Shown here: positions 1-64,000 of the stretch, one piece after another
Layout of the letters: each line of letters begins with the position of its first letter
Numbering within the stretch: position 1 is the stretch's first letter
From: Methanobacteriota archaeon
GTDB taxonomy: Archaea > Thermoplasmatota > Poseidoniia > Poseidoniales > Thalassarchaeaceae
NCBI GenBank assembly: GCA_002708695.1
Contig: PAOZ01000019.1
Location: forward strand, 3,065 to 67,064
DNA: 64,000 nucleotides
Reading direction: 5' to 3'
The notes under the pieces: generated by a model
What the model was told of the DNA's origin: nothing
Database searches by the model: none
The model's input: the letters and a program-made list of their open reading frames with translations, nothing else
Made by a program: the position numbers and the translations under genes

Positions 1-1
1 C

Positions 2-454
2 AAATTTGGTATGGCAAAGAGAAGTAGACTAGGAACAGCTAATCGAATTCCTGACCTTGACCGAGATGGAAATGAGCGTTTAGACGATGAGGGCAAAATC
101 AAGATGATGACAGACGGTTATCGCTCAACTAAACCTGGTGCAAAGGGTGTTCGAACCATGAAACTCGATGAAGAGTTTGACGACGAACTGATTAGTGTTC
201 GCCGTATTCCAGATTTAGACGATAATTTGTTTGTATTGACAAAGAAGGGCATGATGATTCGTCTTTCAGTAAATCAAACGAAAGAAACTAGTGGTAAATC
301 CACAAGAGGAACGCGAATTATGGAGTTAAGATCTAAAGATAAAAAGTCATTTAATGATGAAATTATCTTTACAGCAAGATTGCCTGCATCACTAATTGAT
401 AACCAAGATGATGATTTTGAAGAGCAAACGCCCACATCTGGGGAAGAAGAATGA
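2..454 (+). CDS. gyrA: DNA gyrase subunit A, C-terminal end (5' partial, continues upstream of window)
   Basis: Open frame from position 2 with no stop. Repeated GyrA C-terminal-domain beta-pinwheel blade motifs (GAKGVRTMKL..., SGKSTRGTRIMEL...). Acidic tail DDDFEEQTPTSGEEE typical of GyrA C-termini. Confidence 0.55.
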   Translation, partial: KFGMAKRSRLGTANRIPDLDRDGNERLDDEGKIKMMTDGYRSTKPGAKGVRTMKLDEEFDDELISVRRIPDLDDNLFVLTKKGMMIRLSVNQTKETSGKSTRGTRIMELRSKDKKSFNDEIIFTARLPASLIDNQDDDFEEQTPTSGEEE

Positions 455-495
455 ACCGCTTCGCTTAAGCCAGCCTGATGGGTCGTATGGGTACT

Positions 496-582
496 GCGGC
501 AGTCGCATAGCCTGGCCATTGCGCTGGATTGCTAATCCAGTGGTGTCTCACCGCGAGGGTTCAAATCCCTCCTGTCGCGCCA
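496..582 (+). tRNA. tRNA-Ser(GCT), 87 nt, encoded CCA
   Basis: Acceptor stem GCGGCAG/CTGTCGC with one G-U pair, discriminator G, CCA at 580-582. Anticodon stem CTGGA/TCCAG with loop TTGCTAA gives anticodon GCT. 14-nt variable arm with GGTG/CACC stem, typical of class II Ser tRNA. T-arm GAGGG-TTCAAAT-CCCTC. Confidence 0.8.
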
Positions 583-3500
583 TTAATCGAAGAAATCGTC
601 TAAATCATCGCCTTGACCATCAGAGGAACGATCCCCTACTTTCTCAAGTAAGAACTTCAAACGCCGTCGGATTTTTCGATTTCGATTTATTACCATTGGA
701 ACAGCAATAAGATTGATTGCAATAATGACAATAGCAACTAAAGAAGACGTTTGGAAATTCTGATCAGAGATGTCTTCAAGGAAACTATTCATCCAATCGT
801 TCTCATGATTTCGTTCAGGAGTAACTACATCGGGAATCAAATGAGGATTAGTTTCCCAAAACTGATCAGTAATCAATATTGATGCAGTGTTATCATTACG
901 AACTATAAAATCAGAATTACCGACTGAATCTTCAGGAATTAAGATGTAATAATATGTCTGCCCGATAGAAAGGCCGTCTTCTCCTGATGCCTGAACTTCG
1001 GTATACGATTCAGAAGTCAATGGCTCCCCCCATAATCCAGTCAAAATAGGTTCAATAAATTGAACTGATTGGGGTAAATTCTGTGTACGATACAAGGACC
1101 AAGTAACATTTTCTTCGTCAGGCAATCCATCACCGTCTTCATCAGGAATCTCGGGATAAATCCAAGTTACAGTGACAGAATGGGAATCTTTCTCATTTCC
1201 TGGAGATATATCATAATCATAAGAAAGAGTTACTCGAACATCTTGCATCTCATAATCAGGCGGATGAGCATCGCCACACTGAAGATCAGGATTGCCTACA
1301 TCTTTGAATCCTGTAACATTACCATGAGTATAATCAACAAGTCCTTGATGGTCAATAGCTGCAAGGATGTAACTTGCACAAATCCCCTCTTCTAGAGGAA
1401 CTGGATCTTTCCATTCAGTTTGATTTCCAGGTAAATCAACTACAAAGTTCTGTGTAACAGTTGATTCAAAATCATCGAGATTTTCGTACGGCCATCTAAA
1501 TGGGAACTCGGCCCTCTTGTAAACTCTCCATCCTCCAAAATAAGGGTCATCAATTGGCCCTTCAGAATCCCACATTAGAGTTAATTCTCCTCCTGCAGAT
1601 TTCTCTGTTCGTAGATTTAATGGAGTGACATTTACAGGAGCCATGTCTCCAACCAACATAATTGAACCACTAGATACGTCATTAAGACGAAGATGGAACG
1701 AATTATTAGACTCAAAGGCTTCAAACAAATCGTCTGAATCTAGAGGAGCCAAAACACCATTTGAACCATTGATAACATGCATTGCAACTACAGATGCAGG
1801 ACTAACACTGCTAGGAATTAGTTGACTAATATTGCCCCAAAAATCAATGTAATCAACATTCAAATCTTCGCCCGCAGTTGGATACAATCTAAAATCAAAT
1901 GAACGCAAAGGTGTCTTTCCGATGTTTACAGCTTGAGCATGTACTACTGTTTCGGGAAATGAAACATCAAGAACTTCGAATTCCATCTGTTCTACGGAAA
2001 CTGCCTCTCCAGAGGTAACTATAGGCATCTCTTGGAATTGGATTCTATTCAATACCTTGACGTACCTAGAAGATACTTCATCAAAGTCAGTTGGACTCAT
2101 CAAACTATGGCGAACGTGAAGAGTAATCTGATGATAACCCATTGGAAGAGTTGTACTAATCACTCTTCCATATCCTATTGTTTCAATGTAATCGATTTTC
2201 CAAGTATAATTCACAGGCAATGGAGAATCAGGTGCAAGGCCTGCTACAAACATGATTGATTCCCCAGTCTCAAATGTTGCATCGTCTAATGGAGGTACTG
2301 CAACATAAGCTCCTGTTGATGTTTGATTAATTACAATCTGAGTTTCGAAATAGTTGTTCGCAGGATCAAGATCAATTGATCCAGTCGAAGAAGTGGTAGT
2401 GGCATTTACTACAAATAAACCCAAATGATTCAAGGGGAAAATACAGGACACTAATTCCCCAGGATCAATTGTTTTAGTACATGAATCAGGATATCCTTCT
2501 ACCAAAGAATAGCCACTAGAAATATTGAATAATTCGATATTTAATGTAGTATTCCAAGGCATTTCTCCATCATTTCGAAGTTGAACTTGAAGGGCATCTT
2601 CGCCATAAGGGAATTTAACATAATTCTCAAAACCGATAGGAACCACTACTTCATCGCCCCTAGCAGGAGATATTCCTACTACTACAATATCTACATCATC
2701 GCTGACTTCAACTCTTACAGTTTCACCAATATTATTCCACGGATTAGGGTCTTCTGACGATTGCACATAGAATTCAACGTCATAAATCCCCTCGGAAGGG
2801 AATTGGAGATCAGGAGGAGACAGTACAAGAGAAGTCGAAGAACCAGAGACTGAAACTACAGAAGAAGATTCTGAAATTAGAAGGTGTGGAAGAACTAATT
2901 CAGCGCGAACACAGTGGAGGCCCTCTTCCATCCCAACAAAATCCATTTGGATTGAGACATCACTACCGTTAGATTTCCAATCATAAGAACCAGAATGGGA
3001 CTGATTTACTATTGATCCTGAGACAATAGACCACCTCAAAGAATAAGTTTCTTCATTTGATAGAGAAGTTGCATTGAATGTAGCATTAATTACATCATTT
3101 AGGGCATATGCCTCAACAAGAAGATATGGAGGAACCGTATCTGCTGGGGGAACAGGATTTTCAAAAAAACCAGCACCTACATACATACAGAATTGAGAAC
3201 TACCCATTGGAACATCCACTTGGTTCATCGACCAACCAACTGTAACTTCATCTTCTGCTGGCCAACCTATCGTGGTAACGGATACCGAAGTAGGGTAGTC
3301 TATACCAGGATTGAGGACATTGTTGGGGTCTAAATCATTTGAATTATAGATAATATCTTGAAAGAATTCATCCATATAGAATTTAACTGCTAAGCGGTCA
3401 TCAACAGGACGAATATCTTCTGATGAAAATCTAAACACAACTGTATAGGTCTGATTGGTGTATTCTATAGCATAAAAAGCATCAACAAAGGAAATTGTTG

Positions 3501-3855
3501 CTATTTCTTGAGGATCTAATGTTGGCACGGTAGTTTGACGTGAAAACAAAACGGATGGGCATGTAGCTGTAGATACATGGTCGCCTAAACAGATTTCAGC
3601 AACGATTGTGCGCCCTCCAATTGGAGTACTTGCATTACTTTGCACCTTTACTTCTAAGAAAATTGGGTCCCAAACACTGTAATGTGCTTCACTAATAGGG
3701 TCAATTACATCTGTAATCATGAAATCCTGAATGTTCCTTGAACTAGTTGCCTCAGTAGCAGGCAATAGTGGTAATGAAGACATCAAAAATAAGGCCAAAA
3801 CAAGGGGTACAGAGCGAATTATTCTAGAAGATGAACCAGCCGCTGGTCCCGCCAT
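583..3855 (-). CDS. large secreted surface protein (1090 aa). Sec-type signal peptide, very many N-X-S/T sequons, C-terminal TM anchor with basic/acidic cytoplasmic tail. Putative surface glycoprotein/adhesin.
   Basis: N-terminus MAGPAAGSSSRIIRSVPLVLALFLMSSLPLLPATEA is signal-peptide-like. C-terminus LVAIVIIAINLIAVPMVI followed by NRNRKIRRRLK...DDLDDFFD. Dozens of NxS/T motifs. Stop codon abuts the tRNA-Ser 3' end. Confidence 0.6.
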   Translation of the reverse strand: MAGPAAGSSSRIIRSVPLVLALFLMSSLPLLPATEATSSRNIQDFMITDVIDPISEAHYSVWDPIFLEVKVQSNASTPIGGRTIVAEICLGDHVSTATCPSVLFSRQTTVPTLDPQEIATISFVDAFYAIEYTNQTYTVVFRFSSEDIRPVDDRLAVKFYMDEFFQDIIYNSNDLDPNNVLNPGIDYPTSVSVTTIGWPAEDEVTVGWSMNQVDVPMGSSQFCMYVGAGFFENPVPPADTVPPYLLVEAYALNDVINATFNATSLSNEETYSLRWSIVSGSIVNQSHSGSYDWKSNGSDVSIQMDFVGMEEGLHCVRAELVLPHLLISESSSVVSVSGSSTSLVLSPPDLQFPSEGIYDVEFYVQSSEDPNPWNNIGETVRVEVSDDVDIVVVGISPARGDEVVVPIGFENYVKFPYGEDALQVQLRNDGEMPWNTTLNIELFNISSGYSLVEGYPDSCTKTIDPGELVSCIFPLNHLGLFVVNATTTSSTGSIDLDPANNYFETQIVINQTSTGAYVAVPPLDDATFETGESIMFVAGLAPDSPLPVNYTWKIDYIETIGYGRVISTTLPMGYHQITLHVRHSLMSPTDFDEVSSRYVKVLNRIQFQEMPIVTSGEAVSVEQMEFEVLDVSFPETVVHAQAVNIGKTPLRSFDFRLYPTAGEDLNVDYIDFWGNISQLIPSSVSPASVVAMHVINGSNGVLAPLDSDDLFEAFESNNSFHLRLNDVSSGSIMLVGDMAPVNVTPLNLRTEKSAGGELTLMWDSEGPIDDPYFGGWRVYKRAEFPFRWPYENLDDFESTVTQNFVVDLPGNQTEWKDPVPLEEGICASYILAAIDHQGLVDYTHGNVTGFKDVGNPDLQCGDAHPPDYEMQDVRVTLSYDYDISPGNEKDSHSVTVTWIYPEIPDEDGDGLPDEENVTWSLYRTQNLPQSVQFIEPILTGLWGEPLTSESYTEVQASGEDGLSIGQTYYYILIPEDSVGNSDFIVRNDNTASILITDQFWETNPHLIPDVVTPERNHENDWMNSFLEDISDQNFQTSSLVAIVIIAINLIAVPMVINRNRKIRRRLKFLLEKVGDRSSDGQGDDLDDFFD

Positions 3856-3991
3856 GAGTATGTTTAGCCGCTCGTGTGGTAAATAATCAACGCCCTAATA
3901 CTACCTCGAGTATACCCAAATCGACTTTCAATGTCATCTTCCAGTACCTATGTGAGCAAGGGTTCATGTCCTCCCCAAAGAATCGGATTTC

Positions 3992-5029
3992 ATGCGGAGA
4001 GACTTTCAGTCAGATGAGGGGGGCCTCACCGCAGTGATTGAATTCCTTTCAGCATTCGTTCTTTTCCTAGTTATTGTCTCTGCTTTCCTCAGTCTTAGCC
4101 GTCTTAGTTTAGGTCCAAATGACCCTATGATAGATCGTTTAGATGAACACGCATCCGACGGTATAATGCGATTAACTTCAAGCCAAGGCTGGATGACACC
4201 ATATATTGATGAAAAAAGAGATGAAAATAATGGCACAGAAAATTGGCACTACGCAAATGCTAGCCAATTATTACATTCTGATGTCTTACCTGGAATAGGA
4301 AATTCAAATGGACAATTAGACCCAGAACGAATTTCTGCATTAAGTAATATTACAGAAGAACAACTGAAAAATGGTTTGGGTTTCCCGAATTTTGCTTCAA
4401 TAAACTTGTCAATAACTATACTTAACAGTCCGAATTTAGAACGTAATGGAATGACTTTATTTCTAGATGGAACTCCTCGAAAAGCAGCACAAAATTCTGC
4501 AGCAGCATTTCGCATCTTACCCATGGGGAATGAAACAATAGAAGTCAAATTAGAAGTTCATGATGCTGGGATGGTACCGGCCACAATGAAAATTACTGAA
4601 TTTGTCCCGAATCCAGAGATTGGAAAACCGGAATGGGTAGAGATACAAAACGACGGCGGGTTCGCTGTAGATTTGAACGGGTGGGGGATTTCCCGAAATG
4701 GTTTCCTTACCTTAGTTGGACAAGAAGCATTGAGAGGAGGAGGAATATTGATCTTATCTGGAGACATTGAAGAAATGGATACAGGAAACGCTAGCGTGGG
4801 CATTGATCTCGGACACACTGGAGTACTGGGAAGAGGAATGATGGACGGGCTGCACAATAATGCAGACAATCTCAAATTAACATACAATGAACCGGGTTTT
4901 TCTTTCACTCAAGAAGTAAATGTTGTCTCGTATGATTCTGATTGGGGGTTCCAAACAGGGTATAGTGCAAAATTGGATGAAAACGGATCTTGGCAAGTTT
5001 CTCAAATTACTACACCTGGCAACGTCTAA
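3992..5029 (+). CDS. pilin-like protein with class III (prepilin-type) signal peptide and C-terminal lamin-tail domain (LTD)
   Basis: N-terminus MRRDFQSDEGG|LTAVIEFLSAFVLFLVIV has basic n-region, Gly at -1 and E at +6, as in Flp/type IV prepilins. C-terminal segment EFVPNPEIGKPEWVEIQNDGGFAVDLNGWGIS matches the LTD consensus (EV..NP.....EWIEL.N.G...VDLSGW.L). Confidence 0.55.
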   Translation: MRRDFQSDEGGLTAVIEFLSAFVLFLVIVSAFLSLSRLSLGPNDPMIDRLDEHASDGIMRLTSSQGWMTPYIDEKRDENNGTENWHYANASQLLHSDVLPGIGNSNGQLDPERISALSNITEEQLKNGLGFPNFASINLSITILNSPNLERNGMTLFLDGTPRKAAQNSAAAFRILPMGNETIEVKLEVHDAGMVPATMKITEFVPNPEIGKPEWVEIQNDGGFAVDLNGWGISRNGFLTLVGQEALRGGGILILSGDIEEMDTGNASVGIDLGHTGVLGRGMMDGLHNNADNLKLTYNEPGFSFTQEVNVVSYDSDWGFQTGYSAKLDENGSWQVSQITTPGNV

Positions 5030-5066
5030 CCAACTTCTTGGCGTGGACTTATGAACAGAGTGTTGT

Positions 5067-5843
5067 GTGTTCGGTCCGGTCGCCATGCTGGGCAACGCAT
5101 CATATGAGCGTGATAGGTGCGTAACAGGTATACGGGGCCTCGATGAAATCCTGAGAGGAGGGATTCCTTACGGGTCCGCTACTCTTGTCGCCGGAACATG
5201 TGGTTCTGGAAAGACTACTTTGGGAATGGAGTTTCTAATGAATGGCGCACTTGCAGGAGAAGCGTGTGCTCATTTCTCAGCTACTGAGCCTTCAGTAAAA
5301 TTGCTTGAAAATATTAGACAATACAGTTTCTTCGATATGACTACCGTAGATCGAGGATTGATCAATGTGTTTGATATGGATGTTCTTTTCTCTTGGTTGG
5401 GTTTAGATAAAAGTACATTCAATCTAGATGATATTGATGCAATGGTCAAAGCGATTACCGATATTGTAAACACTATTGGAGTCACTAGACTTGTTATCGA
5501 TTCGGTAACTTCTCTTTGTTACAAAGTCCCAAATGAGCAACTTATCAGAGATTTTCTTTTCAAGTTAGGTAAATCACTCTCTACTTTAGGTTGCACTACA
5601 CTATTGATTGCTGAAATTACATCCGTAGGAGGTAGTTCCCACCGTTCAGCATTTGGTGTTGAAGAAGCAATTGCAGATGGAATCATTGTACTTGGAGACG
5701 TTGAACGAATGGGTCATCTTCTAAGATACTTACAAGTTGTCAAGATGCGTGGTACAGACCATAGTAGAGCAAAATATGCCTTGGAACTAACTCGAAGTGG
5801 AGTGATGCTAACTCCAATGCTAAAGTGGGGTGTTAGTCAATGA
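5067..5843 (+). CDS. KaiC/RecA-superfamily ATPase, single domain, intact Walker A (FlaH/ArlH-like or KaiC-like)
   Basis: GIRGLDEILRGGIPYGSATLVAGTCGSGKTTLGMEFLMNG is KaiC-type P-loop architecture. Walker-B-like TRLVIDSVTSL. GTG start at 5067 or ATG at 5085. Confidence 0.75.
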   Translation: MFGPVAMLGNASYERDRCVTGIRGLDEILRGGIPYGSATLVAGTCGSGKTTLGMEFLMNGALAGEACAHFSATEPSVKLLENIRQYSFFDMTTVDRGLINVFDMDVLFSWLGLDKSTFNLDDIDAMVKAITDIVNTIGVTRLVIDSVTSLCYKVPNEQLIRDFLFKLGKSLSTLGCTTLLIAEITSVGGSSHRSAFGVEEAIADGIIVLGDVERMGHLLRYLQVVKMRGTDHSRAKYALELTRSGVMLTPMLKWGVSQ

Positions 5844-6424
5844 TTGAATTTGATTTAGGAATTGCTGAACAATTAACTCAAGTTACCACCACCTCTAGTG
5901 TCCAAGTTAGAGTTGGAACCAGTAATTCTGATTTGGTAATTGCATCAATTATTCAACCATTAATGCAAAATTTTGGAATGGGAGGTGTATACATAACGGC
6001 CTCTCAAACTGCACCGAACGTTATCGAAATGATGAATACAATTGGAATTGATGTCTCTCCAATTCATTTCATTGATTGCGTTTCTTCTGGCATCCTAGGT
6101 GGAACTCAAAACCCATATCCAAATATTGGCTATATCGATAGCCCAATCATGCTTGAATCAATGATGTTACGTACATTACATCATCTAGAAAACTCTCAAG
6201 TTCAGCAAAACTTTGTCATCTTAGATTCTGTAAATGCACTTTCAATATATAATGAACAAAGAATTTTAGCAGAATATCTCCATACATTCATCAACACTTG
6301 CAAAAATAGACAAGTTCTCAGTCTAATTGTTAACGTTCCTGATCAAACACCAGCAGGAGTTCTTTCCAATCTTGACTTGTATTGTAGTGATCTCATTGAT
6401 AGAGGACAAGTAGTTATTTCTTGA
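5840..6424 (+). CDS. KaiC/RecA-like domain protein lacking a P-loop (pseudo-ATPase)
   Basis: ATGA overlap with the upstream gene (translational coupling). Retains Walker-B-like FVILDSVNAL and the KaiC-like C-terminal layout, but has no GxxxxGK[ST]. Confidence 0.5.
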   Translation: MIEFDLGIAEQLTQVTTTSSVQVRVGTSNSDLVIASIIQPLMQNFGMGGVYITASQTAPNVIEMMNTIGIDVSPIHFIDCVSSGILGGTQNPYPNIGYIDSPIMLESMMLRTLHHLENSQVQQNFVILDSVNALSIYNEQRILAEYLHTFINTCKNRQVLSLIVNVPDQTPAGVLSNLDLYCSDLIDRGQVVIS

Positions 6425-6433
6425 GGGATTTGA

Positions 6434-7249
6434 ATGACAATAAATTTTGATTCCGAAGATGAAGACTTCTATGGAGAAATGGGGTCAATCGGTTCAGTTA
6501 AATTCGATAGAATCCTTACAGGGACCCCACATAATACGGGAAGCATCCCAAGGGGCTTTACCCTTCTAGGATACGGAAATACTGGCGCTGGAATTGATTT
6601 GTTCGCAAAACAGTTCGTTTCAGTTGCTGAAGACCCAGAAAATACAATTTTGATTTCAACATCAGAAACAACATCAGAAATCCTATCGGTTTACAAAAAA
6701 TATGACTGGCCCACCGAGATACGTGTTCGAACTATGGGCGAGGAATACAATAAAGAAGTCCTAACTAGAGAACTTGAAGCTTCAAGATACAGAATCGAAG
6801 GATTTACTCTTAGCGACATACAAAAGTTGGCTCAAACACGTTTCGTTGATCAACAATCTCACGATTTTCTAACTGATTTAACAACTCAAGTCACATCTCT
6901 AGGACCTTACTTCCGAGCAGCCATAGATAGTTTGGATTTCTTTTACAGTAGATTTGATCCTGGAAGAGTCACATCTATGCTAAGAATTATGCAAGCACAT
7001 GCTCAAAGAAATAGAGGTCTTCTACTATTAACAGTAAGTGGTGATGCGGTAGAGAAGAGTACCGAACGTGAATCAATGGCAATTTGCGACATGGTAATGG
7101 AATTTGAAGTAGGGATGAGAGGTTCAGATTTCGATACTAGAATGGTAATTCGAAGATTTAGAAACCATCCAGAGAATCTAGCATTTATCACATTCAGAGT
7201 CACACCCGAAGAAGCCATAACTCCAGAGACGGTCGAAAGAGTAGCATAA
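6434..7249 (+). CDS. KaiC/RecA-like domain protein with degenerate P-loop (GYGNTGAGID, no Lys)
   Basis: GSIPRGFTLLGYGNTGAGIDLFAKQFVSVAE parallels the KaiC GGxPxGsxxLxxGxxGxGKT segment with Lys lost. GAGGG SD-like motif 6 nt upstream of the ATG. Confidence 0.5.
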   Translation: MTINFDSEDEDFYGEMGSIGSVKFDRILTGTPHNTGSIPRGFTLLGYGNTGAGIDLFAKQFVSVAEDPENTILISTSETTSEILSVYKKYDWPTEIRVRTMGEEYNKEVLTRELEASRYRIEGFTLSDIQKLAQTRFVDQQSHDFLTDLTTQVTSLGPYFRAAIDSLDFFYSRFDPGRVTSMLRIMQAHAQRNRGLLLLTVSGDAVEKSTERESMAICDMVMEFEVGMRGSDFDTRMVIRRFRNHPENLAFITFRVTPEEAITPETVERVA

Positions 7250-7280
7250 GTCGCCCAACCTTCAAGATAGTCAACCTCTA

Positions 7281-7784
7281 GTGCGTACCATGAAGGCCCC
7301 GAAGGAGTCTCAAGATGCAGTGAGCCCAGTTATTGCTACTGTTCTTCTTTTGGCAATTACCGTTCTTCTAACAAGTGGTATCTACATCATGGTTCAAGAT
7401 GCAGTTCAAGCCCCCGATAAAGGGACACCATATGGACAATTAACATCTCAATCCTTGGATAATGGATTCCAAGTAGTAAGAGTCTCTGATTTATCCAATG
7501 AATTGATGATAAATACAATCAAATTCCAAATTATATCCAATAATGGCACTATTATCGAAGGTCTAGCAAATGATGCATCCGTATACGGTGCTATCGGTTC
7601 AGATATTACCTTTCAAGACAGAGATGCTGGACTTACCCTAAATCGAGGCGACTATTTCATTATCAACGCAACAGCCATTGGTTCAGATGAAGGTGATTGG
7701 ACATTCAGATTAATCTTCATGGGAACCGGAACGCGAGGAACTGCGGATCTTGGCCAAGTAATTCTTCCAGCGATTAATCAATAA
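7281..7784 (+). CDS. archaeal type IV pilin (class III signal peptide, Pilin_N-type N-terminus)
   Basis: M(R)TMKAPKESQDA|VSPVIATVLLLAITVLLTSGIYIMV. The VSPVIATVLL(L/V)AITV segment is the hallmark archaeal pilin/archaellin N-terminal motif. Small Gly/Thr/Asn-rich mature domain. GTG at 7281 or ATG at 7290. Confidence 0.7.
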   Translation: MRTMKAPKESQDAVSPVIATVLLLAITVLLTSGIYIMVQDAVQAPDKGTPYGQLTSQSLDNGFQVVRVSDLSNELMINTIKFQIISNNGTIIEGLANDASVYGAIGSDITFQDRDAGLTLNRGDYFIINATAIGSDEGDWTFRLIFMGTGTRGTADLGQVILPAINQ

Positions 7785-7822
7785 TCGAGAAGAATCAAAC
7801 ATCAAAGCCATCAGTCAACAAT

Positions 7823-9064
7823 ATGGTCGAAGAGAGATTGGCAGGTCCTATCCAGACAATTCACCCCTCCAATTTCGAAGGAGTAAACTGGTTTTTATCG
7901 CCTTCAAAGTCACATATGATACGATGGTTAGTATTAGCATCCATGTCCAAAGATAAGACTAGGATATCTTTTGATGGGAAACCCGGAGAAGATATCCATT
8001 CTATGGCTAACTGTTTAGAAAAAATGGGAATCGTCATTAAAAGAGAAAAAGAATTCTGGGAAATTCAAGGGAATGGCCCACATGGATTTTCAATACCAAA
8101 TGAAGTTCTTGACTGTAGAAATTCAGGGACGACAATGAGATTTCTGATTCCACAATTAGCATGTTTCTCCTCTTCAGCAGTCATAGACGGAGATTGGACA
8201 TTAAGGAACAGACACCTAGAGTCATCTACCAATTCAATCGAACAATTGGGGGCTAAGATTGAATCTTCAGAAGATAATCTTGGTGCACCCTATACAATAG
8301 TTGGACCATTAAATTCGGGAATCGTAAAGTTAGATACAAGTAAATCTAGTCAATCACTTTCTGCACTTGTGTTACTTGGTCCTAGAATGTCTGGACCAAT
8401 AAAAATAGAAACTATTGGGAGAAGTGTATCGAATCGACATGCACAGTTAACTTTTGAAATCGCACAAAAAACCGGTTCGAAAACAATTTGGAACGGAGAA
8501 AGGGAGATTATAATTCAACCTTGGATTCCAATATGTCCAAAGAATGTTAAAATTCCATCAGACCTGAGCCTTGCTGCATTTGGAATTGTCGCCGCCACGG
8601 CCCATAATACCGATTTAACAATACTAAATCCACCTAATCCAGAAGATGGAATTGGGGCCGAGATTATTTTCGACATTATGGAGAAAAAACCGAAAGAACC
8701 AATGGAATTAGATTTACTAAATTGTAATGATTTGCTCCCTGCTTTATCTGCTTTCTTAGCTTTAGGACCAGGGGGAAGAATTCGGAATGCTTCACATGCC
8801 AGATTCAAGGAGTCTAATCGAATTTCAAAAACAATAGAAATGCTTTCTCATTTTGGACTTGTAGTAGAACAATGTGAAGATGGCATTCAAACTGAAGGTG
8901 GCCAAACCCCAAAAAAGCCCGAAAATGTCATCGACGTATACGGAGATCATAGGTTATTCATGACTGCAGCATGTATTGCGAGTAAAACAGGTGGAAAAAT
9001 TACTGATAAAGGAGTATGGAATATTACTGACCCATTATTTGCAGAACAAATTGGTTTCAATTAA
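7823..9064 (+). CDS. aroA: 3-phosphoshikimate 1-carboxyvinyltransferase (EPSP synthase)
   Basis: PSKSHMIRWLVLA near the N-terminus and NSGTTMRFLIP mid-protein are AroA-type signatures. Length 413 aa. Confidence 0.7.
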   Translation: MVEERLAGPIQTIHPSNFEGVNWFLSPSKSHMIRWLVLASMSKDKTRISFDGKPGEDIHSMANCLEKMGIVIKREKEFWEIQGNGPHGFSIPNEVLDCRNSGTTMRFLIPQLACFSSSAVIDGDWTLRNRHLESSTNSIEQLGAKIESSEDNLGAPYTIVGPLNSGIVKLDTSKSSQSLSALVLLGPRMSGPIKIETIGRSVSNRHAQLTFEIAQKTGSKTIWNGEREIIIQPWIPICPKNVKIPSDLSLAAFGIVAATAHNTDLTILNPPNPEDGIGAEIIFDIMEKKPKEPMELDLLNCNDLLPALSAFLALGPGGRIRNASHARFKESNRISKTIEMLSHFGLVVEQCEDGIQTEGGQTPKKPENVIDVYGDHRLFMTAACIASKTGGKITDKGVWNITDPLFAEQIGFN

Positions 9065-10649
9065 TTCTAGATTTAACCATAACATGATCATCTTCTCCGG
9101 AAGGTGGATCAATCCAATCAGGATCACCTGGTAAAACTAAACTACGACCTATTGAATCAAGTATATTCGCTAATTCAACTTGAGATTGAGACAGTTCTTT
9201 CCAAGGAATCGAGCCATCCCTTAATCGGAACCAACGACGCAACGTTTGCATTGCACGAACGCTACGTTGCCATAATCTTAGGTGAAGTCTAGCACCTACA
9301 CTCCATAATGGCATTATAATAAATGCAAGAAATACCCATGGAACTGAAGTAATTGTTGGTTTGAGGAACCCGAGTGTTCCTTGACCTAAAATCGTCCAAA
9401 CTGGACTAGAGGACCCTGCCAAAAGCCATGCAACAGGAAATGAAACAATGACCCACCAAATTGGAAGAAGCATGAAGGCTACAGCAATTTTCTTTGTACC
9501 TAATGCATAAGGCTCATTTTCTGCAGATTTTGCAGCAATTGGCCCAGCAATTCGGTATGGAGGGTAAGATCCTATGAGTGCACTCCAAGTAATCAAACCA
9601 AGCATCCAAATCCAACACCATACAAATTGAATCAATGCAGAAGCCATGGAAAACAAACCAGGACGTTTGTTTCGATCATACAATTCGTATTCAGATAACC
9701 CATATGATTGCATTACTTTCGAATGATTTTCAACTTTGGAACGTAATTCATTGGCCTTATTGGGTTGAGTTTGAAGCATATATAGCCATGCTGCACGCAT
9801 TCTACGAGCGCCTAAAATTGCTTCTTCAAAAGTTGCTCTCTTTTGCCTTCCTTCTGCTCTATTTCGATGGACTGAAACTAATCCTCTAGTTCTCCAAAGC
9901 AATTTTCGATCTTCCCAAGAATCCAAACCATGACTAGTTCTTTGTAACTCTCCACCTAAATCTTCAGTAACATATTGTACCCAAGCACGATCATTAGCTT
10001 CCTCTTTACCAAATTCAGAAATCATTTGTTCAGAAGGTACAGGAGCGTCTTCTTCTCCTGGAAGAGGAGGTAAAGACATCGGAGAATGAACTTCAACCAA
10101 TGCTCTCTCTCTAAATCGATTAGGATCAGAATAATGTAAACCTACAGGAACAATAACTGGCTCAGGGACTCCTTGTTCTCGGGCTCTTCTAATTGCAAGT
10201 AACAACATTCTTGCAGGGCCGGTTTTCACTCTTTCTGGTTGGCTAGAAAGATGTGAAACTCCTTCAGGAAAAATAACACATCTTCCTTGATCAACCAATA
10301 TATCTGCAACCGTATCAATAACGGCTTGATTACCCTTTTTTCTATCCCCAGATATCTGTTCTTTATCTATAGAACGATATATTGGTCTTGCACCAGCCGC
10401 TTTCATTACATTTCCCAATATTGGAATTTTGAATAGAGTATGTTTGGCGATGAATGTAATTTGACCAGGTAATGTAGATATCATTATCAGAGGATCAATT
10501 AGAGAACCAGGGTGCCATGCTGCAAACAACACACCCCCTTCTTCTGGAATATTATCTATCTCAATAGCCCCATGTTCTCTAAACCAAGTTTCACTAATCT
10601 CTTTCGCTATCCACCTAACTGCTCGATATGACGCAGAAGGAGTAGCCAT
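9057..10649 (-). CDS. lysophospholipid (1-acyl-glycerol-3-phosphate) acyltransferase family protein, PlsC-like, with C-terminal multi-TM domain
   Basis: HX4D acyltransferase motif (FAAWHPGSLIDP). FPEG block (VIFPEGVSH). C-terminal half has several hydrophobic helices. Start placed at the internal ATG 10649 (MATPSASY...) to avoid overlap with mutL; the ORF-track start at 10784 lies inside mutL. Confidence 0.65.
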   Translation of the reverse strand: MATPSASYRAVRWIAKEISETWFREHGAIEIDNIPEEGGVLFAAWHPGSLIDPLIMISTLPGQITFIAKHTLFKIPILGNVMKAAGARPIYRSIDKEQISGDRKKGNQAVIDTVADILVDQGRCVIFPEGVSHLSSQPERVKTGPARMLLLAIRRAREQGVPEPVIVPVGLHYSDPNRFRERALVEVHSPMSLPPLPGEEDAPVPSEQMISEFGKEEANDRAWVQYVTEDLGGELQRTSHGLDSWEDRKLLWRTRGLVSVHRNRAEGRQKRATFEEAILGARRMRAAWLYMLQTQPNKANELRSKVENHSKVMQSYGLSEYELYDRNKRPGLFSMASALIQFVWCWIWMLGLITWSALIGSYPPYRIAGPIAAKSAENEPYALGTKKIAVAFMLLPIWWVIVSFPVAWLLAGSSSPVWTILGQGTLGFLKPTITSVPWVFLAFIIMPLWSVGARLHLRLWQRSVRAMQTLRRWFRLRDGSIPWKELSQSQVELANILDSIGRSLVLPGDPDWIDPPSGEDDHVMVKSRIN

Positions 10650-10702
10650 CGTCCCTCGGAGTAAGCCAATACAAATAGCACAATCGACAAAAAAAACGAA
10701 AT

Positions 10703-12643
10703 TTATCCTAAACGTCCAAAGTGGTCGTCTAATTGAGATATATCCAATTTCAATACAGTAGGCCGTCCGTGCACACAAGCCCAAGGATTCTCGATGGTAG
10801 ACATATCTGCCAACAATCTTCTCATTTCAGCTAATTCAAGACGTTGGTTTGCCTTTACAGCACCTCTACAAGATTTCATGAATGCTATTTCATCTTGAAG
10901 TTGATCTACGCTATCTAGAATCATACTATCTGATTCATTAATGTCGGAAAGTAAATCTTTGATAAATCCAATCAACCTATCATCACCAAGTAATAATCGG
11001 GGTACTGAAATTATATCCTCGACAGATTCCTCTCCAAAATTGAATCCTAAATTATTCAATAATTCCCTATTATTTTCAATTATTCCCCTTTGTCTTGCCG
11101 ATAATTCGATTTTCAATGGATGAATCAATGACTGAGGTTCCCAAGAAGACATATCATGACGTAATCTTTCATATCTGATTCGCTCATGTAGAGCATGTTG
11201 ATCTACAACAAACAATGATTCTCCACCTTGGGCCAAAATGTAGGTATCAGCAAACTGAGAAAGTGCCTCCATAGCAGGAACATCTGTCACTGGGCCTCTA
11301 AATTCTGGTTCAGAAATAGGCGATACGGGGTCTCCAGTACTCGAGTAACGATGTAATTCTCTTTCTGCTACAGAGAGTGCGGGGGAAATTGGCATCGAAT
11401 CAAGTCCTGGCAATGTTTCCTGTACTGATGGTGAATGAGAAATAGGCCTAGCACGAGGAGATTCAGAAATGGTTCTTGGAGAAACAGGTTGATTGAATCT
11501 AGTTTGAACTGATGTAGCTGCTTCAATCCAAGCAGGATTCTTATTTTGGGTCGGTGGGGGGGTTGGAAGATTATTCAAATCACTCACAGACCCTAGCGGA
11601 AAGGAATCTGTAGCAGGAGCACCAGTAGGAATAGAAAGTAAAGTATGAGCAATACTACGCTCAAGACGTTCTAAAACTCTCCAAGAATTCTTTAATCGAA
11701 CTTCCCGTTTTGTGGGATGGACATTGACGTCAACTTCATCATTTGGCATATCTAAGAATAAAACACAAACCGGATGTCGACCAACCATTAATCGAGTTTG
11801 GTATCCCTTTCGAATAGATTGTAAAAATGGCGTAGAAGCTACTGTTCGATTATTTACAAAAATATGGATGTCATCAGAACGGCCTCGATCAACTGATGGA
11901 GGAGAAATCCAACCTCGCCATCGTTCTTCACCTGGTGCAGATTCATCTGATTCAGGACCAACAAGCGGAATTAAGCGCTCAGAAGAACCTCCAAGAACAT
12001 CATAAAGACGAGATTCAGGAGTAGTTGGACCTGGTGAAGAAAGCACAATTCTATCATCTACCTTGATTGAAAAACCAACTTCTGGATGAGCAAGAGCATA
12101 AGCCATGACTACATCGACTATAGCTGCAGTTTCAGTAGAAGGACGCCTTTGAAAAGCCATTCTCGCAGGAACAGAGGAAAAAATATCCTTTACTTCTATC
12201 CTAGTTCCAATTGATTTACCTACAGGACCAATTGGAAAGACCTCTCCGTGATTTACTTCTATGAATGAACCCTCTTGTGTTTCTAACTTCGATTCTATTC
12301 TCAAGTGACTTACTGAGCCAATAGCTGCCAAGGCTTCACCTCTGAAACCAAGGGTCCCAATATTCGAAAGATCTTCCGATGTTCTCAATTTACTAGTAGC
12401 ATGACGGTTTACTGCTAAAATTAATTCAGATGCAGGAATACCGTGACCATCATCCTCCACTGAAAGACGAGAAAATCCACCATCTTCAACTACAATACCA
12501 ATGTTTGTTGAACCCGCATCTAAACTATTCTCAACTAATTCCTTGACAACCTGAGCGGGACGTTCGACTACTTCACCTGCTGCAATTCTTCCGATTGTTG
12601 CATCATCCAATTGTTCTATTGGAGACCGAGTCAAAATCATCAC
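10703..12643 (-). CDS. mutL: DNA mismatch repair protein MutL
   Basis: N-terminal GHKL ATPase motifs IAAGEVVERPAQVVKELVENSLDAG. C-terminal dimerisation domain. 646 aa. Confidence 0.93.
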   Translation of the reverse strand: MMILTRSPIEQLDDATIGRIAAGEVVERPAQVVKELVENSLDAGSTNIGIVVEDGGFSRLSVEDDGHGIPASELILAVNRHATSKLRTSEDLSNIGTLGFRGEALAAIGSVSHLRIESKLETQEGSFIEVNHGEVFPIGPVGKSIGTRIEVKDIFSSVPARMAFQRRPSTETAAIVDVVMAYALAHPEVGFSIKVDDRIVLSSPGPTTPESRLYDVLGGSSERLIPLVGPESDESAPGEERWRGWISPPSVDRGRSDDIHIFVNNRTVASTPFLQSIRKGYQTRLMVGRHPVCVLFLDMPNDEVDVNVHPTKREVRLKNSWRVLERLERSIAHTLLSIPTGAPATDSFPLGSVSDLNNLPTPPPTQNKNPAWIEAATSVQTRFNQPVSPRTISESPRARPISHSPSVQETLPGLDSMPISPALSVAERELHRYSSTGDPVSPISEPEFRGPVTDVPAMEALSQFADTYILAQGGESLFVVDQHALHERIRYERLRHDMSSWEPQSLIHPLKIELSARQRGIIENNRELLNNLGFNFGEESVEDIISVPRLLLGDDRLIGFIKDLLSDINESDSMILDSVDQLQDEIAFMKSCRGAVKANQRLELAEMRRLLADMSTIENPWACVHGRPTVLKLDISQLDDHFGRLG

Positions 12644-15321
12644 TCCTCAACCCAATCTGGCATTTTCTCTTTCCCTTGTTCTTCGGCTTTCAAAGCATAT
12701 AATGCATCAAGTGCTTCACGGGGAGTCATCATGTCTGGATCTAACGCAGAAAGACGTTCCAACAAATCTCTTTGTCTATCTGATAAGAGGGGGGCGGAAG
12801 GAATAGAGGGTTGAATTTCAGAATTAATTTCAGAATTTACCATCCATCCAAAAAGAGAAGATTGTCCATTAGGTCTGGAAAGAGGAATTCCCTTTCCTCC
12901 GGCTCTAGCCCCTTCCGCTTGTTGTTCTAAGAAAATCAACAAGTCTCTGGCTCTTTCGATTACTGAAGTGGGTAAACCCGCTAGAGAAGCAACTTGGACA
13001 CCATAAGAATCATCACATGGACCCTCAGAAACAGTATGTAAGAAAGTCAATTCACGATTAATTTCCGCTACTTGTACATGGATATTGAATAAACTTTCAA
13101 TTTCTCCTTCTAAACCTACTAATTGATGATAATGGGTTGCAAATAATGACCTTGCGCCAATCCTTTTAGCCAAATCTTCTGTTACGGACCAAGCAATTGC
13201 AAGTCCATCAAATGTAGAGGTACCCCTACCCACTTCATCAAGCAATACTAGACTTCTAGAAGTGGCTCGGCGAAGAATATGAGCGACTTCAATCATTTCC
13301 ACCATAAACGTAGATCTCCCTCTACGAAGGTCGTCGTGTGCTCCAACTCTAGTGAAAACGCGATCAATTAAACCAATTCTAGCCTTTGAAGCAGGAACAA
13401 AAGAACCTGCTTGGGCAAGAATAGATATCAATGCAGTTTGACGTAAATAAGTAGACTTTCCCCCCATATTTGGTCCAGTTAATAATAGAAATTTTCTATT
13501 CTTAGCAAACTGAATATCATTTGGAACAAAACCCTCTATTTCTTCTAAAACTGGATGTCTGCCGGCAATGATATCTAATCTATCATCTTCAAAAATTTCT
13601 GGTCTAACCCAAGACCTTCGACGAGATTGTTCGGCCAGTGAACAGAGAACATCTATGGCAGCAACATTTCTTGCAATTTGAGATAAAACAGAACTTTGGA
13701 CTTTCACTCGCTCCCTCAATTCCAAAAATAACCGATATTCCAAATCGTTAGCTCTTCCACCTGCATTCAGAATTATGTCTTCCCATTCTGCTAATTCATC
13801 GGTAGTGTATCTCTCCGCATTAGTCAATGTTTGACGACGGCGATATTCCTTTGGAACCTTATCGGTATGAACTTTAGTGACTTCAACAAAATAACCAAAT
13901 TGTCGATTAAATTTAACTTTGAGAGAAGGGATATTCAACCGTTCTCTCTCTCTTTCTTCAAATCCTTTTAGCCAATCTTTACCTTCACCCGAACGATTAC
14001 GAAGTTCATCCAATGATTCGTTAATTCCTATTCTGAAAATTCCTCCATCTCGAATTGTATGAGGCGGTTCTTCAACCAATTCATGTTCAATTATTGTTCT
14101 TATCGATTCCAACTTTGTCAGGCCATTTCCTAAAGAAATCAATAATCCATCAGAGGATTCATTCACTAATCCCTGCAATCTAGGCATCCGGCTAAGAGCA
14201 TCAGAAATCGCAATCAAATCTCTAGCATTCGCTCTATCATAAGCTAAACGAGTAGAAAGACGTTCGAGGTCTCTCATTGACTGGAGACATGATCTGATTT
14301 CGGCTAGTCGTTTAGATGCACGAACCAAAGAAGAAATCGCTGAATGGCGCTCAGCAATTCTATTCTTATCCATTAAAGGCCTAAGCAACCATTCCTTCAA
14401 CATTCTTCGCCCCATCCATGTCCTAGTCTGATCAATGGCATGAAGAAGTGAACCAACTCTTTCTCCAAGCAAAGTTTGTGTCAATTCTAAATTTTTCAGG
14501 GTAGTTTGATCAAGAGACATATAATCAGAATCATCCTCAACTGAAATCTCTCTAAGAGGAACAGAATCTATCAAATGAAGAGAAGAAATGTAAGACGCTC
14601 CAAGACCACATGCTTCCATCCCATGTGGTCGAGAATCAAGGTCTATCGATCCTAAATCTGCAATATCAAGATGATGACGAACAACTTCCATCCTACGTTT
14701 TGGTGAGCATTCATGAGTAGAAAGTGAAAGGCCGTCAACATCGATAATCACTGAACGCATGGATTCATTGATTGCGTCCTTGCTAGTCGTAACCAATTCT
14801 GCAGGAGACCATCGAAGCATCTCGTCCCTTAGTCTGTCAAAACGAGATGGGCCAGTAAATTGCTGAGCCCATGCTCTTCCAGTAGAAGTATCTAGTAATG
14901 CCAGACCCAATGAATCTGATTTTAGGACAACGGATGCAAGCAAAGCCGAACCATCTTCGCCAATTAACGAATCTTCGTACAATGAACCAGGAGTATATAC
15001 TCTAGAAACTACTCTCCTGAGAATCTTCTCTCCCGGAAGGGGGTCTGATGCTTGCTCACAAACAGTAACCTTGTGACCTGCTTGAACCATTTTTCGCAAG
15101 TAATCTTCGACACTATGCCATGGAACGCCAGCCATAGGTACTGGATTTTCAGCATTCTTATCTCTACTTGTTAATGTAATTCCTAAAACTTCAGCACCTA
15201 AAACTGCATCTTCGTAAAACATCTCATAGAAATCCCCCATTCTGAAGAAAAGCACAGTATCCGGATGTTCTTGCTTAATCGCCCTATATTGATCAAGCAT
15301 CCCGGGTCCCTTGCTGGCCAT
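12640..15321 (-). CDS. mutS: DNA mismatch repair protein MutS (MutS1 type)
   Basis: N-terminal mismatch-binding motif GDFYEMF. ABC ATPase GPNMGGKSTYLRQ...STFMVEM. 4-nt overlap with mutL. The ORF track extends to 15387; MASKGPGMLDQYRAIK at 15321 is the more likely start. Confidence 0.93.
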   Translation of the reverse strand: MASKGPGMLDQYRAIKQEHPDTVLFFRMGDFYEMFYEDAVLGAEVLGITLTSRDKNAENPVPMAGVPWHSVEDYLRKMVQAGHKVTVCEQASDPLPGEKILRRVVSRVYTPGSLYEDSLIGEDGSALLASVVLKSDSLGLALLDTSTGRAWAQQFTGPSRFDRLRDEMLRWSPAELVTTSKDAINESMRSVIIDVDGLSLSTHECSPKRRMEVVRHHLDIADLGSIDLDSRPHGMEACGLGASYISSLHLIDSVPLREISVEDDSDYMSLDQTTLKNLELTQTLLGERVGSLLHAIDQTRTWMGRRMLKEWLLRPLMDKNRIAERHSAISSLVRASKRLAEIRSCLQSMRDLERLSTRLAYDRANARDLIAISDALSRMPRLQGLVNESSDGLLISLGNGLTKLESIRTIIEHELVEEPPHTIRDGGIFRIGINESLDELRNRSGEGKDWLKGFEERERERLNIPSLKVKFNRQFGYFVEVTKVHTDKVPKEYRRRQTLTNAERYTTDELAEWEDIILNAGGRANDLEYRLFLELRERVKVQSSVLSQIARNVAAIDVLCSLAEQSRRRSWVRPEIFEDDRLDIIAGRHPVLEEIEGFVPNDIQFAKNRKFLLLTGPNMGGKSTYLRQTALISILAQAGSFVPASKARIGLIDRVFTRVGAHDDLRRGRSTFMVEMIEVAHILRRATSRSLVLLDEVGRGTSTFDGLAIAWSVTEDLAKRIGARSLFATHYHQLVGLEGEIESLFNIHVQVAEINRELTFLHTVSEGPCDDSYGVQVASLAGLPTSVIERARDLLIFLEQQAEGARAGGKGIPLSRPNGQSSLFGWMVNSEINSEIQPSIPSAPLLSDRQRDLLERLSALDPDMMTPREALDALYALKAEEQGKEKMPDWVEE

Positions 15322-15425
15322 TCTTGCACCTCCAATTATCGCGTGACCGTCTGCGCACCTCAGCGAGGTATGATGAACATAACGCAAAGAAAATTACAGA
15401 TTTCAGATTAAACAAAGAGGTTGGA

Positions 15426-16616
15426 TTACCATGCATCAAAACCCATAACTTGGAAATTTCGAGCCAAAACCAAACAAGCGCCTGCTGCAATTGCTAAGAA
15501 AATACCATCAAAAAGAAGTGACGGGCGAACAATTGGATTCGTCAATGAAGAAGTATCGATTATCAATAGGCTATCGCCCTCGTGGATAACATGAATGGTG
15601 CCTCCATCGGAAACAGCAGATTGAGCAGAGAACCCCGCCGGAGATTCGACACTCAGACTTTGGACTGACCCATCTGCACCTAAAACAATAACATTCGATT
15701 CTTCTCCAAATACCCATAATCTTCCTTCAGAATCAACAGTTGAAGCTAAGCCTCCACCTATCTCAATATCTGTCGATACCGATAAGTCGTCGCTGATTAG
15801 TGTTAATTGATCAGGAGAAACAGCAAATCCAAGAAGATTTGAATCTTCAGAAATGTGAACCGAATGATATGCTGCTCCAAAACTATGCTGAACTAAAGTT
15901 GCCTGGGGCGCAAAACCAATAGATGCAGATGCGACAAAAAGGACTTCTCCAACATCAGAAGGTGAGCCAGGATTAGAAAACACTGAAGAAATACCCGAAA
16001 CTATAGCTGAATTTCCTGAATCATCAACATCAAAACCAGTTAGAGTTAGAGTATTCTCTTCAATATCTGCTGCAAAACTCAATGAATTCTGAATTCTAGA
16101 ATCAAAAGTACGTAATTCCACATTTTGTCCTCTTTCTAAAAGAATCCATCCGGACGAACCATCTGCTGCATGTAAATCAATTACTCTATCTTCCGATTGC
16201 AATATTGGAAGAGGAGTTTGATCTTGTCCAACTATACGTACTAAAAGTCCGGATTCTCCACCAACCAACCACTCAGAACCTGAAGAAGATACAACTGTAG
16301 GTTCTGAAGACAATGAAATTTCCTCAGCACTGGAACCTTGAATTCTAAAAAGACGATTTATGCCCGAATCATCGATTACTGCCAATGCAGAACCATCTTC
16401 TGCGAATGCCATTGACAAAATTCTACTATCATCTGGTAATGTAGGATGATTTTCAGTTCCAGAAGGGATTACATCTGCAACATGAATCAAGGCGGCTCCC
16501 AATATCATTATCATTACAAATCCTGCCAATGAAAGCCATTGACCCTCCCCCTCTTCTGAGAGTAATGCAGAGAAAGGAACTTGCCTAGAACCAGTGGCCA
16601 TACAATAGTGTGCCAC
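15426..16616 (-). CDS. membrane-anchored hypothetical protein with repeated beta-strand-rich (propeller-like) segments
   Basis: N-terminal TM helix LSLAGFVMIMILGAALIHVA followed by Ser/Gly/Asp-rich repeats. No recognisable catalytic motif. Confidence 0.4.
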   Translation of the reverse strand: MAHYCMATGSRQVPFSALLSEEGEGQWLSLAGFVMIMILGAALIHVADVIPSGTENHPTLPDDSRILSMAFAEDGSALAVIDDSGINRLFRIQGSSAEEISLSSEPTVVSSSGSEWLVGGESGLLVRIVGQDQTPLPILQSEDRVIDLHAADGSSGWILLERGQNVELRTFDSRIQNSLSFAADIEENTLTLTGFDVDDSGNSAIVSGISSVFSNPGSPSDVGEVLFVASASIGFAPQATLVQHSFGAAYHSVHISEDSNLLGFAVSPDQLTLISDDLSVSTDIEIGGGLASTVDSEGRLWVFGEESNVIVLGADGSVQSLSVESPAGFSAQSAVSDGGTIHVIHEGDSLLIIDTSSLTNPIVRPSLLFDGIFLAIAAGACLVLARNFQVMGFDAW

Positions 16617-16692
16617 GGGTCGGTTCTTGAAGCATAGCCTGCTATTTCGTTAAAAGTGTGACATCAACTGTAATCTCTATGTAGAGAGGGGA

Positions 16693-16699
16693 TTAAATA
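16693..16699 (+). promoter_or_regulatory. candidate archaeal TATA box (TTAAATA) upstream of rpl10e
   Basis: About 36-42 bp upstream of the ATG at 16735 in a 118-bp divergent intergenic region. Consistent with a short leader or leaderless transcript. Confidence 0.25.
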
Positions 16700-16734
16700 G
16701 AGACTGTAAGTCGCCGAGACCCGAGAGGATTCCT

Positions 16735-17274
16735 ATGGCACGTAAGCCCGCCAAGATGTATCGCCGTGTGAAAGGACAATCGTTCACACGACGTAAGTAT
16801 ACTGGTGGTGTCCCTAACAACAGAATTCTTCGATTTCACATGGGTAACCGCACAAGAGCTGAAGCCGGTGGATTCCCAGTAATCTTACATTTAACTGTAA
16901 ACAATGCATGTCAAATCCGCCATACTGCTCTTGAAGCAGGAAGAATGATTTCCAACTCCAGAATTAGAAGTAGTGCTGGAGAACAGGGATATGCTCTGAG
17001 AGTACATACTTACCCTCATCAGATTCTTCGTGAGAACAAGCAAGCAACTGGAGCAGGGGCTGACCGTGTATCTCAGGGTATGCGCCAATCATTTGGAAAA
17101 AATGTAGGCACTGCTGCAAGGGTAAAGAAAAATCAATGCATTATTTCCATACAAACAGACCCTGAATTCTATCTAGATGCACGTGATGCTTTGAGGAAAG
17201 CAGGAATGAAATTTCCTTCATCTACCAAGATTAGAGTCATACAGGGTGCTGAACTTCTAAAGGGCCTTGTTTGA
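16735..17274 (+). CDS. rpl10e: 50S ribosomal protein L10e (uL16)
   Basis: MARKPAKMYRRVKGQSFTRRKYTGGVPNNRI... is the characteristic L10e N-terminus. 179 aa. Confidence 0.9.
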   Translation: MARKPAKMYRRVKGQSFTRRKYTGGVPNNRILRFHMGNRTRAEAGGFPVILHLTVNNACQIRHTALEAGRMISNSRIRSSAGEQGYALRVHTYPHQILRENKQATGAGADRVSQGMRQSFGKNVGTAARVKKNQCIISIQTDPEFYLDARDALRKAGMKFPSSTKIRVIQGAELLKGLV

Positions 17275-17311
17275 ACGTCTAGTTCAATACTGATGGCTAA
17301 AGTCGACGGCC

Positions 17312-17890
17312 ATGTACTCCGAAGTCGAAGCAGTGACGATGCTCGAAGAAAGCGTTCGCACCGCCCCAGTAATTTGGAAAGGAGAATATCCCTATTTCAT
17401 TCACCCTCTATCCGATGGAGTGCCGAGAGCATCTAGCAATCTCCTCTCTGCTGCTAGAGATGTATTACTTCACCGGATTAACTGGGAAAATATTGACTTG
17501 ATATTATCGATTGAAGCAATGGGGCTTCCTCTTGCGTCTGTTCTCTCTGTAGCAACAGGCATTCCCACCGTAGTAGCTAGAAAACGATCATATGGGCTAG
17601 ATTTTGAAACAGTAGTTGACCAAAGTACTGGTTATTCTAAAGGTTCCATTTGGATTAATGATGTTAATCCCGGAGAAAAAATCCTAGTCGTTGATGATGT
17701 TGTTTCTACAGGAGGAACTATGGAAGCCGTACTTACGGCATTGGAAGCAAGAGGTGCAATTCTTTCCGAAGTTTGGACTATTTTTGAAAAGGATGATGGC
17801 ATGAAGAAGTTGATTGAAAAACACGATTGGCCAATGAAGAGTCTCGTCCGTATAGAAATGAAAGGTGCAGAAGTAAATATTCTACATTAA
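17312..17890 (+). CDS. hpt: archaeal-type hypoxanthine/guanine phosphoribosyltransferase (PRTase type I)
   Basis: PRPP-binding motif ILVVDDVVSTGGT. SPVIWKGEYPYFIHPLSDGVP and EAMGLPLASVLS match the archaeal Hpt family. True start may be the internal MLEESV at 17339. Confidence 0.7.
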   Translation: MYSEVEAVTMLEESVRTAPVIWKGEYPYFIHPLSDGVPRASSNLLSAARDVLLHRINWENIDLILSIEAMGLPLASVLSVATGIPTVVARKRSYGLDFETVVDQSTGYSKGSIWINDVNPGEKILVVDDVVSTGGTMEAVLTALEARGAILSEVWTIFEKDDGMKKLIEKHDWPMKSLVRIEMKGAEVNILH

Positions 17891-17912
17891 ATGAAATGTA
17901 TCTCAAAGGAAG

Positions 17913-19028
17913 TTGAAAATCATGGATTTATCAAGACATGAATTTGAACTCGATGAATTAGTTGAGAGAATCAAGAAAAATGACACTAAATTAGTCGCCC
18001 TTCAAGTCCCAGAGGGGCTAAAAATGCAAGCCTTAGAAATGATGGATCAAATAGAAACAGAAACTTCAGCAAGAGTAGTCCTTTCTGCGGACCCATGTTA
18101 TGGTGCTTGTGACTTAGTCCACGATAAAATGCAAAACATTGGAGTTGAATTGGTAGCCCATATGGGGCATTCTCAAATGAATATTGATTCTGGGATGCCT
18201 ACTCAATTTATCCCAGTAACATACGATGGATGTCCTGAAATTGCATCTGTAATACCTTACCTAAATGCTCATCGAGAAATTGCAATTGAGAGATTGAATA
18301 ACCCTTCAAAACCTGTACAAGACGAACTCGAAGCGATAAATAAATTCCAAGATATGGTGGGAAGAATTGCACCACTTACAGATACAAAACTCGGCTTAGT
18401 AGGAAGCATACAGCACTTACATTTGTTACCTACATACAAAAAATACCTTGAAGAAGCAGGATTTGAAGTTACAATTCCAGTTGGTGGTGCTCGCTTAACA
18501 TTCCCAGGACAAGTCCTAGGATGCAATTATTCAGGAGATGACCCAACTGTTGGGCACTACATATTCTTAGGAAGTGGAGACTTTCATCCTATTGGACTTG
18601 TATTGCATACGGGGAAACCTCTTGCGATGTTAGACCCATATACTGGCGATGCAATGGAAATGGGAAGAGAACGAATTGAACGAATTCTCAGACAGCGGTC
18701 AGGATTGATAATGTCTTCAATGGATAAAAATCGATTTGGAATACTAATTGGAGCAAAACCTGGCCAAATGCGTCGGAATCTCGCACTTCGAATGAAAAAT
18801 AAACTCGAAAAACATGGTAAAAAGGGATATCTTCTAGCCATGGAACATGTTGGGCCAGAACTAATTGATTTTTACCCAGTAGATGTTTTTGTTAATACTG
18901 CATGCCCAAGAATTGCAATTGATGATGCTGTAAAATATGCAAAACCCATGATTACTCCATATGAGTTGGAAGTAGTTTTGGGTGAGAAAAAATGGGAAGA
19001 TGGATACAAATTCGATGAAATTCCATAA
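17913..19028 (+). CDS. dph2: 2-(3-amino-3-carboxypropyl)histidine synthase (diphthamide biosynthesis)
   Basis: LQVPEGL, conserved Cys-containing segments (DPCYGACD, CPRI) and size of about 370 aa are typical of archaeal Dph2. Confidence 0.75.
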   Translation: MKIMDLSRHEFELDELVERIKKNDTKLVALQVPEGLKMQALEMMDQIETETSARVVLSADPCYGACDLVHDKMQNIGVELVAHMGHSQMNIDSGMPTQFIPVTYDGCPEIASVIPYLNAHREIAIERLNNPSKPVQDELEAINKFQDMVGRIAPLTDTKLGLVGSIQHLHLLPTYKKYLEEAGFEVTIPVGGARLTFPGQVLGCNYSGDDPTVGHYIFLGSGDFHPIGLVLHTGKPLAMLDPYTGDAMEMGRERIERILRQRSGLIMSSMDKNRFGILIGAKPGQMRRNLALRMKNKLEKHGKKGYLLAMEHVGPELIDFYPVDVFVNTACPRIAIDDAVKYAKPMITPYELEVVLGEKKWEDGYKFDEIP

Positions 19029-19075
19029 TTTGAATCATCGACATTGTCATATCATCTAGATACAACCGAGTAATT

Positions 19076-20464
19076 GTGTCGGATAGAGATTGGTCAACAG
19101 TTACCTTCGAAAGAAGGTTGCAAATGGTGTATCATGGAATAATTATCGTAGCCATGGTAATTTTAGCTGCTCACTTACTAGAAGGTGTTCTAAAACCATT
19201 ATTCCTTGCCTTTGGACTATATTTCGTTCTTAAGCCAGGAGCAGATTGGCTAAACAATCATGGATTCAATACTTTGCAAGCAAATGGAACTATGCTCCTG
19301 TTATTGATTTTAGCACTTTCACTTATTGGGCTATTTGCTTGGTTACAAGTAGATGCATTTCTCTCTAATGAACAAAAAATTTCTGAATTAGAAGCAGCCT
19401 ATTCATCACTTCTTGTGAGATCTGAATCATGGCCAATTATTGGAGATTATATACAAAATATGGATACTTCTCAATCTCCTACTCAAATTCTTGAAGATAT
19501 GGGCATAGAAATTGGATCAGCAAGTCAATTAGCATCTCTTTCAGGTATGGTATTTTCATCACTAACAGTTTTATTCTTCTTACTCTTCATTATTTTTGAA
19601 GCAAATCTCTTACCAGGTAGAATCGAAGCCGCTTTCCCAGGAGATTCTTTGGGACGTTTTCAAAACATTTCAGATAAAGCAAGAGAGGGAATCAATACTT
19701 ACATCGTAGTAAAAACAGGCGTAAGCATTGGAACTGGAACATGTGCTGGAATAATTTGCTTGATTTTTGGTATTGAACTATGGTTTGTATGGGCTGTTGC
19801 TGCTATTGTTCTAAACTACGTGCCCTACATTGGTTCATTGATTGCTTCAGTTCCACCTGCTTTACTAGGAATGCTAATGATGAACGATGACCCTCTCAAT
19901 CTTTTACTATTCTTGGGTCTACTAATGGGGAATCAACAATTCTGGGGCGGATTAGTAGAAACAAAATGGGCTGGAGAAGCATTAGATCTTAGTCCGGTTC
20001 TATTACTGATTGTTGTAGCATTCTCTTATTGGCTTTGGGGAGTTGTTGGGATGGTTATATCTGTTCCATTTACAGTAATTATCAAAATTGTGCTAGATAC
20101 TGTAGAACAAACTAGGCCTTTGGCAGTATTAATGTCTGAAAGAAGTCCGGACCTGCAGAAAGTTTGGAATGATGCTCTAAGAGATGGAAGATTGGATGAC
20201 TGGGAATTTACACGTTTACTTGAACTACAAAGAAATCTGGAAATTGATGAGCAAGAAATGAATGTCGCTGCTGGAAGAGCTGCAATTGTTTCAGCATTAG
20301 AAAGAGGATCTCTAAGTCCTATCGAAAGAGAATTTGTGATTAGGTACGCAAAAAATACCAGTTTACGAAACAAAGCAACTGAGTTGTTGGTACCAGGTGC
20401 CCTCTCCCCTGCTTCAATTGAATTAATTGAAAGTTTGCTAGATGCAAAACAGGAAGAAGAATGA
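19076..20464 (+). CDS. AI-2E family transporter (PerM/UPF0118) with long acidic C-terminal cytoplasmic extension
   Basis: Multi-TM protein. LNYVPYIGSLIASVPPALLGML matches the AI-2E/PF01594 signature region. Confidence 0.6.
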   Translation: MSDRDWSTVTFERRLQMVYHGIIIVAMVILAAHLLEGVLKPLFLAFGLYFVLKPGADWLNNHGFNTLQANGTMLLLLILALSLIGLFAWLQVDAFLSNEQKISELEAAYSSLLVRSESWPIIGDYIQNMDTSQSPTQILEDMGIEIGSASQLASLSGMVFSSLTVLFFLLFIIFEANLLPGRIEAAFPGDSLGRFQNISDKAREGINTYIVVKTGVSIGTGTCAGIICLIFGIELWFVWAVAAIVLNYVPYIGSLIASVPPALLGMLMMNDDPLNLLLFLGLLMGNQQFWGGLVETKWAGEALDLSPVLLLIVVAFSYWLWGVVGMVISVPFTVIIKIVLDTVEQTRPLAVLMSERSPDLQKVWNDALRDGRLDDWEFTRLLELQRNLEIDEQEMNVAAGRAAIVSALERGSLSPIEREFVIRYAKNTSLRNKATELLVPGALSPASIELIESLLDAKQEEE

Positions 20465-20465
20465 A

Positions 20466-20744
20466 CTAAAGTTCACCAAGTTCCATCCACATTGCCATGT
20501 TTGCTGGATCATCCAAATCAGTAGGGTCCATTGACATCGCAGGACCATGATTTTGAGTCGGAGAGGTATAAGTTCCAACATTCGAATTGTAATTTTCAGA
20601 AGTTGAAACTCCTCTTCCTATTATCCAAAATAAGACTAGTAAAACAAATCCTAAACAAAAAAGAGTGTCCCACATGTAATCGTACCTAATTAAATCAATT
20701 GTAATCATCCCAATTAGTTCCATTCCACCATTGGGTCGAACCAT
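20466..20744 (-). CDS. small hypothetical membrane protein (92 aa)
   Basis: One hydrophobic helix (LFCLGFVLLVLFWIIG). No homology recognisable. Confidence 0.25.
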   Translation of the reverse strand: MVRPNGGMELIGMITIDLIRYDYMWDTLFCLGFVLLVLFWIIGRGVSTSENYNSNVGTYTSPTQNHGPAMSMDPTDLDDPANMAMWMELGEL

Positions 20745-22197
20745 CGCTCATGTTCCGCCATGTATGTCCTGATTCATCAGTCCACTGTTGGATGACTTCA
20801 ATTATTTTTTCTTCAATAGCAGGTGCTTCTGAATTATTAGATAAAAAAGAATCCTCAATTTGCTTTACTCTTTCGTTATTAATTCCATAAGCGGATGCTA
20901 AAGTAACAAGTAAAGAACGTTCATTTTCTGTAATAGAACCATCCTTCATTGATTTAGCATATTGTTCTAGATACTCTATCTCTTCAGGAGAATATTCACT
21001 AGGAATTAATTGTCCTGAAAAACCATCAATTAACCCAAGAATCGGTTTCCTTACAACTAAGAAACCAAGACCAATTACTACTCCACCTGCTAATCCAAAA
21101 CCAAGGACATTTTCCATTATCTCGCTTGATAAAATGAATAGAAATGCTCCAAAACCTGTGAATACAGCATTTCGAAATGTCTTCCTCAAATTCTGATCAA
21201 TCCCGAAAACCGAGTCCTTAAGCGACGCATGAACGAACATCATTGCCTCAAACGCTAGTCCAATCGGTCCAAAAGCGAAACATAAAGTGAACAAGAAATA
21301 CTTGAATCGTGACATGAACGTGCGCTCGGCATATCTCCATAGCATTTCATCTTGGAAATTAGGGACTATTCCTCCGTTTAAAATCGGCAAAATAAGTATT
21401 AGAGTGGTGAAAAACAACACGCTTCCAATCACTTTCCCTAAAAATCCGATGTAGAATGAACGTGAAACTTGGCTCTCATTCTTTACTTGCTCAGTATCCG
21501 AATTCTTCCGAATTGATGATCGGATGAACAATAAGGCAACGATAGAAACTGGTGTTTGAGAAAATACAATCAGCCATATCCCTGCCGGTTCATCTCCGAG
21601 TGTGATATCGAATGCAGCAGGACAAGTACCAATTGCAGTTAATCCACTCTGTATAGTAGGGGCAGATGAAGTACCAAGGAATTCGTAAACCACTGGATCG
21701 GCCCCTGCCATAGTACATTCAATCCATGAAAGATTATCCACAGCGAATGGAGGAAGTCCCTGAATCATCAGCCATATCGCTATTCCAAAAACAATTGGTA
21801 AGTACCAAGCATGTTTCTGCAAGCCCTCTCGATACATGAAACCCAAGCCCCTAATCTTGTAATAGACTGGAAAACAAAGATAGAGAAAAATTGCAGCAAT
21901 CTGCATAGAGAAAAAGAAATCGAATTTGATATTCCATGCTACAATCCAGAATGAATTCCACTCATGCATCCAAGGGAATACCTCCAATGCGATCCATAGA
22001 TTCTTGAATCCCTCAACAGAAAGTAATGTTGCAATAAAACGATTCTGAGGTGATTTAGAATTGGCTCTCCAAACAAGATAAGCGAGAGCGAACAACCACA
22101 GCATAACCAATAAGGTTGCAATATTGATTGTCATCCTCAAACCAAAGAGTAATTCAGAACTAAATGCCCTAGAATAGTACTCTGCAAGAGAGGTCAT
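20695..22197 (-). CDS. polytopic integral membrane protein of unknown function with soluble C-terminal domain
   Basis: About 10 hydrophobic helices. Start moved to the internal ATG at 22197 (MTSLAEY...), because the first 70 codons of the ORF-track model overlap orc1 on the opposite strand. Confidence 0.45.
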   Translation of the reverse strand: MTSLAEYYSRAFSSELLFGLRMTINIATLLVMLWLFALAYLVWRANSKSPQNRFIATLLSVEGFKNLWIALEVFPWMHEWNSFWIVAWNIKFDFFFSMQIAAIFLYLCFPVYYKIRGLGFMYREGLQKHAWYLPIVFGIAIWLMIQGLPPFAVDNLSWIECTMAGADPVVYEFLGTSSAPTIQSGLTAIGTCPAAFDITLGDEPAGIWLIVFSQTPVSIVALLFIRSSIRKNSDTEQVKNESQVSRSFYIGFLGKVIGSVLFFTTLILILPILNGGIVPNFQDEMLWRYAERTFMSRFKYFLFTLCFAFGPIGLAFEAMMFVHASLKDSVFGIDQNLRKTFRNAVFTGFGAFLFILSSEIMENVLGFGLAGGVVIGLGFLVVRKPILGLIDGFSGQLIPSEYSPEEIEYLEQYAKSMKDGSITENERSLLVTLASAYGINNERVKQIEDSFLSNNSEAPAIEEKIIEVIQQWTDESGHTWRNMSDGSTQWWNGTNWDDYN

Positions 22198-22283
22198 ATC
22201 TATCCGGAAACATAAGAAGAATATAATGGAAGTGTATAGGTACTCAATATCTCTAAGAACGTTAGAATTCAATTTCAATCCGC

Positions 22284-23465
22284 ATGGCAGGTTACCTAGA
22301 CCGGATTGGTGCAGGCAAAATCCTAGTGGATTCAGAGCCTCTTTCATTCGATTGGTTGCCAAATGAATTAGTTGGGAGAGATGATGCATTAGGCGAAATT
22401 GCATCAATGTTCATGGGTATTGAATCTCCTAATTTTAGTGGAAGAGCTATCGTAATTGGTCCAGTAGGAAGTGGGAAAACAGCAATCGTTCGACGATTTT
22501 CAGACGATTTAACGAAACATCTTGTAGATACTCGGCGTATACTTCCTGTTCACATTAATTGCAGGAATCACCCCACAACATCTCAAGTTCTACAACGTAT
22601 CGCTCAACATCTAGATCATCGACATCCAGAAAGGGGTTTCAGTCCAGGAGAAATAATTCAAAGTATACGAAGAAATTTACAAAATAGTGGCAGACATATG
22701 CTTCTTGTCTTAGATGAAGTAAGTGTACTTTTACAAAGAGAAGGTGATAATCTATTGTATCAACTTCTACGTATTGATGAAGGTAGAGAAGAAACAGGAA
22801 CACTATCCCTAATCCTAGTTAGTCAAGAACCAATGGTGCATTTGTTTGAAGCAGCGGTCAAATCAAGATTTGGCCAAAGTAATCGTATCAAACTTAATCC
22901 ATACAAAGAAGAAGGATTACGAGCAATTGTGGAACAAAGAACATCAGCAGCATGTAGGAAAGGAAGTGTACGGGATGATGCGAAATCAAGAATCGCTGGA
23001 TTCGCTGCAGAAACAGGAGATGCTAGACTGGCCATCGAACTACTGGAAAGTGCAATCAGACGTGCAGAAAAAAAGGGTGAAAACGAAGTCTCTCCTGAAC
23101 ATGTAGAACCAAGTAGCACACGTGGAGCAGGTATTGAACCTGATATGGTTGATAGCCTAAATAATCATCAAAAGATGTGCTTACTCGCACTTTGTCGCCG
23201 TTTACGGCGAGAAGAATCGGTAACAAGTGGTGACGCGGAACGTCTGTATCATGTTGTGTGCGAAGAATTTGAACAAGAATCAAGAGGGCATACTTCATTT
23301 TGGGGATATATCAAACGTCTTGAAGAAATAGGATTTATACTCGCAGAGACTAGCAATACCCCGAAAGGGCGAGGTAGAACAACACTAATTCGTGCTGCAA
23401 ATATACTCCCTGCAACAGTTGAAAAAAGACTCGAAAAGGACCTGAATCGAACTAGTATTGTGTAA
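22284..23465 (+). CDS. orc1: Orc1/Cdc6 family replication initiation protein
   Basis: N-terminal LVGRDDALGEIA, AAA+ Walker A GPVGSGKTAIV, Walker B LLVLDEV and a C-terminal winged-helix region. 393 aa. Confidence 0.85.
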   Translation: MAGYLDRIGAGKILVDSEPLSFDWLPNELVGRDDALGEIASMFMGIESPNFSGRAIVIGPVGSGKTAIVRRFSDDLTKHLVDTRRILPVHINCRNHPTTSQVLQRIAQHLDHRHPERGFSPGEIIQSIRRNLQNSGRHMLLVLDEVSVLLQREGDNLLYQLLRIDEGREETGTLSLILVSQEPMVHLFEAAVKSRFGQSNRIKLNPYKEEGLRAIVEQRTSAACRKGSVRDDAKSRIAGFAAETGDARLAIELLESAIRRAEKKGENEVSPEHVEPSSTRGAGIEPDMVDSLNNHQKMCLLALCRRLRREESVTSGDAERLYHVVCEEFEQESRGHTSFWGYIKRLEEIGFILAETSNTPKGRGRTTLIRAANILPATVEKRLEKDLNRTSIV

Positions 23466-23523
23466 TTTTTGACCTCTTCAGCAGCGAACCGCTCTTATAG
23501 GGGTCAATGGTCGGCGAAACGCA

Positions 23524-24027
23524 GTGAGTACCATGGCCGACGATCGAGTGTTCAAAGCCGTCGTAAATGATTCCACTACAAAATTGGAGAGGAAGAATGC
23601 TAAGGACGAGGTCCGAACATATTCTCCATCATACCAGACCGATGTTGAAGGAAATAACTACAACGCATTACTGGGGAAAAAAATCGGGGATGAAATACCT
23701 GGAGAAAATGTCCATGAAGATATGACTGGATACACACTAAAAGTCACCGGTGGAAGTGACAAGACAGGTACACCAATGCGCAGCGACCTACATGGAGGCG
23801 GAGTAAACGCAGTCCTTGTGGGTCCAGGTGTAGGATACAAAGGGAAACGCTACGTAAGAAAGAATGGAAAGGTGTACCGTTACAAATACGGAGGAATCCG
23901 ACGACGAAGAAATCTGCGTGGAAATACAATTTCCACAGATACACGACAAATCAACCTCACAGTCGTAAAGAAGGGATCAAGACCTCTTGGCGACATCTTC
24001 GGAGCCGGCGATGAAGGCTCTGAGTGA
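23524..24027 (+). CDS. rps6e: 30S ribosomal protein S6e
   Basis: ALLGKKIGDEIPG...GYTLKVTGGSDKTGTPM is the S6e signature. GTG at 23524 or ATG at 23533. Confidence 0.85.
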   Translation: MSTMADDRVFKAVVNDSTTKLERKNAKDEVRTYSPSYQTDVEGNNYNALLGKKIGDEIPGENVHEDMTGYTLKVTGGSDKTGTPMRSDLHGGGVNAVLVGPGVGYKGKRYVRKNGKVYRYKYGGIRRRRNLRGNTISTDTRQINLTVVKKGSRPLGDIFGAGDEGSE

Positions 24028-24084
24028 TTGAGGAGTGGGTGAAGCCTGGCAATACTTCCCCGACAACCGGAAGTAAACATTGGT

Positions 24085-25281
24085 TTGGTTGGACATGTCG
24101 ACCATGGGAAGACAACTCTAACAAGAGCACTTTCCGGAACTTGGACAGATACACACTCAGAAGAAAGAAAACGAGGTATCTCAATAAAACTAGGATATGC
24201 GGATACCGCGTTCTATTGTACAAAAGATGGGCAATATTATCCGATGGGTAAGCGTCCAGATGGAAATAAAGACAAACAAGAAGAGTTACAGAGAACTGTA
24301 TCTTTTGTTGATGCGCCTGGTCACGAGACCTTGATGGCAGTAATGATTTCAGGTGCTTCAATAATGGATGGAGCTCTTCTTCTCATTGCTGCAAACGAAC
24401 AATGCCCGCAACCTCAAACTAGAGAACACTTGGCAGCACTACAGATAGCAGGGATTGAGAATATAGTCATAGTCCAAAATAAAGTAGATTTAGTTACTAG
24501 AGAAAGAGCAATTGAATCCTACAAAGAAATAACTGAATTTGTTTCTGGAACAATTGCAGAAAAGGCACCAATTATTCCTGTATCTGCTCACCATGATGTA
24601 AATCTAGACATCTTAATCCAAGCTATTGAAGCACAAATACCGACCCCAAATAGAGGAAATGAAGATGGAATGATGCACATTGCTAGATCTTTCGATATCA
24701 ATCGTCCTGGAACTAGGCCAAATGGTCTGAAAGGAGGGATTATTGGTGGGTCCATAGTAAGAGGAAAATTCTCCAAGGGAGATGACGTAGTTATTGCACC
24801 TGGTAGAAGATCAACACAAGGTTCCAAACAAAGATGGACTCCTATAGAAACTAGAATTATGTCGATGAAAGGAGGAGGACTAGACCTTGAAGAAATGAAC
24901 GCAGGGGGCCTTTGTGGTATTTCGACACCTTTGGATCCTGCTATGACAAAAGCAGATAATCTGTCTGGACAAGTAATGGCTCGAAAAGGAGAATTACCTC
25001 CCATTTGGGAAGAAATGTCATTGGATCTAACATTATTGGAAAGAATGGTCGCAAGCGAAGAAGGAAAAGCAGACAAAGTAAAGCCACTAGCTCTAAATGA
25101 AATGTTGATGGTAAATGCAGCAACTGCTACCTCTGTAGGAGTAGTAAACAAGGTCTCCAAAGGAGTAACAACATTAAGTTTGAGACTTCCAATTTGTGCT
25201 CCAATAGGGAGTAGAGTTACCCTATCAAGAAGGATTGACTCTCGATGGCGTCTTATCGGACACGGAACAATCTCAGGGTGA
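24085..25281 (+). CDS. eif2g: translation initiation factor 2 subunit gamma (aIF2-gamma)
   Basis: G1 motif (L/M)VGHVDHGKTTLTRALSGTWTD, DAPGHE, NKVD and a zinc knuckle. Annotated start is TTG at 24085; the frame is open from 24043, so an alternative start is possible. Confidence 0.9.
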   Translation: MVGHVDHGKTTLTRALSGTWTDTHSEERKRGISIKLGYADTAFYCTKDGQYYPMGKRPDGNKDKQEELQRTVSFVDAPGHETLMAVMISGASIMDGALLLIAANEQCPQPQTREHLAALQIAGIENIVIVQNKVDLVTRERAIESYKEITEFVSGTIAEKAPIIPVSAHHDVNLDILIQAIEAQIPTPNRGNEDGMMHIARSFDINRPGTRPNGLKGGIIGGSIVRGKFSKGDDVVIAPGRRSTQGSKQRWTPIETRIMSMKGGGLDLEEMNAGGLCGISTPLDPAMTKADNLSGQVMARKGELPPIWEEMSLDLTLLERMVASEEGKADKVKPLALNEMLMVNAATATSVGVVNKVSKGVTTLSLRLPICAPIGSRVTLSRRIDSRWRLIGHGTISG

Positions 25282-25645
25282 GATTTTGCCGGACTTGTTA
25301 ATTGATGCATGTGGTTGGGTTGCAGTAGTAGATTCAGGTATGAATATCGATCTTGAAATAAAGAGAACAATTGGACCTAGTCATTGGATTATTCCTAATC
25401 AAGTTAAGGAAGAATTAGAAAAAATGGGAGAACAACACGGTGATTTATTGTTGGATTTATTATTTACTAGAGCTGAAGTAATTATATCTGAAAATAAACA
25501 TACAGATGATGCGTTGTTGTCTTTGGCGAAAAACACTGGGGCAAGAGTTCTAACAGTAGATAAAGAACTCAAACGAAGATTAATCGCACAAGGATGCGGA
25601 TATCTAGAAGTTGTGAAAGAGAGAACACTTCGTTTGATTGAATAA
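25235..25645 (+). CDS. PIN-domain protein
   Basis: VAVVDSG...LTVDKELKRRL pattern of acidic residues in a PIN-like fold. Position directly after aIF2-gamma is a conserved archaeal neighbourhood. Start uncertain: either ATG 25235 overlapping 47 nt, or TTG 25286. Confidence 0.5.
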   Translation: MTLDGVLSDTEQSQGEILPDLLIDACGWVAVVDSGMNIDLEIKRTIGPSHWIIPNQVKEELEKMGEQHGDLLLDLLFTRAEVIISENKHTDDALLSLAKNTGARVLTVDKELKRRLIAQGCGYLEVVKERTLRLIE

Positions 25646-25936
25646 TCATGGTAAAGTGAAAAGATGATCATCTCCATGTCCATCAAGCCAACCAATTCGA
25701 ACTCCTGCATCTATCCAAGCGTGAGCATAGTATATCGCTCCGAATGCTCGGACATGGTCTCCATTTTCTAAGAAATGTAGAGCATCTTTACAATAATCAT
25801 CACACATATTCAACATATCCTGTAAACGAATACCCTCAGAAGATGCAAGATCAACAATAGGGGTGGCTTTCTCTCTAGCAGCATTTGTTAGAGCAAGTGC
25901 CTCCAAAACCTTCTCTCTTGAAACTTCTATATTCAT
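25646..25936 (-). CDS. small conserved hypothetical protein (96 aa)
   Basis: 1-nt overlap with the upstream beta-propeller gene. No assignable motif. Confidence 0.35.
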   Translation of the reverse strand: MNIEVSREKVLEALALTNAAREKATPIVDLASSEGIRLQDMLNMCDDYCKDALHFLENGDHVRAFGAIYYAHAWIDAGVRIGWLDGHGDDHLFTLP

Positions 25937-26967
25937 TATTCTGAACCCTCCTGCAGTCCCAATACTCTTCTAACATCCTCTTCTCTACCTAATGCACGAT
26001 AAAGTTCCAAAGCCCTAGACCAAAGTCCTTCTTCTTCTGCTTCCTGAGCAGATTCAAACATCGAAGTTCTCTGCATCCAATCCAAACGTCTTCGCTCTTC
26101 AGTCTGTAATGATCTAAGATTTTCCATCCTCGCTCCACTAAGTGATGGAGATTCACTCCATCGGATTAATCCTTCACGAGTTGCTGAAACGATAACACCT
26201 GAACCATCTGAATGAATAATATCTACGCAATCTTCTCCAAATCCAGCATCTGTATCTTCTATCGAATGATATATTCGGCCTTCAAGGTCCATAATCCACC
26301 AACCATCTCCTGCTCTAATAGCACGGTGAGGATCTATTCCACCATCAGAAATACGGGATATCTCATCCCATCCAAACGGATTTGGTACCCCCTCAAATAA
26401 TGCTCCTGATGAATCCAACATTAGCATCCTTCCATTTGATAATCTGCTGCACCATGTCCAACGACGATTTTCTATGATTCTTTGAGCATGCTCACCATGC
26501 AATCGAACACATCGGAGTTGGCCATCGTGATCTAAACAAAGAAGATGTTCTCTATCCATCCATCCAACAATCATACGAGTGAGGCCAACGCGAAGACGAC
26601 GAACTCCTCTTCCATTTTCTCTAAAGAGGTGTAAGTGGTCTCCTCTATCTGGGGCAATCCATCCACCTCCTGTACGATATATTGCCTCTCGATAACCACC
26701 TGGAATAGAGCGACCATCACTAAGTGGGGCCCCTGTGCTACGATTCAAGACATGAATCGAAGTGCCGGTCAATAGAGCAACACTTGATCCGGATGATTCT
26801 ACTGAATAAGTATCGAAAATATAGTCGCTTCTCCAAGCAGTAGTCCCATCGGAACGTAAAGCAACCAAAGATTGTCCTGTACAAATCAACATCCCATTTG
26901 AATCAACCTTTACATCATTCACTGGTCCTTCTATCTGATGACTCCATGCAACTCGCCATTCACTCAT
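25936..26967 (-). CDS. beta-propeller (PQQ/WD-like repeat) protein with C-terminal helical/TPR-like tail
   Basis: Repeated strand/turn segments with D-G turns. C-terminus EEEGLWSRALELYRALGREEDVRRVLGL. ATGA overlap with the upstream NTPase gene. Confidence 0.4.
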   Translation of the reverse strand: MSEWRVAWSHQIEGPVNDVKVDSNGMLICTGQSLVALRSDGTTAWRSDYIFDTYSVESSGSSVALLTGTSIHVLNRSTGAPLSDGRSIPGGYREAIYRTGGGWIAPDRGDHLHLFRENGRGVRRLRVGLTRMIVGWMDREHLLCLDHDGQLRCVRLHGEHAQRIIENRRWTWCSRLSNGRMLMLDSSGALFEGVPNPFGWDEISRISDGGIDPHRAIRAGDGWWIMDLEGRIYHSIEDTDAGFGEDCVDIIHSDGSGVIVSATREGLIRWSESPSLSGARMENLRSLQTEERRRLDWMQRTSMFESAQEAEEEGLWSRALELYRALGREEDVRRVLGLQEGSE

Positions 26968-29015
26968 TCATCCACCTCCGTTAATAGCCGCGATGCAGCG
27001 GCTGTCATTCTATACCATCGAGTCCTACCTTCTTTGCGAACAGAGAGGAATCCATGTTTTCTTAAATCATTAAAAATCTGAGATAATCGTGAACGTCCAA
27101 CCTGTAATCTTGCTTGTAAAGCATCATCACTTGGAGATATATCCCTAGTTGTAGCTGCCGTTAAAACAACTACATCGGCATCTGAAACCTCTCTTAGACG
27201 ATCGGGGCGAAGAGGTGCATCTGGATCCCAACGGGGAGAACGCAATGAATTAAGTCCCCGAAGAATGTCTTCGGGCGAAGCCCTAGGAACTGATTCGGAT
27301 GAAGGGATAACAGAAGATTTCTGATTCTGAGAAGGAGGTTCGGAACCGGCTTCAACCCAAAGATCGGCTCCCTCAGAGGTTAAATCAGGAGGCCGAGAAG
27401 CCATAGGATTGGGTACTAAATTATTGGAAATCGGAGAAGAGATGTTGCTATCATCAATTGGTTCGACAAAGGCAGGAGGTTTATCTGTAGAAGAATAAGG
27501 ATCAATTATTTCAGGAGTCGGTAATGGATCAATTCCCATAATTTCGGACGTAGGGGGGTTAGGAGGGAGGTTTGCATCAATACGTGCAGTCATTTCTTTA
27601 CTCCTCGCAGATAATCCGTATATTCCTCCCCTTTTTGGAGGAGGAGGGGGTTTTACCACAATATCATTGACTGGCGATACGGAATTTGAAATTGGTAGTT
27701 CATCTTCAATAAATTCGATTAAATCCTCGGAATCAGGTAAAGATGTTATATCTGTTTCAGGATATGATGAAGACACTTCCATATCTGCTTCTCTAGATGC
27801 CTTTTCCCAAGCAGCAAAAGGCTCCAATTGCTCAGGCTCATCTTCTGTCTCAAGATATAGAGGATCTCCTTCGAAATCGTCGAATCCTCCACGTGAAGCG
27901 AAATGGACTGCTTCATCGTCCCATCCAACTTCACTATCCATACTATCGGAATCATCTAACATTAGAGAATCCACAATAGGCTCAAATTTTGAATTTGAAG
28001 CAGGCGCTGGTTCAACAATAGATTCTGTTTGAATTGTAGTTCCTTGAAGCCAAGCATCATATTCGTCCTCTACTTTATCTGTAGAAGAAGGAGAAGTTGG
28101 AGAAAATAATGGACGTGAGATTTCAGGAGCAGGGATGTGTTGAGGCGTAGCAGAAAATTCATCACGATTTGGCAATTCTGATTCATGTACTTCAGGATAA
28201 GTCGATACGTCTACTGAAAGAAATTCAGGAGGAAGTTGCCCCTCAGGATCTCGAAGATAAAGGAGATGTCGATGTAGTTGACGATTTATTGTTGATGGAT
28301 TACCTCGAGAATATGAATGAAGTTTGGTTAATTCAGTCGAATCTGTAACTATTGTCTCATTTGAGACGGTTCCCATGCGTTTATCGATAAATTGGCGGAT
28401 GTCACTCTGATTTAATGGCTCCAAATAATGAATCATGTCAAACGAGTCATGTAGAGAACGATCCCACGTGGTCATCTGGTCACTTCTTACAGCAAACACT
28501 ACCATTGCCCGCATTCTTCTTAATACAGGTATAAGTTCCTCAACTAACGACATCAATTCTTGTGATTTCGGTGATTTATAATCAAGTGCAACCAATGGAA
28601 GAGGGCCTTGAATCGAATTTAGGTGACTTGTTAACTCATTGGCTACAGCTTGAGGAGTAGGAGGAGTTTTGAAACCCCCCATCAAACCTACCAAAGCCTC
28701 ATCCAAGAATCTAGAAATGGGGTCTGATGGTGCCCAAATTGACCCTATGTGTCTCGAATCTAGAGGGGAAAGGCATTGTAATAGACTAGTTCTACCAGAA
28801 CCAGATTCTCCAACAATCAAATGGATTCCTGGTTGTCTATTCATTATATCGCTGGCAAGACAGGTGACGATTTTTTCTCTGCCAACTAGGAGATTCTTGT
28901 GTTCATGCTCAAGCGGAGACTGAGTGAAAGGGTTTCCTCGCACTAGAGGGCCACTCGGTAAGTGCTCCGCGCCTGACATCAACGGCCCATCACAATCCAA
29001 ATATAAACAATTCAC
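26964..29015 (-). CDS. Orc1/Cdc6-like or archaeal-ATPase-like P-loop protein with Walker A Lys replaced by Arg, about 350-aa acidic/Pro-rich disordered linker, and C-terminal winged HTH
   Basis: NPF..SPLEHEHKNLLVGREKIV resembles the Orc1 N-terminal box. P-loop GESGSGRTSLL has R in place of K. Linker contains PPPPKRGG and many D/E/S/P. C-terminus LSQIFNDLRKHGFLSVRKEGRTRWYRMT is wHTH-like. Confidence 0.5.
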   Translation of the reverse strand: MNCLYLDCDGPLMSGAEHLPSGPLVRGNPFTQSPLEHEHKNLLVGREKIVTCLASDIMNRQPGIHLIVGESGSGRTSLLQCLSPLDSRHIGSIWAPSDPISRFLDEALVGLMGGFKTPPTPQAVANELTSHLNSIQGPLPLVALDYKSPKSQELMSLVEELIPVLRRMRAMVVFAVRSDQMTTWDRSLHDSFDMIHYLEPLNQSDIRQFIDKRMGTVSNETIVTDSTELTKLHSYSRGNPSTINRQLHRHLLYLRDPEGQLPPEFLSVDVSTYPEVHESELPNRDEFSATPQHIPAPEISRPLFSPTSPSSTDKVEDEYDAWLQGTTIQTESIVEPAPASNSKFEPIVDSLMLDDSDSMDSEVGWDDEAVHFASRGGFDDFEGDPLYLETEDEPEQLEPFAAWEKASREADMEVSSSYPETDITSLPDSEDLIEFIEDELPISNSVSPVNDIVVKPPPPPKRGGIYGLSARSKEMTARIDANLPPNPPTSEIMGIDPLPTPEIIDPYSSTDKPPAFVEPIDDSNISSPISNNLVPNPMASRPPDLTSEGADLWVEAGSEPPSQNQKSSVIPSSESVPRASPEDILRGLNSLRSPRWDPDAPLRPDRLREVSDADVVVLTAATTRDISPSDDALQARLQVGRSRLSQIFNDLRKHGFLSVRKEGRTRWYRMTAAASRLLTEVDE

Positions 29016-29117
29016 ACAAATTCACATTTCAAAAATGGATTTTAGAGAGATTTTCTTACTTGCCGAATATACAAGTGATTGACTGATTCGCAGTAAAGAA
29101 AATATGAATAACAGACA

Positions 29118-29152
29118 TTAACGCATTTTAACGGTTAAAAATAATGCGTTAA
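29118..29152. promoter_or_regulatory. perfect inverted repeat TTAACGCATT-N15-AATGCGTTAA in the divergent intergenic region
   Basis: Read directly: 10-bp arms at 29118-29127 and 29143-29152. The 15-bp spacer contains a second near-palindrome, TTAACGGTTAA. Located about 105 bp upstream of both the hmgA ATG (29260) and the minus-strand 683-aa gene start (29015). Confidence 0.4.
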
Positions 29153-29259
29153 ACGCGTGAATTAGAGGATTATCCAAGCGCAAAACGAGGAAAATTACCA
29201 TTTTGGACAACAAGGGACATATCCAAGACATTCCACGCAATGGATAACGGGGCAGACAC

Positions 29260-30549
29260 ATGGATAGTCGAATTAGTGGATTCTACTCGCTTTCAATGGA
29301 TGAAAGGCACGAAGCAATAGCTAATGCGCTCTCTCTAAGCCCAGAACATTTTCACCCTTGGATTAACCCTCAATCGCTTGACCAAGAGACTGCAAACAGA
29401 ATGATTGAGAATGTAGTTGGACAATTATCGCTCCCCGTAGGCATTGCAATGAACTTCTTAATCGATGGAGAATCAAAATTCATCCCATTTTGTGTCGAAG
29501 AGTCAAGTATTGTTGCCGCCGCCAGTAATATCGCCAAACGGGCCTTCAAATGTGGAGGATTTACAACAAATGTTGACCCCCCTCTGATGATTGGACAATT
29601 GCAAATATTGGATGTAAAAAACATTGATAATGCGATAAAAGTGATTGAAGAGAATAAGAAAGAATTGATTGAGAAATGTAACGACATAGAATCTACTATG
29701 ATTCGCTTAGGCGGTGGTTGTAAAGACATTGAGTGCAAAATTTTGGAAACCGAATCAGAAAAAATGTTGATCGTTCACTTAATTGTAGATACTAGAGATG
29801 CAATGGGAGCGAATGCAGTGAATACAATGGCAGAAAGGGCTGCTCCTTGGCTAGAGAACCTCACAGGAGGTAGAATTTTACTTAGGATTCTTTCTAATTT
29901 AGCAACTAAAAGGCTTGCTAGGGCCTCTGTGAAACTATCGCCTGAAGCAATTTCATCAAAAGGAGAGCCTTCAGAGGGGGCTCAAATAATCAATGATATC
30001 ATCCTTGCATATGAATTCGCAGATGCTGACCCATGGAGAGCAGCAACGCATAACAAAGGAATAATGAATGCGATTTCTCCAATAGGATTAGCATGTGGAC
30101 AAGATTGGAGAGCAATAGAAGCGGGAGCCCATGCTTATGCCTCAATTACTGGAAGATATCGCTCTATGACTCGTTGGTGGATAGATGAACAAGGATGGAT
30201 AAATGGAACAATCGAGATACCACTCGCTGTAGGAACAGTAGGGGGTGCTTCGAAGATTCATCCTGTAGCCAAATTAAACCTAGAACTAACAAAAACAAAC
30301 AGTGCCCAAGAATTAGCAGGAGTGATGGCCTGTGCAGGACTCGCACAAAACCTTGGAGCAATGAGGGCTCTGGCTACCAAGGGAATTCAAGAAGGGCACA
30401 TGAGGCTACACTTACGAAATATGGTAATGTCGGCAGGAGCAACACCTGATGAAGTAGATGAGGTAGCAAACGCTGTACGATTAGACGGAGGGAACATTAC
30501 CCAATCACTCGTAGATTCAAAATTGAAGGAATTTCGCAATCAATCTTGA
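29260..30549 (+). CDS. hmgA: hydroxymethylglutaryl-CoA reductase, class II-like
   Basis: ENVVGQLSLPVGIAMNFLIDGE...VEESSIVAAASN and DAMGANAVN closely parallel class II (mvaA-type) HMGR motifs. 429 aa. Confidence 0.85.
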   Translation: MDSRISGFYSLSMDERHEAIANALSLSPEHFHPWINPQSLDQETANRMIENVVGQLSLPVGIAMNFLIDGESKFIPFCVEESSIVAAASNIAKRAFKCGGFTTNVDPPLMIGQLQILDVKNIDNAIKVIEENKKELIEKCNDIESTMIRLGGGCKDIECKILETESEKMLIVHLIVDTRDAMGANAVNTMAERAAPWLENLTGGRILLRILSNLATKRLARASVKLSPEAISSKGEPSEGAQIINDIILAYEFADADPWRAATHNKGIMNAISPIGLACGQDWRAIEAGAHAYASITGRYRSMTRWWIDEQGWINGTIEIPLAVGTVGGASKIHPVAKLNLELTKTNSAQELAGVMACAGLAQNLGAMRALATKGIQEGHMRLHLRNMVMSAGATPDEVDEVANAVRLDGGNITQSLVDSKLKEFRNQS

Positions 30550-31166
30550 CCTTCTATGTCTTCTTCGGTCCCATCAGAGTCAGGAATTACGTCCATATCA
30601 CCTACTTGAGGATCCAACTCACGGATAGAATCAACCAATGCCTGAGAAGAAATTCCATTTTCTTGAGCCTGTTGCCTAAACCATTCTTTGACTTTCTTTG
30701 GCTCAGTATGTGGGCATTGGAAACGTTCGGCAAAATATCGAGTAGTTTGCAAACGTCGTGAATTCCCTTTTCTACGCCTATCAACTAAACCTAATCGCGC
30801 TAAAGAACGTACGTAATCATATGCAATCGGACCCATCATGCTAACTAAATCACTCTGCATCATAGGTTGATGATAAGCAATCAAGGCAGCAGCGCGTTGT
30901 AATCTCTCAGGTATATCTCCCCTTAATTCAGAAGGCAAATAGGGAGAAAGACGAGGGTCTACTTCCATAGACCATCTGCCACCAACTTCCACTATCTGAA
31001 GAGCATTTCCTCTTCTACGCCTATATTGACCTCTTAGAGAATCAAGAGCTTGGGTTACTTCTTCTTCACTAATGGATGATTGAGATGCTAATTCTGAGCA
31101 ACTTAAAGACCTACCTGAGCAAAATAGTAAGGCTTCTACAATTGCATCAACTCCTGGTTCACTCAT
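30540..31166 (-). CDS. scpB: segregation and condensation protein B
   Basis: N-terminus IVEALLFCSGRSLSCSELA is the ScpB winged-helix signature. 4-nt overlap with scpA. Confidence 0.8.
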   Translation of the reverse strand: MSEPGVDAIVEALLFCSGRSLSCSELASQSSISEEEVTQALDSLRGQYRRRRGNALQIVEVGGRWSMEVDPRLSPYLPSELRGDIPERLQRAAALIAYHQPMMQSDLVSMMGPIAYDYVRSLARLGLVDRRRKGNSRRLQTTRYFAERFQCPHTEPKKVKEWFRQQAQENGISSQALVDSIRELDPQVGDMDVIPDSDGTEEDIEGQD

Positions 31167-32173
31167 ACTTCCACCTCCACTAACGAAATTCCACGTTCTT
31201 CAGCAATCTTGTTTAGAGCATCCTCATATGAATTGGAAGATGGCCACCTATCTTTGATGAAAATCCTGCCCTCTGATGCCTTTCCCATTTGCCAAATTTC
31301 AGCGAACCCCCTGTGGGTAAGGAAAAGAGATGCAACAAAACCGGAAATTTCACCTTCAATACTTGCTTCATTATCAGTAGCTCCTTCTTCGATGGCTAAT
31401 GCCATCAAATGCTCTCTAATTGACTGTAATTCAACTGGTGCACCATTCCTACCTAAATCTCTCATTGCAGACCAGCAACGTCGAATATCGTCCTCAAGAT
31501 TCTCCCTATGTATCCTTGAAGAAACATTAGCCATTGCCTCTGCAACTTCAGCTTGATGACGAACTCTTGCTTGTTCACGAAGTTGCCTTTCTCTAGCATC
31601 CTCATGGGCACCTTTCAATGAAAATAGCATTTCAGTGAGAGTAATGGGCCTTGATTCGGTAGTTCTACGAATGCGACCTTCGAAGAGATTTGGCAAAGCA
31701 TCTTTTGCTTGCCCAGTGAGCACATTTACCGAAAAAGAATATTCATCATCACTCAGTTCACTTTCCCAACCTATATCCATAGTCCAATCATCTTCAAGTA
31801 ATTCTTCTTCCCAACGTTCATGACGTTCAATGAGAGTAAATGTTTGAGCATGTAAAATTGACCATGCCATTCTAATCAGTCTTCCACAACTAGGCAAATC
31901 GATATTTTCTGCAGTCTTTATCCTCTCACTGAATAAATCAATAAAAGTAGAAAGATCGACGTCCCATGGATCAAGAGATTCTGTTTGGAAAAGTTGGAAA
32001 ACAAGTGCAATTGACCTATCAATTGGATCAACCAACATCTGGTGCTCTCCATTTTCCATTTCTGCGATTTCCACTAATCGGTCAATGAACGGAGAAACTG
32101 ATTCTTCTTCTTCTTCTCCGAGCAAGCGATTTACAATATCAGAACGAAGGTGGTGTGAATCTAAAATATTCAT
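31163..32173 (-). CDS. scpA: segregation and condensation protein A (kleisin)
   Basis: FEGPLDLL-like N-terminal segment (QLFQTESLDPWDVDLSTFIDLF). Position between smc and scpB. Confidence 0.8.
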   Translation of the reverse strand: MNILDSHHLRSDIVNRLLGEEEEESVSPFIDRLVEIAEMENGEHQMLVDPIDRSIALVFQLFQTESLDPWDVDLSTFIDLFSERIKTAENIDLPSCGRLIRMAWSILHAQTFTLIERHERWEEELLEDDWTMDIGWESELSDDEYSFSVNVLTGQAKDALPNLFEGRIRRTTESRPITLTEMLFSLKGAHEDARERQLREQARVRHQAEVAEAMANVSSRIHRENLEDDIRRCWSAMRDLGRNGAPVELQSIREHLMALAIEEGATDNEASIEGEISGFVASLFLTHRGFAEIWQMGKASEGRIFIKDRWPSSNSYEDALNKIAEERGISLVEVEV

Positions 32174-32183
32174 TCAATACACC

Positions 32184-35100
32184 TCACTCCTTGAGCAAAT
32201 GCTCATCTTGGGCATTTTGATCAGGAGATTCAACAACTTCTTGAGCGGCTTCTGCCTCTTCAAGACGATTTTCCCAATCTAATTTTTCATCCAAATCCTC
32301 TTTGGTATCTGCAGCCCTATCACCCAACAAAGCCAATGTAGATGCATCTACATCATCTGATTCTTCTTCTCGAATTCCTCCAAGACTCTCAGGATTTGGC
32401 AATGGTTCTGGGACCATTGGACGATTCTGAGGATTTGGCAATTCTTCCATGTTTCCTTTTTCTTCTGCCGCCTTCCTTTGTGCTTCTAATTCTGCTTCAG
32501 CAGCTTCTCCCATCTCAACTGCAGCATCTCTGTCGAAATTCATTATCAATCGACTACAACCATCACCGCCGTGAGTTACTCCGATATGGTGATCTGCCAT
32601 CTGGAGGCTGACCTTGCGCAATGTGACCATGATAAATTGTGCTCGACCACTTCTTAGTCGACATAACTTAGCAATACTTTCAGCATTAAACGAATCTAAG
32701 TTTTGATCAACTTCATCGAAATAATAGAAGGGTGAAGGTTCAAAATCTTGAATTGCAAAAATTAGGGCCAAAGCAGCCATTGATTTTTCACCGCCTGAAA
32801 GGAGATTTAGACGGGTTTTATTGCTCTTACCAGGGGGTTTTGCCCACATTTCCAACCCTCCAGAGAATGGGTTGTCTGGGTTTTCTAGTCTCAAATCTCC
32901 CTTTCCACCAGGTTGGAGAAGTTGGTATACTCTTGAGAAATTTTTTGCTACTTGAGTAAGTACTTCTGTCAGCCTTAGACGACGTTCAGACTCAAGTTGT
33001 TCTGCTATATCGATTAAACGAGTACGCCTATCTCTTAGACTGGAAGCGTCCTTACGAAGTTGTTCAACTCTTGATGCGGCTTCATCATACTGCTCGATTG
33101 CAAGTTGATTCACATTTCCAATTTGGCTTATCCTACGCTCTAAACCCCGAACCTTTGACTCAATTTGAGTAAATGCTGGAATGCTATCTCCCTCTTCTGG
33201 TATTGAAATATTCATGTCCGACATTTCTGTGGCTAATTCTCGGAGTACAGCATGTTTCCTATCTATTTCAGAATTTAATTCAGTAATTCTTGCCATCATT
33301 GTTATTCGTTTAGAATTCATTGATTCAAGATTTGCACGCAATGTTGCTCTTTCTTCTACAAATTCCATTCGTTGTTCATCTAATTCCTTCTGTTCTTCAC
33401 TAACTTGAGAATGTATCTCTCGTAGTCCTTCAAGTTCTTCACCCCATTCTCCTCTCTTGGATTCCAATTCGATGATTTGAGTTTCATTTTCTTGGGCCAA
33501 TGAACGGGCTTCTTGTTCCCTCTGTACTAATTTCTCAACTTCTCCTTGAATAATACTGAGACGTTCATTACTAGTGGCCAAAGCAGATTCAGCTTGAATT
33601 GATGCTCTAGATGCTTCTGTGAAAGCCTCTTGAGCATCTCTCAAACGTTTAGATAAATGCTCAGGAGTTTGAGAACGCAAGCGTTCCATTAAATTATCTC
33701 GATTAGAAACTGCGGCAAGATGATCTGCTTCTGCTTTAGCAGAGGCAATTTCGCAGTTTTCAACTTCTTTCGCCTTCTTTTTCAATTCTGCTTCAGAATC
33801 ATTCAGTCTCTTCTTTACATCCAATAATCTGGAACGTGCTCGTTCTAAATCTCCCTTTATCTCTCTAGCACGCATTGACCCATCTTCTTGGGTTAACGAA
33901 TTTATTCTAGTTCTGATTTCTTGTTGTGATTGTTGATTCTTCTCTACTGCAGATTGAACTGTCATGTGTAAAATCTCAGCAGAATCAAGAGCAGAAGATG
34001 CTTTTTCAACAATTGACAAACCAAGTGCTTTGCCACCACCAAATGATGCTGAAGGGGCGCGACTAACACCTCCAACCATTGCACCTGATGCTTCAAAGAC
34101 TGTTCCGTCTAATGTCACCATTCTAACTCCTCCCATATTTCCGCGAGCCACGTCCATATTCTGGACAATCAAAGTATCTCGAACTGCAGTTCTAACTGCA
34201 TTTTCAATTTCAGAATCATAATCCAAAAGGTCTGCTGCAAATCCTACAACTCCATTTTGCCTAGATACCATCAATGCACGCCCTCCAGCACGTCGCACCT
34301 GCATTTTGTTGAGTGGCAAGAACACAGCGCGCCCTAAACGTCCTTCCTTTAGGCGACGAATGCACATTGATGCAACTTCATCATCTCGAACGACAATGTG
34401 ATTCATGCCTCCACCTAAAGCATGAGAAAGGGCCAATGAATGCGATTCGTCCTTTGGTACACATAATTCACTTAATGGCCCCATAATGCCTTCAATTTCG
34501 CCAGTATCTCTCATCCCACATATTGCCTTTACAGCCTGTGCTTGATGGGAGGATCGGCCAGATTTCTGTTCCATCTCTTGTCTAACTCGAATTAGTTGAC
34601 GTTCTGCCTCATTTCTTGCATTCTTAGCATCCAATTCTTCCTGACGAAGTGTGACCTCCGCTTTTTGAAGACGAATTAATTCCTGTCCCAATTTTGTACG
34701 TTCTTCGCCGGAATCCATGCCTCCTGATTCCTCTAATTCCATCTCGAGGTCAGACACTTCCATTTCAGCATCCCTATGTTTGTCTTGTAAATCTGCCACT
34801 TGCCCATGCACAATATCTGCGGACTGACGAGCCCTCTCAGTTTCCAAGGTTTGCACTTGAAGGCTATCTGATAATTTTGTAGCCTCATTTACTGCCTTTC
34901 CATAAGCTCGATTCAAATCCATTGTGGCCTTATCGCCTTGCTCCATGGCCTTCCTTGCATCAGATTCGTCGTTTTTTGCTTGCTCGATATCCAACTTAGA
35001 ATTAGTAAGACGAGTCTCTGCATCTTGAATACTTGACAAGTGTTGTTCAATAGATTTCTTCGCTTGACCAATTTCTTTCTCCAACGTTTTGGCTTCCAAT

Positions 35101-36095
35101 AATGACCTTTCAGCAGAATTTTTCAATTCAAGAACTCTGTCTCCTGCTGCTTCAATATCAATCTCAAGGCGGCGAATTCTCTCCAACGTACCTCGTTCAG
35201 ATGAGCCGAGTAAAGCATCCATCTCTTTTTGGATTCTAACTATTTCATCATCCAAAAATTGAACTCTAAGATCGGACTTCTCACAATTATCCTTCAATTC
35301 TTCGGAAGAAGAGATGTAACGTGTTCTTTCTTCTCCTAACATTCGAATCTCTTCAAATTGCGCCCTATGTTTTGATTGCATCAATAACGATTTTGATTCT
35401 TCTAAATCTTGAATCAAATCGCGATATTTTAATGCCTTCTCTCGTTCTTTCTCCAAACTTTCAATCCGCTCAATCTGCTGTTTTTCAAAGACATCAATCA
35501 TTTCTAATTGGGACTCAACTTGCTTCTTCTGGCGATCAGCCTTTCTCAATTCTTCATCGTATTGAGTTACTCCCGCGACATCTTCGAGTACACGCCTTCT
35601 CTCAAGAGGAGTCATTGTAGAAAGACTAGCAACATCTCCTTGGAGAACGATATTATAGCCATCTCCTCGCGCTCCTGCTTCGATTAACAATCTCCTAAAT
35701 TCCGTACTAGATGAAGGACGATCATTCAGCCTGTATGCAGACACAGCTGCCCCCTTTGAATTTAGTTTGACTGCTCTAGTGAAACAAACTTCATCTGCAT
35801 CTACCTTCAAACGTCTTTCTCCAGAATCATTGGCAGGATTATCAAAAATTAGCGTAACTGTACAAAATTTGGCCGGCTTACTCCTACTGCCTCCGTTGAA
35901 AATCAATTCTTTCACATTTTGGGCGCGAAGGGATTTCGTTGAACGGGTACCAAGAACAAATTGAATTGCATCGCCGCTATTTGATTTACCTGAACCATTA
36001 GGGCCAGTGATTGCCGTAAATCCTTCTTCTAAATCTATCACTAGTTCTCCCATGAAAGATTTGAAATTTTCAAGTTCTATTCTTTTCAGATGCAT
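32184..36095 (-). CDS. smc: chromosome segregation protein SMC, with unusually long acidic C-terminal tail
   Basis: N-terminus IELENFKSF...ITGPNGSGKSN. Long coiled coils and hinge. C-terminal ABC signature LSGGEKS and Walker B. About 140 extra acidic residues after the head domain. Confidence 0.93.
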   Translation of the reverse strand: MHLKRIELENFKSFMGELVIDLEEGFTAITGPNGSGKSNSGDAIQFVLGTRSTKSLRAQNVKELIFNGGSRSKPAKFCTVTLIFDNPANDSGERRLKVDADEVCFTRAVKLNSKGAAVSAYRLNDRPSSSTEFRRLLIEAGARGDGYNIVLQGDVASLSTMTPLERRRVLEDVAGVTQYDEELRKADRQKKQVESQLEMIDVFEKQQIERIESLEKEREKALKYRDLIQDLEESKSLLMQSKHRAQFEEIRMLGEERTRYISSSEELKDNCEKSDLRVQFLDDEIVRIQKEMDALLGSSERGTLERIRRLEIDIEAAGDRVLELKNSAERSLLEAKTLEKEIGQAKKSIEQHLSSIQDAETRLTNSKLDIEQAKNDESDARKAMEQGDKATMDLNRAYGKAVNEATKLSDSLQVQTLETERARQSADIVHGQVADLQDKHRDAEMEVSDLEMELEESGGMDSGEERTKLGQELIRLQKAEVTLRQEELDAKNARNEAERQLIRVRQEMEQKSGRSSHQAQAVKAICGMRDTGEIEGIMGPLSELCVPKDESHSLALSHALGGGMNHIVVRDDEVASMCIRRLKEGRLGRAVFLPLNKMQVRRAGGRALMVSRQNGVVGFAADLLDYDSEIENAVRTAVRDTLIVQNMDVARGNMGGVRMVTLDGTVFEASGAMVGGVSRAPSASFGGGKALGLSIVEKASSALDSAEILHMTVQSAVEKNQQSQQEIRTRINSLTQEDGSMRAREIKGDLERARSRLLDVKKRLNDSEAELKKKAKEVENCEIASAKAEADHLAAVSNRDNLMERLRSQTPEHLSKRLRDAQEAFTEASRASIQAESALATSNERLSIIQGEVEKLVQREQEARSLAQENETQIIELESKRGEWGEELEGLREIHSQVSEEQKELDEQRMEFVEERATLRANLESMNSKRITMMARITELNSEIDRKHAVLRELATEMSDMNISIPEEGDSIPAFTQIESKVRGLERRISQIGNVNQLAIEQYDEAASRVEQLRKDASSLRDRRTRLIDIAEQLESERRLRLTEVLTQVAKNFSRVYQLLQPGGKGDLRLENPDNPFSGGLEMWAKPPGKSNKTRLNLLSGGEKSMAALALIFAIQDFEPSPFYYFDEVDQNLDSFNAESIAKLCRLRSGRAQFIMVTLRKVSLQMADHHIGVTHGGDGCSRLIMNFDRDAAVEMGEAAEAELEAQRKAAEEKGNMEELPNPQNRPMVPEPLPNPESLGGIREEESDDVDASTLALLGDRAADTKEDLDEKLDWENRLEEAEAAQEVVESPDQNAQDEHLLKE

Positions 36096-36225
36096 CGCTC
36101 CACCTCGTTAATCCCATCCATAATCGAGCACCTCGATGGCTTACAGCACACCTGAGGACACTTAAATCATCATGGTCAGAGATAGTAATTACATTCGATT
36201 TTACGCGTGGCCCTCAAACGCCGAT

Positions 36226-36969
36226 TCACATCGAACCCGTAGAACCGCATTCTGAACATCCAACCCCACTACAATAATGACATGCCCGTCCAACCTTTTC
36301 TTCGAATTCATCTGAAGAACCCAGTTGAAATACATCTTCTAAAATATCCAAACCCAATATTCGCCTCATTTGTCCAACACTCATATCAGTTCCTTCGAGT
36401 TCCATCTTCCCACGATATCGAACTCTATTCATCGGTGATTGATTAAGAAGTTGAGAATGGTTGGACGATCCTCGTCGAAATAAAACAACTCCAATAACAA
36501 TCAGAAGTATATTTACAATTATTGACGGAATTCCAAATATCATTTTCCATTCTATGCCAGAACCCCCTGGATAAGATACTCCAATGATATCTAGAACACC
36601 AAATACTGCAATTATTGAACCTGCAATCATTGAAGCCCAAGATCGTCGTCTTGATTGACCACGTGAACTCAAACGGATATTTAGTGCCGAAGTCAATCCA
36701 ATAAATGCTAACGTTGCCCCAAGCCCTCCGACTAACAAATCTGAGAGAGCATAATTTCCTAACGGATGTAAACAAGGAGATTGACCAAAAGTCACAAGTT
36801 GAGCCAAAATTTCTGCTTCAGTACAAGAAAAAGTAGCCAAACCAATGAGATCTACTTTCTGATTGTATTCGGCATGATGGGCCCACAATCCAAATTCTAC
36901 ATTGTAAATTACTCCAAAGAAAAGAAAGCAGCCAAATACAGCGAGAACTAATCGAGAAGCCTTAGACAC
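36226..36969 (-). CDS. membrane protein with C-terminal Cys4 zinc-ribbon
   Basis: Several TM helices. C-terminus CHYCSGVGCSECGSTG. Confidence 0.4.
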   Translation of the reverse strand: MSKASRLVLAVFGCFLFFGVIYNVEFGLWAHHAEYNQKVDLIGLATFSCTEAEILAQLVTFGQSPCLHPLGNYALSDLLVGGLGATLAFIGLTSALNIRLSSRGQSRRRSWASMIAGSIIAVFGVLDIIGVSYPGGSGIEWKMIFGIPSIIVNILLIVIGVVLFRRGSSNHSQLLNQSPMNRVRYRGKMELEGTDMSVGQMRRILGLDILEDVFQLGSSDEFEEKVGRACHYCSGVGCSECGSTGSM

Positions 36970-37058
36970 AGACCGTCATGTTAAGGATAGGCTATTCACG
37001 CTATCGCAAAAAAAAGGTCTGCAAGAATCTTCATGCCAGAATTCCTGTACGACAGGGC

Positions 37059-38660
37059 ATGGTGCAAACGGCGATGGAGTTTGATGCCGTTGTTATCGGC
37101 TCTGGAATTGCTGGACTTACCATGGCTGTTGGACTTGCAAGAGAAGGCAGAGATGTTGCTTTGGTAACAAAAAAACAACTAGAGGATTCATCCACCAATT
37201 GGGCCCAAGGCGGCATTGCAGGAGTACTAGATACAACAAATGAAGAAGCAATAGAGAAGCATATCCAAGATACCTTAGATGCAGGCGATGGATTATGTGA
37301 CGAAAATGTAGTCAGAAGTGTTGTAAGAGAAGCCGCAAAGAGAATTCAATCTCTAATTAACGAAGGAGTTGATTTCGATCGTTCTTCAGATGGGGCCTTT
37401 GACTTAGTTAAAGAAGGAGGACATCAAGAAAAAAGAATTCTACACGTCAAAGATCGCACAGGCGCAGCAATCGAAAGTACTCTTATCCAACGTTTACATG
37501 AAGAAAATGTCACCATTTTGGAAGGATGGATGGCTGTGGATTTAATCTTGGAAGAACAAAATACCCCTAAAAAGGGGAATAGAGGTGTTTGGTGCTTAGA
37601 TCCGGTAGGAGAAGTACATTCAATTGTATGCAAAGCGTTGATTATTGCAACAGGAGGAGCGGGTAAATTGTGGAGAGAAACCACCAATCCATCAGTTGCT
37701 ACAGGAGATGGAATTGCAATGGCTCATCGTGCTTCAGTAAGAACCACACATTTAGAATTCATACAATTCCACCCCACAGCACTGGCAATTTCCGGAGAAC
37801 AGCCATTTTTAATCACAGAAGCGCTTCGGGGAGCAGGAGCCATTTTGATGACAAAAAAAGAATTAGAACATTTTAGAAAATCAAACAAAAAACCGTCCCA
37901 TTTTTCCTACATGAACAGTATTGATCCAAGAGGATCTTTGGCAACTAGAGATATTGTTGCACGTGCAACAGACCGTGTGCTAAAACAAACGGGAGATAAA
38001 CATGTATTTCTTGTAACAGAACATCTCGAAAAGGATGAACTCAAATCTAAATTTCCTACAATAAGTAAAAGATTGGAAACACATGGATTAGAGCTTGGTC
38101 CTGACCCAATACCAGTTACTCCAGCAGCACATTACATTGTAGGAGGAATTGAAGTCGATCATATGGGGCAATGCAAAACATTTGATGGAGAAATATACAG
38201 TGGACTTTTTGCTATTGGAGAAGTTGCATGCACCGGACTGCATGGTGCTAACCGATTGGCATCAAATAGCCTACTTGAAGCGATAGTAATGACTCATCGT
38301 GCATTATCAAAAGCATTAATTGAAACTGAAAAAGAAAAAAATAATTCAACAAAAGTTCCACTTTGGAGGGCTAATGGTCTTGAACATTTGAAAGAACACG
38401 CCCCGCTAAAAGCAGATCGCGAAGCATTACAAGCCATAATGTCTGACGATGTTGGACTTGTGAGGAGAAATGAACGTCTACAGAGAGCCAAACGAAAAAT
38501 TCTCCATATTACTGAAGAAATAGATCGAATTTGGAGAACTTCAAAACCTACAAGAAAATTAGTCGAATTAAGAAATATGTCAATTGTTTCCTCACTAGTC
38601 ATTGATTCAGCTATTTCAAGAAAAGAAAATGTCGGTTTACACTATAATATAGATCAATAA
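37059..38660 (+). CDS. nadB: L-aspartate oxidase
   Basis: FAD-binding FDAVVIGSGIAGL...NWAQGGIAG. Family motifs RHAHS/HPTAL-like (FIQFHPTAL). Start at ATG 37059 rather than the ORF-track 36978. Confidence 0.85.
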   Translation: MVQTAMEFDAVVIGSGIAGLTMAVGLAREGRDVALVTKKQLEDSSTNWAQGGIAGVLDTTNEEAIEKHIQDTLDAGDGLCDENVVRSVVREAAKRIQSLINEGVDFDRSSDGAFDLVKEGGHQEKRILHVKDRTGAAIESTLIQRLHEENVTILEGWMAVDLILEEQNTPKKGNRGVWCLDPVGEVHSIVCKALIIATGGAGKLWRETTNPSVATGDGIAMAHRASVRTTHLEFIQFHPTALAISGEQPFLITEALRGAGAILMTKKELEHFRKSNKKPSHFSYMNSIDPRGSLATRDIVARATDRVLKQTGDKHVFLVTEHLEKDELKSKFPTISKRLETHGLELGPDPIPVTPAAHYIVGGIEVDHMGQCKTFDGEIYSGLFAIGEVACTGLHGANRLASNSLLEAIVMTHRALSKALIETEKEKNNSTKVPLWRANGLEHLKEHAPLKADREALQAIMSDDVGLVRRNERLQRAKRKILHITEEIDRIWRTSKPTRKLVELRNMSIVSSLVIDSAISRKENVGLHYNIDQ

Positions 38661-38697
38661 TCAAAAAAGATGCAAAGATGGCTAACAATTCAGAATA

Positions 38698-39612
38698 TTA
38701 CATCGATAATCCACGAACTAAATCCCACAATGTTTGAGTTCTTGGTACTGGAACTCCGTGAATCTCTGCTCTTTCTACAATAGCGCCACAAATCCAATCA
38801 ACTTCAGTTGGAATTCCATTCATCACATCTTGAAGCATGCTACATCTATTCTCGGCAGTAGATATCAATACCTCATTCAAAGAACTCTGCAATTTTTCAA
38901 AATCAATCTGTATTCCTTCAAGTTCTGCCACGGTTGCACCTTCCATCATTACAGAAATTGCTAATTCATTAAGAGGAGATGAAAGTAGAACACCGTTGCG
39001 AACTCCACATATTGCAGAAATTGGATTTATTGCCAAATTTAGAAGTAACTTCTCCCAGATTGAGGGCAATATTTCAGGTGATGAAACCGGAGAAAGATTT
39101 GCGTCATCAAACATCTCAATTAGTCTTTCAAATAATCCAGGTCTTCCCGAAAAATTCTGTTTATCCAAGGGGCCAATGATGATTCTTCCTTCTCCTCCAA
39201 GTTTAATCTCAGCAGGCCCTATTCTGTTAGACCCGTGGGTGATACAAGCACCAATTGTCCTGCCTCTCCCTACAACCGAGGCAACACGATTCAGATGCCC
39301 CAAACCATTCTGAATTGCAATTACAAAACCATCGCTCACGAGATGTTTTTCAGCTATAATTGTCAATTCAGATACAGAATTTTGTTTACAACAAATTATT
39401 GCTATATCCAATGATTGTTGAGAATTAAGAATTGAATATTCGATAGGAGTTAACACATCGATTGATGATTCAGAATGAACAATTATTCCTCTCTCTTGTA
39501 AAGTGGAGAATGACTCTCCTCTTGAGTAGATAAATGGATTATGCCCTGCTTTAATCAACTTGTAAGTAAGTAAAACACCAATTGCTCCTGTACCGAAAAT
39601 ACCGAGCCGCAA
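38698..39612 (-). CDS. panE: 2-dehydropantoate 2-reductase (ketopantoate reductase)
   Basis: N-terminal Rossmann GxGxxG (MRLGIFGTGAIG). ApbA/PanE family layout with C-terminal helical domain. 304 aa. Confidence 0.65.
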   Translation of the reverse strand: MRLGIFGTGAIGVLLTYKLIKAGHNPFIYSRGESFSTLQERGIIVHSESSIDVLTPIEYSILNSQQSLDIAIICCKQNSVSELTIIAEKHLVSDGFVIAIQNGLGHLNRVASVVGRGRTIGACITHGSNRIGPAEIKLGGEGRIIIGPLDKQNFSGRPGLFERLIEMFDDANLSPVSSPEILPSIWEKLLLNLAINPISAICGVRNGVLLSSPLNELAISVMMEGATVAELEGIQIDFEKLQSSLNEVLISTAENRCSMLQDVMNGIPTEVDWICGAIVERAEIHGVPVPRTQTLWDLVRGLSM

Positions 39613-42111
39613 TTAATCACCCAAACTACATTCAATACTAGGATAACACATTGCTGCAAGGTGTATTTCGAGGCCAATTGAAGAGGATTCGAACCAAATT
39701 GCGGTAAATCCACCAGTAACATTAGCCCGTGTAGAGTCAAAAGAATACGAACTATTTGCTCCTATTTCAGATGGGAAAGAAATATTCCAAATCGAATCCA
39801 AAGAAATAGAAGAATGAATTACAGGAATTAGAGATACTGATTCAGAACCCACATTTGAAAGATTAATTGATTGATCATTTATATTTGAATCTAAAATCAA
39901 CATTTTCCCATTGACTAAAATCGACGGACCGCTAACCATCTCATAATTTGACCTAAACGATTGCTCACACACTGTCAAGATTCCAAAATTAGGAATAATT
40001 AGTCTAGCATTCGTAATATTTTCAGAAACATGAATAATTTGAGAATTGTTATTGTTCTCATCAAATGTTTGATTCCCATTTTGTGATAACTCTGTAGTAA
40101 CAAATTCAGGACAAGAACTTGATTCATTAACATGCCATCCAATACTTCGAGCATCAATTGGATATGATGAATCAAATTCAAATCCATCTGCTAAGGCAAC
40201 TGCCGACCGATTCACATCCATCAATCTAGCAGTCAAGGAATACGAAGAACCATCGTCCGATTGATACGTTATTGTAGGACCATTTATGCCTCCATCCGAT
40301 GATAAATCAGCCATTTGAATCGCTCCTTCCATAGGCTCAACACATACCAATTCAGGTGATTCAATTGTAATGTTCATTGGATCATTCACAGAATGGGTTT
40401 CTCCTCCCACAATGCTCCACAGAGGGTTATTCAAAGTAATATTCGCAGGCAACGATTCCAAACCTACAACCATCTCAATACAATGATTCTCGTCCTGATA
40501 AAACCAACCATCATTCAAAATACGTACAGAACCACCAACTTTCACAGTCGTTTGATGTTCAAATGTAGTACCCGTAGTAGTGCTATGTAAATGTAAATTC
40601 AATTTTACTACTCCAGTAATTGAATCAGAAGGAGGTTTTAATTTAATCAATAATTTACCAGGAGTACGCTGAGAAATATTCGAATAATTACAATCTAATC
40701 CTGAAAAATCATCTTCACCAGGGCACTTAATTTCGATAATCCAACCCTCAATTACCCCTGAAGGAGAAACATGTATACTTCCTGAACTATCTAAGACTCC
40801 TTTCGGAATAAGTGGATATTCCAATGTCGAATTATTTTCAAATAAAATTTCATAATTATCAATCCAATCTTCTATGTCTAAATCCTGATTCCAGTCATCA
40901 ATTGAATAATTCACATCATAAGTCGGTAACGAAAGAATTAGCATTACTATTCCTATAGGGAGAACCCATGAGGGCATGGAGGTGTTGGCTGCATCTGTAT
41001 CATTGATAACAAGAGGAATGGGGATTGCATCGCTTTGGAAACGACGCCAAATAGCCAAACTTCCTATCGCAATCCATATCCAGAATTGGCCTTGGAAATT
41101 TACCAAAAGTGCAACTACTACTGTGAATAGAAGGAGTTGAGCTTGTTCTGATGTTTCAGTTCCCCACTTTGCAGCGCCGCGAATTGCAGTATACAGATGA
41201 TCACCAGGGAAATTAGGAATCGGGAGCAATAGAATAAATCCAACAACTGTCATACCATGTCCTGCCAATAGCATAGGAGAAGCCCATTGAACTCTGAAAA
41301 ATATTGATTCTCCAATTAACAAAGTACCCATCAATTCTGTAAACCAATTCAAATCCAAAACAAAGGGAATCTCTTCAATTGGAAGAGGATTAGTAGGTGT
41401 GAGGTGCAAACCTATCAATGCAAATCCTATTCCAGAAACAATCAATGTGAATGGTAAAACCAAAGATACCAGAGCTAAACTGATACGATTGGGGAACTGA
41501 ATCTCATCAATACGCCTGAGTTGAAGAATTCCAATCAATCCAAAAGGCCAAATCGGACTTAATCCAGTTATGGGAAATGGAATACTAATCGGCAACAGAT
41601 GGTCTACTTTGACTCCATGTGATTTTGCAACCATCCTCCTAACAACACTTGCTAAAGCAATGGTTGACATTATGGGCAACGCATACTGGATTCCTCCAAT
41701 TTGGAATGCCTCAATAGAACTAGAATCGATAGACGAATTTACTCTTCCAATCCAACCTGCACCAATTATTGTCAGAAATACAAAAGAAAGTAACCACAAA
41801 AAGATCTGTGTACTCCTTTGAATTACAGCACTTCTTACACGAATTGGAGATATTTCTAGAATATATGGTTCATCATCCTCAAGATTAGGAACCCAACCCA
41901 AAGGAGTTAATTTGGAACGTAAGTCGTCCAAACAAGAATCTACGTCATCATCTAATGCATCTACCATCCATGCATAGCCATACTGTGCTTCATTTATTTC
42001 CGAAATCACAACAAAATGTTCAGCAGTTAATTCCTCTAGGAAATCACGTTGAGTCCAAGCCTTTCTTTCCAAGCGGAGTGCTGGCACATCTGGTTCGCTC
42101 AACACTTCCAC
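39613..42111 (-). CDS. polytopic membrane protein: about 100-aa cytoplasmic N-domain, about 8 TM helices, and about 430-aa extracellular C-terminal domain rich in N-glycosylation sequons
   Basis: Hydrophobicity pattern read from the translation. Many NxS/T in the C-terminal half. No HExxH, WWDYG or other catalytic signature found. Confidence 0.4.
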   Translation of the reverse strand: MEVLSEPDVPALRLERKAWTQRDFLEELTAEHFVVISEINEAQYGYAWMVDALDDDVDSCLDDLRSKLTPLGWVPNLEDDEPYILEISPIRVRSAVIQRSTQIFLWLLSFVFLTIIGAGWIGRVNSSIDSSSIEAFQIGGIQYALPIMSTIALASVVRRMVAKSHGVKVDHLLPISIPFPITGLSPIWPFGLIGILQLRRIDEIQFPNRISLALVSLVLPFTLIVSGIGFALIGLHLTPTNPLPIEEIPFVLDLNWFTELMGTLLIGESIFFRVQWASPMLLAGHGMTVVGFILLLPIPNFPGDHLYTAIRGAAKWGTETSEQAQLLLFTVVVALLVNFQGQFWIWIAIGSLAIWRRFQSDAIPIPLVINDTDAANTSMPSWVLPIGIVMLILSLPTYDVNYSIDDWNQDLDIEDWIDNYEILFENNSTLEYPLIPKGVLDSSGSIHVSPSGVIEGWIIEIKCPGEDDFSGLDCNYSNISQRTPGKLLIKLKPPSDSITGVVKLNLHLHSTTTGTTFEHQTTVKVGGSVRILNDGWFYQDENHCIEMVVGLESLPANITLNNPLWSIVGGETHSVNDPMNITIESPELVCVEPMEGAIQMADLSSDGGINGPTITYQSDDGSSYSLTARLMDVNRSAVALADGFEFDSSYPIDARSIGWHVNESSSCPEFVTTELSQNGNQTFDENNNNSQIIHVSENITNARLIIPNFGILTVCEQSFRSNYEMVSGPSILVNGKMLILDSNINDQSINLSNVGSESVSLIPVIHSSISLDSIWNISFPSEIGANSSYSFDSTRANVTGGFTAIWFESSSIGLEIHLAAMCYPSIECSLGD

Positions 42112-42189
42112 CGGTTAAGCGTCTAACTAGTTGGATATGTCATTTATGTTGCCAAAGCCAAAATATTTCTTTCAATAATTAGTGAATCA

Positions 42190-42807
42190 TCACTTATTCT
42201 TGAAGCGTTTTAACCGGAATGTCTCTTCTCTTTCCATTTCTTCTAATCGAAGTTGAATGAATGATTTTGCCTCTTCCATTTGAGGAATTACAACGAACTC
42301 CAGAGCATTTACTCTTCTTTTTGTAGCTTCTATCTCTTCAAGAAGACGTTTGAGAGTGGCTTCCATTTCTGAGGCTTTAACAATCTTCTCAATTAAGGCA
42401 GAATATCCATCTGCGGCTTCATCAATATAAGGAGAACCGCCAACTAATCCCATGCCTCTTTCATCCATTGTAGAGGATAGATTTTCACCAGAAACACTCG
42501 GGACAACCACTCCCATGATATTTCTCCTCTCGACCATTACCTCTGGATGATTCGATATAGCAATTGCAGCACTCTGAACTTCAAGCCCTCCTTCTATTGC
42601 ACTAGCCAAATCAATACCTTGTTTTGCTTCTCTGAAGGTTTGAACAAGTTCTTCTCTCGCAGAAATCATCTCAGAAAGTAGGGTTCTAAATTCGTGGAAA
42701 AGACCATCTCGCTTCATCTTCAGAAGTTTGTAACCATTCTGAGTCTGCTTTATTCGGCGTTTCAAGTTGATTAGTTCACTGCGTGCAGGTTTGATATCTA
42801 ACGCCAT
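42190..42807 (-). CDS. atpD: A-type ATP synthase subunit D
   Basis: MALDIKPARSELINLKRRIK... coiled-coil central-stalk subunit. Last gene of the operon. Confidence 0.88.
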   Translation of the reverse strand: MALDIKPARSELINLKRRIKQTQNGYKLLKMKRDGLFHEFRTLLSEMISAREELVQTFREAKQGIDLASAIEGGLEVQSAAIAISNHPEVMVERRNIMGVVVPSVSGENLSSTMDERGMGLVGGSPYIDEAADGYSALIEKIVKASEMEATLKRLLEEIEATKRRVNALEFVVIPQMEEAKSFIQLRLEEMEREETFRLKRFKNK

Positions 42808-42841
42808 GATAAATCACCTCCTCATATTTCCTTGAATAAAT

Positions 42842-44224
42842 TCATTCCTTCTTTTCATTAGGATGGTACTTAGAAATAAGTTCATCATCTAATCTTTCAA
42901 GATATTTGGTGTCAATATTTGCCAACAATTCCCAACAAAGATTGAGTGTGCCATCAATAGTTCGATCTTCATCACGACCCTGCCTAACGAATTTATCCTC
43001 AAAGATATCTGAAAACTTGAGATATTGTAAATCTCTCTCATTCAATGCATCTTCACCTACAATCGCAACAAGTCCACGTAGTTCACGACCTTGAGCATAT
43101 GCTGCATACATCTGGTCACTGATTTTCTTATGATCATCACGTGTTGTTTCTTCACCAATACAACCACCCATCAATCTCGACAAGGATGGAAGAACGTTAA
43201 TCGGCGGATAAATTCCAGCTTGATGCAATTCACGAGAAATCACAATTTGTCCTTCAGTAATATATCCAGAAAGATCAGGAATTGGATGAGTAATATCATC
43301 ACCAGGCATTGTCAAGATTGGGAACTGAGTGATGCTTCCCTTCTTCCCTTTTACAATTCCTGCACGTTCGTAAAGCATTGCTAAGTCAGTATACATGTAT
43401 CCAGGGTAACCACGACGACCAGGTACTTCTTCACGAGCTGCACCAATCTGACGCAGAGAATCACAATAGTTGGTCATGTCCGTGTAGATAACCAAAACGT
43501 GATAGTCGTGTTCAAACGCAAGATATTCTGCCGCAGTTAAAGCAAGTCTAGGAGTAATCAATCGTTCAACTGCAGGATCGTCTGCCAGATTAACGAATAA
43601 AACCGCATTTTCTAAAGCGCCAGTTCGTTCCAAATCAGCACGGAAGAAATTGTATTCCTCAGCAGTAATTCCCATTGCACAGAACACTACAATAAATTCT
43701 TCATCACTGTCCTTCAATTTTGCTTGACGAGCAATCTGCAAAGCGATATCGTTGTGAGGAAGTCCAGATGCACTAAAGATTGGAAGTTTCTGTCCTCTAA
43801 CCAAAGTAGTACAACAATCAATTGCACTAACTCCTGTCTGAATAAAATCATGAGGAGATTGGCGCGAATAAGGGTTAATTGCAGCACCAATAATGTCTGC
43901 TTTCTCATCTGCAACAATGTCAGGACCACCGTCTCTTGGTCTACCGGCTCCATCTAAAATTCGGCCAACTAAACCTTTGCTAACTGGTAATTTGAATACA
44001 TCTCCAAGGAACTTTACTCCTGCTCTACGATCAATACCTTCTGTGCCTTCAAACACCTGAACAACAACCATATCATCGGATGTATCTAACACTTGGCCGT
44101 TCTTTGTAGAACCATCAGAAAGTCGAATTGTTACAATCTCACCATATGCTACCGGTTCTGTCTTCTCTAGGAACACCAAAGGTCCCTTAATGTCAGTAAT
44201 TGTCTTGTATTCTTTACTTGTCAT
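42842..44224 (-). CDS. atpB: A-type ATP synthase subunit B
   Basis: Non-catalytic subunit family sequence. 460 aa. Confidence 0.93.
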
Positions 44225-44237
44225 TTTTCATACCCCC

Positions 44238-46013
44238 CTACTGGGCCTCCACAGAATTGCCAATCTGATTCACCATTTCTTCGACGAGCCCTTCAATCTT
44301 CTCAAGATATCCTTCTGCAAATCTAGCACGCATTAATTCAATGCGTGCAGGAACATTCACAACATCTTCTAGAACTGCTCCAGCAGCCATGGCTTTCTTT
44401 GCTTCTTCTTGGAATGTAAGAATTGCACGAGCCATAGCATATTGCTGCTCAACTCCACTATATGCATCAACAGGATCGAAACCATTCTGCTGAAGGAAGT
44501 ATACACGAATCATACGTGCTACCTCAAGAGTTAGTTGTTGATCCATTGGCAATGCATCTGAACCAACTAATTGGACAATTTCTTGCAACTCGGCTTCAAC
44601 CTTGAGGAGTGCACTAATTTCTGTCCTAACTTCAGGAAAATCACTTGCAATATTATCTCTGAACCATTGATTTAGACTCTGAGGATATAATGAATAAGAA
44701 TTCAGCCAATTAATTGCAGGGAAATGCCGCTGTCTTGCTAAACCCGCATCAAGCCCCCAGAAAACTTTCACAATTCGAAGTGTACCTTGGCTAACTGGTT
44801 CTGAAATATCACCACCAGGTGGAGATACTGCACCAATAACAGTAACAGAACCGTCATCTCCATTCAAGGTCTCAACACGACCTGCACGCTCATAGAATTC
44901 AGCTAAACGGCTAGATAGGTATGCAGGATAACCTTCCTCTCCAGGCATCTCTTCAAGACGACTAGAAATTTCACGCATTGCTTCTGCCCAACGACTAGTA
45001 GAATCAGCCATAAGAGCAACGTCATATCCTTGATCTCGGAAATATTCTGCAATAGTAATACCTGTATACACAGATGCTTCTCGAGCAGCAACAGGCATAT
45101 TGGAAGTATTGGCAATCATGACAGTTCTATTCATCAAAGGCTTCCCTGTATTAGGATCGATTAGATGAGGGAATTCGTCCAATACTTCAGTCATTTCATT
45201 ACCTCGCTCTCCACATCCGATATAAACCACAATTTGTGCATCAGAATACTTTGCAAGAGACTGCTGAGTAACGGTCTTACCTGAACCAAACGGACCAGGA
45301 ATTCCCGCTGCTCCACCTTTTGCCAATGGGAAAAGGAAATCTAGAATTCTCATACCTGTAACAAGTGGAGTGTCAGGAGCATATTTCTGGTTAAACGGAC
45401 GAGGATGACGTACCGGCCATTCTTGCATCATCTGAATCTCAGTTCCATCATCGAGAGTACATACTGTTTGAGTAACATTGAACTCCCCTGATTCTAGTGA
45501 TTTTATTTTTCCAGATGCCTTAGGTGGAACCATAATTTTGTGAGTGATTGTATCGGTTTCCTGCACAGTACCAATTACCTGTCCACCTGAAACCTCGTCA
45601 CCAACAGATGCTGTTGCTTCAAATTCCCACTTCTTCTCCAAATCAAGACCATCGGCATCGACTCCTCGAGTAATGAACACACCCATTACTTCCTCTAAAG
45701 TTTGAAGAGGACGTTGAATACCATCGTAAATCTGTGTAAGTAGACCTGGACCTAATTGCACGGAAAGTGTCTGTCCTGTACTAAATACTGGTTCTCCAGG
45801 ACGAATACCAGATGTATCCTCGTAAACTTGAATCACGGATTGTTCGCCGTGAATCTCAATTACTTCACCCATTAGTTTTTCATGCCCTACACGGACCACT
45901 TCGTACATTCTTGCATCAATTCCCGTCGCTGTAACGACAGGTCCTGAAATTCGATATATGACGCCTTCATTATTACTCATTTCTTCACTTCCTTTGTGTT
46001 TTTTCACTTCCAT
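44238..46013 (-). CDS. atpA: A-type ATP synthase catalytic subunit A
   Basis: Walker A GPFGSGKT. 591 aa, with no intein-sized insertion. Confidence 0.95.
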
Positions 46014-46303
46014 AAATCGACACCAAGTGCCTTTCTGATGGACTCCCGCAAGGTGTTATCCTCCTCAGTACCAATACCAAGGAATGTGGGCGTAATGCTC
46101 AGGTTAACCTGATCACGGACACGCTCCGGTAAACGACTTAGGTCGCGGGAATCTAATACTACGATGCCAATATCACTATCTGACATCAACTCGCGACATG
46201 TTGTCGCAAGTTCATCAATAGTTGTAGGATTGTGAAGATGAGTAATGCCTGCCAATTGGAAACCAAGCGTAAATTCAGGATTTCCGACAACTGCTATTTC
46301 CAA
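46004..46303 (-). CDS. atpF: A-type ATP synthase subunit F
   Basis: [20 protein letters not shown]. 99 aa. 10-nt overlap with atpA. Confidence 0.85.
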
Positions 46304-46314
46304 ACTTTCACCTC

Positions 46315-47361
46315 CTACAATGTTAAATGCGCTTCAATAATGCCTTCCGGCAAACCTGCCGCTTTACCGCGCACGAGTAAGCGTAGGTTTTCAACCTCGA
46401 GTAATTTCCTCTCAATATAATAGACAATGGGGACTCCGGAAATAGGATTAAGATGTGAAAAACGAAGCAATAGTTCACTTCTCTTATGATGAAATAAATC
46501 TACTACTGGATCTAAGGAAATACCCGCATCGACCGCAGCAAAGGCTGCTTCAAGACCCTCGTCATCGAAACTAGGTGTTCGCCGTAATGCTGCAAGAATA
46601 TCGTCATTATTTTGAGCTGCCAGCAGACCTTTCTCAGTTGCCTTAGATAAACCACTTCCTGGAACAAATATTTGCGACCTCTTTTCATTTGACAAACCTT
46701 GACGCATTGCCCTCATTATATTCAAAACATCACGATGAGCAATTTCCATTCTAAGGTATCTCTTGAGGCACGAATGTGGACCTCGTGTAGGAATTGATTT
46801 CAAGGCCTGTCTATAATAGGCTCTATCTAAGGCATCTTCATATTCTGCTAAACCTGCTTCAGGTGGAACTTCGGAGAATATCCTAGTTCCAATTCTCATC
46901 TTGCTAATGGATGTGGCGGCTTCAGCGAGGTTGGAGGATGAATCGATGATGGAGATCCATCGCGTGTTATGCGGGTTTTCCGCAGGTAACGCACCTTCGC
47001 CTACTCTGGAGCCATCTGCTCCACTTTTTACTGCTCTAAGAACTGCCTTCGCTTTATTGAAATCAACTCTTAGAGCCCAGACATCAACAATATCAGCTAA
47101 CTCACCATTACAAAATCGCTCCACTTCATGGACTTCTCGATCTAAATTATGACTTAATGCTGCTTCAACAAGTTCTGCACCATTTAATCGATGACCATAC
47201 AAATCCATATCAGCACGATATCCAGCATCCCCAATGGTATTTGCAATACTATCAGGTTCTAATTTCAACAATTGCCGAATTCTAGTCCTATCAAGTAAAC
47301 GAGATCTACGTGAACGAGCACGGGCTGCTGCATTTGCCCAATTCGCTCGCCCTAACCACAT
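46315..47361 (-). CDS. atpC: A-type ATP synthase subunit C
   Basis: Helical subunit of 348 aa at the operon position between E and F. Confidence 0.8.
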   Translation of the reverse strand: MWLGRANWANAAARARSRRSRLLDRTRIRQLLKLEPDSIANTIGDAGYRADMDLYGHRLNGAELVEAALSHNLDREVHEVERFCNGELADIVDVWALRVDFNKAKAVLRAVKSGADGSRVGEGALPAENPHNTRWISIIDSSSNLAEAATSISKMRIGTRIFSEVPPEAGLAEYEDALDRAYYRQALKSIPTRGPHSCLKRYLRMEIAHRDVLNIMRAMRQGLSNEKRSQIFVPGSGLSKATEKGLLAAQNNDDILAALRRTPSFDDEGLEAAFAAVDAGISLDPVVDLFHHKRSELLLRFSHLNPISGVPIVYYIERKLLEVENLRLLVRGKAAGLPEGIIEAHLTL

Positions 47362-47370
47362 AAATATCCC

Positions 47371-47943
47371 TCATTCACCAAATAATGTCCTAGTTACATC
47401 GCCGAGGGAATCCATCCAGACTTCCTCTAACCTATTATCAAAAGTAAAATCTAACCGTATGCTATTATCTTCTGCAACTAGAATAAAACCACCAAGCGCA
47501 TCAATGTCGTCACCAATTTTGTAACCACTGGCTTTCTGCTCTAGAGCTGCTCTATCGATTGAAGCAGGCAATAATGTCATTTTTCCTGAACTTTCTGATT
47601 TAGCCTGTTTTAACATCGAGTCTAACATCGCTGAACGTTTGGCCAACTTAGGATTTCCAAGTTGACTACGAACTGCATCTAATGTAATGTCGATTTCTTC
47701 TCTACGGGCAATCAGAACGTCCTTTTGGTTCATCTGCCTAGCACTAGCAACTGATTCTTTAGCAATTTGAGATGCCTCTATTTCTGAACCAGATAGAGTA
47801 GAAGAAGCATGTGCTTCGATCTCTTTCTGGGCCTCAGATGCAATAGCTGCAGCTTGAGTCTCGGCCTCTGAAATTATGGCCTTGGCTTCCTTCGCCGCTT
47901 CCGCTGCTATGTCCTTAGCAAGTTTTTCTAAACTCATGTACAA
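47371..47943 (-). CDS. atpE: A-type ATP synthase subunit E
   Basis: Ala/Glu/Lys-rich N-terminal helix and globular C-terminus. 190 aa. Confidence 0.75.
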   Translation of the reverse strand: MYMSLEKLAKDIAAEAAKEAKAIISEAETQAAAIASEAQKEIEAHASSTLSGSEIEASQIAKESVASARQMNQKDVLIARREEIDITLDAVRSQLGNPKLAKRSAMLDSMLKQAKSESSGKMTLLPASIDRAALEQKASGYKIGDDIDALGGFILVAEDNSIRLDFTFDNRLEEVWMDSLGDVTRTLFGE

Positions 47944-47981
47944 TCCTCACAATCGTGGGTAAGTATTCGAATTCCGAATGT

Positions 47982-48299
47982 TCACATCAAGAACATTGCA
48001 AGGAAACCGAACAATACGATGGTCTCAGGTAGTGCCGTAAAGATTAGACCTGTAACGAACTTGTCGCCATCTTCAGCAACCATTCCTACAGCTGCTGCTC
48101 CAATCTGTCCTTGGCTGAGGCCAGTGCCAACACCAGCTAAGCCTAGGGCGATTCCTGCTCCAAGGGGCATACCCCAGGAGTAACCTCCGCTGGCTGTAGC
48201 TGCGACTGCACCAGTCGCTGCAACCACGTCTGCCATGCCAATAAAGGCTAGCAGAACGATCATCATTCTCATCACGTTTCTCATCATCTTTGGGTTCAT
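47982..48299 (-). CDS. atpK: A-type ATP synthase proteolipid subunit K (c subunit), single hairpin
   Basis: Two TM helices, Gly-rich helix 1 (GIALGLAGVGTGLSQGQIGAAAVG) and helix 2 with the conserved carboxylate in ALPETIV. Confidence 0.9.
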   Translation of the reverse strand: MNPKMMRNVMRMMIVLLAFIGMADVVAATGAVAATASGGYSWGMPLGAGIALGLAGVGTGLSQGQIGAAAVGMVAEDGDKFVTGLIFTALPETIVLFGFLAMFLM

Positions 48300-48348
48300 T
48301 TCTCATTCCTCCGTTGTTTTGTATCCTGCGCGAAACCGCGCGGGAATG

Positions 48349-50544
48349 TCATTGTTGCCCCGAATCCACCTCCACGAATTGGGACCGTCCTCCTAGGGGA
48401 GCAAATGCTCTCCCCGAAGCGGTGTAGAATTGGCGCATCCATTCAACAAAATGGAGTCTAGCAGCATGAATATTGGGGCTAAACACTCCCAATACCCATG
48501 CGAAAATTTGGACTGAAAACCATCCAATTAAAGCGATAATAGCAACTAGGAAAGAACCTGAAGAAAAACCTTCGACAATCATTGGATAAAGTAAACCATT
48601 ACCCGCCTCAGCGATTTTAACTCCTACAATTCCAACTGCAAATAATCGAACGTAGGACAAGGTGGTTGGCAACATTCCAATTGCTTCAATTGGACCCAAT
48701 AGAAGAGCGACTGGTAATGGCACATTTTCATGAGTTAGATGTACGATAATTAGAGCAACCCCGATGGCTGCAGCAACTGCTCCTCCGGTTTGTAAATCCA
48801 AAAGAAGTGCCTCGTATTCAGCAGAAGGGTTTCCTTGGAGAATTAGATAGGCATAGGAGAAAAAGAAACCTCCTCCCAAGACCAACATCCAAGATACCTT
48901 TCCAAATAAAGCTCCAGACCAGCCATGTCCATGTCTAATCTCGTCAATAGCTCCCAAAACAAAAGCTATCATCAGATGAACGACTCCCAAGTATATTGTA
49001 AGGAGAATTAAATCGGTTAAATTCCCAGTTACCCTATGGAATGGGAATGCTAAAACAACGCCCATCGGAAGATTTGCCTCAAACAAATTATGATGATTGG
49101 AAAATTCTCCACCAGATGGGTACATTATTGATAGAGAGGAGGCCCAAGAAGGAACTCCATCAGTAAATACCCAATGACATCCTGAACCATAAGACCCTCC
49201 AGCAGCATGTAAAGCAGCCTCGCAATGCCAATGAGGAAGTATTTCAAAACCAGCAAATTCTCCATAAATATAACCAAACAGAATAGTGGATATTCCAATG
49301 TATGACAATAGTTTTGCACCAAGAATACCTAATTCATTGCCAGAATCTTTAGTTTTCATGTATACGAGTCCGCCAAGACCTAAGGTCATCAACCCATACA
49401 ACATATCTCCCAACATTAAACCGAAGAACAATGGATATGTGAATAGCATGAAAACAGTGGGATCAATCTTGCCATAATCAGAACGACCGACAGCATCAGT
49501 AAGTAATTCCATTGGTTTAGAAAGACCGTGATCTCCAAATGCAATTGGGGGACTAGGAGAATCATGATGATCATCATGACCATGTAATCCATGATGTTTT
49601 GGAGCAACATCAGTATCTACATGGATATGACTACAATGGGAGCCGATAGAGGCCTGAACTTCTTCAACCCTATCTGCGACAACCCACCCATCTATGACAA
49701 ATGCATGCTTACTGACAGCGATTCTAGTAGGTGCAGTAGATTCTACAAAATCTCTCTCTAATAGTTCCAAACCACAAAGGAATTTGGGGCCATGGGATGT
49801 ACTCCAATCTTCCAGTGCTTTTTCCAAATTGATTTTCTCATTTTCAAGAGTTTCAAGATTCTTATTTTCTACAGTTAATTCAGAAGAAGGTGAACCTTCA
49901 CCTGAAGGAGGTTGGACAGCAGTAAATCCTAACGAATCCAAGGCCTTAGATGCAGAGTCAGCATCTTCATTTCGCACTACAACCAAGCAAAGATTCCCAT
50001 TATCTGTTTTTGCGCTAGCGACAAAACCTTCAACTCCTGCTTCTTTGAGCGATGAATTTACAGAACCTTTGCCTGAAATTCTGCCAATCAATGCAGTAGC
50101 CGAACGATATCCGTCTAAAAGATCTAAATCAACATCTAAAGCGGTAAAATCTTCCAACGATTGAACTCTCTCTTTAGAGGAATTAATCAATGAAGTAAGG
50201 TCTTCAATCCGCTCTATTTTACTAGCTACATCCGTTACTGCATCACCTAAAGAGCCTGAAATCCATTCTCGGACTTTAGATTCAACTGCTTTACTAGTAG
50301 GCCTCTCTGGATTGATCCAATTAGAAACACTACGATAAGTAGTCAATTGTTTTGCTATATCTTCATGATCTTCACGAGGTGAACCTAAATCCAAGCCGTC
50401 TCCATCTTCTCCATCAAAATCAATGATATCAATAGCATTCAGAGCTACTAATCGATGCATCACTTCATCTAGATTGGATCGTAAACCAGCAACAACAAAC
50501 CGTGCCATAGGCCGATTTGTCATCTCTCCAACCATCAAAATCAC
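48349..50544 (-). CDS. atpI: A-type ATP synthase subunit I (a subunit) with His-rich insertion
   Basis: Soluble N-domain plus about 7-8 C-terminal TM helices. Insert HVDTDVAPKHHGLHGHDDHHDSPSPP. Confidence 0.88.
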   Translation of the reverse strand: MILMVGEMTNRPMARFVVAGLRSNLDEVMHRLVALNAIDIIDFDGEDGDGLDLGSPREDHEDIAKQLTTYRSVSNWINPERPTSKAVESKVREWISGSLGDAVTDVASKIERIEDLTSLINSSKERVQSLEDFTALDVDLDLLDGYRSATALIGRISGKGSVNSSLKEAGVEGFVASAKTDNGNLCLVVVRNEDADSASKALDSLGFTAVQPPSGEGSPSSELTVENKNLETLENEKINLEKALEDWSTSHGPKFLCGLELLERDFVESTAPTRIAVSKHAFVIDGWVVADRVEEVQASIGSHCSHIHVDTDVAPKHHGLHGHDDHHDSPSPPIAFGDHGLSKPMELLTDAVGRSDYGKIDPTVFMLFTYPLFFGLMLGDMLYGLMTLGLGGLVYMKTKDSGNELGILGAKLLSYIGISTILFGYIYGEFAGFEILPHWHCEAALHAAGGSYGSGCHWVFTDGVPSWASSLSIMYPSGGEFSNHHNLFEANLPMGVVLAFPFHRVTGNLTDLILLTIYLGVVHLMIAFVLGAIDEIRHGHGWSGALFGKVSWMLVLGGGFFFSYAYLILQGNPSAEYEALLLDLQTGGAVAAAIGVALIIVHLTHENVPLPVALLLGPIEAIGMLPTTLSYVRLFAVGIVGVKIAEAGNGLLYPMIVEGFSSGSFLVAIIALIGWFSVQIFAWVLGVFSPNIHAARLHFVEWMRQFYTASGRAFAPLGGRSQFVEVDSGQQ

Positions 50545-50546
50545 CC

Positions 50547-50861
50547 TTAATTTCGAATTGCATCCAATACCAATGAAATTGCTGCGTCCCGATTTGATTC
50601 AGCATTTGAATGAACATCAGAAAGTGCTCCAGACCCAGATTCTTTCACTTTCGCTGCCTCCCCAGAAGCGGAATCTCGGGCTGCCTGAAGATTACTCTGT
50701 GCCGATGCCTCTGTTTCACGACGACCAGCGTTGATAGATTCAGTTGCGGCGGCGCGAGCATCCGAAAGAATACGGGATGCTTTCTCCTTTGCATCAAGAA
50801 TCGTTTTTTCAGCAGAAGCCTCGGCTTCCTTGACGGCACGTAGGATGTCATCTCTTCCCAA
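50547..50861 (-). CDS. atpH: A-type ATP synthase subunit H
   Basis: Small Ala/Glu-rich helical protein, first in the operon. TTG start. Confidence 0.65.
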   Translation of the reverse strand: MGRDDILRAVKEAEASAEKTILDAKEKASRILSDARAAATESINAGRRETEASAQSNLQAARDSASGEAAKVKESGSGALSDVHSNAESNRDAAISLVLDAIRN

Positions 50862-50975
50862 AGTGAATCACCTTGCTCACGCCCAATAATGATGGGCTTA
50901 TCATATTGACCGTTAAGGATTGACTCCAGAAAATCACAACTCAAAACTCATAGCCATCCAATAATTGGGCCACAT

Positions 50976-51686
50976 GTGGACCACACCTCGATAGGAGAAG
51001 GCGACTGGAATACTCTCCAGTCCAATCTAGAGGCAACTATCCCCGTATATGACCGAATCAATCGATTCGCCACATTTGGCCAAGACCAAAGATGGAGAAA
51101 AATGGTACAGGACCGGTTACCCATCAATGGGCGCATTCTAGAAATCGGATGCGGACCTGGTTCTTTTGCTGAAAATCTCGTTGGACGGGAATTAACGTGC
51201 CTAGACCCCATACCTGCAATGCTAGAAGTGGCAAAACCTAGAGTAAACAAAAAACGCTTAGAAAGAGGTGATTCAAAAGTAAATTTTGTCGAAGCAACTG
51301 CTGAATCACTACCTTTTGAGGATTCTACATTTGATGCAATATGTTCCCTTTTTTCCTTTAGAGACTGGTATGACAAACCCAAGGGATTAACTGAAGCACT
51401 AAGAGTACTAAAGCCAGGAGGAAAAATAGTGATTGTAGACCCTGCAAAAATAAACAGAATTCATGGCTTTCTCGGCTATCTATACATGAGAATATGGGTA
51501 GGATCTTATGCCAGATTAATTTGCAAACAAAAAGAACATCCATGGAAGTGGTTAACTAAAACTTACGTCCATTTCGGAACCACTCGCGACTATGTTAGAA
51601 TGCTGAAGGATACTGGGTTCACTGAAGTTAATTCAAAAGTTATCTTCCCAGGCATGGCAACGATTTGGGAAGGCAAAAAACCCTAA
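50976..51686 (+). CDS. class I SAM-dependent methyltransferase, UbiE/MenG family
   Basis: Motif I ILEIGCGPGSF. Post-I acidic residue. Motif LKPGGKIVIVD. 236 aa. Confidence 0.7.
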   Translation: MDHTSIGEGDWNTLQSNLEATIPVYDRINRFATFGQDQRWRKMVQDRLPINGRILEIGCGPGSFAENLVGRELTCLDPIPAMLEVAKPRVNKKRLERGDSKVNFVEATAESLPFEDSTFDAICSLFSFRDWYDKPKGLTEALRVLKPGGKIVIVDPAKINRIHGFLGYLYMRIWVGSYARLICKQKEHPWKWLTKTYVHFGTTRDYVRMLKDTGFTEVNSKVIFPGMATIWEGKKP

Positions 51687-51690
51687 CGCC

Positions 51691-52809
51691 TCAATATATC
51701 AGAAACATTCGACGACAAGTGACTGCTCTCCAGATAATGCCCTTAGTTAAACGGTTGAAAAGCAAATTTAGAATCCAATCAGGTAAACGGAAAAGAAGAC
51801 TCCCGAATCGGAATGAACGCTTGGAGTTCCGCATAACATCTCCCATTTGATTTTTCCACCTTTTTTCATAATCTGTAAGAGGTGTGCCATCCTTAAGATG
51901 CTCTGCTATCACTTGACCTGCAATTCTTCCACCTACCATCGCGATTGTAATACCTGCACCATTTGATGGAAGCACCATTCCCGTTGCATCATTAACCAAT
52001 AGATAGTTACCTTTCACAAAGGTCTTGATTGTACCCGACATAGGAAGAGATCCTGCTCCCTTGAATGATATCTCTCCATTATATTTTGAAATAAATTCAT
52101 TTGCATATTGGTTCATTGTTTTACCTTTGGAAAAGCTCTTCTGTATTCCTAGACCAATATTGGCTCCTCTCGATTTAGGAAACATCCAGGCATAACCGCC
52201 TGGAGCCATGGAACCAAAATGTAATTCTACAGCATCTCCATAATCTCCATCCATAAGAACAAATTTTACAGGGATTTTCAAGGATTTTTCATCCCAATAA
52301 TCTCTTCTTAATGGATCGCTATGTCCACCTGCACCAACTATAACTTTAGCATGATAAGATTGGCCACTTCGAAGCTTTACCTCATTTCCTTCCACGGATT
52401 TGACATATTGATCAACGATATATTTTGCACCACATTTCTTGGCTAGTTCCACAAGTGCTTCATCATGAGCTACGCGATTTAGAACCAATCCCTCAAAATC
52501 AAATTTCAACGGTTTCCTTGAAGGAGGAACTATATGCATTTTAGAAGAGATTCTAGATATGGCATGTTTTGGTGTTTGAAACAAATCATCCATATCAGGA
52601 ACATCAGGGCAAAGTCTCCTCAACTCATCATTAGTAGGAACCAATTCTCCACATTGAAGTGGGGTTCCTATAGGGTCACGTCCATCAATAACCAAAACAT
52701 TCGCCCCACCTTCTGCAGCATATCGAGCTACCGTACTTCCAGCAGGACCTCCTCCAATTATGATAACATCATAACTATCTTCCACCATACTGTCACACCT
52801 TTCTACCAA
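51691..52809 (-). CDS. geranylgeranyl reductase family protein (digeranylgeranylglycerophospholipid reductase-like)
   Basis: FAD-binding YDVIIIGGGPAGSTVARYAA...GELVP. About 370 aa. Adjacent to the GGPP synthase. Start may be the internal Met at 52788. Confidence 0.8.
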   Translation of the reverse strand: MVERCDSMVEDSYDVIIIGGGPAGSTVARYAAEGGANVLVIDGRDPIGTPLQCGELVPTNDELRRLCPDVPDMDDLFQTPKHAISRISSKMHIVPPSRKPLKFDFEGLVLNRVAHDEALVELAKKCGAKYIVDQYVKSVEGNEVKLRSGQSYHAKVIVGAGGHSDPLRRDYWDEKSLKIPVKFVLMDGDYGDAVELHFGSMAPGGYAWMFPKSRGANIGLGIQKSFSKGKTMNQYANEFISKYNGEISFKGAGSLPMSGTIKTFVKGNYLLVNDATGMVLPSNGAGITIAMVGGRIAGQVIAEHLKDGTPLTDYEKRWKNQMGDVMRNSKRSFRFGSLLFRLPDWILNLLFNRLTKGIIWRAVTCRRMFLIY

Positions 52810-53662
52810 GCGATATCTCTGCTAATCCTTCCATCAGTTCCCTAGCAGGAGTAAGTGGCAACGATCTCAGATTTTCTAATGCATTTATCAAATGAGTCTC
52901 GATTAAATTTCTAGTATAATCGAATGAACCGGCTTCATTCAGTAACTCTGTTAATTCATTCCAATAAGCATCATTGAATGATTCAAGAATTTCAGACATT
53001 CTTTGTCTAGGTTCTCCGTGTAAAATAGTAAGTGCATGTATCAATGGCAGAGTCATTTTACCTTCATGTACATCTGTACCTCTAGGCTTACCCATAGTTA
53101 AATCACCAGTTAAATCTAGTAAATCATCTACCATCTGAAACGCTATACCTACTCCCATTCCGAATTTAGATAAATTATCAACTTCATTTTCTGGAGCGTT
53201 TGCAAGAATTGCTGCAGCAGCACAAGCATTTGCAAAAGGACCCGCAGTCTTACCCCTTACAATCTCGTCATAATCCTCTGGACGAGTGGTTAAGTCTCTA
53301 ATATGCCTCATTTGTTTCAATTCAGCAGCAGCAATTGCAGTACAAGTTTTTGATACTGAATCAACGATTCGTGTTTCGGCTCTTCCTCCTAATCCAAAAC
53401 CCAATACAAATAGATAATCTCCAACAATTATTGCTTGAGCATCTCCATGAGTGGTATGTAATGTGGGAGCACCTCTTCTTAGACGCGCACCATCATAGAT
53501 ATCATCATGCACCAACGTAGCAGTATGAATTAATTCAAAAGCTAAAGCCAGATCCATTACTTCGTCATTTAGAGTCCCACCTGCAGCCTCATGTGCCAAT
53601 AGCGTAAGAACTGGACGCCATCTCTTCCCACCTGCCATCAATACTGTACGCGCCATAGCCAT
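52793..53662 (-). CDS. idsA: geranylgeranyl diphosphate synthase (short-chain trans-prenyltransferase). The N-terminal 32 codons (53773-53678) are separated from this ORF by an in-frame TAA (53675-53677).
   Basis: GGKRWRP, first DDxxD (LVHDDIYDG), and second aspartate-rich motif (FQMVDDLLD). Upstream same-frame segment MVAGKELDARLRSYRDKVEAALEDLVAKEMLG-TAA-SAEAMAMARTVLMAGGKR would restore a normal 326-aa protein. Confidence 0.8.
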   Translation of the reverse strand: MAMARTVLMAGGKRWRPVLTLLAHEAAGGTLNDEVMDLALAFELIHTATLVHDDIYDGARLRRGAPTLHTTHGDAQAIIVGDYLFVLGFGLGGRAETRIVDSVSKTCTAIAAAELKQMRHIRDLTTRPEDYDEIVRGKTAGPFANACAAAAILANAPENEVDNLSKFGMGVGIAFQMVDDLLDLTGDLTMGKPRGTDVHEGKMTLPLIHALTILHGEPRQRMSEILESFNDAYWNELTELLNEAGSFDYTRNLIETHLINALENLRSLPLTPARELMEGLAEISLGRKV

Positions 53663-53833
53663 CGCTTCTGCAGATTATCCAAGCATCTCTTTAGCAACTA
53701 AATCTTCCAAAGCAGCCTCTACCTTATCACGATATGAGCGAAGCCGCGCATCCAATTCTTTGCCCGCAACCATGGGAACAAGTGTATGTCGGAGGGTTTG
53801 CTATATCAACAGGTGTACAGACGACAGGACAAT

Positions 53834-54835
53834 ATGACCGAGGAGGGCGTAGACAAAATTGGCGTTCTATCGACTCTTTCCCACCACTGCGCTGCCAGAT
53901 TAGATACGCTTTCGGGTCATCTTTCAGAAAATAATATCGAAAATGTTGAAAGTTTTATTGAAGGATGTGAGAATTTAGATCAAGGAAGAATTGATCTTTT
54001 TGTTGCGCCGAGTAATTTGGTTTGGAATGATAGAGAAATTCTCGCAAAAAAAGGATTGTCTATCGTAGCCGCGCTCCAAAGAAATCACCCTTTTCACGTA
54101 TTAGTTTCAAGTGATGACACTTGGCATCTCAAAGCTGATGCAATTGTTCTCTGTGATGAAAAAATCATACAACGACAACTACTCCGGAAGAGAGGTAAAG
54201 TACCACGTAGATTGAATATTAGAAATTATTCTGAATTTGATTTAGATTCAAATTCTGGAGAAGATCTCAGAAAGGCTCAGCAGATGATTAATGATGGTAA
54301 AATAGATGGATTCATCATTCCAAGAGGAAGCTATTCTCTAACTGGATTGAACGAAAGAAGACATGCGATGCTACCTGATGCAGAAGAAATGGCAGGAATG
54401 CGGTTTGTGCCAGCCCCATTTGTTGATTTGATGTTAGTTTTATCACGCCAAGGCTTTCACCCTCATGTTATTCAATCATGGACAGATAATGAAGCAAAGA
54501 ATGCATGGCTGGCAACTAAAGCGATTCTAGAAAGAACTCCTAAAGATTTGCATGATCGTATTGGTATCCACTATAGACAAAGAAATGTAGGTCCGATATT
54601 AGAAGAAGCAGAAAGGGTGAAGGATCTGTTCGTCCTCGAAACACTTCACGATCCTGAAGGAGAAGTTGACGACTTACTACGATATGAGATAATTGTCGAG
54701 ACAATCAATGGAGATGGTACTATGACAACGGGAATCGAAAGAGTCGGCCCTGTAGACAAATTATATGTCGATATTCATTTTATGATGAATGATTGGAATT
54801 CGATTCTTGAGGGTATACCAATGTCAGAAGAATAG
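53834..54835 (+). CDS. hypothetical protein (possibly a periplasmic-binding-protein-like fold)
   Basis: ORF of 349 aa in the track; the internal Met at 53834 is the likely start. No assignable catalytic motif. Confidence 0.35.
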   Translation: MTEEGVDKIGVLSTLSHHCAARLDTLSGHLSENNIENVESFIEGCENLDQGRIDLFVAPSNLVWNDREILAKKGLSIVAALQRNHPFHVLVSSDDTWHLKADAIVLCDEKIIQRQLLRKRGKVPRRLNIRNYSEFDLDSNSGEDLRKAQQMINDGKIDGFIIPRGSYSLTGLNERRHAMLPDAEEMAGMRFVPAPFVDLMLVLSRQGFHPHVIQSWTDNEAKNAWLATKAILERTPKDLHDRIGIHYRQRNVGPILEEAERVKDLFVLETLHDPEGEVDDLLRYEIIVETINGDGTMTTGIERVGPVDKLYVDIHFMMNDWNSILEGIPMSEE

Positions 54836-54859
54836 AATATCTCGGCAATTCAGATTTTC

Positions 54860-56623
54860 GTGCAGAATGTACATTTCACCCTCAACCTTGGCGTAACCTA
54901 TACAATACCTAATGACGCGAAGGACATAATTGAGGGAAGAGAAATGCAGGTAGACACTGAACGTCTAGCAATTCTCCATACAAGTAAATTAGAGGACCTC
55001 AAAGAGATTGCATCAGATGCAGGAATCCCTCGTACAGGTTCCGTAGAAAGACTACGTGTTCGCCTAATAATTGCTACAATAATACCTGGAGAAGATCTTA
55101 GTTGGGATGGAATTCAAGACATTTCTAACCAACAACTTACTAATTTATTGAAGATATTTGGAATAAAAAGTTCAGGTTCACAAAAAGATAAGAGGCAACG
55201 AGTGTGGTTACACATCTACCACGATCCAAAGAAACTCACAATTGATTCACTTACTGAAATGAATAGAGATGACTTACATGAGTTATGTGCAAGATTAGAA
55301 ATGCCTCGTTCAGGAAATAAAACACAACTCGTGGGAAGAGTAGCAGGAGTTCTATCGAATCAAGAAGGCGCTTGGGGCCGCATCAAAAGATCCGTGAAAC
55401 GGGGTTCAACTTCTTCCATTCCTACTGCAAAACCTAAGCCTCAGTCTCCTCCAGCCCCACCTGCACCGATTGCCGATACTCCTGAAACCACTTTAACTAA
55501 ACTAGAAGAAGTTGAAGAATTAACTGAAATAGAACCAGATATAGAAATCTTAGAAGAAAACCCTACAGAAGAAGAAATTCCAGTTGAAGAAACTAAACCA
55601 CTCACTGAAACAATAGAAGTAGGTGCAGAAATTGCATTCAGAGAAATGGAAAGTAGAGAAGCAGAATTACGCTCACTAATTCGTGATTTCCTAATTATTG
55701 GAGAACAATCTCCCGAAGATATTTCAGCATTTATTGAAGATTTAAACCCAAGAGGATTTGATGTATCTCATAATGTTGTCAAAGAACACATTCTAAATTT
55801 AATTCAAGAAATGGCGCAAAGAAAAGAGAAAGAGCATGAGGCTCAGTCACTATTACCTGGCTCATGGAGAGAAAGACAAGCAATAAGACGGTTTGAAGAA
55901 GAACGTGGACATTTGCTTGATTCTCTTGAAGAAATACTTCTAGCATCTAGAGGAGATATACCTAGTGCAAGAATGTCGTTTGAAAATTACGCAAAAGAAG
56001 CAGGATTAGACCTTGATTTACCTGCCATCAGTGGACGAGTACATGGCCTATTTGATCTCCAAATTTCACTTAACGACATGGAAATGGATATTGATCCAGT
56101 AGCAGCAAGAAGAGATCGAGCAATTAGATTACTTCTTCGAAGAGTCGATGAAATAGATGAGGTAGCCAAATCAACCTTAGAGCGTATGGAGCAGCAAATC
56201 GAAGCCTTGGAACGTATTGTTGAAACCGTAATTCGTAGAAACGACGGGAAATTCACATCATTAGAACATTCTTTGATGATTAGATTCCTTGAAAGAAGAG
56301 GATGGGATGCAAATCACCCTGAAGTGAGACCACGATTAATTGCAGCAGCAGGAGTCCTAGCGGTTGAAATGGGATACATATCAGAAGCAGAAATGCCAAC
56401 TCTTCCTGGACAAATTGCTTTAGATCCTGAACGAGTTTCTGACGTTGTTGATACACTTAATGATGTCTTGGAATCATTTGGAAAGAAGCCAGCACGAAGT
56501 GTGGAAGAATTAGATGAGATGGACGTAGAGGATGTTAATGAAATTGAATCAGCAAGAAGAACTTTGGACTCAGCTGATGCTATACTCGATCGATTAAGAC
56601 AATTGGGCGAAGAAGGAATCTAA
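54860..56623 (+). CDS. hypothetical acidic protein with two SAP/Rho-N-like helix-extension-helix motifs, Pro-rich linker and coiled-coil C-terminal half
   Basis: LEDLKEIASDAGIPRTGSVERLRVRLI and DDLHELCARLEMPRSGNKTQLVGRVAGVL match the SAP pattern (L..L.v.eLr..L...gL...G.K..L..Rl). Linker PKPQSPPAPPAPIADTPETT. Confidence 0.4.
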   Translation: MQNVHFTLNLGVTYTIPNDAKDIIEGREMQVDTERLAILHTSKLEDLKEIASDAGIPRTGSVERLRVRLIIATIIPGEDLSWDGIQDISNQQLTNLLKIFGIKSSGSQKDKRQRVWLHIYHDPKKLTIDSLTEMNRDDLHELCARLEMPRSGNKTQLVGRVAGVLSNQEGAWGRIKRSVKRGSTSSIPTAKPKPQSPPAPPAPIADTPETTLTKLEEVEELTEIEPDIEILEENPTEEEIPVEETKPLTETIEVGAEIAFREMESREAELRSLIRDFLIIGEQSPEDISAFIEDLNPRGFDVSHNVVKEHILNLIQEMAQRKEKEHEAQSLLPGSWRERQAIRRFEEERGHLLDSLEEILLASRGDIPSARMSFENYAKEAGLDLDLPAISGRVHGLFDLQISLNDMEMDIDPVAARRDRAIRLLLRRVDEIDEVAKSTLERMEQQIEALERIVETVIRRNDGKFTSLEHSLMIRFLERRGWDANHPEVRPRLIAAAGVLAVEMGYISEAEMPTLPGQIALDPERVSDVVDTLNDVLESFGKKPARSVEELDEMDVEDVNEIESARRTLDSADAILDRLRQLGEEGI

Positions 56624-57862
56624 TTAGTTAACTGTAGAGTGATACGTCTGTATTATTCTAGTAACTGATTCAATATCTCTAATGTCTCGGTTGACCAAAT
56701 CTGTCAAAATCTGTTCTTTTTGTCTAACTACTGCTTCAAAATCAGCAGGAGTACATCCTTTCGCAGTACAGATGATTTCTCTAACCTTGCTTGGAACTCC
56801 AGTTTCAACAATTTTTCCTTGACTTGCATCATACTTCCAAATTGGATTCAGGCGAGGAGTATCTCCTTCCATTCCTGCAATTTCAGCAACTTCAGTAATT
56901 CTTCTAATATTCTTCCCTCCAACATTAAGACGTGCTTGCATTATAATCAAATCTAGCGCATTCAGCATTATTGCAGGGACACTCATTGGAGGATTCACGA
57001 GTCTCTTAACGGTCTCATTGGCCGTATTTGCGTGAAGACTTCCAAATGAACCATCATGACCAGTATTCATCGCCATTAACATAGTTGCAGCTTCTGGGCC
57101 ACGAACTTCACCAACAATTACTCTATCAGGACGCATTCTAAGACTGGATTTCAAACAGTCATTCATGTCAATTTCAGATGTGCCGTCTGGACGTCTATCC
57201 CTAGTTTCCATTCTTAGCCAATGATCATGATAAATCTGGAGTTCAGCAGTGTCTTCTACCGATAAAACACGGTCAGACCATGGAACAAACATTCCGAGGC
57301 AATTGAGCGTTGTTGTTTTACCAGAACCTGTTCCTCCCGCTATAACGAAATTTGCTGGCTTTGCACCTAATCCGTCTACCCATGTCCAAAACATAGCGGC
57401 TAAACGAGGTGATACTGTGCCCCACTTTATCAAATCAACAATTGTAATTGGATCCTCTCTAAATTTCCTAATGGTTAGAGTAGGACCATCAGGAGAAACA
57501 GGAGGGATTGTCCCATTCACACGAGAACCATCTGGAAGACGGCCGTCGAAAATAGGCACCATACCTGGTCCATCTCCAAGAGGAACTTCGGTATGTGATG
57601 CGATATTTTTTGCAATCTGAATTCCTTCTTCATCTTCTACCCAAATATTTGTTCTACACATACCATGCTTCCTATGGGCAATCTTCACACATTGTTTTCC
57701 ACCGTTATACATCACTTCCTCAAGATCATCGTCGTCCAACAAAACTTGGAGAACCCCATAGGGATTAGCAGCAATTTGTCCATTGTATTCATAGAAAGGA
57801 GTAGGATGACCCTCTTCACTGTAAACAATTACATCGCCATATTGATCAATAATTTCTGCCAT
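56624..57862 (-). CDS. type II/IV secretion system ATPase, CpaF/TadA/VirB11-like (FlaI/PilB superfamily)
   Basis: Walker A IAGGTGSGKTTTL. Walker B and Asp box RVIVGEVRGPEA. His box NTGHDGSFGSLHANTA. TIRKF segment. 412 aa, shorter than typical FlaI. Confidence 0.85.
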   Translation of the reverse strand: MAEIIDQYGDVIVYSEEGHPTPFYEYNGQIAANPYGVLQVLLDDDDLEEVMYNGGKQCVKIAHRKHGMCRTNIWVEDEEGIQIAKNIASHTEVPLGDGPGMVPIFDGRLPDGSRVNGTIPPVSPDGPTLTIRKFREDPITIVDLIKWGTVSPRLAAMFWTWVDGLGAKPANFVIAGGTGSGKTTTLNCLGMFVPWSDRVLSVEDTAELQIYHDHWLRMETRDRRPDGTSEIDMNDCLKSSLRMRPDRVIVGEVRGPEAATMLMAMNTGHDGSFGSLHANTANETVKRLVNPPMSVPAIMLNALDLIIMQARLNVGGKNIRRITEVAEIAGMEGDTPRLNPIWKYDASQGKIVETGVPSKVREIICTAKGCTPADFEAVVRQKEQILTDLVNRDIRDIESVTRIIQTYHSTVN

Positions 57863-57871
57863 TTTTATCCC

Positions 57872-58612
57872 TCAGAACATGTTCCCTGCCATGATGTATA
57901 CACCCTGAAACAATAGAGTGGACATCAACATCCAAGCCGGAGCAGACCAGAGATATTGACCAGTCCGACCAAGCATTCGACCACTAATTGCAACAGTTAC
58001 TCCTGTTGCTGCGGCAGAGAAAAGGTAGAGGGCTTCTAAGGTTGAAGCCAAAGGATATCCAGTTGATGGAGGTGCAAAAATCCCTACAATAAATCCAGTG
58101 ATACAAGGAAGCATAAGACCCATCAAAACTATCATTGTAAATGCTTGACCAAAGACCTTTTCTTCCTTTAACCGCATTAGAGAATTCAACTTCTCGTATT
58201 CTATACTCATCCTGTATGTTACTTCCTGTAATGGTGCCTGTTGTTCAAGAGCAGCATCCAAAAGATTGACTACTCTTTGAACCAAAGCACTTCTAGATTC
58301 AAGAGCAAATTTTGCTAATGCAGCAGTAAATGATGTTGCTTGAGCCCTAACCAAAGCTTGATCCAATAAAGTTCCAGCAACATCGTTACGAGACTTCGCC
58401 ACATCAGCAAAAGCTTGTTCAAGACCCAAACCGGCTCCCAACTCGGCTGAAATTAATTCCATCATCTCAGGTAAAGCACCATCAATACTGCTTCTTCTTC
58501 GGGATTCTAATGCCAAAGGAATCGCTCCTCCAATCCCAATTATTGCCAAAGGAAGTAAGAACATAGCAGTAGGGTTGTCATTTAGACGTTCCATTAATTG
58601 CCAAAGCATCAA
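57872..58612 (-). CDS. T2SSF-domain membrane protein (TadC/FlaJ half-size)
   Basis: Helical T2SSF-like repeat and 3-4 TM helices. 246 aa. 6 nt downstream of the preceding membrane-protein gene. Confidence 0.6.
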   Translation of the reverse strand: MMLWQLMERLNDNPTAMFLLPLAIIGIGGAIPLALESRRRSSIDGALPEMMELISAELGAGLGLEQAFADVAKSRNDVAGTLLDQALVRAQATSFTAALAKFALESRSALVQRVVNLLDAALEQQAPLQEVTYRMSIEYEKLNSLMRLKEEKVFGQAFTMIVLMGLMLPCITGFIVGIFAPPSTGYPLASTLEALYLFSAAATGVTVAISGRMLGRTGQYLWSAPAWMLMSTLLFQGVYIMAGNMF

Positions 58613-58618
58613 ATCACC

Positions 58619-59191
58619 TCAGACTCCAGGATCCCTAGTATGGGCCTTTAGACCAATCATCCCCATTGCAAATACACAAAATGCAAGACCGCCGAATGTT
58701 GCCATTCGCGCCACACCTGGACCAGGGACATCGATTAACCCTGACGCTCCTGCAAAAAGATATGGCGCTACTGCCATCAATGGCAAAACAATTGGACCAA
58801 GCATTCCTACAGTCAACAAGGCTGTAGGCATTCCCTCAAGGGCTTCGATGTACTTCATTATACGATCTGTGCGCTCTTCTTCTTCCCTATCTGCTTGACG
58901 TCGTAAATCTGAAATCAAATCAGTATTCGATGTCACATTGGTTTTTAGTGTCGTAAGGAGACGTTTGTAACCTGTGGATTTTGTACGAGAAGTGGCCTTA
59001 GTAAGTTCATCTTCAATCCTTCTTCCGGCTCGAACACCATCCATAATCTTCTCCATATCTTTACTGATAGCACCATATCCACCTCTAGCGATATTAATCA
59101 ATACAGATTCAAGACCAACTCCAGCTCCTAAAAGAACATCAAACGCTCGTAGAGCGGCTAACAAATCTCGTTCTTCGGCTTCCATAATCAC
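58619..59191 (-). CDS. T2SSF-domain membrane protein (TadB/FlaJ half-size)
   Basis: Cytoplasmic helical domain (LLAALRAFDVLLGAGVGLESVL) followed by TM helices. 190 aa. ATGA overlap with the upstream 114-aa gene. Confidence 0.55.
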   Translation of the reverse strand: MIMEAEERDLLAALRAFDVLLGAGVGLESVLINIARGGYGAISKDMEKIMDGVRAGRRIEDELTKATSRTKSTGYKRLLTTLKTNVTSNTDLISDLRRQADREEEERTDRIMKYIEALEGMPTALLTVGMLGPIVLPLMAVAPYLFAGASGLIDVPGPGVARMATFGGLAFCVFAMGMIGLKAHTRDPGV

Positions 59192-59532
59192 GCCTCCGCA
59201 TCTTCAACCAAAACCAACTCAATCTCTCCCGATTCTGAATCATAAGTCATTTCTTGAATTGCTACAAGCATCTCTCTATCAATAAACGGATCAATGAACG
59301 AAGGTTGGCCTGCGCGGAATAATCCTTCCAAAACCTTGTATCCTCTAGTATCCACTTTTAGTCGAATGGTATATACTGCAGATTCCGAACCTTCATCCTT
59401 TACATCATCTCCTTCGCCACCGCGAACTAATTTACGTTCAAGACGCCTTTTTATGTTCACAGAAACGTGACATTCCTCTAATTGCATCCATTCTCCATCC
59501 TTTGCGCGAATGAAGCAAGAGATGCCTGACAT
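59188..59532 (-). CDS. hypothetical protein (114 aa), translationally coupled to the T2SSF genes
   Basis: ORF with acidic C-terminus. No recognisable motif. Confidence 0.35.
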   Translation of the reverse strand: MSGISCFIRAKDGEWMQLEECHVSVNIKRRLERKLVRGGEGDDVKDEGSESAVYTIRLKVDTRGYKVLEGLFRAGQPSFIDPFIDREMLVAIQEMTYDSESGEIELVLVEDAEA

Positions 59533-59591
59533 GTCTGTCCCTACCCCTCCACTGGAGACTTGGGGGCATCAAGGTATCGCATTATCGAGAG

Positions 59592-60539
59592 TTATAAAAT
59601 CTCAAAGAAACCGAATTCTGGTTCTTGAATCAACGCTTGAACATCTCGAAGATCGTCGATGACCTCCTCGGCTGTTAACCGTACTACACCAACACTAGCA
59701 CAAGCACGGATGAGCGTATCATAATCAACTGGATCATCAGATGCATTCAAACATTGCAAAATTGCCTCTTTCGCTTTATCTATTGCTTCATCTCCCTCTA
59801 AATTCTCAACTGTTTTTGGAGAAACAGATTCATCAGGAACAGGAGATGTTTCAACAACTTCATCGGGTGGAGCAAGCCCTTCACTCATACTAATTGCACG
59901 CATGACCGCCACTTCGTAAACTGAATCATCGATATCACCATAATGTTCTCTTGACTTCAGGAGACCAGAAATAAGATCTGAAGGAATTCCTCCCGATTTG
60001 TAACTTATCTCCGTATTTTCTAATTCACGTGATTTTCTCTGAGCATCTATTCTTCTCATTGTTGCATCTGCAGTACGGGCCAACCAAACATGGTAGCGAG
60101 TTACGTCAATTTCCCTAAAACCTTCAGCACGAATACTAGTAAACACGCCACCATCTTCTGTTTCATAATGTCTTGAACGTCCCAACATCAATACTAGGAA
60201 ACGATCGCCTCTCTCAAATCTAGCAAGTATCTCTTCCGCATCAGCATGTAATTCAGGAGTAAATGGGGTAACATCAAACATATGTAAACCAGTAGAATCT
60301 CTCAAACGTCCACGATATCCCGGTCCACTTTCTGTATCTCTTCTTTCCATATTATCGATTACACCTGCTACCAACATCCTAGAAGTCATAGCACCAAGAC
60401 GACTAACAACAAATGAGGGGTCAAATTCGCCCTGTCCAACAATTGGTAGCGAAGATTGAGAAAACTCAATTGCAAACATCCTAAGAGCAGGTTGCCTCTG
60501 CCGACTAGATGAATTTGAAATCACAAAACCACCCCCCAT
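59592..60539 (-). CDS. hypothetical protein (315 aa) immediately downstream of rpa (possible RPA-associated protein)
   Basis: Overlaps the rpa stop by 19 nt (or starts at internal Met 60479). Assignment by synteny only. Confidence 0.35.
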   Translation of the reverse strand: MGGGFVISNSSSRQRQPALRMFAIEFSQSSLPIVGQGEFDPSFVVSRLGAMTSRMLVAGVIDNMERRDTESGPGYRGRLRDSTGLHMFDVTPFTPELHADAEEILARFERGDRFLVLMLGRSRHYETEDGGVFTSIRAEGFREIDVTRYHVWLARTADATMRRIDAQRKSRELENTEISYKSGGIPSDLISGLLKSREHYGDIDDSVYEVAVMRAISMSEGLAPPDEVVETSPVPDESVSPKTVENLEGDEAIDKAKEAILQCLNASDDPVDYDTLIRACASVGVVRLTAEEVIDDLRDVQALIQEPEFGFFEIL

Positions 60540-62212
60540 GTCTCACGTACTTTAGCAGCTATCGCAACTGGATCATCCAATTTCTCAACAACAGAATCAG
60601 GAAGTAGCATAATTCCTCTATCATCTACAATGGCTCTTCCATTAATCAAAATTCTAGTTCCAAACAATTTTTCACTTATCTCTCTAACAAAATTCCCAGG
60701 GCCTTCTTCATTGATTCTACTTTGAATTGAGGCCATATCTTGATGCAGAAATTTCTCAGATGCTGCGCGTCCTACAACTACATTTGCACTAGCTAGTCCA
60801 TCATCAATGACAAAACGAAGTCGAAGATCTTCCACTCCCTCAACTACATCGTGTTCTGCACAAACCCCTTCTCTCAAAACACGACGACATTCTGGACAAC
60901 GTAAAACAATTCCACAATCATCTCGAACAACCAAAACCTCTCCTTCAGTTTGGATTCCATCTCTAGAACCACTATTCTTGAGTTCTCCAAGAGTTGTCTC
61001 AACTACATGTGATTCAGGGTCTATTTCTCCCCATGGGGATTGATCCAAAATTGTTACTTGTTTTGCATCATCTACTGTAATATCAGGAGTTCCTTGGAAG
61101 GCTCGAATTCGTGCTTCTTGAATAGAAACCACTTGACCTGGTTGAATTTCTATCGGAGACCATACAGTCATCTTACAACGTCCGGAAGGATCTAAAACGC
61201 GAACACTCGTAAGACTACGTTCCTCACCATCTCTCACAAAAGTTCGAGTTTCTATTGATTCAACTTGAACAGTGATATCAACTCCCCTCATACCATCTCG
61301 AATATCCTCGATTTTTGCACGATTATTTGATGATAATTCATCAGCATCAGGGAATGATGCGTCTCGAAATACCTCAATTTTTGTTCTATCACTAAAATTG
61401 ACTTCAGGTGTTTCTCGGAATCTCCTGATATTCGCGCCTTCAAAACGAAGTAGTGAACCAACTTCATGATTGAATTCACCCCAACAAAGGAAACTCATCT
61501 GACCTGAACTATCTGCTAATCGTCCTCGAACAACGTCGATGGTACCGCTACCATCTTTCTTTACAATCTGATCCGGACGAGCAGCAATCACCCTTGCTAC
61601 CAATGTAACAGGACCTTCCATTGATGCAGCAGTAGCCAAATCAACTGGTTCAGATGTAGGTATATTGACTGTATTTCCTTCCTGAAGAACTGCTACACGT
61701 GAACTCTGATTGATGTTTATTGAACGTTTACCATTCCACTCATTCACTGATACTCCTTCTAATCTAACTATTGAACCCGGAGATAAATTCGAACTATGAT
61801 TCCCCCAATCCTTGTAATCCCAGCGAGTACTCCCTTCATTTGAGAAAGGAAGGTCTTCTATCCATCCAAAGGCAATTTGCCGTTCCTCACCTCGAACCAT
61901 TTGTACTCTAGGAGTGTAACTCACTACCATGACCTCGATTGTTACATTACGATCATCAGAGCCTAATTCAGAGAATCTTTCTACTTTCTTCGAAGCTACC
62001 ATACTATCCATTCTAGATTGAATTGAAGTTTCAGAATCATTCTTCTGAAATCGCTTCACAATCGAACGTACTGCATCCTCAGGTTCAATCCTAAACTGTG
62101 TGTGATATTTTTCAAATTCTTCACGAATTGCATTCCTATCAGCATCAGGAACCTCGGTTAGAACCTGCTCAATGTATGTCTCATATTCATCTGTCATTTT
62201 TTCAGTCTCCAC
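60521..62212 (-). CDS. rpa: replication protein A (single-stranded DNA-binding protein with multiple OB folds and a zinc ribbon)
   Basis: Repeated OB-fold segments (e.g. IRRFRETPEVNFSDRTKIEV). CxxC...CxxH zinc motif CPECRRVLREGVCAEH. 563 aa. Confidence 0.75.
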   Translation of the reverse strand: METEKMTDEYETYIEQVLTEVPDADRNAIREEFEKYHTQFRIEPEDAVRSIVKRFQKNDSETSIQSRMDSMVASKKVERFSELGSDDRNVTIEVMVVSYTPRVQMVRGEERQIAFGWIEDLPFSNEGSTRWDYKDWGNHSSNLSPGSIVRLEGVSVNEWNGKRSININQSSRVAVLQEGNTVNIPTSEPVDLATAASMEGPVTLVARVIAARPDQIVKKDGSGTIDVVRGRLADSSGQMSFLCWGEFNHEVGSLLRFEGANIRRFRETPEVNFSDRTKIEVFRDASFPDADELSSNNRAKIEDIRDGMRGVDITVQVESIETRTFVRDGEERSLTSVRVLDPSGRCKMTVWSPIEIQPGQVVSIQEARIRAFQGTPDITVDDAKQVTILDQSPWGEIDPESHVVETTLGELKNSGSRDGIQTEGEVLVVRDDCGIVLRCPECRRVLREGVCAEHDVVEGVEDLRLRFVIDDGLASANVVVGRAASEKFLHQDMASIQSRINEEGPGNFVREISEKLFGTRILINGRAIVDDRGIMLLPDSVVEKLDDPVAIAAKVRETWGVVL

Positions 62213-62292
62213 TGGAGGGGGGTAAAATCACGCTCCAGCAAACACCGAGTCACTCCAATATTAGGAGAAAGGAGAGATGACTCGGCGTAAGG

Positions 62293-63525
62293 ATGCTGAA
62301 GTCTGGACACCACATCGCCTCCGGAGAACTAGGTGATTGGTGGCGGTTCTTGAATCATCCTAATGGGAATTCAACCGATGACATCATGACGAATAGGGTA
62401 ATACGAAGGCCAATGAGGGAGCCTTTTCACTTCGAAGGATTTGATGTAGAACCGGGCACTCAAGCCCGAATTCCATTATCTGTCGGCCTAGATCCTCTTG
62501 GAAGAGATTTGTCGATACCGGTCCACATTCTACATGGTGAAGAAGATGGCCCAATCCTAACAATCACTTCAACAATTCATGGGGATGAACTCAATGGTGT
62601 AACCATAATTAGACACCTCCTTTACGGAATGGATTTGAAACCAGAAACAAGTGACGATTTGGTTAGAATTGAAAATTTAAGAGGAACTCTATTGATTGTG
62701 CCCGTATGTAATCCCGAAGCAGTAATTCTTGATACAAGGCGTTCAAGTGATGGAAGAGACCTCAATAGATGCTTTCCAGGGCTCCCAAATGGAACACATT
62801 CTGCAAGAATTGCACATGCATTGTTTGAGCGAGTTGTAATGAGAGGAGAATACCTAATCGATTTACATACAGCACCTGCTAGAAGAACTAACGCTCCACA
62901 TATTCGGGCAAATTGTGACCTTCAAGACTCTAAAGAATTAGCTAGAGCTTTTGGAACCCCGATTGTATTACATTCAATTGGCCCAGAGGGATCATTAAGA
63001 AGAACGGCCACAGGATTAGGTATTCATTCCATCCTATTGGAAGCAGGTACTGCAAATGTCTTCGAAGGAGGAGCAATTGCAGTAGGGGTTCAAGGAATCA
63101 TGAATGTAATGATACATTTAGGAATGATTGATGGAAATGTAAGGCGTCCTGAATGGAGACTCATTGTTCGAAAGTCTAGATGGATAAGATCACCAAGGGG
63201 AGGAATGTTACATCCAGCAATTGTTGCAGGAGAATTAGTAGATGAAGGGCAACCAATTGCTCATGTTACAAATCCTCTAAGTGGCGATGCGGAAGCAATT
63301 CTTAGTCCAATGGCAGGCGTAGCAGTCGGGTTAGCGACTTCACCGATTGTTCGAGAGGGTGATCCAGTAGCAAATATTGCATCTGTGCAAAAGAAAAAAA
63401 CACATCAGAAGATTCGAGCAGCACCTATGACTGAATGGACAATCAAAGATGTATCAGAAACACTAGAGGATATCTCTGATGACGAAGGTGGAGCATGTAT
63501 TGATGATACTCCAGAGGATGAATGA
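62293..63525 (+). CDS. succinylglutamate desuccinylase/aspartoacylase (AstE/AspA, M14-like) family protein
   Basis: Zn-ligand context TIHGDELNG, DLHTAP, and a C-terminal beta-rich domain typical of the family. 410 aa. Confidence 0.65.
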   Translation: MLKSGHHIASGELGDWWRFLNHPNGNSTDDIMTNRVIRRPMREPFHFEGFDVEPGTQARIPLSVGLDPLGRDLSIPVHILHGEEDGPILTITSTIHGDELNGVTIIRHLLYGMDLKPETSDDLVRIENLRGTLLIVPVCNPEAVILDTRRSSDGRDLNRCFPGLPNGTHSARIAHALFERVVMRGEYLIDLHTAPARRTNAPHIRANCDLQDSKELARAFGTPIVLHSIGPEGSLRRTATGLGIHSILLEAGTANVFEGGAIAVGVQGIMNVMIHLGMIDGNVRRPEWRLIVRKSRWIRSPRGGMLHPAIVAGELVDEGQPIAHVTNPLSGDAEAILSPMAGVAVGLATSPIVREGDPVANIASVQKKKTHQKIRAAPMTEWTIKDVSETLEDISDDEGGACIDDTPEDE

Positions 63526-64000
63526 TGACTATTGGAGAATTATATTTTGGATATGGTTCAAATCTCAACGAAGATGATTGGAATTCTTCAGGCGATTTTT
63601 TACCATGGAAAGAGGCATTGCAAATCTACAATCAAGCATATTTGTTAGATCATATCCCTGTTTATCACTACTTTTCGAAAGGCAGAGGTGGTGGAGCACT
63701 GGATGTTCGACCACTTAAAGGAGGAACAGTAAATGGGATGTTGTTTCGACCTACTGTCGAAGGATGGAAAAATGTAGAAAAAAAGGAAGGGAGTCCAAAT
63801 TATTATTTTCCAAAAAAAATCATTGTTCAAACAATCACTGGAGAATTACTGGAAGCAATCACCTACATGGTAGTAGAGCATAGAAAGGAAGCAGAGTTTA
63901 TACAACCCAGTAAAAAATACCAAAAAATTGTGCACGAAGGAATGAGAAATCTCGAATTGAATCCAAGTGGACAAAATGGAGCAGCTGTAAATGATGAATC
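63522..64000 (+). CDS. gamma-glutamyl cyclotransferase-like (AIG2/GGCT fold) protein, 3' partial (runs off window)
   Basis: ATGATG start overlapping the AstE stop (ATGA). YFGYGSNL matches the GGCT YGSNL motif. Frame is open to the window end. Not in the ORF track because it has no stop. Confidence 0.6.
   Translation, partial: MMTIGELYFGYGSNLNEDDWNSSGDFLPWKEALQIYNQAYLLDHIPVYHYFSKGRGGGALDVRPLKGGTVNGMLFRPTVEGWKNVEKKEGSPNYYFPKKIIVQTITGELLEAITYMVVEHRKEAEFIQPSKKYQKIVHEGMRNLELNPSGQNGAAVNDE

Follow-up and report, generated by a model that had tools for sequence, protein, structure and literature searches.

We identified in the 64-kb window (the whole stretch of DNA analysed), from a marine Group II archaeon, a conserved operon in which one intact and two inactivated KaiC-like genes are followed by the gene of an archaeal type IV pilin, and this operon most probably governs the making of pili and is not a filament machine of a new kind. 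We read the conserved core, formed by the KaiC-like genes g2, g3 and g4 and the pilin gene g5, as a cytoplasmic KaiC-type switch, and with moderate confidence we take it to be a heteromeric KaiC/iKaiC (active and inactivated KaiC) switch tied to the biogenesis of the pilin or of the pilus. The five co-directional genes proposed by the first-pass annotation are all present as open reading frames (ORFs) on the plus strand, with a gene here called 'big' diverging from the first of them:

583-3855, minus strand: 'big', ORF divergent from g1
3992-5029, plus strand: g1, ORF
5067-5843, plus strand: g2, ORF whose true start may be the ATG at 5085
5840-6424, plus strand: g3, ORF
6434-7249, plus strand: g4, ORF
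7281-7784, plus strand: g5, ORF with its likely start at the ATG at 7290

The tight coupling noted earlier within the trio g2-g3-g4 was also found, with an ATGA overlap at the g2/g3 junction and a gap of 9 nt between g3 and g4, while in the L088 locus the t2/t3 and t3/t4 junctions both overlap. Such overlaps and short gaps are typical of complex subunits and were therefore counted in favour of a heteromeric switch. The spacing is 37 nt from g1 to g2 and 31 nt from g4 to g5; with the later start codons, ATG 5085 for g2 and ATG 7290 for g5, these gaps would be 55 and 40 nt.

The middle three genes had been described as KaiC paralogs, the first with an intact Walker A and the second without a P-loop; our analysis agrees, and it places the second and third among inactivated forms. 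All three encode single-domain proteins (194-271 aa) with no membrane segments. The KaiC-like protein g2 matched PF06745 in Pfam with an E value of 1.8e-52 and 178 bits (cutoff 26.6), and the motif alignment revealed the Walker A motif GTCGSGKT, the Walker B Asp (IDS), the Lys/Arg finger KMRG and one catalytic Glu (TE), just one of the two found in KaiC. The score above cutoff and the intact motifs place g2 in the catalytically active KaiC family, and it is predicted to be a catalytically competent ATPase. Against PDB, g2 matched KaiC CI with an E value of 1e-42 and FlaH with 6e-4. Its identity is 78-81% across Poseidoniales, a level typical of housekeeping proteins that speaks against the switch reading, and 53% to the L088 ortholog. 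The other two are iKaiC proteins, having a KaiC/RecA fold that has lost the P-loop residues. In g3 (194 aa) both the P-loop and the catalytic Glu are absent and the C-terminus stops short of the Arg-finger hairpin; g3-like domains are also found fused to TPR, DUF835 and TM modules. In g4 (271 aa; PF06745 at 31.2 bits; KaiC match of the g4 profile in PDB at E 8e-22) the Walker A motif is degenerate, GNTGAGID without the Lys/Thr, as it is throughout the g4 family alignment (consensus G-x-x-G-[SA]-G-x-[ED]), whereas the K/R-x-R finger survives as RRFRN, as does the Walker B Asp. Relatives were found in 393 species genomes. To judge from these motifs, g3 and g4 cannot bind or hydrolyse ATP.

On sequence grounds g5 belongs to the archaeal type IV pilins, as had been claimed, and is of the PilA type, since it scored above cutoff for both PF07790 (Pilin_N, 28.1 bits, cutoff 25.2) and TIGR02537 (31.6 bits, cutoff 20). 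The leader reads ...KESQDA/VSPVIATVLLLAITVLL..., and the class III signal MKAPKESQDA/VSPVIATVLLLAITVLLTSGIYIM is accompanied by a TM segment at 10-28. The N-terminus can be aligned to those of haloarchaeal pilins whose filament structures are solved (9myg, 8gi2). No gene for a prepilin peptidase (Peptidase_A24) was detected among the window ORFs scanned. The FlaI/TadA-like ATPase placed earlier at about 49 kb was confirmed as a T2SSE gene 48.8 kb from g5. The accompanying statement that no ATPase or platform gene lies nearby is right for the operon itself, but two T2SSF genes beside this ATPase had been overlooked:

56624-57862, minus strand: T2SSE ATPase (PF00437, E 1e-40)
57872-58612, minus strand: T2SSF platform protein (PF00482; E 2e-5 and 2e-12 for the two T2SSF genes)
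58619-59191, minus strand: T2SSF platform protein (the other gene of this pair)

These genes, unlinked to the operon, provide within the window an assembly ATPase and platform of the type IV pilus kind, and we infer that they assemble g5 and possibly g1. No pilin gene lies beside them; in archaea it is usual for major pilins to be encoded on their own (PMC4858521). Across 171 loci, the 6-10 kb around the trio contained neither T2SSE nor T2SSF, whereas ArlH always lies in the arl operon, an observation against the switch reading.

Upstream of the trio, g1 encodes a protein of 345 aa that opens with a short acidic leader. Its TM helix (GLTAVIEFLSAFVLFL...) is near-invariant and the most conserved region; beyond it lie an alpha/beta domain of PDC/Cache-like type (about residues 67-191) and a C-terminal lamin-tail (LTD) beta-sandwich (about 199-337), and almost nothing of the protein is cytoplasmic. 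Among 73 sequences, position -1 is G in 40 and A in 33, position -4 is D in 55 and position -3 is E in 50 or D in 20, and positions +3 to +8 are invariant in the homologs as AV[IV]EFL. The leader D(-4)E(-3)x[GA](-1) is common to g1 and the bona fide PilA pilins of other Thermoplasmata. We regard g1 as a membrane-anchored, candidate class III signal (pilin-like) protein that may be cleaved at this site. Of its earlier description as a pilin-like protein with a lamin tail, the class-III-like N-terminus and the lamin tail stand; the pilin identity is weakened, as no Pilin_N, TadE or other pilin model matched in Pfam and NCBIfam at E <= 0.1 and the middle domain resembles PDC/Cache sensor domains and pilins equally. 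Within the window, class-III-like N-termini occur only in g1 and g5, which flank the trio. The divergent gene encodes a type I surface protein of 1090 aa with an N-terminal signal peptide, an ectodomain of about 1000 aa bearing 18 N-X-S/T sequons and a C-terminal TM helix (TM segments at 12-30 and 1033-1051). Its short cytoplasmic tail ends in ...DDLDDFFD, and the C-terminal motif [DE][DE]F[EDQ]DFF is kept across the order. 'big' had no Pfam match, and one homolog matched CARDB weakly. Both proteins are confined to Poseidoniales and form, in our best reading, lineage-specific surface partners of the conserved core.

The neighbourhood comparison supports a conserved link between the KaiC genes and the pilin. 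In Poseidoniales, the block of 'big' (divergent) and g1-g2-g3-g4 was found in all loci with enough sequence: g2-g3-g4 are colinear in 79 of 83 loci, g1 adjoins the trio in 74/74 loci with enough sequence and 'big' adjoins g1 in 69/83. In distant high-GC Thermoplasmata, which lack g1 and 'big' and whose g3 is only ~27% identical, the operon KaiC-iKaiC-(iKaiC)-Pilin_N recurs in every context inspected. The pilin follows the KaiC duo or trio in at least 59 of 67 metagenome loci, which do not amount to 59 independent events as the soil loci are phylogenetically close, and it follows in 17/17 of the distant loci with a third paralog. Conservation across 79/83 Poseidoniales loci and distant Thermoplasmata puts the arrangement far beyond chance, and the conserved order rules out a chance juxtaposition of KaiC genes and pilin. 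The five genes do not form an invariant module, because g5 adjoins the trio in only 17/83 Poseidoniales loci and g1 and 'big' are Poseidoniales-only. With a g5-type gene downstream, a g1-type gene upstream, or both, the trio nevertheless always lies beside a protein with a class-III-like N-terminus.

The proposed switch may work as follows. g2 would bind and hydrolyse ATP, and the pseudo-ATPase paralogs g3 and g4 would most likely join it in a heteromeric RecA-like ring, in which the Lys/Arg finger of g4 could complete the active site of g2 and g3 could be an adaptor or a purely structural part. Through its nucleotide or phosphorylation state, the complex would govern whether the PilA-type pilin is produced or assembled. 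It could dock on the TadA-like T2SSE/T2SSF machinery encoded 49 kb away, much as ArlH docks on ArlI, or it could have an effect on expression comparable to that of CirA in Haloferax. Poseidoniales would have gained two surface partners upstream, g1 with its pilin-like N-terminus and PDC-like and LTD ectodomains, and the giant putative glycoprotein 'big', which may offer a docking site in its conserved cytoplasmic ...DFF tail. The proposed switch has neither a DNA-binding domain nor a known output domain, a point against this reading.

A general KaiC signalling hub or housekeeping complex (stress, cell cycle, envelope), beside which the pilin merely persists through slow rearrangement of the neighbourhood, is possible but on balance unlikely. 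The trio is kept in most Poseidoniaceae without a neighbouring PilA pilin, which also tells against the switch reading, and a UbiE-type methyltransferase, otherwise unrelated, is conserved near the trio over the same evolutionary distance; synteny in the region is deep, so that inertia could account for some of the adjacency. The high conservation of g2 (~80%), the many g3-like iKaiC architectures unrelated to pili and the constant separation of the trio from T4P machinery point the same way. Against such a hub, the tight same-strand order KaiC-iKaiC-pilin is kept despite the divergence of g3 and otherwise differing flanks; the trio, once inverted in situ, still sits between g5 and g1; and the Poseidoniales operon opens with another protein with a pilin-like N-terminus.

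We consider it improbable that the locus is a Poseidoniales-centred transmembrane surface-sensing module, with g1 and 'big' as sensors or adhesins, the trio as transducer and the pilin as one output or incidental. The conserved TM helix of g1, the order-wide acidic-aromatic C-terminal motif of 'big' and the apparent co-transcription of g1 with the trio (gaps 37-90 nt) would fit this, and KaiC proteins have been proposed as signalling hubs (PMC5847659). Yet g1 and 'big' are missing from all non-Poseidoniales lineages with the duo or trio and a pilin and so cannot define the ancestral function, and g1 leaves almost nothing in the cytoplasm. The undescribed self-contained filament module suggested earlier, in which the KaiC trio would replace the PilB/FlaI ATPase and platform and assemble g1 and g5, is very doubtful. 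The trio is indeed flanked by the only two class-III-like N-termini of the window and its operon has no assembly ATPase, but the same window contains a canonical operon of one T2SSE and two T2SSF genes, two of the three paralogs probably lack the capacity for ATP binding and hydrolysis, and none has a membrane segment. We also know of no KaiC-family protein that extracts pilins. The claim was thus overstated, the more so as service of stand-alone pilin genes by distant machinery is the archaeal norm and KaiC/iKaiC association with T4P loci is already described (PMC4858521). A RadA-paralog-type (aRadC-like) DNA repair complex that lies by chance near mutL and mutS (at 10.7-15.4 kb) is scarcely credible: there are the RecA-superfamily fold and weak RadB/Rad51 matches, but KaiC scores far exceed those for RadA/RadB (178 bits vs under 25), mutLS adjacency is not kept in relatives and the operon contains membrane and pilin proteins.

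The switch reading was set against known systems. Circadian KaiC joins CI and CII domains in tandem (about 500 aa) and has KaiB (and KaiA) as partners; bona fide circadian KaiC was ruled out, as the proteins here are single-domain, the NCBIfam KaiC equivalog scored 138 bits against a cutoff of 408 and no KaiB-like gene occurs in the neighbourhood. PADLOC models for anti-phage defence systems gave only trivial P-loop-level matches. ArlH (FlaH) is the KaiC-like component of the archaellum motor and docks on ArlI. ArlH identity was rejected (NF052589 at 36 bits for g4 and 34.6 bits for g2, cutoff 215; no ArlI/ArlJ adjacent): g2 and g4 are not its orthologs, and ArlH is a single gene within the arlI/arlJ operon, whereas here three paralogs lie far from the ATPase. 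The described archaeal T4P loci (Aap, Ups, Epd, Haloferax PilB/C operons) do not fit either, since both in the window and in 171 related loci the 6-10 kb around the trio are free of T2SSE/T2SSF. To our knowledge, no Haloferax pilA genes are reported beside KaiC paralogs. g5 has the same conserved H-domain (AVSPVIxxxLxxAITVxL) as haloarchaeal PilA1-6-type pilins and like them is encoded apart from the assembly ATPase, but its C-terminal domain is unrelated in sequence (PMC4858521). An experimental precedent for KaiC-pilin regulation is the KaiC-like CirA of Haloferax volcanii, genetically linked to filament genes, which represses arl transcription and whose loss suppresses the motility defect caused by removal of the pilin H-domain (PMC10983859); CirA differs in being a single protein of the haloarchaeal archaellum cluster, without iKaiC partners and not co-transcribed with a pilin. 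Elp4/5/6 and RAD51 paralog complexes are heteromeric rings of active and inactive RecA folds, to which the putative ring here would be analogous in architecture only. KaiC-family and iKaiC ATPases are reportedly treated in Makarova et al. 2017, along with Makarova, Koonin & Albers 2016 (arCOG01171/01174/01175/03793). A strong association with T4P loci, as predicted regulators, is described for KaiC proteins of arCOG01171/01174/01175, 'inactivated' forms among them (Makarova 2016, PMC4858521), in a census from which Poseidoniales and uncultured Thermoplasmata were absent. The iKaiC concept is set out in PMC5847659, as are fusions of iKaiC domains with REC and further signalling domains. The first-pass annotation's view that the arrangement is unlike described loci holds for the pilin, which is not clustered with a PilB-type ATPase or PilC/TadC platform, and fails for the KaiC/iKaiC-T4P link, which is known (PMC4858521). 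Single-domain KaiC-like proteins, inactivated paralogs included, occur beside T4P components in both settings; those described adjoin FlaI/TadC assembly genes or the archaellum operon, whereas those here share an operon with a stand-alone PilA pilin gene and are never near T2SSE/T2SSF. What is distinctive is the fixed set of one active and one or two inactive paralogs, and likewise the addition of g1 and 'big' in Poseidoniales.

The window is chromosomal DNA of a Marine Group II archaeon, and its nearest loci are found in Thalassarchaeaceae/Poseidoniales MAGs, with 88-96% identity in the g4 protein. The cluster and the divergently oriented surface protein gene beside it are laid out as follows.

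583-3855, minus strand: big, a 1090-aa surface protein with signal peptide, large sequon-rich ectodomain, C-terminal TM helix and short cytoplasmic tail
3992-7784, plus strand: g1-g5, five co-directional ORFs (ORF calling)

The five same-direction ORFs lie exactly at the coordinates assigned to them in the first-pass annotation, and the tight, coupled spacing claimed there was also recovered. The g2/g3 junction is an ATGA overlap, g3 is followed by g4 after 9 nt, and the spacings from g4 to g5 (31-40 nt) and from g1 to g2 (37-55 nt) are ranges set by uncertain starts (g2 possibly ATG 5085, g5 possibly ATG 7290). The big gene adjoins a tRNA-Ser(GCT) gene at 496-582.

The trio g2-g3-g4 was characterized through its motifs and profiles. 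The g2 protein constitutes a complete KaiC-like ATPase of one domain (PF06745, E 2e-52; PDB KaiC CI, E 1e-42). Compared with an approximate S. elongatus KaiC reference sequence, it shows a GSGKT Walker A, an Asp in Walker B, a single catalytic Glu and a finger reading KMRG. The g4 protein belongs to the KaiC family (g4 profile against KaiC, E 8e-22); its Walker A reads G-x-x-G-[SA]-G-x-[ED], devoid of Lys/Thr, in all aligned members, and the K/R-x-R finger is retained. Profile-profile comparison of g3 with g4 yielded no significant match, so their relationship rests on the relation of each to KaiC. The trio thus comprises one active KaiC-like ATPase and two inactivated paralogs (iKaiC), in line with the intact Walker A of g2, missing P-loop of g3 and GYGNTGAGID of g4 originally pointed out. 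None of the three is an ArlH ortholog, as the ArlH model scored no higher than 36 bits (cutoff 215). A defence system was also rejected, PADLOC returning only trivial matches. The g3 profile matched 1557 representatives at E <= 1e-3, and in other organisms this P-loop-less (DUF7504-like) domain lies C-terminally in 780-1776-aa proteins that also contain TPR/SNAP-like repeats plus Ig-like (CARDB/NPCBM_assoc) domains, or occurs in fusions with DUF835 (another iKaiC) and with small multi-TM proteins (representative-library examples P0397, P0414, P0407, P0400, P0395, P0412 and P0421). Such fusions are consistent with an adaptor or signalling role.

Scanning a single genome for each species turned up g4 relatives in 393, and the best 80 of these together with 3 metagenome contigs gave the 83 loci analysed. 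The order g2-g3-g4 is colinear in 79 of them. The pilin-like gene g1 lies immediately upstream in 69 and immediately downstream on the opposite strand in 5, the remaining loci being truncated, and big was found in 69. Identity to the window falls from about 80% for g2 through 64% (g3), 57% (g4) and 40% (g1) to 26% for big. The PilA-type pilin gene g5 and aroA adjoin the trio in only 17/83 loci, namely those of the window's own clade and of one Poseidoniaceae subclade with an in-situ inversion of g2-g3-g4, flanked there by g5 and g1. In these inversion loci (L025, L027, L031, L032, L038 and L043) g5 is now divergent and g1 convergent, with aroA and big unmoved. Other Poseidoniaceae carry a UbiE-type methyltransferase directly after g4 (63 loci), followed by the V-ATPase operon. 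The same methyltransferase lies 43 kb from the trio in the window and about 2 kb past the pilin in soil Thermoplasmata (L087, L090, L091), a placement that reflects deep synteny with lineage-specific rearrangement. The synteny regions concerned are:

50976-51686, plus strand, window: methyltransferase/V-ATPase synteny
42190-50544, minus strand, window: methyltransferase/V-ATPase synteny
8859-16804, related locus L001: methyltransferase/V-ATPase synteny

As regards the surface proteins, g5 scored above the curated cutoffs of both Pilin_N and the archaellin/pilin N-terminal model, as expected of the archaeal type IV pilin it had been called, and its H-domain AVSPVIATVLLLAITVLL aligns with haloarchaeal PilA pilins of solved filaments. 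The g1 family (114 members) is exclusive to Poseidoniales. From the N-terminus, its AF2 model (pLDDT 86, pTM 0.76) consists of a TM helix, a further helix, an alpha/beta domain and a C-terminal beta-sandwich, the TM helix being the best-conserved segment with AV[IV]EFLSAF invariant. This helix is preceded by D(-4) E(-3) x [GA](-1), and bona fide PilA pilins of other Thermoplasmata have a matching leader, R-K-D-E-x-A followed by VSPVIAT. The class III signal proposed for g1 is therefore plausible, though putative, and g1 would be cleaved there; no pilin HMM matched g1. Within the 64-kb window only g1 and g5 have class-III-like N-termini. The big protein ends, after its TM anchor, in an acidic-aromatic motif [DE][DE]F[EDQ]DFF-COOH (window 583-700; L004-L083) that is kept order-wide despite about 26% overall identity and looks like a short linear docking motif.

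Conservation reaches beyond the order. Starting from the weakest relatives of g4 (38% identity) and from the g3-like family (926 matches), we reached contigs of high-GC Thermoplasmata sampled in soil, sediment and groundwater, where all inspected contexts comprise a KaiC (~257 aa), a P-loop-less iKaiC (~190 aa), optionally a degenerate iKaiC (246 aa) and then a Pilin_N protein (155-199 aa). The KaiC genes overlap in these operons and a second pilin often follows the first. Among 80 further metagenome loci, 67 extended far enough downstream, and a pilin was present in at least 59 of them, a lower bound since the regex/ORF finder overlooks some true Pilin_N genes (e.g. the Pfam-positive ones of L087 and L090), and in all 17 loci carrying the third paralog. 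Both g1 and big are absent from the inspected non-Poseidoniales operons; a DFF-tailed partner was sought in other lineages and not found, and the 1501-aa surface protein near the L088 operon has a zinc-ribbon/SHOCT-like tail, which marks big as specific to Poseidoniales. From this arrangement the ancestral core is KaiC/iKaiC plus a PilA pilin, to which Poseidoniales added g1 and big. The neighbourhood comparison that the first-pass annotation had called for thus showed linkage both within the order and, as a KaiC/iKaiC-pilin operon, in other Thermoplasmata. Three of the soil loci (L087, L090, L091; ~13.7-20 kb) encode downstream a ~2170-aa protein with an STT3 (AglB oligosaccharyltransferase) domain fused to many Ig-like/CarboxypepD_reg domains.

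The window search also located genes for pilus assembly.

56624-57862, minus strand: T2SSE ATPase, 412 aa
57872-59191, minus strand: two T2SSF platform genes (split, TadB/TadC-like)

With a 114-aa ORF they make up a compact pilus assembly operon (56624-59532, minus strand), which has no pilin gene beside it. Convergent to it is a 587-aa acidic protein with a weak SAP-domain match (54860-56623). Across 171 loci (1.87 Mb), the 6-10 kb around the trio contain no T2SSE or T2SSF gene, in agreement with the first-pass statement that no ATPase or platform gene is nearby; the window itself does encode a candidate machinery for g5. Stand-alone major pilin genes with distant ATPase/TadC modules are common in archaea (PMC4858521).

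Elsewhere in the window, a 683-aa STAND-type NTPase (weak nSTAND1/AAA_16 matches) is translationally coupled to a 343-aa protein without Pfam match (25936-29015, minus strand), and large ORFs at 15426-16616, 20695-22407 and 39613-42111 likewise lack Pfam matches. An Orc1/Cdc6 gene (22284-23465, plus strand) overlaps the end of an opposite-strand unannotated 570-aa ORF and may mark a replication origin region; the GC-skew profile has no clear switch at this locus.

Gene content, motifs, folds and the conservation of order and spacing are observed, and from them we infer a complex, a target of regulation, g1 cleavage and docking on the tail of big. The g2, g3 and g4 proteins would form a heteromeric RecA-like ring with g2 as its sole ATP-turnover site, g4 possibly donating a finger to that site and g3 acting as adaptor. 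The state of the ring would control production or assembly of the co-encoded pilin, either via the Tad-like motor (ArlH-like; ArlH modulates ArlI) or via expression (CirA-like), and the candidate surface partners or inputs in Poseidoniales are g1, a pilin-like protein with PDC and LTD parts, and the giant glycoprotein with its conserved tail. We put this prediction at roughly an even chance. A KaiC hub independent of pili and kept near the pilin by synteny is distinctly less probable. Phylum-wide, the KaiC genes always have one or more neighbours whose product has a class-III-like N-terminus. Guilt by association is tempered by the close relatedness of the soil loci to one another, by the methyltransferase, which is syntenic over equal evolutionary distance, and by the lack of T2SSE and T2SSF genes near the trio in the 171 loci. 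A Poseidoniales surface-sensing module to which the pilin is incidental sits poorly with the pilin-bearing operons outside the order, which have neither g1 nor big; we regard it as improbable. The self-contained filament machine first proposed is very improbable, with T2SSE and two T2SSF genes already in the window. A RadA-paralog repair complex, considered beside the bacterial-type mutL (10703-12643) and mutS (12640-15387; both minus strand, 4-nt overlap) just downstream of the cluster, is scarcely credible and was rejected as the main reading, since KaiC gives by far the higher scores and relatives do not keep mutLS beside the trio.

The uncultured Marine Group II archaea rank with the most abundant archaea in surface seawater, and Poseidoniales dominate the planktonic archaea there. 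A near-universal operon pairing a KaiC-type switch with pilin-like surface proteins offers concrete candidates for regulated adhesion, as in attachment to particles or phytoplankton. With the KaiC-iKaiC-pilin core also in Thermoplasmata of soil and sediment, the proposed role of KaiC/iKaiC as archaeal signalling hubs for type IV filaments can be tested by wide comparison, and the fixed set of one active with one or two inactive paralogs lends itself to the study of heteromeric KaiC-like rings. As a bolder extension of ring control, which we think unlikely, Poseidoniales might possess an envelope-spanning contact/adhesion sensing apparatus. Its surface components would be g1 and the giant glycoprotein. 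A hetero-hexameric g2/g3/g4 ring would read the DFF tail, the invariant helix of g1 or both (alternatively, the acidic prepilin leaders D-E-x-[GA]), and the ring would gate PilA pilus assembly by the distant Tad-like motor. If true, contact at the surface would be signalled to pilus biogenesis by a KaiC-based, archaeon-specific route, whose ancestral KaiC-iKaiC-pilin core would be conserved across Thermoplasmatota.

A strong association of archaeal T4P and archaellum loci with ATPases of the KaiC family, some of them in arCOGs annotated as inactivated, has been described, and a regulatory role was predicted for these proteins (Makarova, Koonin, Albers 2016; PMC4858521); the genome set of that survey contains no Poseidoniales and none of these uncultured Thermoplasmata. 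The iKaiC domains are further fused to REC and other signalling domains (PMC5847659). When Haloferax loses CirA, a KaiC-like protein, arl genes are derepressed and the motility defect that results from pilin H-domain removal is suppressed (PMC10983859). In the library searched, no paper joined Poseidoniales, pili and KaiC. The observation of the first-pass annotation is confirmed and its interpretation partly supported: the cluster is not the new filament machine that had been proposed, and is a conserved variant, to all appearance undescribed, of the known association of KaiC/iKaiC with type IV pili.

Follow-up and report, generated by a model that had tools for sequence, protein, structure and literature searches.

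A conserved tandem of three KaiC-fold paralogs, two of them without the P-loop lysine, in Thermoplasmatota archaea, and its possible link to type IV pili

ArlH, a KaiC-like protein, regulates ArlI as a hexamer, and its nucleotide or phosphorylation state controls this assembly ATPase (bioRxiv 10.1101/2021.03.19.436134). The inactivated KaiC (iKaiC) domains of archaea, which include DUF835, MEDS and DUF7504/DUF7090, are well recognised (PMC5847659, citing Makarova 2017), and Elp456 is a hetero-hexameric ring composed of three RecA-fold paralogs with degenerate ATPase sites (PMC3630180). KaiC ATPases have been found associated with type IV pilus loci and S-layer-like proteins accompany PilA-based pilus systems (PMC4858521); in addition, the KaiC-like protein CirA is genetically tied to the control of PilA-dependent motility (PMC10983859). 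In the CdiP pilus of Cuniculiplasma divulgatum (Thermoplasmatales), the pilin genes lie remote from the machinery operon and the platform is split in two genes (PMC12448462).

The locus examined here encodes three KaiC/RecA-fold proteins in tandem at positions 5067-7249 of the window (the whole stretch of 64,000 nucleotides that was analysed), as identified from the list of open reading frames together with fold and family searches. An earlier note on this DNA had described an intact KaiC-like protein followed by two catalytically dead paralogs, and had suggested a hetero-oligomeric ring in which a single subunit type hydrolyses ATP. The idea of such a ring is less new than that note implied, since iKaiC domains and the link between KaiC and pili have both been described before. 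An operon with three fixed paralogs apparently represents a new variant; no description of a trio operon with pilins was found in the literature outside Makarova 2017. Thermoplasmatota include the archaea that are most abundant in the plankton of ocean surface waters. Among them, the Marine Group II (MGII) archaea are uncultured and very abundant, and their attachment to particles is an open ecological question.

Layout and conservation of the three-gene operon

The three genes are encoded on the forward strand. K1 (5067-5843, +) codes for a KaiC-like ATPase of 258 aa (Pfam KaiC, 1.8e-52), K2 (5840-6424, +) for a trimmed, inactivated KaiC-fold protein of 194 aa, assigned by its predicted fold and absent Walker A, and K3 (6434-7249, +) for a full-length KaiC/ArlH-fold pseudo-ATPase of 271 aa, assigned by profile and predicted fold. 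The positions given in the earlier note for the two paralogs downstream of K1 are exact. An ATGA overlap joins the K1 stop to the K2 start, and 9 nt separate the K2 stop from the K3 start. The true start of K1 is possibly the ATG at 5085.

The trio is present in all of the approximately 80 MGII (Poseidoniales) loci with enough flank, and also in four distant Thermoplasmatota loci (L014, L095, L096 and L097), whose identity to the window is only 27-55%. A contig scan with a single K3 sequence recovered mostly near-identical MGIIb genomes, together with one distant locus. The ratio dN/dS, computed from close loci (dS being saturated against the more distant ones), is 0.01-0.02 for K1, 0.007-0.021 for K2 and 0.020-0.024 for K3, compared to a higher 0.10-0.11 for the neighbouring aroA. 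K1, K2 and K3 are under equal, very strong purifying selection. Found in every MGII and other Thermoplasmatota locus sampled, the trio is among the most constrained gene sets of its neighbourhood.

Motifs and folds of the three paralogs

The Walker A motif of K1, GTCGSGKT, is invariant in 68 of 68 distinct orthologs, as are residues D145, K226 and R228. The protein scores 178 bits with Pfam KaiC (PF06745; cut-off 26.6), and its best sequence match in a PDB search is cyanobacterial KaiC (1.4e-42). The designation of K1 as intact stands for Walker A, Walker B and the Lys/Arg finger and falls short at the catalytic glutamates, where KaiC has Glu-Glu and K1 has Thr73-Glu74, again invariant across orthologs. 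Since the first of the two KaiC glutamates is missing, the motifs suggest that turnover of K1 alone may be slow.

Examination of K2 confirms that GxxxxGK[ST] is lacking, as the earlier note had claimed: the motif is absent from all 18 aligned orthologs and from all 148 representatives of the wider family (the best 148 of the 1040 clusters retrieved by the K2 profile). In the AlphaFold model (pLDDT 85, pTM 0.86), the loop running from strand 20-24 to helix 30-44 reads G26-T-S-N-S-D-L-V33. The catalytic Glu position is occupied by Gln or Arg, the C-terminal hairpin that bears the Lys/Arg finger is missing, and the sole retained residue of catalytic type is D129, in the segment NFVILD129-S. The Pfam KaiC score of K2 (25.5 bits) falls just under the cut-off of 26.6, and a search of PDB sequences with the K2 profile brought up no relevant match. 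When K2 was aligned to K3 by hhalign, the probability was 5% over 24 columns, with shallow profiles (Neff 1.7), and a comparison of folds was therefore needed; the K2 model matches PH0284, KaiC, FlaH and RecA (Foldseek probability 1.0, TM 0.6-0.69). Mean column identity of K2 across MGII is 75%, and 78 of its 194 columns are invariant.

The family of inactivated KaiC domains of which K2 is a member is large. Many of the clusters retrieved by its profile are DUF7504-positive or fused to DUF835, and K2-like proteins occur in Thermoplasmatota, in a Methanomassiliicoccales MAG and, as fusions, in Altiarchaeota. The K2 of the window has no Pfam match to DUF7504 or DUF7090, for which the ortholog of L095 reaches 21 and 20 bits, respectively, against a cut-off of 27. 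None of the sampled representatives had K2 fused to a KaiC domain.

In K3, residues 48-55 read GNTGAGID, and the lack of a P-loop Lys reported earlier is borne out by 37 sequences from across Thermoplasmatota. In these, V, M, A, I, L, S or T takes the place of the Lys, and E (26 sequences) or D (11 sequences) that of the Thr, giving G-[AS]-G-x-[DE] instead of G-x-G-K-T, with an invariant acidic residue at [DE]55. Mis-registration, which the earlier note had raised as an objection to its own reading, does not account for the loss, since the K3 family profile aligns this stretch onto GTGKT of KaiC with E = 1.2e-23. The Walker-B-like hhhhDS segment ascribed to both degenerate proteins is found in each, and in K3 (RAAID165-S) its D165 is invariant. 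K3 also keeps one catalytic Glu (E78) and the trans-acting finger, with K241 in 36 and R243 in 35 of the 37 sequences. An extra helical insert occupies approximately residues 101-155. The Pfam KaiC score of K3 is 31.2 bits (cut-off 26.6), and the top structural match of its model (pLDDT 86) is FlaH (4yds; E = 4e-13, TM 0.80 on target). Phosphosites of the KaiC type were also sought in K3 and rejected, as the positions equivalent to S431/T432 carry Ser-Ser in MGIIa and Met-Ala in the window and are thus not conserved. Both K2 and K3 are true paralogs with the KaiC fold, and in both the Lys and the Ser/Thr of the P-loop have been lost.

Pilins, surface proteins and pilus machinery

The gene that follows K3 (7290-7784, +) encodes a product matching Pilin_N (28.1 bits against a cut-off of 25.2; 3.7e-6) and TIGR02537 (31.6 against 20; 8.3e-8), with an N-terminus that reads QDA followed by VSPVIATVLLLAITV. 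Its start is a GTG at 7281 in the list of open reading frames; the ATG at 7290 agrees with the orthologs. The N-terminal pattern AVSPVIATxLxxAITV is common to this protein and to the pilins of L014 and L095-L097, and by its sequence the product is an archaeal type IV pilin of the PilA type. Two to three PilA-type pilin genes come directly after the trio in these four distant loci, compared to one in the window. A pilin gene lies directly after K3 in the clade of the window and in L048, and divergently upstream of K1 in L041, L046 and L056. Most MGII loci have no pilin within 7 kb of the trio, and the pilin link is thus ancestral or recurrent rather than universal.

On the other side of the operon, the gene for LTD345 (3992-5029, +), a pilin-like protein of 345 aa, adjoins K1 in nearly all MGII loci. 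The protein combines a class III signal of the prepilin type and a hydrophobic, TadE-like N-terminus with a Lamin Tail Domain, the hit for which (5.4e-6) lies under the Pfam cut-off. Its N-terminus, [DE][GA] followed by [LVM][TV]AV[IV]EFLSAF, is shared by about 60 orthologs, and these features suggest that LTD345 is probably a minor pilin or pseudopilin, with an Ig-like Lamin Tail Domain. Divergent from the operon is a gene (583-3855, -) for a surface protein of 1090 aa, which begins with a signal peptide, is rich in N-x-S/T sequons and has a membrane anchor at its C-terminus, and for which no Pfam match was found. Nearly all MGII loci have a homolog at this place, with 23-30% identity at MGIIa distance. 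The protein looks like an S-layer protein or adhesin, a function that we infer from these characteristics.

Within the window, positions 56624-59191 encode a T2SSE ATPase (56624-57862) and a TadC platform that is split; this pilus ATPase is 50 kb from the trio and is not co-conserved in the loci compared. The regulatory KaiC/FlaH logic to which the earlier note had likened the three paralogs fits this context, in that the best structural match of K3 is FlaH/ArlH and the trio is tied to type IV pilin genes.

A candidate assembly, its alternatives and known systems

We give an even chance to an obligate assembly of K1, K2 and K3 that contains one nucleotide-competent subunit type and is linked to a type IV pilus, where we infer the association, the composition and stoichiometry of the ring and the pilus target alike. 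The three proteins would be co-translated as subunits of one KaiC-like assembly, in which ATP binding, turnover or autophosphorylation would be confined to K1 and K2 would serve as a minimal scaffold subunit. K3 would present a dead pocket with a conserved acidic residue and would still carry the Lys/Arg finger. In KaiC and RecA rings, this finger reaches the nucleotide site of the neighbouring subunit; having retained it, K3 could therefore complete or sense the site of K1. What speaks for a mixed ring is indirect, namely the strict co-occurrence of the three genes, their ATGA overlap and 9-nt spacing, the equally strong selection on all of them, and the finger that K3 keeps despite the dead state of its own site. 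The assembly would work with a PilA-type type IV pilus, either as an ArlH-like, nucleotide-dependent switch on a pilus assembly ATPase and platform encoded in trans, or alternatively as a signalling hub of the KaiC type that governs the production of pilin. A more specific version, which we consider improbable, would be a single Elp456- or F1-like 2:2:2 hetero-hexamer with only two competent sites, each made up of a K1 P-loop and the K3 finger, that docks on the PilB-type ATPase and the split TadC as an on/off or assembly switch of the PilA-type pilus in Thermoplasmatota.

The operon coupling and the equal constraint on the three genes fit equally well with another arrangement, possible although doubtful, in which K1 would form its own hexamer, and K3 and/or K2 would be separate stacked homo-oligomers, or else KaiB-like adaptors or outputs that read the nucleotide or phosphorylation state of K1. 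KaiC is itself a two-tier stack of related domains (CI and CII), both of which match K1 and K3. In K3, the invariant [DE]55 occurs together with the conserved K241/R243, and in a K3 homo-ring the acidic residue could pair with the Arg finger of the neighbouring K3 to produce a nucleotide-independent ring. Adaptor roles are also suggested by iKaiC domains that are joined to sensor and output modules, DUF835, REC and TPR among them, both in the matches analysed here and in PMC5847659.

Database names such as "RAD55 family ATPase" and "recombinase RecA" would place the trio in a recombination mediator complex of the RadA/Rad51-paralog type, with the proximity of pilins being incidental, a reading that we consider distinctly unlikely. 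The archaeal RadA paralog Sso2452 (2w0m) does match K1 (7.3e-20) and K3 (9.9e-19), and K1 has weak matches to XRCC3, RadA and RadB; however, K1 attains only 24.5 bits for RadB (cut-off 278) and 21.5 bits for RadA (cut-off 259), and the KaiC matches are much stronger. Rad51-paralog complexes commonly contain ATPase-dead subunits, and mutL (10703-12643 in the window, 13686-15407 in the distant L014) is found within approximately 5-7 kb of the trio in both loci. Against this reading stand the pilin genes located right after K3 in five independent lineages and arrangements, and the MGII module, which includes a large surface protein as well as one that is prepilin-like. The loss of canonical catalytic residues would also be expected if K2 and K3 were decaying, functionless duplicates of K1, i.e., pseudogenes in progress. 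This reading is refuted, and retains almost no probability, given dN/dS values of 0.007-0.024 (below that of aroA), the invariant columns of K2 (78 of 194) and the conservation of both proteins and their degenerate P-loops across Thermoplasmatota.

If K1, K2 and K3 do form one complex, they would represent a natural RecA/KaiC ring with a division of labour between one catalytic and two pseudo-enzyme subunits, and a candidate regulator of archaeal adhesion pili, which, to our knowledge, have no known ArlH-like component. The combination of motifs in K3, wherein a dead, acidic P-loop is combined with a retained Arg finger, provides a specific and testable structural hypothesis.

Like the CdiP system, which comes from the same phylum, the window shows a remote pilin and a split platform (56624-59191), whereas PMC12448462 describes no KaiC-like genes for CdiP. 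Cyanobacterial KaiC, which is also the best sequence match of the K3 profile (1.2e-23), aligns with K1 and with this profile at the Walker B and in the region of the K-x-R finger, but it consists of two covalently linked domains, carries phosphosites at S431/T432 and has KaiA and KaiB as partners, whereas K1, K2 and K3 are single domains. K1 is not a circadian KaiC (99 bits against 546 for TIGR02655 and 138 against 408 for NF006799), and no KaiB-like gene was called in the trio neighbourhoods examined. K2 and K3, as KaiC folds with a disrupted Walker A that are conserved as families, come under the iKaiC definition. The published iKaiC proteins, in the cases given by PMC5847659, are for the most part fused to REC, PAS or membrane sensors; in the trio, two different types that stand alone share a fixed operon with an active KaiC and pilins.

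The likeness to Elp456 is architectural only, as the latter acts in tRNA modification and the trio is found in a pilin context. Sub-threshold Pfam matches (E = 0.0058 to 0.067) connect PAXNEB/Elp4 with K1 and K3 orthologs and Iki1/Elp5 with K2 orthologs. A link to Elp3 and Elongator was considered and rejected: the 560-aa radical-SAM gene that precedes K1 in L096 and L097 matches generic Radical_SAM only, is not Elp3-like and is lineage-specific, with no homolog in L014, the MGII loci or the window, and Elp3 was not found near the trio in the loci examined.

ArlH/FlaH (4yds from S. acidocaldarius, and that of P. furiosus) resembles these proteins in its single-domain KaiC fold and in being encoded with type IV filament genes. 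The structural similarity of the K3 model to 4yds is real, without establishing membership in ArlH; indeed, K3 and K1 score 36 and 34.6 bits against the ArlH cut-off of 215 (NF052589) and are not members, and no arlI or arlJ was found adjacent to the trio in the window or in the MGII neighbourhoods examined. ArlH is a single protein whose Walker A is functional, located beside arlI/arlJ, whereas the trio comprises three paralogs, two of them without the P-loop Lys, located beside pilins. Should the 2:2:2 ring prove true, the trio would be the counterpart of ArlH with three subunits, and would set a precedent among prokaryotes for rings of the Elp456 style.

The KaiC-family operon and its surroundings

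The window is a segment of an archaeal chromosome. Its genes include one for diphthamide synthesis and the operon of an A-type ATPase, besides L10e, Cdc6/Orc1, SMC and mutS/mutL, and the close relatives of its proteins are found in Candidatus Thalassarchaeaceae and Poseidoniales MAGs (Marine Group II, MGII). Five tightly packed genes occupy positions 3992-7784 of the plus strand: LTD345, a 345-aa pilin-like protein with a Lamin Tail Domain (3992-5029); three consecutive KaiC/RecA-fold genes, K1 (5067-5843, 258 aa), K2 (5840-6424, 194 aa) and K3 (6434-7249, 271 aa); and a PilA-type pilin of 164-167 aa (7281/7290-7784; Pilin_N and TIGR02537 above threshold). The stop codon of K1 overlaps the start of K2 (ATGA), and 9 nt separate the K2 stop from the K3 start. 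The mechanical ORF of the pilin begins at GTG 7281; orthologs begin at ATG 7290 (MKAPKESQDA/VSPV...), the likelier start.

A large surface protein of 1090 aa (583-3855, minus strand), with no Pfam match, is divergent from the operon and bears an acidic cytoplasmic tail beyond its C-terminal anchor. It evolves very fast (23-30% identity at the distance of subgroup MGIIa, versus 78% for K1), and its position and orientation beside the operon are maintained despite this. Elsewhere in the window, the one match of a 683-aa ORF (26964-29015, minus strand) is a weak one, of its N-terminus, to a STAND-type NTPase (nSTAND1, 2.9e-7), and Pfam gives no match for the adjoining ORFs at 25936-26967 and 31163-32173.

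Nucleotide sites of the three paralogs

K1 is beyond doubt a KaiC homolog with a single domain (Pfam, 1.8e-52; PDB KaiC, 1.4e-42). Its Walker A (GTCGSGKT), D145 of its Walker B, and K226-x-R228, aligned with K224/R226 of KaiC, are invariant in 68 distinct orthologs. The earlier note had called it intact, which holds for these elements but needs a small qualification, since an invariant Thr-Glu (residues 73-74) stands where KaiC has its catalytic Glu-Glu pair. With this substitution, K1 may be a slow ATPase or chiefly an autokinase, as ArlH.

At 31.2 bits K3 lies above the Pfam KaiC threshold of 26.6, and its family profile matches KaiC chains at 1.2e-23. The profile alignment places T-G-[SA]-G-x-[DE]-L-F-A-K-Q-F of K3 on P/S-G-T-G-K-T-L-F of KaiC, so that the stretch GNTGAGID, read in the earlier note as a P-loop without Lys, is in register; no hidden Lys/Thr pair appears, and the pair is truly missing. 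Among 37 sequences across Thermoplasmatota, the Walker A Lys position is occupied by V/M/A/I/L/S/T and the Thr position by Glu or Asp in every case, while G51, G53, L56, K59, F61, T76, E78, R161, D165, N244 and P246 are invariant and the counterparts of the KaiC Lys/Arg finger are retained (K241 in 36 and R243 in 35 sequences). The K3 model (pLDDT 86) best matches FlaH/ArlH (4yds, E = 4e-13), followed by KaiC, and has an additional helical insert at roughly residues 101-155. The degenerate P-loop itself (residues 51-61, G-[AS]-G-x-[DE]-L-F-A-K-Q-F) is highly conserved, with an invariant Lys four residues past the acidic residue that replaces the Walker A Thr; the pocket thus seems to have been reshaped and kept under selection, not just lost.

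With 25.5 bits, K2 falls slightly short of the Pfam KaiC threshold, and a search of PDB sequences with the K2 profile gave no match. Its AlphaFold model (pLDDT 85, pTM 0.86) has a RecA-type strand-loop-helix topology, with Foldseek matches to PH0284, KaiC CI, FlaH and RecA (probability 1.0, TM 0.6-0.69). The loop at the P-loop position is G26-T-S-N-S-D-L-V33 (family consensus GTSNSFLV), and Lys is absent from all 18 orthologs; the earlier note had likewise seen no GxxxxGK[ST] in this protein. Gln or Arg replaces the catalytic Glu, and the protein ends short of the hairpin bearing the Lys/Arg finger. The Walker-B-like segments said to persist in both proteins are indeed kept, in K2 as D129-S130 at the end of strand 124-129 and in K3 as the invariant D165.

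An exhaustive K2 profile search yielded 1040 clusters at E <= 1e-3 (254 at E <= 1e-10), with no GxxxxGK[ST] among the best 148 of the 1040. Many members are stand-alone proteins of ~190 aa, one of them named Methanomassiliicoccales; in others the domain is C-terminal, joined either to DUF835 or to long arrays of TPR/SNAP and Ig-like units, and members match Pfam DUF7504 and DUF7090. PMC5847659 counts DUF835 among the inactivated KaiC (iKaiC) domains, a concept that it credits to Makarova 2017; K2 is therefore a member of a recognised class of KaiC-derived pseudo-ATPases. Examples of the larger architectures are P0421, P0406 and P0427, and P0410, P0434 and P0439: very large proteins combine SNAP/TPR repeats and CARDB/BatD Ig-like arrays with a C-terminal K2-like domain (e.g., Altiarchaeota P0421, MFH0861731.1, 1358 aa), some K2-like domains are joined to DUF835, and in other proteins of ~380-400 aa the N-terminal half (~220-245 residues) is without a Pfam match.

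Distribution, pilin linkage and constraint

K1-K2-K3 occur in the same order in all of ~80 MGII loci with enough flank, nearly all of which also have the upstream LTD345 homolog and the large divergent ORF. The LTD345 N-terminus is conserved and prepilin-like ([DE][GA]/[LVM][TV]AV[IV]EFLSAF), followed by the Ig-like Lamin Tail Domain. In four non-MGII Thermoplasmatota loci, L014, L095 (1.99-Mb genome), L096 and L097, two or three Pilin_N genes come immediately after the trio, and the N-terminus of the window pilin (7290-7784), AVSPVIATVLLLAITV, is near-identical to those of pilins in distant loci. Within MGII, the pilin lies 3' of K3 in the window's clade and L048, and divergently upstream of K1 in L041, L046 and L056; the remaining loci have none within 7 kb of the trio. 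L097 also encodes a second, longer KaiC-family protein (1-1266, minus strand; 493 aa, truncated at the locus end) ~5 kb upstream of the trio. K3 relatives (33-38% identity) occur in many further Thermoplasmatota, under names including Thermoplasmata and Proteinoplasmatales SG8-5.

Against four close loci, dN/dS is 0.009-0.020 for K1, 0.007-0.021 for K2 and 0.020-0.024 for K3, compared with 0.04-0.09 for LTD345 and 0.10-0.11 for the adjacent aroA. These values exclude decaying duplicates. Between MGIIa and MGIIb, K1 is ~78% identical, K2 ~65%, K3 ~57%, LTD345 ~40% and the large protein ~26%, and 78 of the 194 K2 columns are invariant across MGII. By the measure of sequence constraint, the "dead" K2 and K3 genes are functional.

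A candidate assembly and its relation to known systems

K1, K2 and K3 are made together, and we infer that they work as one assembly, because they are translationally coupled and strictly co-occur over a large evolutionary distance, because all three are under equal, extreme constraint, and because K3 keeps the Lys/Arg finger, the sole active-site element acting in trans. Rings of KaiC and RecA hold the nucleotide at subunit interfaces; K3 beside K1 could thus complete or sense the K1 site while supplying none itself. The invariant acidic residue of its dead P-loop could mimic a phosphate and fix K3's own interface, and K2, which has neither pocket nor finger, would serve as a spacing or docking subunit. 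Separate oligomers, stacked or acting as adaptors, fit the data as well as a mixed ring, and we give them perhaps a modest chance.

The most probable target of the assembly is the type IV pilus, given the recurrent pilin linkage, the similarity of K3 to ArlH, and two precedents: the ArlH hexamer regulates ArlI (bioRxiv 10.1101/2021.03.19.436134), and CirA acts in PilA-dependent motility control (PMC10983859). Possible points of action are the pilus assembly ATPase and pilin expression. Core components of type IV pilus machinery are encoded about 50 kb from the pilin gene (56624-59191, minus strand): a T2SSE-family ATPase (412 aa; PF00437, 1.2e-40) and, after it, two TadC/T2SSF membrane proteins of half size (246 and 190 aa). 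That the trio is instead a RadA-paralog recombination mediator appears quite unlikely: matches to Sso2452 and the annotation of K3 relatives as "RAD55 family ATPase" or "recombinase RecA" point that way, but the KaiC matches are far stronger and pilin synteny speaks against it. The only contextual hint toward DNA repair is mutL, a few kb downstream of the trio both in the window (10703-15387, with mutS) and in the distant groundwater L014 (13686-15407), a shared proximity that could be residual synteny or chance.

Two elements are already published: KaiC-family ATPases occur in association with type IV pilus loci of archaea (PMC4858521), and there are KaiC domains that have been inactivated (PMC5847659). 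We found no literature description of an operon in which one active KaiC paralog and two inactivated ones of different kinds are fixed together with PilA-type pilins, though Makarova 2017 may already catalogue it; all sampled MGII loci with enough flank have the operon, as do four further Thermoplasmatota loci. In the window, as in the CdiP system of Cuniculiplasma (Thermoplasmatales), pilin genes lie far from those of the machinery and the platform is split (CdiPFa/CdiPFb; PMC12448462). The sequence links of the trio to Elp4 and Elp5 all lie below threshold, and no Elp3 was found near it; the Elp456 hetero-hexamer, composed of three RecA-fold paralogs (PMC3630180), is its closest architectural analogue.

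What the first reader, a model, noticed from the sequence alone, without database searches (positions are those of the whole stretch)
25646..29015. Operon of an Orc1-like P-loop protein with dead Walker A and 350-aa disordered linker, a beta-propeller protein, and a small protein
The 683-aa protein begins with an Orc1/Cdc6-like N-terminal box and an AAA-type P-loop whose Lys is replaced by Arg (GESGSGRT). It then runs through about 350 residues of acidic, Ser/Pro-rich low-complexity sequence (including PPPPKRGG) and ends in a wHTH. Such long disordered linkers are rare in archaeal proteins. The protein is ATGA-coupled to a PQQ/WD-like beta-propeller protein and then to a 96-aa protein. The window also has a canonical orc1 at 22284, so this could be a diverged non-initiator Orc paralog used as a regulator or scaffold.
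Basis: partly seen in the sequence, partly recalled or inferred. Interest (0 to 1): 0.55.

Follow-up and report, generated by a model that had tools for sequence, protein, structure and literature searches.

The report
Dead AAA+–disordered linker–wHTH operon, marine archaea
All examined Marine Group II archaea carry a DNA-binding protein built from a disabled ATPase domain, a very long acidic disordered linker and a winged-helix domain; it is always encoded with the universal but uncharacterised archaeal protein DUF357, behind a conserved array of short DNA boxes, and nobody has described it.

Summary
Three overlapping genes lie on the minus strand: A (26964-28979, 671 aa from the likely ATG), B (25936-26967) and C (25646-25936).

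- **Protein A, N-terminus:** an AAA+ base-plus-lid fold. Walker A is GxxGxGR[ST] in most of the family. The Walker B glutamate is missing in every member.
- **Protein A, linker:** 331 aa, net charge -50, under purifying selection, with only two family-wide short motifs.
- **Protein A, C-terminus:** an ArsR/HlyU-type winged helix, the best conserved part of the protein.
- **Protein B:** a beta-propeller with a helical tail.
- **Protein C:** DUF357.

The family was found only in Poseidoniales. A is followed by DUF357 in 78 of 78 informative species loci. B is present in only some lineages.

"Orc1-like" is only generically right. The nearest relatives are compact AAA_16/ATPase_2-plus-wHTH proteins with intact motifs, not Orc1/Cdc6.

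New here: A's promoter carries a conserved array of CGT[TG]AA[TC] boxes (CGTTAACG palindromes) next to the TATA box.

Best reading: a non-hydrolysing, DNA-binding regulator or scaffold that probably binds its own promoter. This looks like an undescribed variant of a known kind and is moderately interesting.

The parts
26964..28979 (-). Gene A, 671 aa from ATG 28979 (the ORF is open up to GTG 29015): degenerate AAA+, acidic disordered linker, ArsR-type wHTH
28248..28979 (-). A residues 1-244: invariant N-terminal RGNPF peptide followed by an AAA+ base and lid
   Evidence: AF2 pLDDT 78; Foldseek AAA+ hits; AAA_16 in 10 of 10 members, AAA_22 in 8 of 10, nSTAND1 in 7 of 10
28788..28811 (-). Walker A GESGSGRT, with Arg in place of Lys
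   Evidence: R in most family representatives, K in 7
28578..28595 (-). Walker B LVALDY: the Asp is kept, the catalytic Glu is replaced by Tyr
   Evidence: never D or E after the Asp in any family member; outgroups have DD or DE
27255..28247 (-). A residues 245-575: acidic, S/P/T-rich disordered linker, net charge -50
27597..27635 (-). Linker motif 1, KRGGIYGLSARSK (family pattern G-[FM]-x-G-L-x-x-R-[SN]-[RK])
27351..27377 (-). Linker motif 2, SEGADLWVE (family pattern [DE]-G-x-x-L-W-[VT])
26967..27254 (-). A residues 576-671: ArsR/HlyU-type winged helix-turn-helix with invariant SPSD...VGR.RLSQ
   Evidence: NF033788 E=6.6e-5; profile vs PDB HlyU E=5.5e-6; 63% mean column identity
25936..26967 (-). 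Gene B, 343 aa: beta-propeller (residues 1-272) plus a 70-aa helical tail; ATGA overlap with A
   Evidence: AF2 pLDDT 85; BamB/WD40 folds at E about 1e-11; 14 homologues, those with source names from Poseidoniales
25646..25936 (-). Gene C, 96 aa: DUF357 (PF04010, arCOG01224)
   Evidence: 66.2 bits against a cut-off of 29.4; PDB 2OO2 and 2PMR; PMC6393860
29001..29007 (-). TATA-like box TTTATAT, centred 25 nt upstream of ATG 28979 (suggests a leaderless or short-leader mRNA)
29009..29026 (-). Two tandem TGTGAATT boxes, 10-nt period, next to the TATA box (proximal operator candidate)
29117..29162 (.). Distal box cluster: two reverse and two forward CGT[TG]AA[TA] boxes, including the perfect 10-nt inverted repeat TTAACGCATT / AATGCGTTAA (29118-29127 and 29143-29152)

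Best explanation
This is a vertically inherited housekeeping operon, found here only in Poseidoniales. Its first product (A) is a DNA-binding regulator or scaffold, not a motor and not a replication initiator.

A descends from compact NBD-lid-wHTH proteins of the AAA_16/ATPase_2 (STAND/Orc-like) kind. It differs from them in two ways. It has lost the catalytic Walker B Glu, and usually the Walker A Lys. It has also gained a 250-700 aa acidic disordered insert between the lid and the wHTH.

Shown:
- the domain anatomy;
- the degenerate ATPase motifs;
- constraint on the linker;
- invariant coupling of A to DUF357;
- facultative presence of the propeller B;
- a conserved array of CGT[TG]AA[TC] boxes in A's promoter.

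Inferred:
- The ArsR-type wHTH, probably as a dimer, binds the palindromic boxes and so autoregulates the operon, since the proximal boxes touch the TATA box.
- The dead AAA+ module serves as a nucleotide-binding or oligomerisation switch that gives cooperative occupancy of the multi-box array.
- The acidic linker, through its two conserved motifs, tethers partners (DUF357 and, where present, the propeller) or masks the DNA-binding domain.
For: - AAA+ fold.
- Walker A R and Walker B D-[YFHLVA...] across the family, while outgroups keep GKT and D[DE].
- ArsR/HlyU-type wHTH with an invariant recognition helix R[SP]RLSQ.
- Outgroups of 370-440 aa match both end domains without a linker.
- Linker net charge -50, dN/dS 0.22-0.27, two family-wide motifs.
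- A is directly followed by DUF357 in 78 of 78 informative loci. B lies between them in 10 of the 80 species loci and in the four further lineages examined.
- Overlapping stop and start codons.
- The boxes are 36-fold enriched at -75..-25 from A's ATG. They sit at fixed positions (-200, -187, -176, -158, -147, -70, -48, -38). They form the only large cluster in each of the 10 loci examined; one locus has a second, 3-box cluster.
- In L004/L005 a peroxiredoxin gene separates HMGR from A, and the boxes stay with A.
- No defence-system match.
Against: - No experiment or co-variation links the wHTH to the boxes. Both the recognition helix and the box core are invariant, so co-variation cannot be tested.
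- Another transcription factor could bind the boxes.
- Nucleotide binding by the R-type P-loop is untested.
- Order-wide synteny may partly reflect phylogenetic inertia rather than functional linkage.
- The linker motifs persist in lineages that lack B, so they are not simply propeller-binding sites.
Confidence: 0.45

Rival explanations
1. Split STAND-like signalling switch. A is the NTPase module with a DNA-binding effector. B, the beta-propeller, is the detached sensor domain, as WD40 sensors are in NACHT/NB-ARC proteins. Ligand sensing by B controls oligomerisation of A and its output at the box array.
For: - nSTAND1 hit above Pfam's cut-off (30.9 against 27.1 bits; found in 7 of 10 members) and AAA_16 in 10 of 10.
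- CED-4 is among the fold matches.
- A and B are translationally coupled.
- The outgroup P0182 sits beside NACHT-WD40 and other conflict-system genes.
Against: - B is absent from 68 of the 78 informative species loci, while A is unchanged there.
- The nSTAND1 match covers only 46 of 379 profile positions.
- The Walker B acidic residue used by STAND switches is missing.
- The locus has a fixed housekeeping position and no PADLOC match.
Confidence: 0.15
2. Diverged initiator-like protein. A binds the box array as an ORB- or iteron-like origin element, or an origin-proximal control element, working with or modulating the canonical Orc1 encoded 3.5 kb away.
For: - NBD-lid-winged-helix plan, with Cdc6 and Orc1 among the best fold matches. 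The model has two helices between beta2 and beta3, which is ISM-like.
- Phased repeats flank an AT-rich spacer of 70-90 nt directly upstream of the gene.
- orc1's own upstream intergenic region is about 90-150 nt and showed no ORB-like repeats.
- The orc1 ... A ... smc-scpAB neighbourhood is constant.
Against: - No sequence-level Orc1/Cdc6 membership.
- The nearest relatives are AAA_16/ATPase_2 proteins.
- The boxes are only 7-8 bp and the proximal pair touches the TATA box, as an operator would.
- GC skew in the window follows gene orientation and gives no origin signal.
- The ATPase site is degenerate.
Confidence: 0.12
3. Chromosome-organisation adaptor. A binds a centromere-like box cluster next to smc-scpA-scpB and uses its long acidic linker to recruit condensin or other partners, by analogy with ParB-parS.
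For: A always lies about 1.5-2 kb from scpB, with only HMG-CoA reductase between them and, in one lineage, a peroxiredoxin gene as well. It has a multi-site DNA array and a multivalent disordered linker.
Against: This rests on position alone. There is no similarity to ParB, Seg or Mks proteins. The synteny could simply be inherited.
Confidence: 0.07
4. Artefact: a frameshift or misassembly joined an ATPase gene and a wHTH gene across non-coding sequence.
For: None beyond the unusual length and composition of the linker.
Against: A single uninterrupted ORF recurs in 116 matching stretches from species-representative genomes and in many independent assemblies. Linker dN/dS is 0.22-0.27. The linker contains conserved motifs.
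Confidence: 0.01

Closest known systems
Compact archaeal AAA_16 / ATPase_2 (PF13191 / PF01637) / KAP NTPases with a C-terminal wHTH (e.g. P0182 from Bathyarchaeia, P0197, P0224)
   Same: These are the nearest sequence relatives. The N-terminal profile hits them at E 1e-12 to 1e-8 and the C-terminal wHTH profile at E 1e-11 to 1e-6. They share the LVGR/FVNR lead-in and the GNPR sensor-2-like motif.
   Different: The relatives are 370-440 aa with no linker. They have canonical GKT and D[DE]. Their locations are scattered and sometimes resemble defence islands. A has a 250-700 aa acidic insert, dead catalytic motifs and a fixed housekeeping locus.
Archaeal Orc1/Cdc6 initiators (e.g. PDB 2QBY, 1W5T, 2V1U; the window's own orc1 at 22284-23465)
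   Same: AAA+ base and lid followed by a winged-helix DNA-binding domain. LVGRE lead-in. Fold matches at E about 1e-6 and TM 0.51-0.55. Repeats lie upstream of the gene.
   Different: No Cdc6_lid, Cdc6_C or TIGR02928 match. hhalign gives only a 44-residue local match. The wHTH is ArsR-type. The ATPase motifs are degenerate. The disordered linker lies between the lid and the winged helix.
ArsR/SmtB-family regulators (HlyU 3JTH/4K2E, BigR 3PQJ)
   Same: The C-terminal 70 residues align over the full wHTH, including the recognition helix. Palindromic sites in the gene's own promoter fit the usual autoregulatory logic of the family.
   Different: Scores are below the NCBIfam cut-off (22.6 against 55 bits). 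No metal or thiol sensing residues were examined. The wHTH is attached to a 575-residue N-terminal region.
STAND NTPases with HTH effectors and beta-propeller sensors (MalT/AfsR-like, NACHT-WD40; Pfam nSTAND1)
   Same: P-loop NTPase, DNA-binding effector and propeller together in one functional unit. nSTAND1 hit above cut-off.
   Different: The propeller is a separate, facultative gene. The match covers only the P-loop region. No ARC/WHD module follows the lid. The Walker B acidic residue is absent.
BamB / PQQ-like and WD40 beta-propellers
   Same: The fold of B residues 1-272 (Foldseek E 4e-11, TM about 0.55).
   Different: 10-16% sequence identity to the fold matches and no Pfam match. B is a cytoplasmic archaeal protein with a 70-aa helical tail. 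The family is seen only in Poseidoniales.
DUF357 / arCOG01224 (PDB 2OO2 AF_1782, 2PMR)
   Same: Gene C is a clear member.
   Different: Across archaea DUF357 is reported as linked to DUF555 and a TagD-type cytidylyltransferase (PMC6393860). In Poseidoniales it is instead always downstream of gene A.

Membership tests
AAA+ superfamily | Alpha-beta-alpha P-loop core followed by a helical lid | tested here: met
   The AF2 model (pLDDT 78, pTM 0.76) has five strands and a three-helix lid. 568 PDB matches at E<=1e-3; the listed top matches are AAA+ or related STAND ATPases.
AAA+ superfamily (active ATPase) | Walker A GxxxxGK[ST] and Walker B hhhhDE | tested here: not met
   GESGSGRT and LVALDY in the window. 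R in most representatives. No acidic residue after the Walker B Asp in any family member.
Orc1/Cdc6 | Matches to the family models (TIGR02928, Cdc6_lid PF22703, Cdc6_C PF09079) | tested here: not met
   None at E<=1 for protein A and none at E<=0.01 in 10 family members. The window's true Orc1 scores 1.3e-65, 4e-15 and 1.5e-15.
Orc1/Cdc6 | Profile similarity over the whole AAA+ module | tested here: not met
   hhalign against the window's Orc1 aligns 44 columns only, probability 82%.
Orc1/Cdc6 (initiator clade) | Initiator-specific motif: an extra helix between beta2 and beta3 | tested here: inconclusive
   The model shows two helices (99-112 and 121-134) between strands 88-91 and 141-145. pLDDT there is 64-84, and no structural superposition was inspected.
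STAND NTPases (nSTAND1 PF20703) | Pfam match over the NOD module, including the post-lid winged helix | tested here: inconclusive
   30.9 bits against a cut-off of 27.1, but only residues 36-81 match profile positions 9-52 of 379. 7 of 10 members hit.
ArsR/SmtB wHTH | Sequence match across helix-turn-helix and wing | tested here: met
   NF033788 E=6.6e-5, below the curated cut-off. Family profile against PDB: HlyU 5.5e-6, BigR 1.2e-4, ArsR 2.4e-4.
ArsR/SmtB wHTH | Dimeric binding to a palindromic operator in its own promoter | not testable with these tools
   Palindromes (CGTTAACG; TTAACGCATT inverted repeat) are present upstream. Binding was not tested.
Beta-propeller (BamB/PQQ/WD40-like) | Propeller fold | tested here: met
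   AF2 pLDDT 85, with 26 strands in residues 5-272. BamB at E 4e-11. No sequence-family membership.
DUF357 (PF04010 / arCOG01224) | Pfam match above the gathering score | tested here: met
   66.2 bits against 29.4, E=2.7e-18. PDB 2OO2 E=4.5e-7.
Known anti-phage defence systems (PADLOC) | Match of any of the three proteins to a defence model | tested here: not met
   Only a 32-residue P-loop match to PtuA at E=1.4e-3.

The most novel reading that the evidence does not exclude
The box array between HMG-CoA reductase and gene A is not a simple operator. It is a chromosomal landmark, either an origin-associated element or a centromere-like or condensin-loading element. On this reading A is a lineage-specific, ATPase-dead, initiator-derived adaptor. 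Its multivalent acidic disordered linker would assemble DUF357, the propeller and possibly SMC-ScpAB or Orc1 at that site. That would give a first functional handle on the near-universal archaeal protein DUF357 and on chromosome biology in uncultured MGII archaea.
Probability: 0.1. Interest if true: 0.85.

Novelty: new variant of a known kind. Interest (0 to 1): 0.55.

Why it matters
- **The organisms (own knowledge):** Poseidoniales (Marine Group II) are among the most abundant planktonic archaea and remain uncultured, so gene function has to be inferred from sequence.
- **An order-wide marker:** this operon is present in every Poseidoniales locus examined.
- **A lead on DUF357:** the operon provides a new, invariant genomic partner for DUF357. 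That protein is found in 463 of 524 archaeal genomes and is listed as a top-priority unknown (PMC6393860).
- **A rare architecture:** a 250-700 aa constrained acidic disordered region is unusual for an archaeal protein. Here it is inserted precisely between the lid and the winged helix of an NBD-lid-WH module. Orc/Cdc6 and STAND switches share that plan (own knowledge).
- **A testable cis element:** the conserved box array gives a concrete DNA target for the wHTH.
- **A natural example of pseudo-enzyme evolution:** the Walker B Glu is lost in every member, while the Walker A position varies between K and R among branches.

Tried and rejected
- **PDB sequence search, N-terminal profile.** Only P-loop-local hits (midasin, ABC, Clp). 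Uninformative beyond 'P-loop'.
- **hhalign against the window's Orc1.** Local match only, so specific Orc paralogy was rejected.
- **B-correlated linker motif.** I looked for a motif present only in B-containing lineages. The 'VGWD...PLYLE' island is shared by the window clade, P0015 and P0019, but not by the distant B-containing lineages P0154 and P0327. Dropped.
- **Metagenome scan with CGTTAACGNNNCGTTAACG.** Only 12 of 120 were A loci. The pattern is too short for that database, so nothing can be said about a regulon.
- **Relaxed tandem-box search in the window.** The only other near-match, 43227-43243, lies inside the V-ATPase B coding sequence and is a chance hit.
- **GC skew for origin mapping.** It follows gene orientation. 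Uninformative.
- **orc1 upstream repeats.** Nothing ORB-like found.
- **DUF357 homologue search.** The hits that carry source names are Poseidoniales or unclassified archaeal MAGs, so no cross-phylum context. The literature was used instead.
- **PADLOC.** No defence assignment.
- **Sigma-70 promoter and terminator scan.** Not applicable to archaea and no enrichment.
- **Literature searches for this protein family.** Nothing found.


Full report
**1. Observation**

The three minus-strand ORFs are present as described.
- A's stop overlaps B's start as ATGA.
- B's stop overlaps C's start as TAATG.
- GESGSGRT and PPPPPKRGG are in the sequence.

One correction concerns the start codon.
- The GTG at 29015 is probably not the start.
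- A TTTATAT box at 29001-29007 is centred 25 nt upstream of the ATG at 28979.
- The identical database protein is 671 aa, and distant homologues start at the aligned Met.
- The apparently conserved extension 'MNCLYL' is therefore the translated TATA box.

The surrounding genes are as follows (ScpA, ScpB, HMGR, S6e and eIF2-gamma are named from the precomputed Pfam hits on the syntenic related loci):

| Feature | Coordinates | Strand |
|---|---|---|
| orc1 (a true Orc1/Cdc6) | 22284-23465 | + |
| S6e | 23524-24027 | + |
| eIF2-gamma | 24085-25281 | + |
| PIN_9 | 25235-25645 | + |
| C, B, A | 25646-28979 | - |
| HMG-CoA reductase | 29260-30549 | + |
| scpB | 30540-31166 | - |
| scpA | 31163-32173 | - |

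**2. Protein A, N-terminal domain**

- Pfam gives nSTAND1 (30.9 bits, residues 36-81 only) and AAA_16 below its cut-off.
- Across ten family members AAA_16 hits 10, AAA_22 hits 8 and nSTAND1 hits 7. No ORC/Cdc6 model hits any of them.
- An AF2 model built from a family alignment (pLDDT 78) shows a five-stranded P-loop core and a three-helix lid.
- Foldseek against the PDB returns Cdc6, a TRIP13-like ATPase, MuB, RFC small subunit, archaeal Orc1/Cdc6, TnsC, RuvB and CED-4. All sit at E about 1e-6 to 1e-5 and query-normalised TM 0.41-0.58. This is a generic initiator, loader, clamp-loader or STAND-type AAA+ fold.
- Profile-profile comparison with the window's own Orc1 aligns only 44 columns around LVGR...GSG[KR]T.

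**3. Family and origin of A**

- The word-indexed search found 86 clusters, all 600-1055 aa.
- The exhaustive profile search of 1.84 billion representatives found about 65 family representatives at E<1e-23. The full-length ones carry the C-terminal wHTH.
- Every source name refers to Poseidoniales, Poseidonia, Thalassarchaeaceae or MGII.
- The next hits, at E 1e-12 to 1e-8, are 370-440 aa proteins with AAA_16, ATPase_2, KAP or NACHT-type Pfam hits.
- Many of those proteins also match A's C-terminal wHTH profile at E 1e-11 to 1e-6, directly after the ATPase and with no linker.
- One of them, from Bathyarchaeia, sits among NACHT-WD40 and other conflict-system genes.
- A is therefore best described as a derivative of a compact NBD-lid-wHTH family, with a disordered region inserted between the lid and the wHTH.

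**4. ATPase motifs**

- Walker A is GxxGxGR[ST] in most representatives.
- Seven representatives keep Lys: P0110, P0112, P0113, P0148, P0154, P0155 and P0157.
- Walker B keeps the Asp, but the next residue is Y, F, H, L, V, I, A, S, C or M, and never D or E, in all family members.
- The outgroups have DD or DE at that position.
- The sensor-2-like GNPR motif is kept in many branches. It is GNPS or GNPT in the window's clade.
- No invariant Arg lies between beta4 and beta5.
- The module is therefore catalytically degenerate. At most it binds nucleotide.

**5. Linker**

- Residues 245-575 are 20.5% D+E and 32% S/P/T, with net charge -50. They fall on the disordered side of the charge-hydropathy boundary.
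- Linker length varies between family members. Full-length members range from about 500 to 1055 aa overall.
- Across 50 diverse members only two islands are conserved:
  - G-[FM]-x-G-L-x-x-R-[SN]-[RK]; in the window KRGGIYGLSARSK.
  - [DE]-G-x-x-L-W-[VT]; in the window SEGADLWVE.
- Linker dN/dS is 0.22-0.27, against 0.07-0.18 for the two folded domains. The linker is constrained coding sequence, not an artefact.

**6. C-terminal domain**

- This is the most conserved part of the protein, with 63% mean column identity and an invariant SPSD...QARL.VGR.RLSQ.
- It matches ArsR/SmtB-type regulators. NF033788 gives 6.6e-5. The profile against the PDB gives HlyU 5.5e-6, BigR 1.2e-4 and ArsR 2.4e-4.

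**7. Proteins B and C**

- B has only 14 homologues, and those with source names are from Poseidoniales.
- Its AF2 model (pLDDT 85) is an all-beta domain (residues 5-272) plus a 70-residue helical tail.
- Foldseek gives BamB and WD40 propellers at E about 1e-11 to 1e-9.
- C is DUF357 (66.2 bits; PDB 2OO2 and 2PMR).
- DUF357 is arCOG01224. It is present in 463 of 524 archaeal genomes, is reported as linked to DUF555 and a TagD-type cytidylyltransferase, and is listed as a top-priority unknown (PMC6393860).
- It also belongs to an archaeal single-copy marker set (PMC12680538).

**8. Conservation of the unit**

- The order SMC-ScpA-ScpB | HMGR | A-(B)-DUF357 | PIN-eIF2gamma-S6e-Orc1 is the same in:
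  - Thalassarchaeaceae-type loci;
  - a lineage with a 1055-aa A;
  - a 2.06-Mb contig whose A has Lys in Walker A;
  - Poseidonia sp..
- Eighty loci from GTDB species-representative genomes were analysed. DUF357 follows A, or A-B, in 78 of 78 informative cases.
- B is present in 10 of those 80 loci. It is also present in the four lineages above that were reached through other proteins.
- B occurs in both Poseidoniaceae-type and Thalassarchaeaceae-type genomes. It is therefore probably ancestral and later lost in many MGIIb lineages. This is an inference.

**9. A conserved cis element (new here)**

- The HMGR-A intergenic region carries an array of CGT[TG]AA[TC] boxes.
- In 57 dereplicated upstream regions, forward boxes sit at about -200, -158, -147, -70, -48 and -38 from A's ATG.
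- Reverse or palindromic (CGTTAACG) boxes sit at about -187 and -176.
- Density at -75..-25 is 31 per kb, against 0.87 per kb in the loci overall.
- In each of ten loci examined this is the only cluster with four or more boxes. One locus, L049, has a second cluster of 3 boxes.
- In the window the array appears as:
  - ATTCACG, TTTAACG, CCGTTAAA and GCGTTAAT at 29117-29162;
  - within that, a perfect 10-nt inverted repeat at 29118-29127 and 29143-29152;
  - two tandem TGTGAATT boxes at 29009-29026 touching the TATA box.
- The strict motif is not enriched in the window as a whole: 7 found against 5.4 expected.
- In L004/L005 a peroxiredoxin gene lies between HMGR and A, and the boxes stay with A.

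**10. Interpretation**

The features point to a non-hydrolysing DNA-binding regulator or scaffold that occupies its own promoter:
- an ArsR-type wHTH with an invariant recognition helix;
- palindromic, helically phased boxes touching the TATA box of its own gene;
- a dead AAA+ module;
- a multivalent acidic linker;
- translational coupling to DUF357, and sometimes to a propeller.

The binding itself, the nucleotide state and the partners of the linker motifs are inferred, not shown. I put this reading at 0.45.

Rivals:
- a split STAND-like switch with B as sensor (0.15);
- an initiator-like or origin-associated role (0.12);
- a centromere-like or condensin-adaptor role (0.07);
- an assembly artefact (0.01, refuted).

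A defence role is unlikely. There is no PADLOC match, the locus is fixed, and inheritance looks vertical.

**11. Novelty**

- No paper in the searchable library describes this family.
- Each module belongs to a known kind.
- What looks new is the combination, its invariant pairing with DUF357, its occurrence only in Poseidoniales among the hits, the universal loss of the Walker B Glu, the constrained long disordered insert, and the conserved promoter array.
- I file it as a new variant of a known kind.

Noticed in passing
window 28980-29015: The GTG-initiated 12-codon extension of ORF A (MNCLYLDCDGPL) is conserved as amino acids in several database entries. At the DNA level it contains the TATA box (TTTATAT) and a TGTGAATT box. 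Gene callers that extend to the upstream start are translating the promoter.
   Followed up: yes
window 22197-22283 (upstream of orc1): The intergenic region upstream of the canonical orc1 is short, about 90-150 nt depending on the neighbour's start. It showed no ORB-like repeats, so the replication origin is not obviously next to orc1 here.
   Followed up: partly
window 31163-32173 (-), and the equivalent 326-409 aa genes in L001, L004, L006, L009, L010: The gene between smc and scpB, at the position of ScpA, has no Pfam hit on record in any related locus. This suggests a very divergent kleisin in Poseidoniales.
   Followed up: no
window 20695-22407 (-): A multi-pass membrane protein ORF ends in a soluble C-terminal domain. 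Its listed TTG start overlaps orc1, so its true start is probably an internal Met. Not characterised.
   Followed up: no
L049 9639-9756: A second, smaller cluster of three CGT[TG]AA[TC] boxes lies downstream of the operon in one Thalassarchaeaceae-type locus. It could be a second binding site or chance.
   Followed up: no
L011 (Bathyarchaeia contig, 6001-8861): The nearest compact relative of protein A (P0182) is followed by a second AAA_16/DUF4062 protein. The pair sits among NACHT-WD40, SLFN/AlbA_2, CTD7/CTD8 and MC2 genes, which resembles a conflict-system island.
   Followed up: partly
L004 7166-7678; L001 10341-11228; L009 13166-13570: Lineage-specific insertions occur around the conserved unit: a peroxiredoxin between HMGR and A, an MscS channel after DUF357, and a MarR-like gene after DUF357. 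The A-DUF357 pairing is untouched in each case.
   Followed up: partly
protein A residues 11-24 (671-aa numbering), window 28908-28949: An invariant peptide (P..VRGNPF...P[LI]E) precedes the AAA+ core in a low-confidence region of the model. From memory it resembles the NPYxGL...FFGRE lead-in of STAND NTPases. It may be a third short linear motif.
   Followed up: no
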